The position numbers were made by a program, and so were the translations under genes. The notes under the pieces are model-generated. The model saw only the letters and a program-made list of their open reading frames with translations, did no database searches and had not been told where the DNA came from. A DNA stretch of 63,910 bases, filler included, from Collodictyon triciliatum (taxonomy: Eukaryota): NCBI GenBank assembly GCA_043381765.1. It is 5 parts of 5 records of this genome, joined end to end, with 100 filler letters (N's around TTAATTAATTAA, not from the genome) between each part and the next. Parts side by side here need not be neighbours in the genome. Positions count along the whole stretch, not along the records: positions 1 to 17,315 come from JBHJMP010001465.1; 4 more parts are not named here. The stretch is one strand, 5' to 3'. This document shows positions 1 through 63,910 of this stretch, piece by piece. How positions within the stretch are numbered: the first letter of the stretch is position 1; every line of letters starts with the position of its first letter.

Positions 1-191
1 TCATTATTATTATCATTATTATTATCATTATTATTATCATTATTATTATCATTATTATTATCATTATTATTATCATTATTATTATCATTATTATTATCAT
101 TATTATTATTATTATTATTATCATTATTATTATCATTATTATTATCATTATTATTATCATTATTATTATCATTATTATTATCATTATTATT
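1..191. repeat. (TCATTATTATTA)n / ATT-type microsatellite
   Basis: 12-bp unit tandemly repeated from the window start. Confidence 0.95.
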
Positions 192-311
192 GCGCATTTT
201 CCCTCACATACCAACCAACAATAAAAAAAAAACACTAAGTTGGGCTCAAGGCTCATCCTTTCAGCTGGCTCACTTTTAAAAAAAAAATTGTTATTTTTTG
301 CTTTTGTACAG

Positions 312-2793
312 TGTGGCTTAGGCGCCTCCTTCGTCCTGACATCTACCTTCATGGACAAGCGCTCTTTTGATTACCTTCCTATTTTCTCCTCAATTTTCGG
401 CTTAGCAGCTAGCTTCAGCCTCATCGCACTTTTACCTTTGGATGTCTACGGTGTCTCTGGCTCATATGAAGCTGGAGAGGGCCTTTATCTGGCGTATTAT
501 CGTATGTCCCTGAGTGGTCATTATCAATCTTTCTAGAACCTCAGTTCGTTTTTTTTATTTTTATTTGTCTCCTTCGTTTCTTTTTTCCTATTTTCGGCAC
601 ACTCACAATACATTTTAAAGCGGCTTTCAGGACCGCCTTTCCACCGAAACTCATATCCTCTTTATTAACCCCACCCGTTTAAAAAAACTAAGACTTTTGA
701 ATAATCATTTTCGAAGGGAAAAAACATTATTTGCTTCGTAGATTATTTTTCAAAATGATAATATATTGAAGTGATCCAGTCTCTTTAAGTTTGTGTCGCA
801 CAGAGGGACGAGAATCACATATCACCCTTCATTTTTTTCAATCTAGTTCTTCTATTTTTGGCTGGATTCTTTGCAGTGGGCTTCATACCATTCTCTTACT
901 TTTATCAAGAAGAAGATGCTGAAGGTGCTACGTGGAAATGCAAGACAAAAACAGCCATAAAGAAATCGGCTATATTTTGGATTATATTTACACTATCATT
1001 CGCCCTTGGAACCCTCATTGAACCGCACACGAAAAAGTATCAGGAAGACCCCGAAATGATTTGGATTGATGAGCTTTTCAGAGACTATAACTGTAATACC
1101 TCAACAATCATTTGAATGACCCTGTTTTAGTGAATCCGTGAACTTTCTATATGTTTTCTATCCTTTCATACACAATTTTTTAAAATAATCGAAATTATGC
1201 AGCCCTCGAGCGATCTTTAACGTTGGCTCTTGGTCTTTTCAGCACTGTTGGATTCATTCCATTGATTGTCTATTTGGTAGGATTTTGAGAAGAAAGTTAT
1301 GATATGTATCTTCTATTATAGCTTTGTATTCAATAAAAGTATATAAAAAATGGATCTAATGAATGTAGGGGTATGGTTTAGTGGCTCTTCCATTAAAATT
1401 TCTCAGAGGAAAACAGAGTCACAAACAAGAGGTTGAGAATGTCAGCATTGAACTAGATGAAATTAGGTCGAGAAAGGAAGAACTGGAAGCTAGATACCCT
1501 TCAGAAAGCAAAATGCCCAGGAAAGAAAGAAGAGAATATGATGATCTGAAATCTCGCGAATCGTGAGTATTCATTCAAGCATATGCTTCTTGCAATAGTA
1601 ATCCTTTGTTTCATCAAGTACACATTTCAAATTATTTTTGTATCATGCATTCTCCAAGACCTTAGAAGCCAGTAACCCTCCTTTTATTTATCTACTTTCT
1701 TTTCGTGTATTTTACGATCTTTTAGTAATTTTCTCTGATTATTGTCTGCCTTTCCTTACTTTAATACAGGGCTTTGACTAATCGGTCAGAAAAGCTCGGA
1801 ACTTTTTCCGTAAGATGCCGGGCTCGTTGCTTTGCTGTCGCATCCCCATTCTTCTTTGCTATTGGACTGTTTTTTGCTGTAGTATCTCTGCTATTTTTTG
1901 TGTCTATTCTCACGACTACATTTGACCGTCTCGCAAACTCCACATGTGGAATCGAGTGTGGATTTTTGGTTGATAAACCTCAATTCAATCCAATTGACCA
2001 GCTTCTGGTATCAACCTCAGAAGCTTTCCCTTCTGACTACACTTTCCTGAGTGGGCTGATTTTGTACCTATTCTCATGCACTGTGTATGGAGTCTTGCAA
2101 ATTGGTCTCCGAAATTATAGATTGAAGGTAAGCATCATATTTCGCTAAGTTATGATACTATTTTTATTATTACTATTATCATTTAACCCCAGCAGACAAT
2201 CATATACCCAAATTTTGATCTTTGCGTTGTGTCAAATGTAACATGAACATTCCTATACATGTAGAAAATCAATATTTTATGGAGAAAGACGCCTGCCACA
2301 TCACTCCTTGCAACAATCATCGTATTGATTTTATCCACTCTCTCCATCTTTATTACTGTCTTCTCTATCGCGCCCCAGTACAGCACATTCGGCTCTGGGC
2401 AATACTTTTCTGAAGAAGTTTGTTTTATTTGCAATTTTCTATGTATCTTTTTCCTTAAGTTTCATATGACACATGCATCACGAGAATTTTTGCTTTTTCC
2501 TAACTTTTTCTTTTCTTTGTTTTTTTTTTTCCATTTTTCCATTTTTCCATTTTTCCCAGGATGAGACGAAACAAGATGCTTGCCATCTCACTGCTTTGTC
2601 ATCGTGCGAAATTACTCAATACGCAACTATTCACCACCGAGTTATTATCGATATTTCTTTGTTCTGCATGCTCTACCTAATCTTTAATGTCTTCCTCTCC
2701 ATTTCCTTTTTCGTAAGTGGGGTATCTATCATGCGAGCAAAACCTCAATCAAATATCCCAGAGCCCGACGAAGCCGAGGAGCGTCTTGTTTAG
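312..2793 (+). CDS. LMBR1-family membrane protein (LMBRD1-like lysosomal cobalamin exporter partner); spliced, 5' end probably upstream of window
   Basis: GT-AG exons ~312-501, 848-1092, 1203-1276, 1369-1562, 1770-2127, 2264-2418, 2560-2793. Motifs LIALLPLDVY, FIPFSYFYQEE, GYGLVALPLKFLRG plus coiled coil, CGIECGF, NPIDQLL, FPSDY, APQYSTFGS. Confidence 0.85.
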
Positions 2794-3313
2794 CACGAAT
2801 TTTTTTTTTAAAAAAAAAAAAAAAACAGAAAACTGGTTCACAGCCAACAAATAAACTCATATCAACTGCCTACAACGAATGTCGTACCCAACACAACCCC
2901 ATCACCACCCCCCGTTTCGTTATGCGACTAAAGTAATGACCAATCAGTTTGCTTTTCTTCGGCACACACCCTAATCCAATTGTGTTGCAAAACAAGAACA
3001 CAGAGAGGTAGGATAGCACCGATAATACTTTTTTCTATATCTGAATATGTGTTTGTTGTGAACGGAATGCCACCACCGCAACATCGCCGGTAATGCGGGC
3101 ATATGCCGAACGACAACCGGCGCTATCTATCCCGCACTAATTCAAAGCCGCAGAATGTATATGCGCTACGAGGTCGTAAAAAATAGTACAGCGAGTTCCT
3201 GCCCGACTTAATGGTCATCCTCGCACTCGAAAAGCACGATGTAAAGCACAGAGGCCACCAAGGCGGAGACACACCAGTTACTAAAAAGTGAGCACCCTGC
3301 CCTTCCACTGGGC

Positions 3314-3431
3314 AAAAAGGGGTGGAGATCGCCAGGAGCTATGTCTTCGGTTGGGATCGAACCAACGAGAATTTATTCAAGAAATTTTGTGAACCAATCA
3401 CGCGAAGTAACTCCACGGCTGTGGCCGCCCC
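3314..3431 (-). ncRNA. Vault-RNA-like Pol III small RNA with internal tRNA-like module
   Basis: TATAAATA 30 nt upstream; 5' GGGGCGG pairs with 3' CCACCCC followed by TTTTT; inner stems GCC/GGC, GGAGUUA/UAGCUCC, CUUCG/CGAAG; B-box GGTTCGATCC; GTTACTTCG motif as in animal vault RNAs. Confidence 0.7.
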
Positions 3432-3453
3432 GCGATGATCGCTGAAACAAGCC

Positions 3454-3461
3454 TATTTATA
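3454..3461 (-). promoter_or_regulatory. TATA box (TATAAATA) at -30 of the putative Pol III RNA
   Basis: Forward tatttata at 3454-3461; its first T on the minus strand is 30 nt upstream of the predicted 5' G at 3431. Confidence 0.6.
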
Positions 3462-4134
3462 CTACATTTCCGCTATTTTCGTTCTATTTTCGTTCTCTTT
3501 CGTTCTCTTTCGTTCTTTTTCGTCATTTCCCTTGTGGTATTCCGACTGCAAGAGCTTAGATACAATATGGGGCTAGACGTGTGGTGAGGAACGCACTAGT
3601 ACGATAGGGTTTTCATTATAATTCGTATACGCGTAAGGTTAAGTTATGGTAAACGGACGCAAACATAGTAGTATATTCCTGGAAAAAGATATGGCCATTC
3701 ATCTGCTCCTGACGGACCAAAGCGCCCCTTTGTATAACATTTAAAAAAAAAATCACCTTTCTTTTTTCATTCCCGTCCCAAGTGTTTATGTCTGTGGTTC
3801 TCATAGTCTTTTTTTTTTTGTGGCAAAGTTTCCCTTTCATTATATTATAGCATGACCTTGAACTCATGTAACAAGAATCTATGACCGAGGTTGTCTTTTG
3901 ATTCCACTGTATTTATTCAGTTGGGTTCATTGCCATGAGAATCGAAAGCTTGCTGTTTGTACTGAGTGCATAATAAAATGAAGCAGCGAGCATAATTGCC
4001 ATTATCATTTACCACCCAATTATAACATTCGTTGTTGTTGTTTTTACTCGGATTTTCTTGTGGACAAAACATATCACTGCCACTTTGCCGAGGCAAGGCC
4101 TGACGCTCCAAAGCAGTTTTGAAGTAAAGGCTCA

Positions 4135-6431
4135 CGCAAAACACACTTTTCGTACTCATCATAATCTATTCGCCCATTCCGGTCAAAGTCCATTTTTCCT
4201 GAGATGTAGTCTAGCGTCATTTTCACATCATCACCTTTGAACTATGGTGGTAGGAATAAATAAAAATGGTTTAGTGGTGAGTATAAAAGTAGTGGAAAGC
4301 GATAATCTTTGAATGGAGATAAAAGCCTTACACTCTCAAGGACGTTTCTTTCGAGGAGAACCAAGGCTTCTTTACGAGAGATATATCCATCACCGTTGGC
4401 ATCATACTTTTTGAATTGATCTAAAAAAAGAAAAGAAATCCAATCACATATTACTTTTAGGGTGAGAAAAATGCTTTTGGATTTCTGGTGCTCTTTACCC
4501 TTGAATATGCAACATTAATATTGTGCTTGAGACCTAGAACCATATTCTGATTTCTATAAATACCTCGAATAACTTTTTTCAGCTCATCAACATCTTTGAT
4601 CTCTCTTCTGCTGACATCGGCTTTTGGAGGTGGTGATTGGGCTCTTTCTTTTATTTGCTCTTTTGCTAAAATTTTGGTTAGGGTTGATTCGGATGTAAAG
4701 GCATATCAAGGACAAAAGCATAGGGAAGTTGAAATGATATCATCAAATTTTTGAATACCATCTCCTGAGCGCATTCCATGGTAATCAAACTTGGCATAGT
4801 ATTTTGTCTTGGCTAATCAATAGAGCTTTGATCAGAAAATACTCATCAATTAAGACTGAAAGAGGCGCATACAAAATCCCTGTGGATGATTCTAATTCCA
4901 ACAACCCACATTTATATTTCTGAATGCTCTGTGGTCTGGGGACACTATCGTTATCTTCCAGCCCGTCTTCATTTGAGCCATCGGTATCTGCAATCTTGGA
5001 CATATCTGAACAGGCTGAATAGGTCAAGTATTTATTTTACTTAAACTTGGTCAGGGTAAATGTTAGAGGAGTCGCGATTAAATTTAGATATTCCCTTGTT
5101 TATCATTTAGCTTAAAAAAAAGTAACATTACCAGCTTGATATTCAGCATTCGTGCTGAGGTGTCGTAGTAACTACAAGACATTGATAACAATTAAACATG
5201 GAATTATGTAGTGGTATATTCTCTAAGTGAAATAGCATCATGTGTACACAGTTTTACATGAGCAAGACCTGAGTGACTGGCTTCATATATGACTTTATAG
5301 TCGGTGGCTCGGGCGGTGGTGGCTGTCGATCCAACCTCGTTGGTGAAAGAAATTCAAATAATTTGGTTCCCTGATCGATCTAAATCAAAAGTATTATTTA
5401 AATAAATAAACATCAACTAGAATCGGTTGCAATATCAAAACCTCATACTGTAATCATTTTACAAATACTGTTCAGTATGCATATGCGAATCTATTCTTTG
5501 CACTATATAATAAATATCAGAATATTACCGAAGGCCACTTCATGACTTCCTTCGAATATGGCTTTTCTGCAAGTGGAAAGTTTCGTCTTATTGCACTAGG
5601 CTCTTTGGCAATTGCAGTATTTTGTGATGCGTTGTGATGTGCTTTTAAAGGAGGGGATGTGGCGCGCTGTTGTAGACCAAGCGTTGGAGCTGATTTTGAG
5701 TTAGGGTGGATTGTTATCCGCTGCATATTTTCAGTAGATATGTTGATATTCGATTCCTGCCTTCGGGTTGCCTTTGGTAAAGATGGAAGAGGAGCCAGAC
5801 GAGTGCTATGTATTCTTTCCTTATGAATTTCTCCAGTTTTAGGCTTCAAAGGTGCCAACTCTTTGCCTGGAACTGTCGAAGGCACTGTCGCTTGCAATTC
5901 TTTCGACTTTGATGCCGAACTGGTAGGATTTGGAAATAGTTCGGCTGGACTTGCCTGAGGTAGTGTAAGTGTATGGCTTAACGTGAATAAAAACGTGAAG
6001 TGGTGTTCATGAAAATTCCATTTATTATGTCACAACAATCGTACAATTCATATGTATGATTTCTTTTGGCTATTCACATGATGGTTTAGATGTATCGTAA
6101 TAAATATTATTTCTTTTTCCTGTTTTTTCTTTTTTTTTCTTTTTTTCTTCTTCATCACTATCCCCTTCACTATTACAATCTTGAAACCCTCGGCATGGAA
6201 GCTCACCCCTTGTGGGAGAGACGACCGGATGGAGACCTCGTTCCCAGGAAGCGGTGTTATGATGTAGAAGGACATTTCCCAGTCGGGTTCAAGTACAGCA
6301 GACTTCTTCTCTGGTGCATTAGGGGCTATCGGGAGTGCTGGTATCTGCGGCTGCATCTGTGCTCCTCTTGCCAACTCTCTATGGCTCCCTGCTGTTTGCG
6401 GACTTTGCTTGAAGGAGCTAAACTTGAGCAT
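4135..6431 (-). CDS. Protein with C-terminal EF-hand pair and long low-complexity Pro/Ser-rich N-terminus; spliced, termini uncertain
   Basis: Exons ~4332-4420 (DQFKKYDANGDGYISRKEAL) and ~4135-4241 (MDFDRNGRIDYDEYEKCV) are canonical EF loops; upstream ORFs 4785-5027, 5517-5897, 6048-6431 on the same strand. Confidence 0.65.
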
Positions 6432-6752
6432 CGCGAGCGCTTTGCAAAGGCCTCTACCCGATATAAATCATTTCAGTGGACACAGGCAACTCCGAGGGTT
6501 ACTCTTGACCTTTTGGGTGCTGTCATGTAAAAGTATGTCGAGCTTGTAATGCTGCCTTTCATGTCTTCACCTCAACCCGATCGCCTTTTGTTTCGTTGAT
6601 CAGCAGAGTTTGGTGGGGGATGCTCAGAAGAGGCAAGTCAAGAGATAGCTCGCCATAGAAGTTATATTTTCCACAAATAGGTTTCACGTTGCGGGTTTCC
6701 TTTCCCGGTCCGCTATTATCTGCTACTTTGAAACTATGATTAGCGGGTGGCT

Positions 6753-8637
6753 TTATTTTTGCGGTTTTACGGCAACTTTTTTCCCTTCCTGGACGACAAA
6801 GACGGACTCTGCAGGAATCTGTTATCGGAGGGCGTTTAGTGGGTGACTATGTCTTTTCCGCCACAGCAAAGCGACAAGAGCCGCTGCGGTCGGGTCGGAT
6901 GGCAGAGGAGTGCATCGAAGGGAGTGAAAGCATGACTGCGAGGAAATCTGACGAAAGATGATTGGCTTCTATTGCTGTTTGACAGTTCCTTCAGCTGGAC
7001 CATTCTTTATCGATTTCAATTGTAGATTTTTGAGAAGAAAAGCTCGGAAAAGAAAAAGAGAAAGAATCCCAGGTTTAGTGGAGGTGAGTTTGTCTTACAA
7101 ACCTTCAAGACATCTAGAACCATGCTGACAACCTGATCAATATTGTCTCCTTGTATGTCTATCTCTTCGTGTCCTGCAGGTGCCTAGAAACGTGTTGTGT
7201 CAAAATCACTTTACCATATGTAGATATGACTTGGTAAAGGAGGCAGATCAGTAAATCATATTGAACAATTGATAATCATATGTTGGCGCAAACCTTTACT
7301 ACAGAGGCTCCACACGAGAGTTTCTTTGCAAACTGTTTAGATGCGTCAGGTAATTTCACTCCTGTTAAGATTAGAAGGAATATGACTTTGACATTTTTAC
7401 TGCCGCATTATTTTAATAGATTTTTCTAGTCATCTAGTATGGAATACTCTTTCGTGATAAGCTATAATGCCACTGATTTGTCTTGATTCGATTTCGACAT
7501 ATTTGGAGAGTTTCAAAAAGGACACGTATCAAATATGAATTTTGGCATCAATGGTGCGCACTGAGATGAGATTTTGTGAGAAGAATCAAACCGAAGTGCT
7601 CCAGCCCGTTCACTACAGTGACAAACTTTCTTTTGCTTCGTTGTGTTAAAGAAATTACCACTGTTGGGGCATCTTTCTTTTTGCCCTTTCCCCCACCAGA
7701 AGGCTTAGGTTCTGGAGCTTTTTGTTCTAGATTAATCCGAATAGAAAAAAAGCATTTGCATGTTTGAAAATTGCATCTCTGCTACACGGCTGAGGCGACT
7801 TGAAGACACCATAAATTGATATGACTCGATACCTTTAGCTTCAGATGATTCTGGCTTTGCGGGATCGCTACTGGGTTGTTCCGAGACTGTAAGTCCCTCC
7901 ACCTTCTGCCCGAGCTCGTCTGCAGTTAACAAATTATTAATGCAAAAAAACTATGATTAGACATATAAACTGGCTGAAGTCGCCTTTGGGTACTCTGAGT
8001 AAGATATGTAAACAAACCAAGCATTCATATAGTTATATGCGTATAAAAGCACGAAATATCCAGAGGTAGCCTAATAACCTGCTATCAGTTGTGACGAGGA
8101 TGCTCCTTCTGCTGAAGAAGCAGGAGGTGATTGTGGGGCAAGTTGCGGGTAAAGTTCAGGGCAGTTCTGCACTAACCAAGGTTTGCATGCTTCAAAATTC
8201 GGTCCGTACTCACAGAACTCAGCTGGTAGTCCGCAAACTAATGGGACGAGCATGTCAGAAAATGTGGTTCATATCAGTAAAAGAAAAAAAGGAAGGATGT
8301 TGTAGGTGTGCTCTTCACACATTTGGTCATTTAGATGAGGCGAAGAGATAAATCTTTGGATCGTATATGAGATATACATATAATTTAAAAAAAGAACCCA
8401 ATAAGTAAGGAATAACAGCTATATGAGAGAAAGGTGCAGTATTTAAGATTTGTCAGGGTCATTTTTTGGCTGTTTACTTCAGACTTTTTTTCTTTTCAGG
8501 CTTGATTTCTCGAATGAGAGAGCTAGTTGTAGTGCTGTATAAAGGGTGTAAGAAGCAGTGGGTAAAGTTTGCTAAAGGACGGAAGGGAATGTGTTTCCCG
8601 TAAAATTACCTCCACAGTAGAGCGGCTGAACAGGCAT
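6753..8637 (-). CDS. DENR: Density-regulated protein / Tma22 (SUI1-domain translation reinitiation factor); spliced
   Basis: MPVQPLYCG|VCGLPAEFCEYGP...CKPWLVQNCPELYP zinc site; TQRSKRKFVTVVNGLEHF; LAKKLSCGASV; EEIDIQGD; inferred last exon IPAESVFVV...KPQK*. Confidence 0.92.
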
Positions 8638-8669
8638 CGTTGTGATCTGCTGCTACAATGTTGCTGTAT

Positions 8670-8851
8670 TTTGGGTGGGTTTTTAGGGTTTTTGGGTTTT
8701 TTGGGGGTTTTTTTGGGTTTTTTTTGGGGTTTTTTTGGGGTTTTTTTTGGGTTTTTTTTGGGTTTTTTTTTGGGTTTTTTTTTGGGTTTTTTTTTGGGTT
8801 TTTTTGGGTTTTTTTGGGTTTTTTTGGGTTTTTTTGGGTTTTTTTGGGGTT
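8670..8851. repeat. Degenerate (T5-10 G3-5)n repeat upstream of the DENR start exon
   Basis: Many GGG runs separated by T tracts. Confidence 0.9.
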
Positions 8852-9207
8852 TCTGCAGGTTTGTGATTGTGATTGTGGCTGGTTACCCGAGGGGGTTGGC
8901 TCAAACAATATGGCAATAGTGATTGGATAGGCTCCACCTCGTTAGGTGTTTACTTTGCAGCACAGTATAGTTTAAAAGGGGGTGGCGTAGAAACCTCGTG
9001 ACTTGGATCGGGCAGTGTGGTTACTCCTTTGATTCGGCTTCGCGAGGCCACACCGCTCACTTCGTTTATGCAAGAGTTGGTTTGGCGCGGTGCGTTGAAT
9101 TTTGTTCTTGGGAAAATACAGCACTTGACCCGTGTTCAAACCCACACACATCCATGTGTATACGTATGTTGCAAACCTCCCTCCTTGAATCGAATATAGG
9201 GGAAAAC

Positions 9208-9258
9208 ATCTATATCTGTATCTGTATCTGTATCTGTATCTGTATCTGTATCTGTATA
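9208..9258. repeat. (ATCTGT)n microsatellite
   Basis: Tandem hexamer. Confidence 0.9.
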
Positions 9259-9561
9259 TATCCCTACTAAAATATACAGAATGCTATAACCCTCACAGTG
9301 GAACCTCAAGCAAGGCGATTATTAGAAAGAAGAAAAAAAGGGAAACTTCATGGCTGCGTATCACAGACTCTCAATAGTGATTGTGTATATAAAGCATACA
9401 GCCACATACTATTCATGTATGATGTGCGGGTGTTTCAACTCCTCATTGAATAAAAAGTAGAATAGGAATGGCATATCAGCATAGAGTCAAGATATTTATA
9501 CTCATGTTCATTAGCGAAGAATTTGTTCGAGATGCGGCATATTTTCCAAACTCACACACTT

Positions 9562-10763
9562 TCAAAAAATATCATCCCCTCCAAAATCTGTCGAGATTCC
9601 TCTCGCAGCCAAAGATTGTCGAACTCTTTCGGCCTGCTCTTCCTGCTGCGCAACTTTTTCTGCCTCGATTCTTATAAACTCTTCTGGGGTGACGCGTCTT
9701 AAGGTGGACAGGTGCTCTTCTTTGATAGGGTCCTGTTTTTCAGTCCCCATAGTGTTTAGAAATGGCAATGGTTGATCGATTGCGTAACAGAAACTTTTCT
9801 GAGATACTATAGGTATTGGTACATTATAATCTCGTCTGAAAGTTCCCAAATTCGTGTATTCCTTTTACATTAACGTGAAAATACTAATATACATACTATC
9901 TCTCCGATTAAAGCTACGTTTTCGCCTCGGATAATAAATGTCCCAATCAAAACTTCACAGTAGCAGTCTCCATAGAACATTCGCTCTACCACATCTTCTA
10001 GCACGATATTGGCTACAGGATATCAGATTTGTAAAAGAAAAATTAAAACGGAGACGTTTGTGGTGTGTTAAAATATTGATTAAATAAATCCGTTATTAGA
10101 GCATAGGCGGTAGTGATATCAACTAGTAAGTGCAGCTTTAGCGAGCAGTATATTCATTCAAAGCACCATATTGGTCAAATGAACGGAAAAATCCATAAAA
10201 CTTGCGACCGTCTCGGAGCAATACAAGAACCTTTTCTATCAAAAAAAGAAAACATCATTTGAGTTATTATGCATGCTCCTCCAGTAATTTGTTATTCAGT
10301 AATAATATAAGAAAATAAAGGTAATTATGAGGTCATATTCATTGCAATTTTTAAGTCTTTCGTTCCAATCACATTTGTTTCGGAGGTGATAAAATATATG
10401 AATTTTCATATCGCTAAAGCGGCAAGGATATTGTTTTCTTAATCAAATAGAGGGGCAAGCGCGTCTACTAGCGTGTGGGGAGTTTGGTTGGGTTGGGTTA
10501 GGTTTGGTGTATTGGTTCGAGGTGCACAGAAAAGGTGGCACAGAAATCAGCATAATGCAGGAGCCATCCTTCCTCCAGAAAACATTCGGAAGCATTAGAT
10601 AATAAAAAGGTATACTGCGCAACCAAATACAACATTTGCATCGTTTGCCTCACACAAAACATGGAAACTAAATATTAGTAAACAAACTGTCTAAGTCCTC
10701 TATTAGACTCGTCGTTCCGTAGAGCTTTGAAGGAAGAGGAGCCCCAAACTGCGCAGGGTTCAT
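9562..10763 (-). CDS. LSM1: Sm-like protein LSm1; spliced
   Basis: GTTSLIEDLD|KKVLVLLRDGRKFYGFFRSFDQY|ANIVLEDVVERMF...GTFIIRGENVALIGEI|D plus the LSm1-type C-terminal helix; 4 exons. Confidence 0.92.
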
Positions 10764-11626
10764 GATCCTGTCCTTGTTTCTGGTTGATATTTGAGAGAGA
10801 GAAAAAAAAGCAAACACCGTAAGGACCTTGTAGTCTTCCTAGAAAGCGAAGCCGAGCAGAGCGTTAGAACCCGATCAACCCGTCTCAGAAACCTGGCGGC
10901 GCGCTGCTTTTGCTCCGGTTTGTTGGAAATGCTCTCCTGATCCAAAGTATTTCAACCGTGGCAGCGATTAGAATCTTGATGCACCCTGTGCCCTTCTATA
11001 ACGGATATATAGTATTTTGGAATTTATGTTTATATCACTAATTTTAGTGTATTATACAATTATATAGTAAATTACATATAAAAATATTAGGAATATGTAT
11101 AATTATACTCATTATACATGTCCATATGACGCTAGTATTAGCGACAGTAACTCATCGCCCGGCTTACCCATATACGAATATTTTCCGTTACACGGTTACA
11201 AAACACATCGAATCAAATCAAGCCCCAATCAGATTGAAAAAATAGGGGCGAAAAAAGAAAAAGAAAAGGGTATCCGGCCGCCCCCAAAGCCAGGCAGATT
11301 CCAGACGTGGCGACCCGCTTTGAATCGCTGTCGCAAACACGCACAAGACGGAAAACAACTCGATCATCCGTACCTAAGGTCAAAGACCGCCGACCGCAAG
11401 ATGCTCGCCTTAAATGCTCTGAGTCTATCTTTTCTGTGCCCGCAACTTTTTTTTTTTTTCACGATGCAAATAAGTGAGCAAGCATCGCGATTGTGATATT
11501 GGGCTATGAACACCTGGAGGGGTTCGTTCTCCCGTTTTCTGTTCCGCCTCTTCTGCCCAGGGATGTTCAGAAGAAATAAGAGCGCCCTTTTGCAAAAATG
11601 CAGTTAATATCACCAGAATTGATGCC

Positions 11627-11627
<1 letters not shown>

Positions 11628-11722
<95 letters not shown>
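11628..11722. repeat. (TTA)n microsatellite
   Basis: Perfect trinucleotide run. Confidence 0.95.
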
Positions 11723-11723
<1 letters not shown>

Positions 11724-12384
11724 TTCCCACAAAATGAGCCTGAACTCTCTTCCCCGAGGCCGCCCAATCCCTTCCTGTTTTTTTCTCTTTTCTCCAAGGT
11801 TCTGGGATGGTTGTTTTATATGCAGAAATAACTAATAGAAATGCAAAGGAATCTGAAAATGAATGAAAGGCAGCAGAAAAAAAAAGCCACGAACTGAGAA
11901 CAGTTGCCTTTTGACGATTTTATTGAATTGAAAAATGAAAGAAAACGACTTGGCCCAAACTGATACAGTTTGATAATCTTCGATAATGCACTAACAGGAA
12001 ACATAAATTAGGTTCACAAAGAGGCAATCAACACATCTGCCCTCCGATCAAACAGATAAAAAGCATCAGACTCACAACCAACACAAAAGTCTGCCACACA
12101 TCATCGTAAGACTACAAATGCACTTCCAACCTTTGCTTTTCTTAGTTAGAATACCCCAACACTTTCAAGAAGCTGGCCTTGAGAGCAAATGACTTCCTAT
12201 TTCCCTCACAAGGCTGCTCACTTCCATAGTCTGTATCCTTTCAGAAGAGGAGGAGTGTCTCTATGTTCTGTCTTTCCATATCGTGCTGAAGAGTTTCTCT
12301 AAACTCTATCTTATTTTCTTTCCTTCTTCACTTTCCTCATTTCTCTACAAAAAAAAAAAAAAAAAAAAAAAGCAAGTCGTCAGC

Positions 12385-14992
12385 ATGGGAAGTGTTCGCG
12401 CCGTCCTTCAAGTCTTTGAGCAATATCAAAAGTCTCGCGTCACTTTTGTGCAGACAGTGGCGGAACTGGCCACCAGACCACAAAACATCGAGGCCCTTCA
12501 GAACGCCGGAGTCATGTCTCTGCTCCGTCCCTTGCTCCTGGACAACGTTCCGTCCATCCAACAGAGTGCAGCCCTCGCTTTGGGCCGCCTCGCCAATTAC
12601 AACGAAGACCTTGCAGAGGCTGTAGTGTCTGGCGAGATTCTCCCGCAACTCGTCTATTCCTTATCGGAGCAAAATGTAGGATATTTATTACTTTGCCCCC
12701 TGGTGGATAGTAGCGTTTATTTTATCCCAAACAATTTTTTTTGTTGCACTTGATATCATTCTCTCCTATAGCTCTATGACGATATAAGGTACAATTATTA
12801 TAGCGTGGGGATGTTGTTAAGGGTCGCCAACAAAGAAAAATAATTTCACTATCTGTAGAGATTCTACAAAAAGGCTGCAGCATTTGTCCTGCGAGCTGTG
12901 GCCAAACACTCTCCACACTTGGCTCGGGCAGTGGTTGAGTCAGGTGCACTTGATGCCCTTGTCACATGCCTCGAGGAATTCGATCCTGGAGTGAAGGAGG
13001 CTGCTGCTTGGGCCCTGGGATACATAGCTCGGCACAACGGAGGTTAGTATCATTTACGTTCAGCACTCAGAGGCAGTCCATCATGCCACAGAAGAATGAA
13101 CCGATAAATTCGACCTCCATCTCTCTACACAGGAGTCATTTTCCGTGAGTCTTTTGTTTGTTTGTTCGATCAATGATAAATCATGGACATTTTATAGAGC
13201 TCGCTCAGGCGGTGGTAGATGCCGGGGCCGTTCCGCTCCTTGTTCTCTGTGTCCAAGAGCCAGAGCTTTCTCTCAAGCGTATTGCTGCCTCTTCCTTGAG
13301 TGATATATGCAAACACTCTCCCGAGGTATATGCCTTCTATATCTTCTTTTACCTCATTCGTGACACATTTTGATTTATTCATTCTAATGATTGCTTCTGC
13401 TCTCTATTAACATAAACCACAATATAGCTGGCTCAAGCAGTCGTAGATGCTGGTGCTATTGCATATCTCGCTCCTCTGATTCAAAATGTGGATGGAAAAC
13501 TCAAGCGCCAAGTTTGCTCCGCTTTAGCGCAGATAGCCAAACACTCTGTTGACTTGGCAGAGTTAGTCGTTGAGGGAGAGATTTTCCCCAAGGTGAGAAA
13601 TTATCTACACACCTCTTGACATTTCAAGGCAGGGTAACTAATAGAATCTATGACTATGAGCAGCCAGTTTTTATACATACAGATACATATATACTGTTTC
13701 ACCGTTAATATTAAGCAATCAAACCACAATTCTGCCCGATAAGGTACTCACTTGCCTCAAGGATGTCGATCTCTTTGTGCGAAAGAATGCTGCTACTCTT
13801 ATACGCGAAATAGCAAAACACACACCAGAGGTGAAAGCTGATTCTCAAAAAGAAAAGAAACGTATTTATTTATTCATTTATTTATGCATTTATTTATTAA
13901 ATTCTCGAATTTATTGTATAATGTTACGACCACTGCAGCTGGCTCAACTGATTGTAAATGCGGGAGGAGCTGCTGCTATGGTTGATTATGTGAACGAATC
14001 TAAAGGAAATGGGCGCTTGCCAGGAATTATGACTTTGGGGTATATTTCAGCCTTCTCAGAAACCCTTGCCTTGGCGGTAATCGTGTCCAAGGGAATTGCA
14101 CCTTTGGTAAATGCATTAACAACTGAATCTGAGGACCATATCAAGGCCGCATCGGCCTGGTCTCTTGGTCAAATTGGTCGCCACTCTCCTGACCATGCAA
14201 AAGCAATCGCAGATGCAAATGTGTTGCCAAAGTTGCTAAGGTATTCAATTCTGTATTATTTATCCCCTAATTGTACTTTTCATGGTTTCCATTTACCCCA
14301 TCATACTACTTGTAATGACTCTTAGTTATTTGGTTTTATTCTGCTTATCTTATTTGGTGTTTATTGTTTTGTATTATTTGCCTTATTCTTCAATATATAC
14401 AAATGGTTGCCTTCGTTTTCACTATTTTTTTCCACCAGTGTTTGCTGGACTTTAGTGAAATAAGTCAATAAGCAAATTAGTAATTACCACTTGATGACAT
14501 TATACTCACAAACACAGTGTTTATTTGAGCGAACAAAGCTCGCAAGACCTCAAGACAAAGAGCAAACGAGCCCTCAAATGTATCATCGAAAAGTGTGTAC
14601 ATCTACAGGCATTGGAGCCGCTCTTGCACGAAGCGCCCACAAACATTCTCAAGTACATCGTCCACCAGTTCGCCAAGGTTTTACCAAACGACGTGGCACA
14701 GAGGAGACTCTTTGTGAGGTTGGCCCCAAGAAATAGCACGTCCCCTACCATCACATCACCATACATGCATCCCTAAAAGTGTAATGGACACGATAGCGTG
14801 AACTTTTATCTGACTTGCCCTTACCCCATCAGCAATGGTGGACTGCAGAGGCTCCAGGAAATCGAGGCGGAGCCTGGTTCCGCACTGCGGGAATACATCG
14901 ACACCATCAACGCCTGCTATCCAGAGGAAATCGTGCGCTACTACTCACCCGGGTATGCGTCCCAGCTGCTGGACAAAATCACGGAGTACTGA
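12385..14992 (+). CDS. SPAG6: Sperm-associated antigen 6 / PF16, axonemal central-apparatus armadillo-repeat protein; spliced
   Basis: VLQVFEQYQKSRVTFVQTVAELATRPQNIEALQNAGVMSLLRPLLLDNVPSIQQSAALALGRLANY ... INACYPEEIVRYYSPGY; about 8 exons. Confidence 0.97.
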
Positions 14993-15649
14993 GGGCGAGG
15001 CGCTTTGTCACTCGGGCAAACCAAGCAAAGAGGATTCTACATACCCTGAAAGGCCTCGTCCACGAAAAAGTACATGCCCACCCACCTTGCTCCCGGCCGC
15101 ACATCCGCTCTGATGCTCTATTGGGCCTGTCTTTGATTAACGCCATTAAAGCCTTTATCTCAACTTCATATTCTCCCTGCGATGACCTCTGATTTCGCAG
15201 ACATCAACCTTACACATATCCGCTGCTCGCATCGCAAGCACCCATTCCCTGGTGGGCGTCGCCTGCTTGCAAAGTCAGTCCAGCACACACAGTTTCTGTT
15301 TGTTTGGTTCGCTTTTCTTTTCTGTTTTTTTGATGCTCTTCATCGTGTGGATTCGCTTCAGCGTTTGGGAGCTGCCCATGACGTAGACTCCTGACGGCTC
15401 CGCACAGACTAAGCATTCTGCGAGTGCGGCGTGTTTACTGCGTCATTGCGTCGCGCATTGTGGCTTGAACAGAAGTGGCAGAGCGAGCAAGAGAAGGAGA
15501 AGGAGAAGGACAGATTAGTTTGGCTTTGTTTTTGCCACAGGGCTTTGCGCGGTGTGCTGCCACAAAGGACGCGGGAACAACACGCGCCCGTCTAACCTTG
15601 CCGGCTGTTGCTGATTCATTCCAGAAGCGAAGCAACGGGCCGCCCAAGG

Positions 15650-17070
15650 ATGGAGTCTGTGATTGCGGCAACCGCGGTCGGGGCAGTCGGCTACGCTGCG
15701 CACCAAATCACACGCTCCCCTGCAACCACTGAGCTGACCGGCTTGGATGCAACTTGGCTCCTGATCGACAACGATCCGAGAAACAGGATCGTCGTCAACG
15801 CGGTCATGACCTTTGACACGGTTTCCCTTTTCTTCTTTCTCCTTTTCTCCTTTTCTCCTTTTCCCTTTTTCCCTTTTTCCCTTTTCTCTTTTTTTCTCTT
15901 TTTTTCCTCTTTTTTCCTCTTTTTTCCTCTTTTTTCCTCTTTTTTCCTCTCTTTTTCTCTTTTCTCTTTTCTCTTTTTTTCTCTCTTTTTCTCTCTTTTT
16001 CTCTTTTTTTCTCTTTTTTTCTCTTTTTTTCTCTTTTCATTTCGAACGACATCTTTGATTCTCTCTTGAGGCTGAAGATATGCATGGAGGCACATACAAG
16101 AACATATAAGCAAACATACAAGGCCAAAGACATGTCATGCTAGGAATTGACTTTGCTGCTGAAGCCCTGCATTTATCAAGCTACTTGAATCCCACCATCA
16201 CGCACAGGTCCTTACTGATGATCAGATTGAAAAGACACTGAGGGAGCGACTCCTGAAACATCCTCGCTTTCGTATGCGTGCTGTGGTGGGAGACTCAAAC
16301 GAGGTAGGGTATGAGATACCTGTTTTTTTGTAGACTATTTTTCATTTCGAAAGAAAGGGGGGAAAAAAAAAAGAAGCATTCAGTCGTTCGCTCATCGTAT
16401 AAAGCATATGGAGGAAGATTTATAAAAATATACAACTTTATGACCTTAAGAGGACTGCCATATATCAGACTCTACGGTTCTCTCTCCCCTTTTTCTTTGT
16501 ATAATTAATACTACCAAACTGATTATGCCACCAGCGTCCATCCCTCCTGGACACGCAAGAGTTTGGATTTTTTGTAAAGACAAAGTGGGAGCCTTGTGAA
16601 ATGAACTTGAAAAATCATTTGTTCCGTCTTCGTCTCCCTGGTAAAGTTCCAAAAGAGGCACTCCCCAAGGGATACGAAATCCCAAAGGCTGTTACGGATG
16701 ACAGGACATACGCTACAAAGCCCCAGAAAGTCTTTGGCAGATCTGACGCCGAAATAGAAAGCGACCATGTTAGTATCCTCTCTTTACAGATATCTGCGGA
16801 TTATCTGGCTGTCACTATTCTCAAAAATATGACGTTTCTTCCCATCTTCTCGTATTGATTTGTAGTCATCTAGAATTCATAGCAAGAGATTGATAATTTT
16901 TTCAATACACCGATTTTATTCGTAATATATTCAATTTTGATAGAAATTACTGGATTACATTTCCAAGGTTAGTGGCCTACCACTCCCGCTTGACATGCCG
17001 TTGTGGCAAATACATGTTTTAGACGACTATGGGTCTGGAACAGCGCTATTTTTCCGCATTCATCACTGCA
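15650..17070 (+). CDS. Wax ester synthase/diacylglycerol acyltransferase (WS/DGAT); spliced, 3' part lost at contig end
   Basis: LTGLDATWLLID, RERLLKHPRFR, PLPLDMPLWQIHVL, ALFFRIHHC (start of the HHxxxDG motif, interrupted by an intron and then the gap). Confidence 0.85.
15824..16038. repeat. Intronic C/T-rich low-complexity tract
   Basis: Nearly pure pyrimidine, TTTTTCTC-like units. Confidence 0.85.
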
Positions 17071-17190
17071 GTATGTAATAAAACACAAAAATTTTACATA
17101 CTCACGAAAAATAAGATTGTACTTTCACCCATGGCTTTTTCTCTCATATGTGAGTTAACAACATAATTTTCTAATAAGTAACAATTTTCC

Positions 17191-17310
<120 letters not shown>

Positions 17311-17315
17311 TTTTT

Positions 17316-17415
17316 NNNNNNNNNNNNNNNNNNNNNNNNNNNNNNNNNNNNNNNNNNNNTTAATTAATTAANNNNNNNNNNNNNNNNNNNNNNNNNNNNN
17401 NNNNNNNNNNNNNNN
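17316..17415. other. Artificial contig linker N-TTAATTAATTAA-N (100 nt), flanked by (TTTC)n and (TTTG)n
   Basis: Six-frame-stop palindrome embedded in Ns; same structure occurs four times in the window. Confidence 0.95.
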
Positions 17416-17720
17416 TTGTTTGTTTGTTTGTTTGTTTGTTTGTTTGTTTGTTTGTTTGTTTGTTTGTTTGTTTGTTTGTTTGTTTGTTTGTTTGTTTGTT
17501 TGTTTGTTTGTTTGTGTGTTCGTTTTTTGTTTGTTTTTGTTTTGTTTTTGTTTTTGTTGTTTTTTTGTGTTCGTTTTTTGTTTGTTTTTGTTTTTGATTT
17601 TTTTGTTTGTTTTTTTGTTGCTGTTTTTGTTTGTTTGTTTGCTTTAATCGGCTTGTGCACTCCGGTAGGCTAGAGCGCGCCGCAACCGTGTGAAATCAGC
17701 CCTGAGCCCAAGAGGCGCTG

Positions 17721-19325
17721 ATGAAGATCAACGAAAACTCGTGCCTGGTAAGAGGAGGCCGAGCGCATTAGCAAATGAGTCATCCCCTTCTTCCTTCTCT
17801 ACCGCACGCTTGGCTCTGCATCCTCCCAGCGTTGTCCTCTTCTTCCATTCTGCTTCAACTGATACCTTCTCAATAGATTGGAGCGCGAGTTGTACTTGTC
17901 CCGTACGAGGCGAAGCATGTGCCGAAGTACCACGACTGGATGGGAAACGAGCATATTCTTGGTTTGACTCACTACTTCAATCCTCTGTTGAAATCATCAT
18001 TATTCTCTCCGTTTATACGAATGAATCGCACATGCGTTTTTTACCTAGCGCCAATGGACGTGCAAACTGCTCCGCTAGAAAATAGCAAATATGATAAAAA
18101 TAAAAGAGATAGGAAGATGGGCTTTTTCTTAACCTCGAATATAGAGATGACAGCTTCAGAGAGGCTCACCCTCGAGCAGGAATACGACATGCAGAAATCA
18201 TGGAGAAATGACGAAAACAGTGAGCCATTTTCGTTCGTGATAAGCAATTCTGGTGTTTCACACCAATCAATGAAAAGTTAAGATACGAGTACTGACTACA
18301 ATTAATGAAGTATTTACCTTTGCTTTCGAGCTAGAGTGCACGTTCATTTTGATTGATCCGAATCACGAACCGAGTAAGTAGAATAAACATCACATTACGC
18401 CGTTTTATTCCATCACGACCCACTAATACCATAACTTGCGATGAAACGGTTAGTACATCCCAATTTTTTCGTTTTCAGTAAAAAAAATTTTTATTCATGT
18501 ACTGCCAGGAATAATGGTGGGAGACGTTAACATTTTCTTGATTGATGATGAAGATAGTACAATTGCCGAGATTGAAATTATGATAGCTGAAGAGTCGTGC
18601 CGAAGGAAAGGAATAGCCAATGAGAGCCTTCTGCATATGATGGCCTACGGTAAACTTGCATCGAAATATAACCTTGTCGGAAATAAAAAAAAATGAGCAT
18701 CGCTAATTCCCTAGTTTGTTGTCATTTCAACTTTATTATATCATCGTAGACTCTCATTTATGTATAAAAAAGTTTGAATCCACTGCCAATGTAATGCATA
18801 TTAACTAATCTCTTGTCCATCGTGACCCGAACGAAATCCATACATATACCAGCTTTTGAAAATATTGGAATTCGTACCTTTGTTGCGAAAATCAAAGAAA
18901 GCAACGCACCATCTCTGAAGCTTTTTGAGAAACTAGGATTCGTTGAAATAAGCCGAAGCTCCGTTTTTGAAGAGGTTTTAATAAATCATTTTATCGTCTT
19001 CTATTACCTCCACTATAATTTGATACTTTTCCCTTCTCTCCATTTTTCTTTTGTTGTGGTTTGTATGAATAATTCCAGTAATGACCAAGTTTAAGATATA
19101 GAAACGTGCCAATTGAGTCTATCTATTATATCCATCATTATTATTCATATTGTCGTTGTTGGTGCCATGTCACCACCCTTATTCTCTCTCCGAATAATCG
19201 AATAGAAAAATGAAAAACTGTAACAGGTTACCCTTGAAAGAAGGTTCGCAGAGGCAGAAAAGCCACCAAAATCATACACAGAGGATGTGTACAACACGAG
19301 CATCTTCGCGGCCATCGTATCGTAA
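17721..19325 (+). CDS. NAT9: N-acetyltransferase 9-like GNAT; spliced
   Basis: MKINENSCL|IGARVVLVPYEAKHVPKYHDWM, EMTASERLTLEQEYDMQKSWRNDENKCTFI, MVGDVNIF, AEIEIMIAE...RRKG, FEKLGF...SSVFEEVTL. Confidence 0.93.
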
Positions 19326-19528
19326 AATGTGCGTTGGGTTCTGTACTTCCTACTCTCTTATCCTCTTTCGGCATTTGAAGCTATCAACATAACCCCAATA
19401 TGAAAGGAAAAAGAAAAAGAAAACGCTCACCACATAACGGCTGACAACTTCGCTGTAGACCTGTGGTTGAGAATCCGTGCCTGTGCCACACAGCGCCATA
19501 TTTGCTTGTCAAATGTCGCCAAAATAAA

Positions 19529-19911
19529 NNNNNNNNNNNNNNNNNNNNNNNNNNNNNNNNNNNNNNNNNNNNNNNNNNNNNNNNNNNNNNNNNNNNNNNN
19601 NNNNNNNNNNNNNNNNNNNNNNNNNNNNNNNNNNNNNNNNNNNNNNNNNNNNNNNNNNNNNNNNNNNNNNNNNNNNNNNNNNNNNNNNNNNNNNNNNNNN
19701 NNNNNNNNNNNNNNNNNNNNNNNNNNNNNNNNNNNNNNNNNNNNNNNNNNNNNNNNNNNNNNNNNNNNNNNNNNNNNNNNNNNNNNNNNNNNNNNNNNNN
19801 NNNNNNNNNNNNNNNNNNNNNNNNNNNNNNNNNNNNNNNNNNNNNNNNNNNNNNNNNNNNNNNNNNNNNNNNNNNNNNNNNNNNNNNNNNNNNNNNNNNN
19901 NNNNNNNNNNN
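19529..19911. other. Scaffold gap (N run)
   Basis: N run without linker. Confidence 0.95.
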
Positions 19912-19995
19912 CATAGATATTAGTTGAGAGAAAAGCAGGCCCCTAAGCTTCTTTCTTTTTTTTTTTTTTTGCGCAGGCATAGTGTCGGTGAGAAT

Positions 19996-22900
19996 ATGAT
20001 CCAGAACCGATCCTCCAAACGGACTGCAGCGTCAGCGCTCTACTTTCTGATCATACGTGTGCTCTATTCGTGTGAGTGGACTTTGTTTTGCGCTGGTTTA
20101 TCACAACCTTATCTCTTTCTACTTGAACTGCACCTTTAATTGTCTTCAAGATTGAATCTCAGATGACACAGGACAACATTTATTCATAATACAATTATCA
20201 TAAAGCAACATATCATCCCTTAAAAAGAAAAAAAATACAAATTAGACATATTATGCCTGGAAGTTCAACTAGAACGGTCAGAACCGTGGAGGTTATTAAC
20301 AGATTACCCCCCTGGATTTACCACGCAGAATAGTGTGGTTGTAAATGAGACTGTGCTATTCTTCCCTGAAAGGTATCTTTCATTTTATGAAGCAATATAG
20401 ACCGCGTTATCAAATGGAAAACTTTGACAACAGTTTTCAAATATAATAAATCGATCATTGAGTAGGTCATCAGAATAATTATGCATTTCTTTTTCTTTTT
20501 CTTTTATACATTTGAACACTTTTATATGGGAATACTTTTGCAGTTTTGTGATTGATTGGGGCTCAGAACCGAGATTCATGGACCATTTCTATAGGCTGGA
20601 TAATATTTGTATGTAAATTTATACCTGACAAGGTTTCTTTGCGACTGCTTTACTTTTTTTGTGGCATCTCATTATCTGTAATTCAGTTATCCTTTTCCGA
20701 TGAATACAACCAATCAGTATATTTAAACGAATCAAAAACGTTATATCTAGCTTCTTTTAATTGGACACTTCATTGGACTCGCGGAGCCTCGCCGCTGACC
20801 AGAAATGATTACTGTATAGTATCCTTTCTCAACCAGGTTTTTTTTTTTTTGCATAGGAATCAATTACTAATCCCCAGCCTATAAAATGGTTGGTTGTTCC
20901 TGGGATGTACAATTTTTTTTATGCATGACTGTGTTTTAAAAATTAATGTTTTATTTACCTTTTTTTTTTCACATCGCTAGAACCAGGTAACACTATTTGG
21001 AGGGCTGACCGACAGCTTCATGAATGATTTAAATACGCTTGACCTACACAGTATGACCTGGACTCGACATAGTTCAATGAAAACTTCTCCAAGAGGGCGG
21101 AGATACCCGTATTGCTTTTCACATAGCAATAATACCATGATTGTGTATGGGGGTGTTGGTCCTTCATCTACCTTTCAAGACCTCTGGATTTTTGACTTTG
21201 GTAAACATAACTATTCATTCATTTCCGTCACACTTCAAAATCGAAATATCCAAATCCAAATAAAAAAGCACGTCGTGGTTTGTATAATTTATCATTTTCA
21301 CCAACAGATACATCATATTGGAGACAAATAAAAACAAGCAACTTAGGACCCAGAAGTTATGCAGGTGTCTCCGCACTATATAAGCATAGAATATACATAA
21401 TTGGGGGAGATTTGATAGAGACTGTGTCATACAACTCCATCGATATCCTTGATATAGGTAAGATTTTTTTAATCACTCGCCTTATTTTGGTGATAAGATG
21501 GAATTCTATAATTCAAAATTAACCTTTACTTCGCAGACTCTTTAACATGGACGAAAACTGAATTTCAATCAAGCTTTGACCCTATACCATCTTCATTGCA
21601 TCGAGCCTCAAGTACACTTATAAGCCACGTACTCTACGTCTTTTTCGGGTTGTCAGGACCGAGTGAGACAACTCCCCGCTCGAGCATATTTGAGATTAAT
21701 CTCGGTATGGAAAATAAAAAATATTAGTGCTCATAATTACAAATAACTTTTTTTATATTCCAAGAAAATTTATGATGGTTAATAAATTAGATACTTTAAA
21801 AGTCGAGTATTCCGATGCATATTCAAACCCGATATCGTTTCCCTGTCCCTTTGACTGTTCATTTCCCTTACCTCGGTATGGAGCCAGTGCGTCTTCGGTT
21901 GGCAACAAAATTATTATACATGGTGGCATGAACAGAGATGTTTTATATGCCACATGGATTTATGACTCAGGTGCCACATGATATGAGTCAATCACGATAT
22001 ACCAAAGGATAAAATTAATTGATATACCCTATTCTTTTTATGATATAAATATTTACGTGAATATTATATTTCAGCCAGTTGATTTTTTTTTGTATTTAAC
22101 ATGTAAGAATCGAGAGCTTGGAATGCCAACTCGAACGATTTTTACCCAGCCAATCGGTTCGAAACCACCATATCCAAGTATAGTGCCACTTCTGTCATCG
22201 TATTTGGTGGAAAGTATATGTCTAACGACAGAGCCATATATCTTAATGACTTGTGGGTATTCGACTTGAATGATGGTAAGTCTACTGACTTTGATGACAA
22301 AGGATACAGACAATTTGTCTGAATTCTTCTGTGAATGTATTGAAGACTATAATCCAAGGACACAAGAATGTGATTTATATTAAAGTACAGCTGGCGATGG
22401 ATAATTTCACCCAAATATAAAGGGAAAAAATGGACGCGTCTATCACAGCCAAGGCCCTATAATAGCTCCACTACTAAGATGCACCCTCCGGGTCTTATTT
22501 TCTGTGTCTGTATTGCAAATTGAATCAATAATCAAAATCAATCACAAGAGTATCATTATTCGCCCCAATATTTTGAGTAAAATTTTGAATATCTGTTGAA
22601 ATTCACAGTCTCTGGGTGCTCTTGATGGAACGGTTTACATTATTGGAGGGAAAAGCGACTCTGAAATTACACCTGCGTATGGGTATACTTTTGATATCGG
22701 TAAGTGGTTTTTTTTCCCAGCTATCTTATTGCTTTATTATTGTCTGGAATGCAAACATAGGCAAAATTTTCTTTATTCTCGTACATTAATTATTTAAATT
22801 GTATGAAGGGGGTCTGAAATGGAGTGTCTTTGAAACAGACGGATTCAATAATGGGATATTCTCGAGTTTTGGACAGGCATTCTTGAGTGTTGGCTCAAAG

Positions 22901-25900
22901 ATGATTTTGTGGGGCGGTGTTGATATCTCTGATGGTATTGCATACGAAAGAAACCAAATCACCATCGTCTCGCTTGTGGACAAAACAGTACAAGTCATCA
23001 AGTCACAAAGCAGTCCAAAGTCACGCTTTTTGGCCACAAGTTTTCTTCAGTCGGACGATACATTCTGNNNNNNNNNNNNNNNNNNNNNNNNNNNNNNNNN
23101 NNNNNNNNNNNNNNNNNNNNNNNNNNNNNNNNNNNNNNNNNNNNNNNNNNNNNNNNNNNNNNNNNNNNNNNNNNNNNNNNNNNNNNNNNNNNNNNNNNNN
23201 NNNNNNNNNNNNNNNNNNNNNNNNNNNNNNNNNNNNNNNNNNNNNNNNNNNNNNNNNNNNNNNNNNNNNNNNNNNNNNNNNNNNNNNNNNNNNNNNNNNN
23301 NNNNNNNNNNNNNNNNNNNNNNNNNNNNNNNNNNNNNNNNNNNNNNNNNNNNNNNNNNNNNNNNNNNNNNNNNNNNNNNNNNNNNNNNNNNNNNNNNNNN
23401 NNNNNNNNNNNNNNNNNNNNNNNNNNNNNNNNNNNNNNNNNNNNNNNNNNNNNNNNNNNNNNNNNNNNNNNNNNNNNNNNNNNNNNNNNNNNNNNNNNNN
23501 NNNNNNNNNNNNNNNNNNNNNNNNNNNNNNNNNNNNNNNNNNNNNNNNNNNNNNNNNNNNNNNNNNNNNNNNNNNNNNNNNNNNNNNNNNNNNNNNNNNN
23601 NNNNNNNNNNNNNNNNNNNNNNNNNNNNNNNNNNNNNNNNNNNNNNAAAAAAAAAAAGATAATTGAAAGAGTTATTAATTCGCCGGCCTCTCCTCTCTAG
23701 AGTCTGAGTCATGGGAGACAACAAACAATACTTTGGAGGAACCTGCACCTTTCCAACAATATGTCAGCGTCAGGATCGACCGCTTCATCGTCGTATTCTT
23801 CACCATATCTGATTTGGCACGAGACAATAGAGTATTTGGATATGAAATTGGTGAAAATTTTTAGCCCCTATTTTCATAAAATCTACAGTAAAATATCTTT
23901 CCTTCTTATTGTGTTTTAATTCCCTTTCCGTCTTTTTTTTTTTTTAATAAAAATTTATGCTATTCTCAGTGACATTTCGTATAGGGGCGACTTTTTGTTC
24001 TGGAATAGTGCGTATCGACAGCGGTGGCGCTTCTATGACGATAACTGACGGCAGTGGACCTTCACATTACATGCCTTTTTCTAACTGTACATGGATAGTA
24101 AAGGGACTCGACACAATTCAAGTTTGTATATAAATCGACGAGATTGTATTGATTCTGCTACGTGATGCTTGATTTATTTTGACCATTTAAGTCCGGCAAA
24201 TTCATAAACACAGGAATTTGAAACATTAATATCGGTTCTAAATTAGACTTTGCAAGATTTACTTTCAAATTGAAAAGACGATTCCTTTTAGGTCAAAGAA
24301 ATGTCTATGGAAAAGGATGCATCATTGGAATTAAACATAATTACAGAGTGCAATGATGGAAGTATATCTATTGGTGATTCAATTTCCAAGAAAAAAGTAC
24401 TACTCGCTTCCTTTCTCTAATGATGCATTCATATTCGAATTAAAATATCAGCTTCCCTCTGTGGTAATTATAGATATTATATTTATTTATTTTTACCTGT
24501 CTCATTCGTAACCTGTATGACCTAAACTATTAGATTGACATATCCAAACTATCGATCGGAACTATAATTAAATTATCGCATCACGAATTTGAGCTGTCGT
24601 TTAAATCAACAGGCTCAGAGAATACAATGAGTGGATTCAAACTAAATGCCTTAGGTTTGTTTCATAAATTGTCCCTCTGCATAAAAATAAAAAAAATGGC
24701 TAAATAATATAAACCTTCTGCAGACTGTCCAGTTGGATTTTACGTGAGGGATCTAGAGTGCGTGTGCCCGATGAATCACTACATCACACCTGGAGGGGAT
24801 TGCCGGTCTTGTGATGAAAATGCATATCAGGACAAGGAAAATATGGTTTTTTTTAAAAAAAAAATTTTTTTATTAATAATATGAGTCGAAGCCAAGACAT
24901 ATTATATAATACCTTTTTTTTAAAAAAAAAATGTACGCCCTCTTTGAAATCATATAGAAATCGTGCATTCTGAAAGGAAACCTAATCACACAAACGACAT
25001 CGCGCATCGGTTACTTTCTATACACCTACGCAATTTAAGTAAACTGTGCGACATCCTTTCTATCCTCACCTCATATGATGCCTTTGTTTTTGTTTTTTTA
25101 TTCAGTTAACGCGAATGGAGGCTCATTCTTATACTTGAATGAAACATTGCCGTCGTGCGATAACAGTGTTGCGGCCTCTTTCCAGGACCAAGCTTTTTTT
25201 GGGTGCATGTTTTCAGGCAGATTTTCGCACGAAAGCAAACTTATTCCAGTCGAGATTATTACCGTGGAAAGAATATGTATGTCTTTATTCAGTCCAATTA
25301 CTGTAAGCCAGTAATTGCTTTTTTATTAAATTTAATAATAATTTTTGTAAATTCAAATACGGTAGCGCTTTTTCTTTTTTGATTTGGAATCACATAGCAT
25401 GATTTGTTTCCACTCCTTTTATTTAAAAAACTATCTGTATTTTAAATTGCGTTTGACCATAAAAATAAAATAGTTCCGTTTCAATGGTCTTACGTAAATG
25501 CTATTGGAGATATTCCAAAAAGTCGCAAATGGCCATGTTTTGTATCTGCCTTGGACGGAATATTCCTGATAGGTGGAGAAGCAGTTATTTCTCAAGAAAG
25601 GGATGTTTATATATTCCAGCCCACTTTTAAAATCTGGAAGAAACTTGGAATGGCACCATTTAAACTTGTTGGGTGCGCCTGCATATCTACCGGGGGATTC
25701 ATTTATGTGCATGGCGGAGAAACTGTATGTTTTTGTAAAAGACTATCAAGTTTACGCTGAATCGTTTTCTATAATGTTGACACTAATTTCGGAGTATCGT
25801 AGGATTATGGAAAAGTCGTGAACACGATGTATGTGTACAATGCAGGTATTTGATTTCATTTTGATCGTTTTATAGTTTATCAAATTGAACAAGTACGATA

Positions 25901-28900
25901 TTGTATATCAAGCATCTAAATGTATACTCCAATTATGCCACTTCTCTAGAGAAAGATGTATGGAAATTAGAAATGTGGAGGAATTCTCCCTTCCTCGCTT
26001 ATCATGCCATGTGGCTGAGAGTTGATAAACAGTTTTCTGTTTTTGCTGGATTTGATGAGATTCAGGAAACAAATCTGGACTACATAGGGAACCACAGTAA
26101 GTCATGAGCAACAAGTAATGGATGTCATATAATCGTGACCTATTTTATTCAGACTAGAACCATTTATTTCGCTGGACAAAAAAATATTGTCTTGAATAAA
26201 AATTTCGTAAATGAATTATGCTTTTTTGCATAACAGCCTCAAAGGTTTGGACTCAAGGAAGTCGGTTGGATTTTAGAGATTGCTCAAGTTGCCCAACAAA
26301 TCAAAGCTTTTCGTGTATAATTCCTCGCCAAAAAGCTGCCTTTGCACAAAATATTGACCGTATATTTATTTATGGGGGCTGTCAACATACGTCTGTCTTT
26401 CGGGACTTGCTCCATGTCAAGCCACGTATGATTTTGTGAGATTACAAGCAACGTATCAAAGAATACAAAGTATGTATTTTTAAATCACTTTTTGTAATTC
26501 TAATTGTGACGTTCGCTCCAATAAACGAATGTCCAGCAATGGATTCATTTGTAGATATAATTGAGTTTGGAGATACGGTTGACGGTTCGAATATTCTTCC
26601 TCCTCCTTCTTTCGGTTCAAGCGCAGCAATAAGCAACGGAATTCTTCACGTTTTTGGAGGTTACGGAAGCTCTTTGGGTTGGCCTATGAATTTCATGTGG
26701 TCTTATGACACAAGTAATCCAAAATATATCATCATATATCAAGCTGCACAAAATAGCTCAAGTGCAAGAGCGCGATTCAAAATAAAAAAAAAATATTTTT
26801 CTTATCTCCTCATAGATCTGGGTTCTTATATCGGGTCAAGCCAAGACTCCACTCCGCTGCCTAGAAGAGATTTTGCATCCACGAAAGTCTTAGAATTTGG
26901 CTTTTCGATTTTTGGGGGCATGGTTTCATCCTTTAAAGACTTTATTTCAAACGATGCTTGGATTTTCAATAGAAGTGAGTAATTACGGTATTATTTTGAA
27001 AAAAACCAATTAATCAAAATCAGGAGAGCATAAACGATGTAATTTTTTTTCCTTTTTACTTTGGTTTCTTGGTATCTTGGTATCTTGGTATCTTGGTATC
27101 TTATTCACCCAGAGAAAAAAATTTCAAAAAAAAAAAAAAAAGAACTTTCCAAATGGGTTCAACTTTCAGAGCATCGAGTTAACCCAAGTCATCCATCTCC
27201 GCGACTTGGTTGCGGCATGACATCATACAAAGATCAGCTGTTCATTTTTGGGGGAGGGAGCTTACTCGAGGAGGGAAATATCATGTGGAAAATGAACATA
27301 TCCTCAGTCCTATCCAGTCCTTACTTTGAAGGTTCTAATCATTCAGTGTGATTTTTCAACCATATAATTAGCATAATAACTCTTTCGGTTGGCTAGGCAC
27401 ATTGACTTGGAAAAAAGTTTTTGTATCGCGAGCGACGGAGTCAAGCTACAGTATTTTGTTACGTTCAGATTTTTCTTACGTCAGACTCGGTTCATGTGTA
27501 TGGATGTGGGCTGGTGATGTAAGTTTGCATTTAAAACTTCACTGAAACTAAACAGAAAGTGTTTCCGTACAAAAAATGAAGATTTTTTTATTCTAAAAAT
27601 CGTCGAATTGTGAGAGTCTGTAATTCTTTTTTAATTGAATGGACACACAGCTGAACCTTGAAATAGAACAAGCTGAGGATTACCGAGCAACATACGAACT
27701 GTGTCTTGATAATATGATTATCAATAAATATGTCTCTGTTTACGAGAATCCAGTAAGTATTCTGTTTTCTTTGAGATTTTGTACAAGACCGTACTTATCT
27801 TATTAGAGGGTTGGCACAGTTTTATTTTTTTATAAAACAAAAAATTCCCAGGTACCACGAAAGTATCACAGAGCCGTGCAAGTAGAATCTTCTTTTTGTA
27901 TCTTTGGAGGTGAAGATTTCCGAAAAAGACCTCTGAATGATGTTTGGTGTTTCAATTCAAGTTAGTGTTTATTATATTTTACCCCTTTTTTCATATTATA
28001 TAATTCAGATGATTTATACTCTGATCATAAATATATATTTAATTGTAGAATTAAAGTCAACCTATCTGCCTCCACTTATTCTTGAGTTGTCATTTTGAAT
28101 AGAATCGCTTAACTGGACAAAGGTGGACCATTCGAATTCTCCTGGCCCATACTTGAGTAAATATGCGGTAACTTCTTATGGAAACAATTTTATGATTCAT
28201 GGTGGTATTGATGAGAAAGGGAAATATAGCAGAGATGCGTGGATATTTCGTCAAAGTATGCTTCATCTCTTTCGAATTGATTTCATGTAATTGTTTAAAA
28301 CTTTAGTGTATAAATAAGCAAGGTTGATTCCATTGTTTATTCTGACAAATCCGACAAAATGTGTTGAAGGGGGAAGTTCGTGGGTGAAACTAGAGATGAA
28401 GATGCAAGAAAATCATTTCCAGTATGTATATGGCCACTCTGCAGTAGCATTTGATGAACAAGTCTTGATATTTGGAGGAATGACGAATAATTTTCCAAGC
28501 AATTATTTGACCTCTTACAAACCTGGTGGGAGAGTGAATAAATATGTGAAAATACCATAAAATTATTTCTCTAGAAAATATAGATGATTGATTTCCCATT
28601 CACTATGGGTCTTATAATTTATTCGGGTTTTCAGTCCCCATAAAGTCATTCTTATCTTTTGAATGTTTTGCTACAAAAAATTGAACTAGGTATATGTGGT
28701 GAAAGCACAGTGAACATCGTACAGAGTTCAAGAACGATGCAGCTACATGAAATAAGGAGCATGCACGGACTTTTCCCCAAAGGAGAAAAATGCATTTGGC
28801 ATTTTATAGGTGTATCTCACATGTTCTTGAATATTTCCATAAACTCCCAGGAAAGGTATACGTCCATCTTATAAAAAATAAATCAGCATACTCTATCATG

Positions 28901-31900
28901 ATAGAAGAATCCCTGATAAACGCAACCTATTCTGCACATAGAATTAAAAATCCCTTCTTTGTGCAGAATACATGCGTATGAGATACTTTTCAACAAAACA
29001 AATACGCTACTGTATACTTCCAACGAGTCTCAGATGAATGTATCAGTAATATCCACACAACGCTCGATCTATTTTGAGTATACATCTCTGAGTGACAACA
29101 GAAACCCTACGATGCACCAAAATGGCATCCTCATAAGCTACATAGGTGACTAACTTTCGTTACTACGCACAGGCTCTCGATCTCTCTAATATATCAGAGA
29201 AAAATAGTAGAATGTCCTTTTAGAAGAAAAGACTAAATACTGCTGTCGGTTATATTTTAAGGGTGTGGAGAAAATTCGTACCTGGACAAACAAAGAGTGT
29301 GTCAATGTCCTTCAGGATACTATGATGATATGCTGCTCAATAAATGTCTACGGTGCTCATCCCAATCTCGCCATGTAAGAATTATAATTTGTTTTTCATA
29401 ATTTGTTTTTTCCTGCAATTTCGATTATCTATCCACATAATTTAGAATCTCACTAAATACTCGTCGCTGTATTTCTCTTTGTATCATCACATACATAAGC
29501 CTGGCTGCAAATCATCCGACCGTATGAGATTTATTTCTTTGATAAGAAGCATAAATGTGCATCTTTACGTATATCCAACCTTAAAGTATTAGCGTGTAAT
29601 TTTATGATATTTGTTATATTTTCACCTACTTTAGAGAAGAAAGAAATGACTTTGAGCATGGCAATCATGACGGGAGGTCTCCTTGTCGTGTTCCTCCTTT
29701 CTATTGCTTTTATGACGATTCGGAGATATCGAAATCGGATATATGTTCTTCAAGAGCAAGAAAACAAATGGCTTGCAAAGCTAAAGTATAACGAACTTGA
29801 ATTTCAAAACCTAGTGGGTATTGGCGTTTTCGGAGAGGTTGGTGGATTTTTTTTTCTTGTTCTTTTCCTTTTGTTTCGTTAATTTCCTTTTATTTTCATT
29901 GTTGGTTGTTCGAAATGACGAGACCATAGATGATTTTTCTTTAAAAAATAGGTTTACATCGGTCGTTGGCGAGAGACCGTTGTTGCCATAAAAAAAATCC
30001 ATTATCACAGGTTTACAAAGACCTCGATAGATACCTTCCAAAACGAAGTCTCTGCAATTGTGTATGACTTTAAAACTTCAATATGTAGTGGGGACTAATA
30101 ATTGCGGCAATACCATTTTAACCCAAGAGTTGAAAAATGGTGTATTTTTTCCTTGGCTTTTGGTAGAATCTCCTAACCATCTAAAAATATATGACGATGT
30201 GACTTTAGAAAGCTTAGACACCCAAACATTCTACTCTATATGGGCGTTGTAATTGAGCATCCTAACATCTGCATAGTTGGAGAGTATATGGCGCGCGGGA
30301 GTCTTTTCAGAGTATGCTCTATACCTCGGTTTTATTTAATGCTCTTCTTTAAAAAAAATTCACTTTTATAAATAAGTTTCAACTTATCATTCCGAACTGA
30401 ACTCAAGCTAATTAAAAATGACAAGTGTTGACAGTTCTCAAGAGGAAGAATACTTTAACTTATACATTTTCCTCAGGTTATACACAACAACGACATTAAT
30501 CTAGACCATGTCACCAAGATAGGATTTTTAATAGACGCAGCAAAAGGTTGCATTAATACTTTACAATTACCCTTCGTCATCTCAATGATTTCATTCGTGT
30601 GATAGAAAAAAAAAAACATCTCTTCATTTCAAACTTTAAATCAGGTATCCAATTCCTGCACATGTCGAAGCCACCCATTCTGCACAAAAATCTGAAAAGC
30701 TCGAATTTGCTTGTAAGTATATTGATTACATACCATCTTTCCCTGAACATCGTGCTTTAGATTCTTCAGCGTCGTGAAATAGTATTAATAGTATCTTTTT
30801 AGCTCGACGATAAGTGGAACTTAAAAATAAGGTACTAATAAATCATTTATTTCAAAAATCCTCCTAATTTATTTCTTTTTTTTAAAAAAAAGAAGGTTAA
30901 CATGATAAACCTCATTCGAAGCTCCTTCAGTGTTCTGGTAAAATATATACCTCTATAAAAAATTTCCATTCAGCGACTTTGGAATCACTCGGTGCTCTGG
31001 AAGCAGCGGAGCAGAAATCTGTGGGACGTCGCTTTGGGCTGCACCAGAAGTCGTCTCACGGCAAGATTACACCGCGGCTTCTGACACATATAGCTTTTCA
31101 ATCATCATGTGGGAAACTTTTGTTCGAAAAATCCCTTTTGAGGTTATTGGTGATATCATGACGAAGAAATCATGCCTGTGTGACTTACATTGAGTTTTTG
31201 TCTGTTTATTTTTCATCAAAGATGAAAATGCTTTTTTAAATAAATAAATGAAGATTTCCTTGCTTTCTTTTAATAGGGTGAAATAATGGAATCGGTTGTT
31301 CTTCGTGTTGTGGAGGATGAATATCGACCGTCTCTTCCATCCATCGATGAGATGCATGAAGTCCTTCAAAGGCTCATGATACGGTGTTGGGACCAAGATG
31401 CATCGGCCCGACCGAAATTCCGAGACATATTAAAATCGCTGCAAGCTTCACGGCAACTCTACGCTGTTGGAGAAGGCATGTCTTCGCACGAAGAAAGAAA
31501 GAGCCGCGTGGTTGCAGTCGGGCTACCTTTGAAGCGAAAAACTGTTCTGGTCATCACAGGCGTTCGTGGCTCAGCAAGTTTATGGGAACTGTGCCCTATC
31601 GAAGCTGGCGATTCTTTATTCATTCACAATGAAATCGTTCGCACCAAGGTGGCTGAATATGGGGTATTTTTGATAACTATGACAAGGCAGACTTAGTCAT
31701 ATGCATGATTATGTATTCATTTCTTAGACTGTAGGCCACTTAAAAATGGGTAACAAGTGCATTAAATGTATCATAAATATCCAAGGGCAAGATTGTTCGT
31801 GCAGAGGGTGATTCGTTTCTTCTTTCATTCGAGAGTATTACACAGGCTGTCGTATTTTGCTTTTCGGTACAGGAAGCACTCCTTTCTGTTGACTGGCCTC

Positions 31901-32943
31901 TGCCTATTCTGCAACAAACCCCTTGTAAGTTGGAACAGGTTCAAGGTGTTATCATTTTCAAAGGACTAAGAGTTCGAATGGTAATCTTTCTTTCGAAATG
32001 ATTTTTGGCAAATACGATAAATATGATGACAAAAAACCAAATTACATTTTAATGTAAAGAATAGAAGAAAAGCAATAATCCGATACTACTTAATCCGATG
32101 TCATGTGTTCTTTCGTTTGAATATTTTATTTTATTTTTATCAATTCAGGCAATACACGTGGGCGAGCCATTTACCAGGGAGGACCCAATTACCAAGAGAA
32201 TTGATTATTATGGACCTGCCTTGGAAATCACAGCAAACATATTTCAATTCACACAAGGCGGCCAAATTCTAATAAGCGAAGCTGCAAATATAGTTTGATT
32301 TTATAAACCATTCTGTTCCATCATTTTTATTCAAATAAAATTGGAGGTCGGGTGACCGTATATTGTGGGAACATTCGCATATTAAATCTCTTATGACGAT
32401 AAAAAATGGTGGGGGAAAAAATATCAATTCACAATTTCACCATATATATGTATATGCAAATTAGGACATTCAAAAGTGCCGTGAGGTGGATGCGCCGATG
32501 ATTGAGTCCAGAGACATCGGATATGTTACGACTAGAGAACAATCAACATCAGTACATCTGTTTGAGGCATGTCTTTCTGTCTTGCTCGATACATTTGTTG
32601 TGTATTATCCCTTCAGAAACTTATTTCTTGCACATATAGATACTGCCGCCGTCTCTGGCGTTAAGGCGCTTGTGTTATGAATCAAATTTGACGTCGAACT
32701 CCGCTGTGCTTAATTTTTGTACGTCTTGCGAGTCAGCAGCTGATCTTCAGCAACCAGAGGTTAGAAAGATAGCAGGAAGAAGTTTAAAATATAATTGCAA
32801 TATTTGTCATTGTGACGCTATTGAATTTGCAAGTGCAGTATATCAGCACAACTTTTTGTTTTGTTTTGTTTTGTTTTGTTTTGTTTTGTTTTGTTTTGTT
32901 TTGTTTTGTTTTGTTTTGTTTTGTTTTGTTTTGTTTTGTTTTG

Positions 32944-32974
<31 letters not shown>

Positions 32975-34560
32975 CAATTGAATTAATTTCATTCACCTTT
33001 TGCATTAAGATAGTTCAATTTTCTTTTTCATGTAACTTTTACAGGTTTTCCCATGGGAGATTGACTTTGGTTCTCTTTCTCTTACAAAGAGAGAGCTTGG
33101 CTCAGGTACATTCGGTGTTGTTTATTTTGGTGAGTACCAGGCACGGCCCGTTGCGATCAAAAAACTACTGAATCAAAACCCCCATGACAGACAATATTTT
33201 AACTTGCTTGCTGAAGTCAACATCATGAGGTATACTCCCACAAAATAAGATGACAGTCTTGAAATAAGTTATCACTCAGAGCTCGTTTTTTTTTTAAAAA
33301 GAAAAAACAGAAATAGAAGAATACCTTTTCCGCTATGATGTATCGGTGGAATTTAATACGTCTGACAAAATAACCCCCCAGGTCTATAACTCACCCACAC
33401 ATCCTCTCGTTTGTCGGTGCATGTCTCAAACCACCAAACATCAGTCTCGTTATGGAATATGCGCCAAGTGGAAGTCTACGTGATGTCCTCGATGACCGCC
33501 GGGTATAGAAAAAATAGTGACAATGCACATTCATATTTGGATTATATAATAGGGCGTTTAATGAATGAGAATTCAAATGAAGCCATATGCTCGGCATAGA
33601 TTTCACTAAGTGCACAATTAGATTTGGTCATCACTCGCTTCTTCTTTTTTTATCTTCATATTCCAAATAGCAATATATCGACAAAGAATTCCAATGGGGT
33701 GTACTGGAACAAGCTGCTAGTGCCATGCTTTATCTCCACACGCGAATACCAGCCATTTACCACAGAGACTTGAAAAGTGATAACATTCTGGTAATGCTTT
33801 TCAAAAGAAAAAATTGGCGTAGTCCAAAATTAGAGCGATTATATTATTTAAAAAAGAAAAAGCAATGATTTAACAGTTTCTGTCTCTCATTTGTCCCTAT
33901 CAAAGCGATACCACAGCATTCGAATAAGATTATCATCCAAACTTTTTTATGTACTTACTTTTTCAAATACCTGGAACGGAAACAGATATTCCAGCTTTCA
34001 CCTGTAATCGCAAAAATAGCTGATTTCGGCCTTGCTCGAGTCAAAAGTGACACGCAAACAATGACCAAGTGCGGAACAAGGGCTTGGCTTGCGCCGGAGG
34101 TAAATAATTTACAATTGATTTATAATCATCGTCCTTATTATAAATAAATAATAATAAGTAAATAAGTAGAAGGCTGTACAAAAAGAAAGAAAATATAGCA
34201 AAACAGCTATTCCATGCAACTGCAACTGCAACTGCGATATAGGTTCTGAAAGGCCTGTATTACGACGAGAAGGCAGATGTTTACAGCTTTGCCATCGTAA
34301 TGTGGGAGGTCCTGACTCGAGACCATCCTTACGACGGCGTGAATGGCGCAAAGCTGCATATGGACGTGGTTGCCGGTGCCCGTCCGTATCCTGTCCAAGG
34401 TGGCGACATGTTTCTTGTGGAGTTGATGCAGCGGTGTTGGGCGACAGAGCCGTGCAAAAGGCCTCGCTTCTTGGAGATACACGCATTTCTCCATAGCCGC
34501 CCTCCGCCCGACCAAAACGACGGTGAAGTCTCTGTGTGCGTTGTGAATCCCGGCGCATGA
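19996..34560 (+). CDS. Receptor-type protein: kelch repeats, CUB-like and Cys-rich ectodomain, single TM, TKL-like pseudokinase, class III cyclase-like domain, TKL kinase; many introns, internal gap 23068-23646
   Basis: Many IYGG/FGG...DLW kelch blades; CUB-like ITDGSGPSHYMPFSNCTWIV (~24040) and FPKGEKCIWHF (~28770); Cys-rich CVCPMNHY...CRSC and CQCPSGYY; TM ~29658-29720; two kinase domains around an LRVRMAIHVGEP...DYYGP cyclase core; start codon tentative. Confidence 0.85.
32854..32970. repeat. (TTTTG)n intronic microsatellite
   Basis: Tandem pentamer. Confidence 0.95.
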
Positions 34561-34608
34561 AAACAATACCCAACTTGTTGCATCTTGTCGGCTCGTATTA
34601 GTTTTTTC

Positions 34609-34727
<119 letters not shown>

Positions 34728-34728
34728 T

Positions 34729-34828
34729 NNNNNNNNNNNNNNNNNNNNNNNNNNNNNNNNNNNNNNNNNNNNTTAATTAATTAANNNNNNNNNNNNNNNN
34801 NNNNNNNNNNNNNNNNNNNNNNNNNNNN
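34729..34828. other. Artificial contig linker N-TTAATTAATTAA-N
   Basis: Same 100-nt structure as 17316-17415. Confidence 0.95.
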
Positions 34829-34842
34829 AAACAAAACAAAAC

Positions 34843-34894
<52 letters not shown>

Positions 34895-35003
34895 AGAAAA
34901 AAGAAAAAAGAAAAAGCGGGGGCTCACATGCATATACTTTAGGCAATCACAACCAGCAGCAACGTCAGGCAAGGTTAACCTGTAACCAAACAGTGGCCTG
35001 ACG

Positions 35004-38000
35004 ATGGCACACCACACCCAGTCGAACGCATCTGAGCAGGTATCACCATTTTTTTCTTTTCAGTTTCCTTTTTCTTTTTTCTTTTCTTTTTCTATTTTAT
35101 TTCTATCGTGCTGCCTCTTCTGTTTCTATTTTATTTCTACTTTTATTTCTTGTGTATCTTACGCGACTTGAATAAAACGGCATAACGCAGCCGGACTGGA
35201 GCGTATACGCACGCACGGGAACTCCCTGGTCCAGTATCTGCGGCCAGGTGACTTGGCCTCCAGGACTCTCCGAGGCCCTTGTCGGACATGGTCTAAACTC
35301 GCCTGAAGACCTCTACCTTATCGACAACCAAAGCTTGCTCTGGATTCTCTCGTCCCTGGGTATCCAAAATCCTTACTGGTCTATCATCTACGAGCACCAC
35401 CAAAAACTGCTGGCGTGGAAGACACAGGACAACGACTGGCAAGATCTGGCCTCGTGGCTTATCTCCAACCAATTTGATGGACCCAGTACTCTCCTTCAGT
35501 ATCATAGCCATCTTAATTTTGGGCAGTTTTTCTTCAAGGATGGGCACTTTGTTCGTCTCTCACGTTTCACACGCCAGCCCATTACGCTGGAGGCAATCAC
35601 TCGCTGGGCTCCACCGGGATATACACCTTTCAGTCTCCCTCATTTTGAGTATCGTGTTGGATTTCCATGGGAGTCTGGCCAGATGAGCCGTTTAGGTTGG
35701 AATTCGGTCGATATGCTGGCCTCTCTTTCTCCTGAAGCTGCTTTTCAGACGATGCAACAATTCCAAATCCCAAGGCCAGCCATACTCCGAATGTTGGCTG
35801 TCATTCAGTCGTTGAAATACTGGTATAGTCTTGGTCTTCGATACATGTGCCACATTCTTTATTGTCGTGGGTACCAAAGCATATCAGACTTTCAGTACCT
35901 GACTCACACGGTTTTTCAGGGGCTCTTCAATTACACATACCCGCCCAACGAGATAAAAATTTTGGAGAATCTAGTCTACCCGCCCATTCATGTCCCAGCA
36001 GAAAATCACATTTTCATAGTGTTGGCCTATAAGACACCACAAAGTTCCCTGGCCGAAGGGAAACCCAATATCCAAATACTTGTAGGCAACACAGTGTCAA
36101 TTGAACTCCTGCAGGCGACCGAATATCCAGGTATTTTCTTTTTCTGCTGCAACCAAACACAGCCATTTGACTATAGATTTGGTTTACATCTTGGGGAAAC
36201 AACAATTTTCCAAACCGAGGCGTACTTTTCAATGAAAGAATGCACATCTCCACACGCAGTCTTTCATCACGAAATAAACTTTGAAGTGCCAAGTTCCACT
36301 TTCGAGGATTTTACAGAGCCGTTCTCTCTAGAGGATGCCGATTTGTTATTTCAGAGCATTATCGAACCAAATGCGCTGTCTGCTCACTCAGGACCAAGCA
36401 TAGCATTCAAGGTGTTTGTGGAATCAGAAGATGGTCGTAGAGCCCTTGTTGCTGCGTATGATGATTGGAAATCCAGACGACCTATCTTTTTCGTTGCGAA
36501 TCACTTTATTCAGCAATCTACCATGGGTATATTGACCATCTACGGGCAGAATGATGTGCTCGACAGCTCATCTCGATTAATTCAACCTTGTGTGCATCTG
36601 ATGTCTGGGGAGAATAAGGCTATTATGGAACTATCAAACACTGACGAGAATGGGATATATAGGGCAATAATTCCGTCGGTATCAGATTTGCTAATTAGAT
36701 TCTCTATTCCGACAACACCTCCTATTTTTCAGTCTAGGAGGCCCTTTAATATAGACTCAAAGTCTTCTCCTCTGTCATTGTTCTTTTTTCACAATGTTCG
36801 ATTTAACGCCCTCGAAAAGTCTACAGCCTTGGCGGTGATGTCTCAACATAGTTACGCAATGGACACATGTGCCTTTTTTCAGAAGATTGCTTGGCTTCTT
36901 TTCCGTGCTACTTTTCAAAGAGAGTTTCTATTTGAGTCTCCGTTCTTGGACCTTGAATACCCATTCACCACCCAGACTCTATACAGGATATTGAAAACTT
37001 TTATCATCCAAACGAATGCAGATCGCAGGGTTGAATTGAAGTCTGTGTTGTCACTCTGCCAATCAGCGTGCTTCACTTCAAGTGACAATCTATTCCTGGG
37101 AATACTCTTTACGTTTGTTCATGACTTATGCTTCCCCTTTCCTGGAGAATCCGCGAAGAGCTCTGAAAATTATGATGCCATGCAACAATATGAATTCGTG
37201 TCTACCTTGGCATCATGTATTCAGGCCGGTATGAAGGGTCAGCTCTCTGCGGACATGTTGAAGCATGTGGATGTCAAACATCTTTTGGATGTTCTTGGGA
37301 ATAGAATTCTCTTCTTCTTTGTCTCAAGAGCTATTGAATTCGTGCATTTTGTCCATCTTTTCAATGCAATCGTGGCCCTAGTAAGGACAAGTCCCAAGAT
37401 AGAGGCCAGCAGCCAAAAAATCCTTGAAACAATCGGAAAAATGAATGTAGCCCATCTACCACAAATCTTTCTTGGTAGCATATTCGAGTGCTTGGTTTCA
37501 GAAATTACAGAGAGCCCCCTCTCAGCCTTCCTGCTGTTGACTAATCTACTTCACCCCGAGGGTAACGCTTATATTTCTTTTCATCCATGCATGTTTTATC
37601 TGCAACTCCTTGTGAATATGGAGCTTTCATAAAATCTCACAATTATTAATTAGTTTTGTCGCATTCGACCAATAATGAATTTTTTTTCATTTTGGCGTCT
37701 AACTTTCTTTTCCAAAACATACAGACTCATCTATGTTGTATCGTGAGCTTTGTAAGCTTCCTCAGAAAAAGCCCATCATTCAGATTGCCATGGAAAAAGC
37801 TCTTAGAACTCTTTCACCGGGCGACGCATTGGCCATGATAAGAAAGTTTTTGGAAACGACAGAACACGCTCTACTTAACGATCTCTTTGTGTTTTACACT
37901 CCTCTACCCGGCTACATCGATGAGTTTCTCTACATGATACTCAAATTTGCTCATTCAGGGAGACTTCAAGAGAGTGTCGTCAGCAAAGTGGCGAATAAGC

Positions 38001-41000
38001 TTTTCGATGACCCAACTCGGCGGGCTAGTTTTCTGCTATCGTTGCCAAAATCTCCGTATCTTACAGAAAATTCACTTTCTTGGAAATCCTTATTGGAAAT
38101 TCTCCAGACCAAATGCAAAGCTACGAGAACCTATGACTTTTTGTGGACCGTACTTATCTACGTTCATAATCTGCACTCTCGTGATTACCATAGCCATAGT
38201 ACCCTAGATACTAAGCAGCCAGTCTCTATTGACTGCTCCATTTCTTTTGAGGATGGCCATATTATTATGGACTTCATAAACGACGAGGACCCAGTGACTC
38301 TTTTATATTCGTTGGTGGAAAAGGAAGGCACCTTTCCTGGTTGCATGCGTGTTTTGATAGAAAATATTTGCACTTGGACTTGCTCCAAAATCCCAGATAC
38401 TGCTATGTTTCTTCGAGTGTTTTTACAGGTTAGTTGATTGCAATTATTTATTTATTTATTTTTTTTTAAAAAAAAAGAAGAAGAAACAACCAAAATTTCA
38501 CACTCAACATGTACTTCTATGTATGTAAAATCACATTCATACCACAATCTCTTGTTGTGATTTACTTTTCCTTTATTTCCTTCGTTTCCTTCATTTCCGT
38601 TTGAGAGTTAACCATACGTCACAAAATAATAGAAGGACGTCCCTCTCAGCCCCATAAGTCGCACAGTTTTGGAACAATTGATACCTGAAATTCAAATTCA
38701 TGGGGATATGTTTACATTTTATGAAAATGCAGAACTGTATGGACAGTTATCGAAGACCTTGAATCGATGGAATGTCAAGAATACTATTGGAGGCTGTCTT
38801 GCATCTTTTCTGGACCGCTATGAGGTTACAACCTCTAGATTTTACAAAGACATCGTCTCTAAAACTATTTCAGTGGCAGGAATGAGCAGATTGTTTCAGT
38901 ACAAGAAATACGTGACCAAGGCGCACACAATTGCGGAGGCTAAAAATCTGAACCCAATATTTGATCAATTCGACGAACAAAAGCTTAAGGTCTCCAAAAC
39001 CATAGAAATTTTAAAGCATTATTTCCAGACCTTTCCCAAGGATGAGTCAGTAAAGAGGACCTTTGACATGCTGTCACGACTTCAAGATAATCCCAAAATG
39101 AACCTGCTGGAGTTTCTCGGGTCGAAAATCATACCTGAAGATATCTCAAAGTACATGAAGCCTCTGTTCAACTTGATAAAATCCTGTATATTCAAGTACA
39201 TATGGGACAATCAGGTCAGACACTATAAGTCCTCCAGACGTATAAGTAGTCATGGACAAGATATTATTGCTTATTTGATTCCGCCTGCCTTTGAAGAACT
39301 GAATAACTTCGTTAATGGTTTAAAAACGCAGAAAATCAGTGTTTTGTTCTTATGTCGCGCCATTTATGATCACAGATATTCTTTGAAAGAGTGTCAATCC
39401 GAAATTACTGCTGCAATCACTGCTGTAAAGGATGCTGGTTTGTCGGAGATTGCTCGTGATGAGGCACAAATTAGGGCAATCCGTGAAAGTTTTGAGTTCT
39501 TCCATAGAAACATGTCGTTCCAATCCTTCTTTGAAACATTGGGAAACCTAATAGATGTCCTGCAAATTCCTCAGGTGGAGTTGAACGAAAACTACCAGAA
39601 GATGATATCCTTTAATCAAAACATCAGCTCCATTCGCAGTAAGGTGGCGGAGTCCATAACGATGGGAACAAAATTAAGCATATTGGATGATTCCCCCTTA
39701 AACCAATTGAAGCAGAAAGCTTTTTTCATGGACGAGGTCAAGATTGACCTTGTTGCATTTGCTTCGTTCTTCAACCGAGTGTCTGCTTCACTCATCAAAT
39801 TTATTTTTGATGTTTGGACACCAAATGCTGATCACTTTGAGGATTTCATTCGCACGGCAACCAGCAAAGCAAACGACAAAATACAACAAGATCTCATCAT
39901 CAAATTTGGAATTGCTGTTGCTGCCATCTCTCCCATTCTTCGGCTGCCAGTAAAGTCAAGCCTGTCAACTTTACTACAGGATTTGAAGAAGATAGATCTG
40001 TCCGAAAGCAGACAATCGGCAATGCAGACCATTGCCAAGCGGGCTGACGAGATAAGATTCATATTTACGGACCAGGCAAAAAGTGACCAAGAGAAGGCTG
40101 TGACTCAAGTGACCAACTTCAAGAGTGCTGGCTATAAATACGTTATCCAAGATGTGGGACCAGCAAACGGGACAGAATGCGAACAGTTTCTTTCTATCTG
40201 CATTAAGGATGAGGCCAATCTCCCGAGAAACATGCCCGCTGTGTATTACTCAAAAGACGTTCAAGTATTGCAAAACAAGGTTTTTCTGGCCATGAGCAAC
40301 GAGATGAATTTGCAAGCCAAGCAAAATCTTCAAGACTTCCTAGATGGGCTTGAATCACTTCAAGGGCTGTGCAGCTTATACCAACGCCTGCAACAACTTC
40401 GACATCCCAACCATTTTAAAATACCCATAGAGATCGATTGTACAGAATCAAAAGCCGCCCTGTCGACAATATTCGACCATCACAAGAGAATTCTGAGTGA
40501 CTGGGAGCTTGAAATTCAAAGAGTTCGTGACAATCATGTTATGGTGAACTTTTTTACCATGCAACAAATTCTAGAGTTGATGAGATTGTCATTCCCATTC
40601 CAAAATGCTTGTTCAGCTTCAGAAATCTTCAGCTCCAATGTTGGGGCATACATATGCTCTCTGATTCCAGACTGGAGCGATACCGATTTTGAGAGATGGT
40701 ACCTGGGACAAGATCTGCGCATTGTCGAGAAGCCTGATCCTATTTTACATTTCAATCGCATCGCGCAGTGTTTAGATACGCTGGTGGAGAAAAAATTCAG
40801 CTCAAAACAATTATCTGACTGGGGTGACAATAGGATACTGAGAGGGAGACCGAATACAATTGTTTCTGAAAAATATACGGCCCTAAAGTCAGCTGTTTGC
40901 ATGTATATTCGTGTGTTGAACCGCTTTCCCAACCACTGGGAAATTCTGGCATGCTCGACATATACAACTGAGGAACAAATTGATCTATTCTTGAGAAGAT

Positions 41001-44000
41001 GTTTGTCAAAGCGGCAAAATCAATCAGAGTTGTACACTGTCATTGGTGTTGAGAATATTTCTCATAAACTTCAATCAAAGTTCAATGAATCCTTCCTAGA
41101 ATTAATGGAAACTCAGAAACCGAACGGCTATTGCCTGTGTTTGCACCTTTCCGAGAAACAAGATTCCCTCATATACCGACAATTTCTTCCATACAAGATA
41201 GAGGCAAAGTTTGAAACCAATAGTGAAGCCTTAGAAAAAATTAAGCCGTTGATTGAGGCCCGTAATTGCCGCGTCTTGACATTCACCTCACAGGGAGCCT
41301 CTGAAGGAAAAAGCTTCTCTATCCGAAACTGGATCTCCTCGCAACCTGGCGGTATGTCCTTGTATAAGGCTATGCAAGTCAGTAAGGACATGGATATCAA
41401 ACAATTTATTACAGGGATTGAAAATGTCCTCGACAGTGCTTGCTACATTCATTTGAACCTGGCATCCACTGTCACTGAAGTGTTCAACACCTATCTGTTC
41501 CATCTAATTTTTACTTGTTATTTGGATGATGGCCACCAAAGTTCATTTATTGTTCCGTCCGGAAAAACCTACCTCATCGAATTGCCAAATGTATACAATA
41601 AATTAGAGTTTGAGAAAAAGATTAATCTCACGGGCGTTTTCGAGCCGGGCCTAGTCCTTCAAGAACTCGATGTGACCAATAATACTGACCCAGCATTGGT
41701 TGTAAATGTCGAGGGCACTCATGTTAACAAAATCCAGTATGTTTGCCAATACCTGAAAGCAAAGGAGACTCTAACTGCTGCAGCGTTTGATGTTTCAGTC
41801 CGAAAATATTCAGAGTTACCATCTCATGAGTGTGTTTTATAGATTTTATTACTATTTTTAGATGTTTTCAAATAACTCTGGAATCAACCCCCTCCTCCCC
41901 AAAGAAAAGAAAAGAAAAGAAAAGAGGAAATATTCGTGTATTTCGTTCTGCTTTTAATTAACCTCAATCTCACAACTCTTGCAATAAAAATATAGATGCA
42001 GCCGACTACTAAATGAATCGTGTGATCTTCCCAGAGGCCAACAGATGGCTTTTATCAACATTATGTGTTATCTTTTGCACCTATTCAGAGCATACTTGAA
42101 GACTCGAATAGCGACTTTTAATGCAGACGCAAAAATGATTTTGGTGAGCTATCTAACCTATCTCTTTCCGATACGATGCCATTTTGATAAAAAATCAAAT
42201 TATATTGATAAAAATTAGAGTAATATAGAATTATTGGAATCAATCCATGAAATCTGCAGTGTTCATGTAAAAAAACTATAAATCTAATCGTTTGCCATAA
42301 TGCAGATTTTCGATGCCATCGAACGTATGTCTGTGGATATTTCACGCAGCTGTCTCAAAGAGGAGCTGAATATGGGGGAAAGTAGCGAGACAACAGCATT
42401 TCGTTCCTTTGACTTGCAAACAAGTTGGGAAAATTCGGGGCTTCCTATTGTCTTATTCAACCAAATCACTGGAGAACCTCCTGTCTTTGTTACATTTAAA
42501 GAAAAAGGACTCCCTCATTTGGAGGGAATTCGCCATGACGATGTTTTGAATGTGAACAAGTTTAGCCAAATAGATTATATGCGTTACGTCTCCATACTCG
42601 TTGGGGACAGTGTAGAGAATGTGAAAGAATATATCAAAAGTGATTCCGAGGCCAGCAATTTTGTCTTTACACCTGGGAATTTTGCAAGAATCATATCGAC
42701 ATACCTAAGAATGTCTGCTGGTCTTCCTGTTGTGATTGTTGTATGTGATTTCTATTCGCCAAGAAATTAGCCCCTGGGGGCAATATACACTATTGATTAA
42801 CTACGATAGATAATATTCTTATCCCGCCATCTAAGTCATCATTTTATTCTAACAGGGAGAAACTGGATGTGGCAAGACTACCTTATTCAAGTTTCTATCT
42901 ACTATTATTGGCTCCCCCATGGAGACACTCCGAGTTCACGGTATTTTGAAATAACCTACCTTGAAAATATTAACACCCTTTCCCAAGGAAACAAAAATAA
43001 TTATATGTTTAGAACTTGAGAAAAATAGCAAGACCCTTTTATCGTGAACGTGAGTCGAAAAACAATATGGGATATGAATGAAGTCTAGTGATCGTGTTTC
43101 TTTGTTTCTTTTTTTTTTTTTTTTTTCGTCGATGCTACCAGGTGGCGTCACGGAGAATGAAATTCGGATGGTTATCGATGCTCAAATCGGTAATGTAAAA
43201 ATAAATTATATAAAAAATGTGCTTATGTATTCGTCCTGAAATTCTCTTCAAATAAAAATTTTTTTTAGAGAGGGCCAACCAATCTCCAAGCTCAAATTTT
43301 TACGTTTTTCTCGACGAAATCAATACTACTCCACTTCTCGGGCTATTCAAAGGTTCGTTTATCCATCAATTTTCCCATCATATTATTTATTTATTAGAGA
43401 ATTATTTACTTTATTTGAAAGGATGTTGATTTTAAGGCACGTTTCTAATAAAAAAAAAATCACAAACCTTCTTGTTACGCCCAGAAATGATATGTGACCA
43501 TTCCATCAACAGTGACCCTATTCCCAGCAACGTCATTTTTGTCGCTGCTTGCAATCCATTCCGTAAGAAAGGGACTTCATCAAAGATATCAGAGTTGGAT
43601 TGCGCACTTTCGGCACCAACAACCAACGCTGAAACATCTCACCAGTTTGAAAACCTTGTTTATGCTGTTCTTCCCCTTCCACTTGCATTGTCGAATTATG
43701 CCTGGGATTTCGGGTCGCTTTCTGAAAAGGATGAGATGTCATATATCGAAGCGATGGTACATAGCCAGATTCCTGATGAACACACTGCTGATATCTTCTC
43801 TTCGTGTGTATCAAAAAGCCAGCTGTTCATTCGAACCAAATGCAAGGAAAGCACGTTTGTCACCTTGCGAGATGTCAAAAGGAGTCTGCAACTTTACCAT
43901 TGGTTTGAAAAGGTCAGTTCGAATCGTCAAAATTACCATGTCTTTGCAATATCAATAATATTGACTACTCTAAGTGCGGTTATATGAAAATGGATACATA

Positions 44001-46588
44001 TGTCCACCCTACTGATATTCAATTTCCAAAACTGAATGATCAATCAAGATAAAATTCGAGCCACCTCAAAGAACTGAAGGAATGCTTAAGGATTTATGGG
44101 AACAGTATTCGTGTGCTCCAAGTCTTGACCATCCAGAAAGGTCCATGATACTATCAATGATAGCAAACTACATGTTCCGGCTACCGTAAGTTAAAAAAAA
44201 ATACTCAAATCTAATCCAACCCAAAGAATATCTCTAAATGTTTTCAGTGATTGAGTTTCATCTGCAAACATTTAATGCTTACTTTTGTTAAATGTAGAGG
44301 CTTTCTTTTATTCTTAAAAAAAAAACTGTTGTTTGAGGGAAACGTATTACTTCATAGAACTAACGAGCTCAGATCGGAGTATTCGAAACTGATCGCAAAG
44401 ATTCTCAAAGTTGAAGAAAATCATATTGATTTGGTCCTTAAGAGGGAACAGTATCTCTACGTCGAGCAGATGAATATCCCTGCGGACACTGCACGTAATT
44501 CAGCGTTGTTGGAAAATTTCTTTATGATGGTCACAGCTCTTTCCAACCGGATTCCGCTATTGGTAATCACACACAAAAAGATCAGAGAATGCAATTTTAA
44601 TTTTCTAGAAAAATTTATATCCCACTTGTATGGGTTCAATGTAAAATCGTGAATGTTATATTTGAGCTTTTTATGCACCGGAGATTAGAACATCCTAAAT
44701 ACTGATTGTCATCATAATACGTAGATTATTGGGAACCCAGGCTCTTCCAAATCCTACAGCTTGCATATCCTCAATAAAAACCTGACTCCAACCCAGAAAG
44801 TCAGTAATCCGAGACTGGAAAAGCTTAAATCATTCTCATGTGTCACTTACCAATGCTCCTCAGAATCCACATCAGAGGGTATATTTTTATTCGAGCTGCT
44901 TATCCAATCACATAAATTGTTATCATATCTTGTCATTTTAACACTTGAATGTATTCTGAGTATGAAAATCATTAAAAAGGAATCTTGACTGCTTATGAGA
45001 GAGCCAAAGTATACGACAGCGATACAAATGTTCCAGTCGTTGTTCTAGATGAAGTGAATATGCCTCCCTCTTAGCCATATTGATGTTTACTATGTGCTTA
45101 GAGATGAAATTTTGAATCAATATTCATCATCCATCTAAATATCGCAGATTGGACTTGCTGAGCAAAGTGAAAAAATGCCTCTGAAAGTTTTACACTGGCT
45201 CTTTGAAGACGAGAGGGTAGCTTTCCTTGGACTTTCCAACTGGAAATTAGATGAAGCCAAAACGAATCGCGCGGTAAATATTATCATAACTTGTAAAAAT
45301 ATGTATATGACTACCTTGGTATTCTGTCATATACTAATTAAAAATGAATTTTTTTGGTGGATGCTAGCTTTTCATTACACGACCGAGGATAACAGAGCAG
45401 GAACTGATTGACACAGCTAAAGGGATGCTAAACATAGGCCAGAATGATATCGTGGGTCTTGATTATTTTGTTTCTATTGTAACATGAAATTCAACCTTCT
45501 ACCTTAGCTCACCAAAAAAAAAAAAATAGTAATAATAATTCACTATTATGAACTTAATTAAGAGATCTGAATCCGTTTCAAGAATCGCATCTTGCTTCTT
45601 TAATATTTACAATCAACAATTATCTTGGTTCAATAAGCAGTATTATGGTGGGCTTTTTTTTTTGAGGAATTTTTAATGATGTGTCCGTTGCTAGTTGCCA
45701 ATTATTTCTTATGGTTTCATTATACAATTAAAATATTGACCTTTTTACAGGGCTTCGTGACTTTTACTTTGTAGTCAGGGGAATACACAGCGAGATTTCA
45801 TTCGAGCCTGAAAAACTCGGTTATATGATTTCTCGGAATTTGAATGGTCGCAAATACGAATACTTTCAAAAGGTTCTAAAAATATTTGAGGACGAATTCA
45901 ATCTTAATGTCCCAAGAAGCAGCTCAATTAACTTGGTAAATTAGTAATTGATGTATTATTTTTATTTTATTTTTTTACCTACGGGCGATTTCTTATTAGG
46001 GTACTTTATGCAGATTTTTAACTTTGAATTTCAAAAATTCAAATAGATTAAAGAGAGCATCAACGACTCAAACTCTCGCCATTTGATGATCGTATCTAAA
46101 GGAAACAAGCTATCGTTTGAAAGTCTTTTCGATATAGGGATAGTTTCGTATGATAAGTGTACTGTCTTTTACGCATCTGATTTCGCTGAAGATAAACAGG
46201 TGAATATCCAGCTCATTAAATTAAACCTCCATTTTCTTGGTTGTACTTTTATATGTATTGAGAAAAATATGAAACTATGAATTAATAGACACTAGGCAAC
46301 TAACAACTTTTTTATTATTATTTTGTGAGACATCTGTAAACAAATAGTATAATACTCAATAGGAATATGCAATATATCAAAGTGTCAGCAAACTTCGGGA
46401 TTGTATGGAAAGAGGTGAAAGAGTTGTTCTTGTCGACCAAAAGTCGATTTATGACAGCCTTTATGACTTGCTAAACCTGGTACAAACAAAATTAATCAAT
46501 TCGATATTATTTTCAATCATCCAAGCTGACTTGATGGGTTTCTAGAACTGCATGATAGGGCTTCTTTTATTTATGTTAAATTGTTGTT

Positions 46589-46634
<46 letters not shown>

Positions 46635-46999
46635 TTTTTTTTTTTTTTTTTTAATTTTTTTTTTTTTTTTTTTTTTTTTGCCGTCTTTACGTACTGAAAA
46701 TTTGATAGCATTACTTTAGAGTCGGAGACAAAAATTACTGCTATCTTACGATTGGCGCTCAAGCTGACAAACCATTCTTGGTTCATCCGGCTTTCAAATG
46801 TATTGTAATAGCTACTGAGCAAGACGTTAATCAAAATTCACCGTCTGGGTTGCCTCCGCCATTCTTGAACCGATTTGAGAAGCAACTGTTTATCCTCGAT
46901 GATATTTTGGCTCACTACAATCTCAATGGGATAGAAAATAAAATACAGGTTTCAATCGATGATGATCTATTTATTTTTTCCTTTATGACAATATTGGTT

Positions 47000-47054
<55 letters not shown>

Positions 47055-50000
47055 ATATTTGTTTTTTTTTTTTTTTTGAGATTTGAATTTTCTTTCATTG
47101 GAACAGAATGTTACCAACAAATAATTTTATTTGTTTTCAAAAATTAGGATAGGTTGAAGAGGCATAAAATACCAATGCTAAAGGATGAGCCTTCGGCATT
47201 TTTCTGCTGCACAAACATCGATACATTGCGATCTTTAATCATCTCTGAAATTATAATAAAGAGAGGAAAGACATCAGGAATTACTAAACAAAATGAGATA
47301 CCACCTTTTGAGGATATTGTCAAGACCGTGAATGAAGAAGAGGTTTACATGCATAATCTTGAAAACTGCCATTAATATTTTAATCCTCCTTTGTGTATCG
47401 AAACGTACAAATTTTCCTCCATTTGTTTTGTTTTGCTTTCAGCAAGCTGAACATTCATATGTGGTAGGTCTTGGAGTCTTGCTGGAACAAAATATTGATG
47501 GTATCCCGAACAAATCAAGTTTTGACCCTTGGAGACAAAACAGTAATACTCCTTTTATGTTTTATTAGATGTCGCATATTTTGCAGTATATTTTTATTGT
47601 AAAGTTAAGGTTTTGAAAAGGTATTTAAGCTGGGTTTTTGTTATTATCACATAACTTGTCCTATTTTTCATTCTGTTAATTCCTGGAAAGGTTGAGAAGA
47701 AATATATGGAATCTCAAAAACATGGATGTTTAATCGATTATCTTGAGCATATTTCTTGGGAGCATCTGTCGCGCCATGAAAGGCTAATTCAAGTCTTGAC
47801 GTATACCGCTCAAGTGCCTGATGCAGCTCTGAAAGGAATTTTAGGACCTGAAAAAAGTGCTCTTGTAAGATATAATTTGCCTCCATGGTTATGAAAAATA
47901 TAGCTTCGCTTCGATTCTTAATCCAAGGAGACCGTTTACCATAGTAATTCTCAATCAAAATCTTCTTTCATTTTTTTTATCTGAAACAGGTCTGTACCAT
48001 GAATGCTACGCAATACAGCTCTTCTAAAAGGCTAGGTTCGGATTTAGACGCATTCTTTAAGTCCAAAGAGAGACTCTTACTGATTAGCTGTGACTTGAAT
48101 TTCTGCGATCAAAAGAGGATGACTCACTTGAAATACATGTGCTCCAAGACCATGTCAATGTGGACAAACATACCATCGAATGCGCATAAGGTCATCGTTG
48201 TTGTTTGCTATCTCCCAAAGCCCAAAATTGAAATGGAGAAGGAGATAAGCGTACATTTTGACCGAAATTGGTTGATAACATTTTTGGACTCTGTGTCACA
48301 GTCAAGCCTGTCGTTGGAAGCTTTATGCTCAAGGAATGTGCTGGATTCTCTCGAGCAGCTGCAAAAAGACGAGCTTTCAAATATTGTTCGATTTGAGTAT
48401 CTGAATGCGGCTCACAGAGTAGTCTACACCAGAAAAGTCTCCTACATGAACAAAATAGATCAAGTCCAAAAGATAATGAGTGAACCACGTCTTATCCAAG
48501 GAATTGGAAAAGTTATGGGTGTCCTTTTATCAAAAGCTTCCAGGGCCGACGGCGGACTAAAGGTAGATATCTTGGCTGTCTGCAAGGATGAACCGCTTTT
48601 GGCAAGGTATGGAAGTGTACGAGAAGCAGCTTTGAGCAAACTTCGAGCGATTATCTCATCGCAGGTCGCATATTTACTTGCAATCATCGACCAGTATGAA
48701 AACCTTTCACTGATTGCCGACCGCACATCCCAAGCAAGTACAATAATCGCGAAGCTTTTTAGTGAAATTTTGAACAAAGAAATTATGTGGAAGAGCTGCA
48801 TCGATTCTGGACCGCTGCAATCATCAAATAGCACTGTAACCGCTCTGATTCATGGCCGATTTAAGTGTCAATACCCATTCAGCAATTTGATTTTTACCCA
48901 CGTAGAAAAATTCCGACTGGCTACGCTAGCAAGTGCCAAAGGAAAAAATCTGGACATCGTTACATCATGTCTTAGGAAATTCACTGATGAAATATTTGAT
49001 TTTTCAGAATCCGTGGGTCCGGATATGATTGTCTATTATATTAGTGACTTTGTCTTTTATTCGGGCATTTTGCAGAAATCTTACACCGAATACGATCAAA
49101 GGCTTTACTCCAAGGTTATTCATTTGATTGGAAGCTCAATATCCAGAGAATTCGACATCGAATCTGTTCATAGTTTAATGTGGATATATTCTGACTGGCT
49201 CAAACCGATGCTGGAATCGCTTCATTCACTTTCGGAAAACTTTTTACGAAGACTAGTGATTGAAATAAGTGAAATGAAGCCAAAAACCCCATGTGCCCTG
49301 CTAGAAGGTTTGTTTGATAAAGTCTGCGGGTTTTATCTAACAAACTCGTTCTCTAGCTCATCTAGTCTACGACCAGAATCCACCCAAGAATGGATTGAGA
49401 GCCTTAGTTGCCTTGATATCATACTGAATTCCATCATCAATGCTTTTTCCAACTTTGAGGCTGAAATTACCGAAGGAAAATATCAAGAATATAAGGCTAA
49501 AGCAGTTATGGCCCGGGTGCTGAGTAAATTTGGTGAAAAGGCTGTGCGGGAAGGAGTCCTGGCCATACCCGAGATAAGGTCCTTAGGGGATGTGATTTTG
49601 GGTATTTTCAAGCAGGACACTGATTTCCAAGATACAAGACTTGTTCGACAATGCCTTTCAGTTGTATTTGCACAATCATTTAAGCAATCCGAAGAAATAG
49701 CTGACCAAAGTAGAGTTTACTTTATAGAACTTTTCTTGTTGGACTGTGTGTTCAAGTCATCTGGTAATCAAGGCGCTGCTACATTTGTTCAGGCTATGAA
49801 TCTGGCGCTCAAAGGGACTGATCCGGATCTTTCTATGATATCGAAGTTTACCGTTCATGAGTATATTCGAAGGGAAATTATGGCTTATGTTGCTCGTGAA
49901 GCTCTGAAGAAACGAGATATTTATGATATTGATTTAGACGGTTTGTTCACAGAAGTTGAATCGACAAATGAGAGCAGCGTAGACCATATGGCTCATTCGA

Positions 50001-51933
50001 TGTTTTCTGAGGCGTGCGAGAATCAACTAGAATATGAAGCCGTTGAATTTAGGCCTGGAAATACAAAACCTTTGCGAGCCATGTTTTTGAAGGATATTGC
50101 TTACCTAAGAAATGAAACCACTCACTTTGTAAGAAGGATGATACAGCACAAAGAAAAGGAAGTAAATCTTACGGAGAGGAGCGTCCAAGAATATACTATT
50201 CTTTTGCAGCGCTGGTCAATATATCAGAAGCAAAATCTGTGGTACCTTTGTAAGCTGCTTTGTCGTCAAGTAGGAAATCTGGTTGCCTCTGACCTTTTGA
50301 AAGATCCTGTAATGCGTGCCTTAGTCAGTGCCTTCCCTGGTCCACCGATTGAATTCTTTATTAAAGCCCCGCCACCGTCAATATCGATTACCTTACCTTC
50401 TATTATTGATGCTGTTCCTGCCAGTGTAAACAGTCAGGTTATTGAAAATATGAAATCATTTATGGCGGATGGAAAAATCTCTCCAGCACTGTCCCAGGGC
50501 ATCACCACTTTCCGTTCTATAGGACGTTATTGGCTCAATCAGTTTTTGAATTACGTTCTAAACTATTCTCCTCCGCAGAGTAATATTGTTGATGCCATCG
50601 TTGGAAATCTAGTTCAAACCACCAACATCCCCTGCCGGCAGGATTTGCTAGTCTTGGTTATAGGAAATAATCACCTCATTCCTAGGCCCGAGTTGAGGTC
50701 CTTTGGAAATAACCAGTCGAATATTTTGAAACTCAACTTTATTTACTCATTGGCCCTGTTCTATGCGGTTTGTCCAAGTGGTTTCTGGCCCATGGAGACA
50801 TTTTTCACTCATAATGCAGCTTTGAAATCGATGTTTCTTCCTACGATGCCTGATGACCCACGAATCCAGGAAGCGGGTTTGGATAATAGATTCACATAAT
50901 TCTTTCATGAAATGGATAATATGCTGAATGTCTGTGTGAAATATTCATAAGTCCTTTTTGAACGAATGTTTTTGTAAGAAAATAATAGTTTTGTGGTGGT
51001 TTTCATGATTTCTCCTGTTTGGACTTTATTATATTTTTAATCATTTGTAGAAAGTTTTTTGATTCAAGAAGTACTGGGCGTCTACCTTTGTCCTAATGGA
51101 CACGTTTATTTGATCGAAAACTGTACCTGGCCATACTCTGAGGGAAGATGTACACGTTGCCAAGCTAAAATTGGTGGGGTGAATCACATTGCTGTAAGTG
51201 TTTTTTTTTTTTTCCTAGGCTTTTAACTTGAATGTTATTCATATACCTCTACTTTCATCTGCAGTTTCCTGGAAATATTCGTGTTTTCCTTAACACCACT
51301 GGAAAGTTTCAACCAAACCCTCAACGGTTTTTTTTTAAAAAAAATTCAGTTAGACATACTAGTAAAAATAAAATAGTCATTTTTTTATCAACTTATGAGG
51401 AATTTTTTGAGGTTCTAAGAAATGCGCTAACCTAGATGTGGCCATAAAATGCTGCATGAATTGGTTGAACACACTCCTGCAGGATATGACGTACTTTATA
51501 TCACATTGATTCTACTCAAATAAACTATGAATCATTGTTTGGCTATAATCAATCTTTGGTAGACACAAATATGTTGAATATGTTTCCTCTTTTTTCTTTT
51601 CCCGCAGGTTGACCCCATAGCTGGCCATCACAAACTAAGAAATATGACTATCATTCAATTCCGTTTGTTGCGTATCTTGGTCAACGCAACTCTTATCATC
51701 TGTTCACTGTTGAAGGTATTTGACTGATTCAGCCCAACATCTCTATATATTTTTTATGCGTTTGTTATGATTTGATAAAATAACTAAATTAAAATCATAG
51801 ATTGATGCACTATGTACACTTCAAAAAGCGCATGAAGAATTCTTGAAAGATTGGAATGTACTTTTGGAAACAATACCTGCTGATGAGCAGAAACTGTCCT
51901 TGATTTTGAAACTCATGGTTCACGGACTACTTT
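35004..51933 (+). CDS. RNF213/mysterin-like giant AAA+ ATPase with RZ-type zinc finger; spliced, 3' end lost at contig end
   Basis: GETGCGKT (42856), FLDEINT, FVAACNPFR, LVYAVLPLP, WDFGSL, VTLRDVKR, ALLENFFMM, IGNPGSSKS (44728), VVVLDE|IGLAE, LSNWKLDEAKTNR, GLRDFY, SLYDLLN, PPFLNRFEKQ, FLPTMPDD, CPNGH...C...C..C...IGG.NH. Confidence 0.9.
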
Positions 51934-52129
51934 GTGAGTCTAACGCATTTTTTTATCGTAAATAATATGTCTTTTTTTTAGAAGAAAAAGACGACTTTTT
52001 GATATACCAAGTTCCTCATTTCTCTTTCTCTTTCTCTTTCTCTTTCTCTTTCTCTTTCTCTTTCTCTTTCTCTTTCTCTTTCTCTTTCTCTTTCTCTTTC
52101 TCTTTCTCTTTCTCTTTCTCTTTCTCTTT

Positions 52130-52229
52130 NNNNNNNNNNNNNNNNNNNNNNNNNNNNNNNNNNNNNNNNNNNNTTAATTAATTAANNNNNNNNNNNNNNN
52201 NNNNNNNNNNNNNNNNNNNNNNNNNNNNN
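52130..52229. other. Artificial contig linker N-TTAATTAATTAA-N, preceded by (TTTCTC)n
   Basis: Same 100-nt structure. Confidence 0.95.
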
Positions 52230-52515
52230 ATCGGGACTTTGGATACCGCAGATGAGTTACGAGCAAGCCTATGTTGCTGATACGGCCAAAGACACTGATG
52301 TTTCACCCACTTATATGAGAATGCACGAGCTCCAAGAGAGCGGGTATGGTGGATTATCCTCTTTACATCATATGAGCTGTGTGCATGGTCAAGGAGCGCC
52401 CGTGGCGGCAGCAGCAGCAGCAACAGGGAATGTCGTACACCAGCTCGGAAATCCGACTCAGGCAACACCTCATAGCCATTTCAGAGCACCGAATCCAGCG
52501 GATTGTATGCCATCG
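52230..52515 (+). repeat. Left arm of near-identical inverted duplication (partner 56546-56831)
   Basis: 286-bp reverse-complement match, about 4 substitutions by eye. Confidence 0.92.

Positions 52516-63910: not shown

Follow-up and report, generated by a model that had tools for sequence, protein, structure and literature searches.

A probable vault RNA gene in the genome of a presumed protist

The stretch of DNA analyzed in this study, hereafter referred to as the window, is 63,910 nucleotides in length and eukaryotic in character, with a G+C content of about 38%, scaffold gaps, uninterrupted runs exceeding 15 kb and short GT-AG introns. In an intergenic gap of 1.3 kb between two convergent protein genes, we identified on the minus strand a short segment with the layout of a Pol III gene. 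The features of this locus and its two neighbors are as follows (positions count along the window).

225..2793, plus strand: gene for an LMBR1-like membrane protein (PF04791) with several exons, the last ORF ending at 2793
3283..3287, minus strand: second T5 run, a terminator-like site 27 nt further downstream, past a small hairpin
3314..3318, minus strand: T5 run, predicted Pol III terminator, where the terminal UUUU of the Vault model is matched
3315..3431, minus strand: body of the putative vault RNA gene (match to RF00006), 117 nt including four terminal U, with the predicted start at G 3431
3319..3349, minus strand: 3' panhandle arm (RNA positions 83-113), ending in GGCGAUCUCCACCCC
3350..3366, minus strand: T-arm-like hairpin GUUGG/UUCGAUC/CCAAC (RNA positions 66-82), containing the B box
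3363..3353, minus strand: B box GGTTCGATCCC, an exact match to GGTTCGANNCC
3403..3431, minus strand: 5' panhandle arm (RNA positions 1-29), with 18 identities to the Vault consensus in the cmscan alignment
3421..3411, minus strand: degenerate A-box-like stretch (RNA positions 11-21)
3454..3461, minus strand: TATA-like upstream element TATAAATA, its first T at -30 from G 3431
3476..3523, no strand assigned: tandem repeat with a period of 10 and 4.7 copies, AGAACGAAAA in minus-strand orientation, located between about -45 and -92
4074..4514, minus strand: last two exons of an EF-hand protein gene, with the stop close to 4074, which on this strand places it about 640 nt upstream of where the RNA starts

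The domain PF04791 was detected in three ORFs of the first gene, with E values from 2e-5 to 9e-5, each below the Pfam cut-off for a single exon. For the EF-hand gene, Pfam matches were obtained in the ORF at 4245..4514, and an EF-hand-like loop is visible in the ORF at 4074..4241. The G+C content of the RNA is 0.50, as against 0.374 in the surrounding 4 kb. After scanning of 119 ORFs of the window against Pfam, none was found to carry a TROVE, MVP or PARP domain.

Elsewhere in the window, several other genes and regions were recognized. The region 20981-34144 (plus strand) holds a long gene or gene pair in which numerous Kelch-repeat exons precede two protein-kinase domains, and a cyclase-like stretch was noticed by eye past the first kinase. 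A giant multi-exon gene at 35176-50899 (plus strand) includes single exons of 818, 1069 and 983 codons; these three large exons carry no Pfam domain. One exon of this gene falls near AAA-ATPase/RING E3 (RNF213-like) clusters in a protein atlas, and homology searches with the large RNF213-like exons gave no match. A G+C-rich patch at 52186-57010 (0.53 vs about 0.38), which adjoins a scaffold gap, contains a GHL10 glycosyl-hydrolase-like ORF at 53503-54828 on the minus strand (E 1.9e-22), flanked by two inverted HMG-box paralogues, one from 52186 on the plus strand and the other at 55346-57010 on the minus strand. Over about 95 N-terminal residues the two paralogues are nearly identical, the copy on the plus strand being G+C-rich. 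This patch may have arisen by gene transfer, duplication or misassembly.

The RNA body, running from 3431 to 3319 on the minus strand, extends for 113 nt before the first T, and is followed directly by TTTTT at 3318..3314. The octamer TATAAATA is common in this AT-rich window, in which 11 copies were found against 4.4 expected, and therefore only its position is informative; we infer for it a promoter role in transcription. Just upstream, the tandem repeat (92% matches and score 73 by Tandem Repeats Finder) could be either a promoter element or a plain microsatellite. Matches to GGTTCGANNCC in the window number 4, as against 0.22 expected. The three matches other than the B box of this locus, at 22156-22166, 56834-56844 and 62568-62578, are all located inside protein-coding ORFs, and no A box, panhandle or T run was found near any of the three. 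The A box agrees with TRGCNNAGTGG, as read by eye, at 5 of the 9 specified positions, and the Rfam consensus is matched at AGC..G..G. The second T5 run, judging from its place, may act as a back-up terminator. An earlier, sequence-only reading of this DNA had proposed a vault-RNA-like Pol III gene here, with a TATA-like element 30 nt from the start, a B box and an oligo-T terminator. Its coordinates and every element it listed were found in place on the minus strand, and the extent of about 115 nt that it gave agrees with the RNA of about 113-117 nt, starting at 3431, that we predict from these signals.

The predicted fold of the RNA is stable. The minimum free energy (MFE) structure calculated by RNAfold, at -38.4 kcal/mol, is identical with the centroid structure, while 200 dinucleotide shuffles gave -28.6 +/- 3.5 kcal/mol (z = -2.82), and only one of the 200 folds as well. 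In the panhandle, RNA positions 1-4, 6-7, 13-16 and 18-29 pair with positions 83-113, forming 22 pairs with probabilities of 0.875-1.0. The pairings GGGGcGG/CCaCCCC, GCC/GGC and GGAGUUA/UAGCUCC, from which the panhandle had originally been proposed, are all included in the MFE fold with probabilities of 0.955-1.0. In addition, RNAfold predicts a weaker small hairpin at RNA positions 31-43 and the T-arm-like hairpin with its 5-bp stem and 7-nt loop UUCGAUC (pair probabilities 0.64-0.66).

The conserved sequence GUUACUUCG in the 5' arm occupies RNA positions 21-29 (3411..3403). Compared with the Rfam model, the RNA carries a 15-nt insertion in the 3' arm, located after the B box in the cmscan alignment; in the RNAfold prediction, this insertion pairs with CUUCG and GUUA of the conserved element, by which the panhandle would be extended and the B box left free to form its own hairpin. 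Of the 19 pairs of the model, 3 are marked as non-standard (1 in the outer helix and 2 in the inner five-pair helix) and 16 are kept: the outer 6-pair helix keeps 5, and the two middle helices of 4+4 pairs keep 8 of 8. The inner helix of the model is poorly kept, with 2 of its 5 pairs non-standard, and CUUCG is paired by RNAfold with the inserted segment instead.

For assignment of the RNA to a family, the whole window was searched by cmscan against Rfam 15. The Vault model RF00006 was matched at 3431..3315 on the minus strand with 46.5 bits, well above the gathering score of 34, and the alignment covers model positions 1-99 of 99 without truncation. The E value of 3.3e-7 refers to 63,910 bases, the two strands and 4227 families. 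No family other than Vault was detected in the whole window at gathering thresholds; at E<=1, a single further row was obtained, an unrelated sub-threshold CRISPR-repeat match at 47.4 kb. When the 501-nt region 3150..3650 was searched with laxer filters and E<=10, Vault was again identified, with an E value of 2.6e-9, and no other family was matched, Y_RNA, YrlA, the tRNA clan and 7SL being all absent. Since Vault is the only family found in this region at E<=10, the Y_RNA, YrlA and tRNA models are excluded. The central claim of the sequence-only reading, that of a vault-RNA-like Pol III gene, is supported by this result.

Part of the RF00006 score stems from generic features of Pol III genes, namely the B box and the U tail. 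The identities to the Vault consensus extend beyond the promoter boxes into both arms of the panhandle, with GGG-GGC, AGC and GUUAC-UCG in the 5' arm and GCG-U-UCC-CCCUUUU in the 3' arm. The TATA element at -30, the G+C enrichment and the position in a convergent gap are not scored by the model, and each agrees with what is expected of a Pol III gene. The weakness of the A box would be in line with a likeness due to chance, or with a dead relic that is neither transcribed nor functional, but the E value is already corrected for the window and all the families searched, the fold is stable (z = -2.8), and the TATA box, the terminator, the G+C enrichment and the intergenic location each independently suit the needs of a gene; we consider this explanation very unlikely.

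Another reading to be weighed is that the transcript is a Pol III RNA of tRNA descent, such as a lineage-specific small RNA or the master copy of a SINE, with no link to TEP1 or vaults, its likeness to vault RNA (vtRNA) arising only from a shared origin in tRNA-like A- and B-box modules with a closing terminal stem. In agreement with this, the T-arm-like hairpin that holds the B box is perfect, the 5' motif coincides with the A-box region, and GTTACTTCG is also found upstream of a T-arm in unrelated prokaryotic YrlA-like RNAs, indicating that this 9-mer recurs in tRNA-like contexts. Against it, neither the tRNA model nor tRNA-like models gave any match at the locus at E<=10, ARAGORN found 0 tRNAs in the window, and the Vault identities run through the 3' arm, for which a tRNA has no counterpart. 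With respect to a SINE, neither a second copy nor a fragment of the 117-nt RNA was found by blastn-short in the window of about 64 kb.

The contribution of the two most conserved motifs to the Vault score was examined with metagenome sequences carrying both. A pattern scan for GTTACTTCG-N20-50-GGTTCGANNCC gave at least 121 stretches, from which 40 loci were taken as controls for cmscan, comprising all 37 listed in which the two motifs are at least 26 nt apart and 3 others. None of these 40 control loci matched Vault at E<=10, and thus GTTACTTCG and GGTTCGANNCC alone do not explain the Vault score of the RNA; this result also speaks against tRNA descent, which we regard as unlikely on the whole. 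The control loci turned out to be tRNAs, one tmRNA and repeated sub-threshold YrlA-like matches. By inspection, a flank-duplex test and cmscan of the 40, no vault-like homologue was recognized among the at least 121 metagenome stretches listed, and viral contigs, scanned more strictly with three motifs, yielded a single match, which reads as coding sequence.

The same scan revealed a recurrent RNA unit of prokaryotic appearance, which accounts for 97 of the 135 matches among the metagenome stretches listed (motif spacing 20-25 nt). Its order is GTTACTTCG, T-arm, acceptor-like hairpin and D-arm, as for instance at 298-425 of stretch L120 and 117-230 of stretch L061. The units, often in tandem, match YrlA by cmscan with 30-43 bits, short of the gathering score of 69, and may represent a divergent YrlA subfamily. 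They share the 9-mer GTTACTTCG with vault RNAs, and both classes of RNA are ligands of TROVE-domain proteins.

An RNA of the Y type, bound by a Ro60 homologue and not by TEP1, would have the same general architecture, that is, a Pol III transcript that is closed by a bulged stem at its ends and has a U tail, and a review describes the trypanosomatid vtRNA as thought to cover Y RNA-like roles. Neither Y_RNA nor YrlA was matched at E<=10, as against 46.5 bits for Vault, and this identity is highly improbable. We return to vault RNA as the preferred identity: the locus is likely, as judged from its sequence, to be a genuine vault RNA gene, a single-copy Pol III gene of a non-animal eukaryote, and it most likely adds a member to a known family, from a lineage for which no vault RNA has been documented.

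As to the host lineage, a rough placement was made with a gene for a component of the flagellar central pair.

12385-14719, plus strand: SPAG6/PF16 central-pair gene with several short GT-AG introns

The presence of this gene implies a motile 9+2 flagellum, or a flagellate stage, in the host. The closest relatives of a SPAG6 exon are protist transcripts, with 94% identity to a transcriptome protein and 88% to an environmental one, and no identical protein was found in the collection searched, in which the genome thus appears to lack annotation. Organism names are given for 28 of the best 120 SPAG6 matches; we take these, from the names, to be 24 zoosporic fungi, 3 alveolates and 1 probable glaucophyte, and no animal, choanoflagellate or kinetoplastid is included among the 28. 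In a FastTree phylogeny of 120 proteins, the query-like SPAG6 sequence is placed outside a clade comprising every named fungus. A protein atlas gave weak leads as to the host, its commonest labels being Mollusca and Rotifera. The ordinary GT-AG introns of the window genes are unlike the usual structure of kinetoplastid genes. The designation of the host as a protist in the sequence-only reading appears reasonable from its non-animal SPAG6 matches and from this position outside the fungal (chytrid) clade.

The existence of vault RNA in protists is expected in principle, because wide occurrence among eukaryotes is described for the major vault protein (MVP), and TEP1 is described as following MVP; MVP itself has been traced to the last eukaryotic common ancestor (according to PMC3762200). 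The experimentally known vtRNAs, as summarized in PMC7058938, are those of vertebrates, a sea urchin and T. brucei, accompanied by more than 100 predictions in deuterostomes. In a 2009 paper on Trichoplax ncRNAs, vault RNAs were called 'largely unknown beyond deuterostomes', which was put down to their small size, weak constraints and fast evolution (PMC2655684), and a trypanosomatid vtRNA that associates with TEP1 and with the vault is described in PMC9326685 and PMC12547018. In the literature searched (subscription journals and Rfam species lists being outside its scope, so that an earlier database annotation is conceivable), no vtRNA was found described from organisms other than animals and trypanosomatids, in accord with the earlier remark that vault RNAs are poorly documented outside these two groups. 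The vault RNA of trypanosomatids has reportedly been documented since 2019. A text search with two stretches of the present RNA, in both DNA and RNA letters, retrieved no paper containing either.

The gene would be picked up by any annotation of this genome that makes use of Rfam. A protist vtRNA passing a model trained on animals would show that the family has a conserved core older than animals, and the gene would provide a second, independent non-animal anchor for better search models. Along this line we tentatively suggest, as a possibility that we hold with some reserve, that the sequence core of vtRNA, consisting of GUUACUUCG in the 5' arm, GCG-U-UCC-CCC in the 3' arm and the bulged panhandle, predates animals and was present in the common ancestor of animals and the host protist. 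If so, the age of vault RNA would be roughly that of MVP and TEP1, possibly reaching back to the last eukaryotic common ancestor. The present gene would then be the first protist vtRNA that can be recognized by plain homology, and could be used to start searches for vtRNAs in other protists, among which the literature consulted documents only the trypanosomatids. This suggestion gains in value if the organism is distant from animals and encodes MVP and TEP1, in which case a simple unicellular system would also be at hand for asking what vtRNA does with TEP1 and the vault; should the host have no MVP or TEP1, the RNA would point instead to an ancestral role independent of vaults.

The following model may be proposed for the expression and fate of the RNA. 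The TATA element at -30, the degenerate A box, the exact B box and the T5 terminator would together delimit a transcript of about 113-117 nt, for which TFIIIC and TFIIIB would recruit Pol III as in animals and trypanosomes. The two ends of the transcript are predicted to pair into a long bulged panhandle, with the B box presented as a T-arm-like hairpin in the apical part. By homology, the TROVE domain of a TEP1 homologue would then bind and stabilize the terminal bulged helix, and part of the RNA would be carried in vault particles formed of the major vault protein, the rest being free in the cell. The proposed TEP1 binding and vault carriage follow what has been described for rat, human and T. 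brucei. The function of the RNA is no clearer than that of the animal vtRNAs.

Among the known systems, Y RNAs and YrlA resemble the present RNA as small structured RNAs with a terminal stem, YrlA having in addition a tRNA-like T-arm module, and they are bound by TROVE-domain proteins (Ro60/Rsr), a class that includes TEP1. They differ in that their covariance models gave no match here at E<=10, and the YrlA-like loci of metagenomes have a D-arm-like module past the T-arm that is absent from this locus. The trypanosomatid vtRNA of T. brucei, TBsRNA-10, is described as having a bulged terminal helix, short similarities at the 5' and 3' ends, Pol III transcription and co-precipitation with TEP1; unlike the present gene, which is known from sequence and likened to TBsRNA-10 by description, it has experimental support. 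The closest likeness is to the animal vtRNAs of RF00006, including those of vertebrates and sea urchin, with which the RNA has in common that the covariance model is matched over its full length and above the curated threshold, that the 5' arm contains GUUAC-UCG and the 3' end GCG-U-UCC-CCC-UUUU, and that the ends form a bulged panhandle. A B box and an oligo-T terminator are likewise shared. Its length is inside the range of 84-141 nt stated in PMC8287541, and an upstream TATA-like element combined with internal boxes is also described for mammalian vtRNA genes in PMC7058938. In contrast to the animal genes, the host in this case is apparently not an animal, the A box is degenerate, there is no synteny of the protocadherin type, and the 15-nt insertion in the 3' half lengthens the panhandle, with the B box set in its own T-arm-like hairpin. 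The insertion and the extended panhandle represent a variation on the animal design and not a departure from it.

What the first reader, a model, noticed from the sequence alone, without database searches (positions are those of the whole stretch)
35004..51933. RNF213/mysterin-like giant AAA+ E3 ligase in a unicellular eukaryote
Seen: the RNF213 motif series in order over ~17 kb, with both catalytic-type AAA units intact (GETGCGKT/FLDEINT and GNPGSSKS/VLDEIGLAE) and an upstream degenerate P-loop (SQGASEGKS, ~41290). Knowledge: animal RNF213 ubiquitylates LPS on cytosolic bacteria to trigger xenophagy. Inference: a cell-autonomous antimicrobial ubiquitin system in a protist, pointing to a pre-animal origin.
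Basis: partly seen in the sequence, partly recalled or inferred. Interest (0 to 1): 0.8.

Follow-up and report, generated by a model that had tools for sequence, protein, structure and literature searches.

The report
RING-less RNF213 relative in a protist
This expressed, 30-exon gene of a freshwater microbial eukaryote encodes a giant relative of the human immune and moyamoya-disease ubiquitin ligase RNF213 that keeps the ATPase motor and the catalytic RZ zinc finger but has no RING finger; similar protist genes are already in public databases.

Summary
ATG 35004 opens a + strand gene of 30 exons. It runs to 51933, where a GTGAGT donor leads off the contig.

The window is several contigs joined by N linkers. 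The gene fills one contig (34829-52129), so its neighbours tell us nothing about it.

It is a true RNF213-family protein:
- Solved-structure searches hit only RNF213.
- It matches Xenopus RNF213 at E 8e-104 over about 1000 residues.
- The AAA2 P-loop and the AAA3 and AAA4 Walker motifs are conserved.
- The RZ finger has the same spacing of zinc ligands, catalytic Cys and His as the mouse enzyme.
- A fold of the 962-residue exon matches only RNF213 E3 modules.

No RING finger is present. The C-terminal E2-docking domain lies off the contig.

RNA contigs from freshwater metatranscriptomes show 14 of the 29 introns spliced out.

The nearest relative is Diphylleia rotans, at 44% identity in the core. 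Relatives also occur in Pelomyxa, Flectonema, Epipyxis and Tetrahymena, so a pre-animal origin is supported. That origin is already visible in databases, and this scan noted it earlier in Naegleria.

The antimicrobial role is untested. Verdict: a new member of a known kind, of moderate interest.

The parts
34829..52129 (.). The single contig that carries the gene. It is bounded by N44-TTAATTAATTAA-N44 linkers, with (AAAAC)n at its start and (CT)n at its end.
35004..35039 (+). Exon 1 (ATG, 12 codons: MAHHTQSNASEQ)
   Evidence: Read from the sequence; donor GTATCA at 35040; model
35191..37561 (+). Exon 2, N-arm (aa 13-803). No Pfam family found; homologous to Diphylleia P0155 aa 5-652.
   Evidence: An X3 RNA contig ends at 37560.
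37725..38428 (+). Exon 3 (aa 803-1037)
   Evidence: An X3 RNA contig lies on 38253-38428 and then continues off it.
38633..41829 (+). Exon 4 (aa 1038-2103): linker plus the first AAA units, including the AAA2 P-loop
41288..41314 (+). AAA2 P-loop-like SQGASEGKS. It aligns with vertebrate S-x-R-x-x-V-GKS.
41996..42143 (+). Exon 5 (weakly supported; guide alignment only)
42306..42740 (+). Exon 6 (41% identical to Diphylleia P0155 aa 2210-2364)
42856..42940 (+). Exon 7, with the AAA3 Walker A GETGCGKT at 42856-42879
   Evidence: An X5 RNA contig piece covers 42856-42939.
43142..43189 (+). Exon 8
   Evidence: RNA joint 43188/43268 in X3 and X5
43269..43352 (+). Exon 9, with the AAA3 Walker B FLDEINT at 43307-43327
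   Evidence: RNA joints on both sides
43485..43912 (+). Exon 10, the rest of AAA3, with sensor-I-like VAACNP at 43541-43558
   Evidence: RNA joint 43350/43483 in X1 and X3
44049..44185 (+). Exon 11
   Evidence: RNA joint 44185/44358
44358..44562 (+). Exon 12
   Evidence: RNA joints on both sides
44725..44878 (+). Exon 13, with the AAA4 Walker A GNPGSSKS at 44731-44754
   Evidence: RNA joint 44561/44724
44980..45053 (+). Exon 14. It ends with the first half of the AAA4 Walker B (VVVLDE, 45036-45053).
45148..45273 (+). Exon 15. It starts with IGLAE (45148-45162) and carries GLSNWKLDEAKTNR.
45368..45451 (+). Exon 16
45563..45647 (+). Exon 17 (weakly supported)
45751..45935 (+). Exon 18
   Evidence: RNA joint 45934/46046
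46047..46199 (+). Exon 19
   Evidence: the X1 loose end before 46361 fits this exon's end
46363..46479 (+). Exon 20
   Evidence: RNA joint 46478/46708
46709..46948 (+). Exon 21. Its end was corrected from 46996 to 46948 by RNA.
47148..47342 (+). Exon 22. Its end was corrected from 47318 to 47342 by RNA.
47468..47542 (+). Exon 23
47691..47864 (+). Exon 24
47990..50876 (+). Exon 25 (aa 3181-4143): last AAA units, hinge and E3 module. It has no Cys-x2-Cys motif, so no RING. It ends with FLPTMPDDPR.
   Evidence: RNA joints on both sides
51051..51193 (+). Exon 26, with the RZ finger
   Evidence: RNA joint 50875/51050
51089..51187 (+). RZ finger core CPNGH-x6-C-x8-CTRC-x8-H: four Zn ligands, the candidate catalytic Cys (aa 4167) and the conserved His
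   Evidence: Pfam PF20173 E 1.9e-16; spacing compared with the mouse enzyme in preprint 10.1101/2021.05.10.443411
51265..51326 (+). Exon 27
   Evidence: RNA joint 51325/51435
51436..51490 (+). Exon 28
   Evidence: The RNA joint 51492/51611 was reported as AC..TT plus one letter; it fits 51490/51608 with one base difference in X1.
51608..51715 (+). Exon 29
51801..51933 (+). Exon 30, the last on the contig. It is followed by the donor GTGAGT, and the transcript continues elsewhere.
   Evidence: X1 loose end of 107 letters after 51932

Best explanation
The stretch 35004-51933 is the 5'-complete, 3'-truncated gene of an RNF213-family protein in a freshwater microbial eukaryote. It has 30 exons on this contig, which encode 4,309 residues. 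About 570 more residues are expected by comparison with the 4,971-residue Diphylleia homologue.

The protein has a long N-arm and linker, then a dynein-like ring of AAA units. In that ring AAA2 keeps a nucleotide-binding P-loop, and AAA3 and AAA4 keep complete Walker A and B motifs. After the ring come a hinge and a helical E3 module without a RING finger, then an RZ zinc finger carrying the CHCC zinc ligands, the loop cysteine and the downstream histidine.

By homology with mouse and human RNF213 it most likely works as an ATP-gated transthiolating E3. Nucleotide binding in the AAA core would switch on the E3 module. A ubiquitin-charged E2 would dock on the C-terminal domain, which is not on this contig. 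Ubiquitin would pass to the RZ-loop cysteine (aa 4167 of the model) and from there to a substrate.

Shown here: gene structure, expression and splicing, family membership, conservation of the catalytic residues, absence of the RING.

Inferred: E3 activity and ATP gating. More weakly inferred (about 0.3): the biological role, which would be marking intracellular bacteria or other invaders for degradation in a cell that lives among bacteria.
For: Sequence searches against solved structures:
- RNF213 entries are the only significant PDB matches for two exons, at E 4.4e-17 and 2.2e-6; the sole other chains scored E 0.13 and 0.85.

Homologues:
- A full HMMER scan of 1.84 billion representatives with the AAA3 exon gave 1069 proteins at E<=1e-3. 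Named ones include fish rnf213-beta, Xenopus RNF213 and Pelomyxa 'RNF213'.
- tblastn of 61 long homologues: Diphylleia P0155 is colinear from aa 5 to 4402 with 35203-51950, summing 1290 bits.
- blastp of the spliced model against Xenopus RNF213 gives three colinear segments, at E 1.6e-13, 8e-104 and 2.5e-11.

Catalytic residues:
- The motif alignment shows the AAA2 P-loop, AAA3 Walker A, Walker B and sensor, and AAA4 Walker A and B conserved with vertebrates.
- This matches the published pattern of AAA3 and AAA4 competent and AAA2 ATP-binding only (PMC7311170, passages).
- RZ finger: Pfam PF20173, E 1.9e-16, 59.8 bits against a cut-off of 27.
- Its spacing C-x3-H-x6-C-x8-C-x2-C-x8-H is identical to mouse C4451/H4455/C4462/C4471/C4474/H4483 (preprint 10.1101/2021.05.10.443411, passages).

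E3 exon:
- An iterated HMM links its first 430-540 residues to 83 family members, including Xenopus aa 3485-4039.
- The AlphaFold2 model of the exon gives 7 Foldseek hits at E<=1e-3, all RNF213 (2e-8 to 2e-6); the next hit is at 0.06.
- VIA-align gives Z 11.0, rmsd 6.6 A, 303 residues aligned to the human RNF213 E3 module 3701-4099; the next Z is 7.7.

Trees:
- The window protein is sister to Diphylleia (support 100), inside a clade (support 97) with Xenopus RNF213, fish rnf213-beta and Lineus.

Expression:
- RNA contigs from three runs in two studies show 14 of the 29 modelled introns removed; 13 are clean GT..AG joints. The contigs of a DNA run (kind guessed, 'DNA?') show none of these joints.
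Against: - No RING: there is one Cys-x2-Cys in 4,309 residues, and it belongs to the RZ finger. Pfam finds no RING.
- The C-terminal domain that docks the E2 in mouse RNF213 is not in the window, so a complete E3 module is not shown.
- The second half of the E3 exon (about 420 residues before the RZ finger) is alignable only to Diphylleia. It is modelled at pLDDT mostly below 60.
- The model as a whole is weak: mean pLDDT 60.1, pTM 0.44, Foldseek TM 0.35. Z 11 is within the range that helical proteins can reach by chance (note).
- No CBM20 or other substrate-binding domain was found in the N-arm.
- Fifteen introns rest on my own guide-based alignment only. Exons 5 and 17 are weak.
- No activity, substrate or induction data exist.
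Confidence: 0.85

Rival explanations
1. It is the same enzyme (an ATP-gated RZ-type E3) but its role is housekeeping rather than immune. Candidates are lipid-droplet or membrane quality control, or sensing of adenine-nucleotide levels, as also proposed for mammalian RNF213.
For: The preprint 10.1101/2021.05.10.443411 links RNF213 to lipid droplets, lipotoxicity and the ATP/ADP/AMP ratio (abstract and passages). No carbohydrate-binding CBM20 was found in the N-arm. The gene is seen in ordinary freshwater metatranscriptomes with no known infection context.
Against: In mammals the RZ finger is the element needed for coats on bacteria (abstract of PMC11549300). The N-arm is the fastest-diverging part, being alignable only to Diphylleia at 24%, as expected for a pathogen-facing surface. 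This is suggestive only.
Confidence: 0.35
2. The contig is contamination from an animal (for example a small freshwater invertebrate), so the gene says nothing about protists.
For: Invertebrates carry many RNF213-like genes. The organism was never named. The window is a set of unlinked contigs.
Against: Over the full length the best relative is the protist Diphylleia at 1290 bits; the best animal protein reaches about 410. The tree places the gene with the two Diphylleia paralogues at support 100, outside the animal clade. The RING seen in the animal clade is absent. A SPAG6 exon on another contig of the same assembly is 98% identical to a EukProt transcript. Contigs of the window share (CAAAA)n/(GTTTT)n microsatellites.
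Confidence: 0.05
3. The AAA core belongs to another giant AAA+ family (midasin, dynein), and the RNF213 likeness is superficial.
For: RNF213's core is dynein-like in fold (PMC7311170). One VIA-align row matches a dynein motor domain at Z 5.9 over 89 residues.
Against: No midasin or dynein chain appears at E<=1 in the PDB sequence searches. All 7 significant Foldseek hits are RNF213. Colinear homology to RNF213 extends outside the AAA core to the RZ finger.
Confidence: 0.01
4. The locus is a decaying pseudogene or an assembly chimera.
For: The gene is cut by the contig end. A public 188-residue fragment (P0005) differs by a frameshift in an A-run.
Against: There are 4,309 codons without a stop across 30 exons. 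Catalytic residues are conserved. Spliced RNA contigs at about 100% identity come from independent metatranscriptomes. The A-run difference lies in an intron.
Confidence: 0.03

Closest known systems
Vertebrate RNF213 / mysterin (PDB 6TAX, 7OIK, 8S24, 9JWG; Xenopus P0143, fish rnf213-beta P0060)
   Same: The order is colinear: linker, AAA ring, hinge and E3 module, RZ finger. The AAA3 Walker A GETGCGKT and the AAA4 Walker B VVVLDEIGLAE are identical. The AAA2 non-canonical P-loop is kept. RZ spacing and the FLPTMPDD motif are the same. Identity is 29% over about 1000 core residues.
   Different: No RING finger and no detectable CBM20. The N-arm and the distal E3 shell are not alignable. The protein is shorter, with offsets growing from -93 to about -350 residues against human numbering. 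The C-terminal domain was not available. It comes from a non-animal host.
Diphylleia rotans EukProt proteins (P0155/P0007, 4971/4950 aa; paralogue P0036)
   Same: This is the nearest relative: 44% identity over the core, colinear over aa 5-4402, RING-less, with an almost identical RZ finger (YLCPNGHVY.I.NCTWP).
   Different: Only 20-25% identity in the N-arm and E3 shell. These are transcriptome models with no described function.
RING-less RNF213 homologue of Naegleria gruberi
   Same: It is a protist protein with the RNF213 core plus an RZ finger and no RING, according to that note.
   Different: That note reports loss of the usual ATP-hydrolysis residues and an intronless gene. Here the Walker A and B motifs of AAA3 and AAA4 are intact and the gene has 29 introns. 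I did not examine the Naegleria sequence.
RZ-less RNF213-like clade (Pelomyxa KAH3743879.1 'RNF213'; Mercenaria, Mya, Asterias and Branchiostoma proteins)
   Same: They share the giant AAA core. blastp against Pelomyxa gives E 5e-132 over model aa 1830-3570.
   Different: They form the other main branch of the tree. My local RZ profile found no RZ finger in these rows. Pelomyxa has an N-terminal CBM20.
ZNFX1
   Same: It shares the RZ-type zinc finger, Pfam PF20173. Conservation of the zinc and catalytic residues is stated in preprint 10.1101/2021.05.10.443411.
   Different: ZNFX1 is an SF1 helicase, not an AAA+ ring protein. It gave no hit to any exon here.

Membership tests
RNF213 family | Dynein-like AAA ring with catalytically competent AAA3 and AAA4 (Walker A and Walker B) | tested here: met
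   GETGCGKT/FLDEINT and GNPGSSKS/VVVLDE-IGLAE align with the vertebrate motifs. blastp against Xenopus RNF213 gives E 8e-104. The pattern is described in PMC7311170.
RNF213 family | AAA2 with a nucleotide-binding P-loop but no hydrolysis motifs | tested here: inconclusive
   SQGASEGKS aligns with vertebrate S-x-R-x-x-V-GKS. Absence of Walker B and sensor I in AAA2 was not examined residue by residue.
RNF213 family | RZ zinc finger with CHCC ligands, a loop cysteine nucleophile and a downstream histidine | tested here: met
   Pfam PF20173, E 1.9e-16. Spacing is identical to mouse C4451/H4455/C4462/C4471/C4474/H4483 (sequence).
RNF213 family | C3HC4 RING finger inside the E3 module (mouse 3940-3999) | tested here: not met
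   The only Cys-x2-Cys in 4,309 residues is in the RZ finger. Pfam finds no RING at E<=0.1. My strict RING pattern hits 4 of 65 other tree rows, all in the animal clade. The RING is dispensable for RNF213's E3 activity (PMC7311170), so I treat it as a feature of the animal branch rather than of the family.
RNF213 family | E3 module fold (helical shell between the hinge and the RZ finger) | tested here: inconclusive
   All 7 significant Foldseek hits are RNF213. VIA-align gives Z 11.0 to human 3701-4099. However, the model's pLDDT is 60 and the distal 420 residues align only to Diphylleia.
RNF213 family | C-terminal domain that docks the E2 | not testable with these tools
   The contig ends after exon 30. 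The transcript continues (X1 loose end). The remainder is not in the window, and a 30-letter search of metagenome contigs did not find it.
RNF213 family | N-terminal CBM20 carbohydrate-binding domain (described for human RNF213, PMC11549300 abstract) | tested here: inconclusive
   No Pfam hit in the N-arm exons at E<=0.1 or 0.01. The Atlas search was empty. Pelomyxa has one.
RNF213 family | Phylogenetic placement with bona fide RNF213 | tested here: met
   A clade of 21 rows (SH-like 97, FastTree) or 14 rows (SH-aLRT 97, IQ-TREE) holds the window protein together with Xenopus RNF213, fish rnf213-beta and Lineus. The trees are unrooted and have no outgroup.
RNF213 family | E3 activity on LPS or other substrates; ATP-dependent activation | not testable with these tools
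   Needs biochemistry.
Midasin / dynein heavy chain | Best sequence or fold match to these families | tested here: not met
   Neither family appears at E<=1. The only trace is one dynein row at Z 5.9 over 89 residues.

The most novel reading that the evidence does not exclude
The AAA-ring plus RZ-finger ligase may be an ancient cell-autonomous defence machine, possibly dating to the last eukaryotic common ancestor. On this reading, free-living bacterivorous protists use it to ubiquitylate bacteria, or viral factories, that escape into the cytosol. The RING finger and CBM20 would be later additions in some lineages, so the RZ-only form seen here is the ancestral working core of RNF213.
Probability: 0.25. 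Interest if true: 0.8.

Novelty: new member of a known kind. Interest (0 to 1): 0.45.

Why it matters
The RNF213 papers I could read treat it as a vertebrate or mammalian protein. [quoted passage not shown]

A protist copy that is expressed in nature keeps every residue known to be needed for ATP gating and transthiolation, yet lacks the RING. Comparative evidence therefore agrees with the biochemical finding that the RZ finger, not the RING, is the core of this ligase class.

It also offers a smaller-genome system in which to ask what the ancestral substrate was.

The value is limited. Homologous protist sequences are already public, one of them is annotated as RNF213, and this scan noted the same architecture in Naegleria. 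Nothing here speaks to function.

Tried and rejected
Searches that returned nothing or failed:
- Word-indexed homologue searches with the AAA3 exon and with exon 4 (option 'longer') found nothing. The cause was length limits and divergence. The full HMMER scan then found 1069 relatives.
- Giving the whole 12-kb stretch as one translated reference failed because of 126 stops. I went back to single exons.
- No whole genome is held for this window.
- Pfam on nine exon translations found no family except later the RZ finger.
- The ESM Atlas search with the N-arm exon was empty.
- Scan notes by place were empty.

Methods that needed correction or were abandoned:
- My first spliced-alignment script had a traceback bug, found and fixed. 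It also started one base late, corrected.
- MAFFT of the exon against full-length homologues smeared the fragment. I aligned trimmed segments instead.
- hhalign of the protist E3 region against the animal E3 region aligned only the last 175 columns, around the RZ finger. The shell in between is not detectably homologous by profile.

The missing 3' end:
- The downstream exon sequence seen in run X1 is absent from the window and from metagenome contigs as an exact 30-mer.
- tblastn with the Diphylleia C-terminus found nothing in the window.

Other points:
- Parts of the gene without RNA contig cover are not evidence of anything.
- Shares under 0.2 in runs X2-X8 were used only where laid (X2, X3, X5).
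- The organism could not be named.
- Paper look-up PMC7610904 is not held.
- Literature search was uninformative because RNF213 was not a required term.

Full report
**What is in the window.** The 63,910-base window is not one piece of genome. N runs of 44 bases flank the word TTAATTAATTAA at 17316-17415, 34729-34828, 52130-52229 and 58860-58959. These are linkers between separate contigs. The finding lies on one contig, 34829-52129. That contig starts in an (AAAAC)n microsatellite and ends in a (CT)n microsatellite. The neighbouring genes lie on other contigs and give no synteny.

**Gene structure.** + strand frames hold long open stretches of 818, 244, 1069 and 983 codons, separated by short gaps, with many small open pieces between 41.8 and 48 kb. 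I wrote a protein-guided spliced aligner, using the closest full-length homologue as guide, and corrected it by eye and with RNA data.
- The model has 30 exons, from the ATG at 35004 to 51933.
- It reads 4,309 codons without a stop.
- It has 29 GT..AG introns of 71-229 bases.
- The last exon is followed by GTGAGT, and the frame is open in phase 1, so the gene continues beyond the contig.

**Expression.** A word index of public runs found the stretch in one small run of a coded organism (X1, share 0.31) and in freshwater metagenomes and metatranscriptomes. I laid X1, X3 and X5 (RNA) and X2 (listed as 'DNA?', a guessed kind) on 34990-51990.
- The RNA contigs show 14 joints. Thirteen are clean GT..AG.
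- Eleven agree with my model as first drawn.
- Two corrected it: the exon ends are 46948 and 47342.
- One (51492/51611, reported as AC..TT plus one letter) fits my junction 51490/51608 if X1 differs by one base there.
- No X2 contig shows any of these joints. Its laid pieces are short, and at least one (47541-47691) runs unbroken from exon 23 through the whole next intron to the first base of exon 24.
- X3 and X5 are essentially identical to the window. X1 differs at about 1-2% of positions.
- X1 carries 107 further letters after 51932 that are not in the window. That is direct evidence for downstream exons.
- Fifteen introns have no RNA support. Exons 5 and 17 are the weakest.

**Family.**
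- phmmer of exon 43436-43984 against all PDB chains returns RNF213 entries as its only significant matches (best E 4.4e-17, human residues 2539-2695). Exon 38633-41839 does the same (E 2.2e-6, human 1865-1969). The only other chains listed are a viral VP2 at E 0.13 and a hexokinase at E 0.85. The 983-codon exon gives nothing by sequence.
- A full HMMER scan of 1.84 billion representatives with the AAA3 exon gives 1069 proteins at E<=1e-3 and 438 at E<=1e-10. The only one at E<=1e-30 is a 188-residue public fragment of this same locus. All the others are 47% identical or less in that exon.
- Thirty representatives were looked up by name. They include:
  - Diphylleia rotans, two paralogues (EukProt);
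  - Flectonema neradi;
  - Pelomyxa schiedti (KAH3743879.1, annotated 'E3 ubiquitin-protein ligase RNF213');
  - Epipyxis sp.;
  - Tetrahymena malaccensis;
  - Xenopus tropicalis RNF213 and fish rnf213-beta;
  - Lineus 'rnf213-alpha-like';
  - several bivalve, starfish and amphioxus proteins;
- tblastn of 61 homologues of 3000 residues or more against the contig ranks Diphylleia P0155 first by a wide margin. It sums 1290 bits and is colinear from aa 5-4402 with 35203-51950. The second Diphylleia paralogue scores 697, and everything else about 410 or less.
- Since P0155 has 4,971 residues, about 570 residues are missing here.
- The spliced model aligns with Xenopus RNF213 in three colinear blocks: E 1.6e-13, E 8e-104 (29% identity over 1027 columns) and E 2.5e-11.

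**Catalytic residues.** I aligned the core with Diphylleia, Flectonema, Lineus, fish and Xenopus.

| Motif | Window | Vertebrates |
|---|---|---|
| AAA2 P-loop | SQGASEGKS | S-x-R-x-x-V-GKS |
| AAA3 Walker A | GETGCGKT | identical |
| AAA3 Walker B | FLDEINT | FFDEANT |
| AAA3 sensor-like | AACNP | AACNP |
| AAA4 Walker A | GNPGSSKS | GKPGSSKS |
| AAA4 Walker B | VVVLDEIGLAE | identical |
| After AAA4 Walker B | GLSNW-LD-AK-NR block | conserved |

This is the pattern described for mouse RNF213. There AAA3 and AAA4 are competent, and AAA2 binds ATP without hydrolysing it (PMC7311170, passages read).

**RZ finger.** The small exon 51051-51193 carries an RZ finger: Pfam PF20173, E 1.9e-16, 59.8 bits against a cut-off of 27. 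Its sequence is C-PNG-H-VYLIEN-C-TWPYSEGR-C-TR-C-QAKIGGVN-H. The spacing is exactly that of mouse Cys4451, His4455, Cys4462 (the ubiquitin-accepting cysteine), Cys4471, Cys4474 and His4483 (preprint 10.1101/2021.05.10.443411, passages read). A profile comparison of the protist and animal sequences around the finger gives probability 99.6% and E 1.8e-24 over 150 aligned columns (positions 552-726 of the 730-column query), including the shared FLPTMPDD motif.

**What is missing or unclear.**
- The model holds a single Cys-x2-Cys, the one in the RZ finger. Pfam finds no RING.
- Among the rows of my tree, a strict C3HC4 pattern occurs in 4 of 65 (Lineus, fish, and two unnamed). All four are inside the animal RNF213 clade. 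That pattern is strict; it also misses the Xenopus protein.
- The RING is not needed for RNF213's E3 activity (PMC7311170).
- An iterated profile started from the 962-residue exon grows from 3 to 83 proteins. Only its first 430-540 positions match outside Diphylleia, for example Xenopus 3485-4039.
- An AlphaFold2 model of the exon, built with 8 sequences, is of low to middling confidence: mean pLDDT 60.1, pTM 0.44.
- Even so, its 7 Foldseek hits at E<=1e-3 are all RNF213 cryo-EM structures (2e-8 to 2e-6), and the next hit is importin-beta at 0.06.
- VIA-align gives Z 11.0 (rmsd 6.6 A, 303 residues) between exon residues 287-611 and human RNF213 3701-4099. The next Z is 7.7. For helical proteins such a Z alone is not proof.
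- No CBM20 or other domain was found in the N-arm.
- The E2-docking C-terminal domain is off the contig.

**Phylogeny.** I built trees of the core, about 940 columns.
- FastTree on 66 rows. One long-branch row, P0088, was left out. Near-identical cluster members were dropped beforehand.
- IQ-TREE LG+G4 short search on 30 rows.
- Both put the window protein with Diphylleia 1 (support 100), then Diphylleia 2 (99-100).
- That group sits inside a clade (support 97) that also holds Flectonema and the animal RNF213 group (Xenopus, fish, Lineus).
- The other main branch holds Pelomyxa, Epipyxis, metagenomic sequences and a large invertebrate group. My local RZ profile found no RZ finger in the invertebrate group.
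- The trees are unrooted, have no outgroup and have no bootstraps.

**Host.**
- Spliceosomal introns and spliced RNA make the gene eukaryotic.
- The holders are freshwater, lake and subsurface metagenomes and metatranscriptomes. Only X1, X2, X3 and X5 were laid.
- Another contig of the window carries a SPAG6/PF16 central-pair gene, so the organism is flagellated or ciliated. Its first exon is 98% identical, and its last 97% identical, to a EukProt transcript whose species was not shown.
- A protist is the likely host, but this is not proven.

**Comparison with what is known.**
- My literature searches were: RNF213 + 'RZ finger' + evolution (16 papers); RNF213 + protist (8); RNF213 + 'last eukaryotic common ancestor' (4). 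I read the listings only, plus passages of PMC11549300.
- They showed no paper in the held library that describes RNF213 homologues of protists.
- The sequences themselves are public, and one is annotated as RNF213.
- This scan has two earlier notes on Naegleria: a RING-less, RZ-bearing homologue and an RZ-less paralogue. They agree with the two branches I see.

**Verdict.** The finding is real and correctly read as RNF213-like. It is a new member of a known family, with the RING-less architecture that seems to be the rule outside animals. The immune function remains an analogy.

Noticed in passing
window 17316-17415, 34729-34828, 52130-52229, 58860-58959: Pairs of 44-N runs flank TTAATTAATTAA. 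The window is therefore a concatenation of at least five unlinked contigs, and gene order across these points is meaningless. The longer N runs at 19529-19911 and 23068-23646 are ordinary gaps or masks.
   Followed up: partly
window 52230-58859 (contig 4): This contig has GC of about 50-55%, against 31-42% on the RNF213 contig. A 291-nt inverted repeat (98%) lies at 52230-52520 and 56541-56831. It forms the shared 5' part of two divergent HMG-box ORFs (52231-53445 + and 55349-57010 -). These flank a glycosyl-hydrolase-like-10 ORF (53506-54828 -, Pfam PF02638, E 1.9e-22).
   Followed up: partly
window 12385-14989 (contig 1): A SPAG6/PF16 (ciliary central-pair armadillo protein) gene of several exons. 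Its first exon is 98% identical, and its last 97% identical, to the EukProt transcript P0198. This suggests that the organism or a close relative has a public transcriptome.
   Followed up: partly
window 20552-34597 (contig 2): Kelch-repeat exons (PF24681, E 7.6e-15 at 20981-21328; 26440-26979) are followed by protein tyrosine/Ser-Thr kinase-like exons (PF07714 at 31277-31693 and 34243-34557). This may be one or two large multi-exon receptor-kinase-type genes.
   Followed up: partly
window 32.8 kb, 34.83 kb, 54.6 kb, 62.8 kb: The same (CAAAA)n/(GTTTT)n microsatellite recurs on contigs 2, 3, 4 and 5. This is a weak sign that the contigs come from one genome.
   Followed up: no
protein P0056 (Tetrahymena malaccensis, 7271 aa): This protein holds two tandem RNF213-like AAA cores (aa 2161-2915 and 6156-6942). 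The two cores are each other's closest relatives in the tree.
   Followed up: partly
proteins P0048, P0078, P0053, P0051 and others (ENA, JGI/IMG, Logan): Many family members are single uninterrupted ORFs of 4,200-4,700 residues that nearly fill metagenome-type contigs of 13-22 kb. Their hosts are unknown; they could be intron-poor protists or transcript assemblies.
   Followed up: no
protein P0143 (Xenopus tropicalis RNF213, 5220 aa): This annotated vertebrate RNF213 shows no Cys-x2-Cys cluster where the RING is expected. It has only four C-x2-C motifs in all, one of them in the RZ finger. RING loss may therefore also occur inside vertebrates, or the gene model may be incomplete.
   Followed up: no
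protein P0005 versus window 43440-43470: The public 188-residue fragment of this locus differs from the window by one base in an A-run inside an intron. That difference let a prokaryote-style gene caller fuse intron and exon into one ORF.
   Followed up: partly
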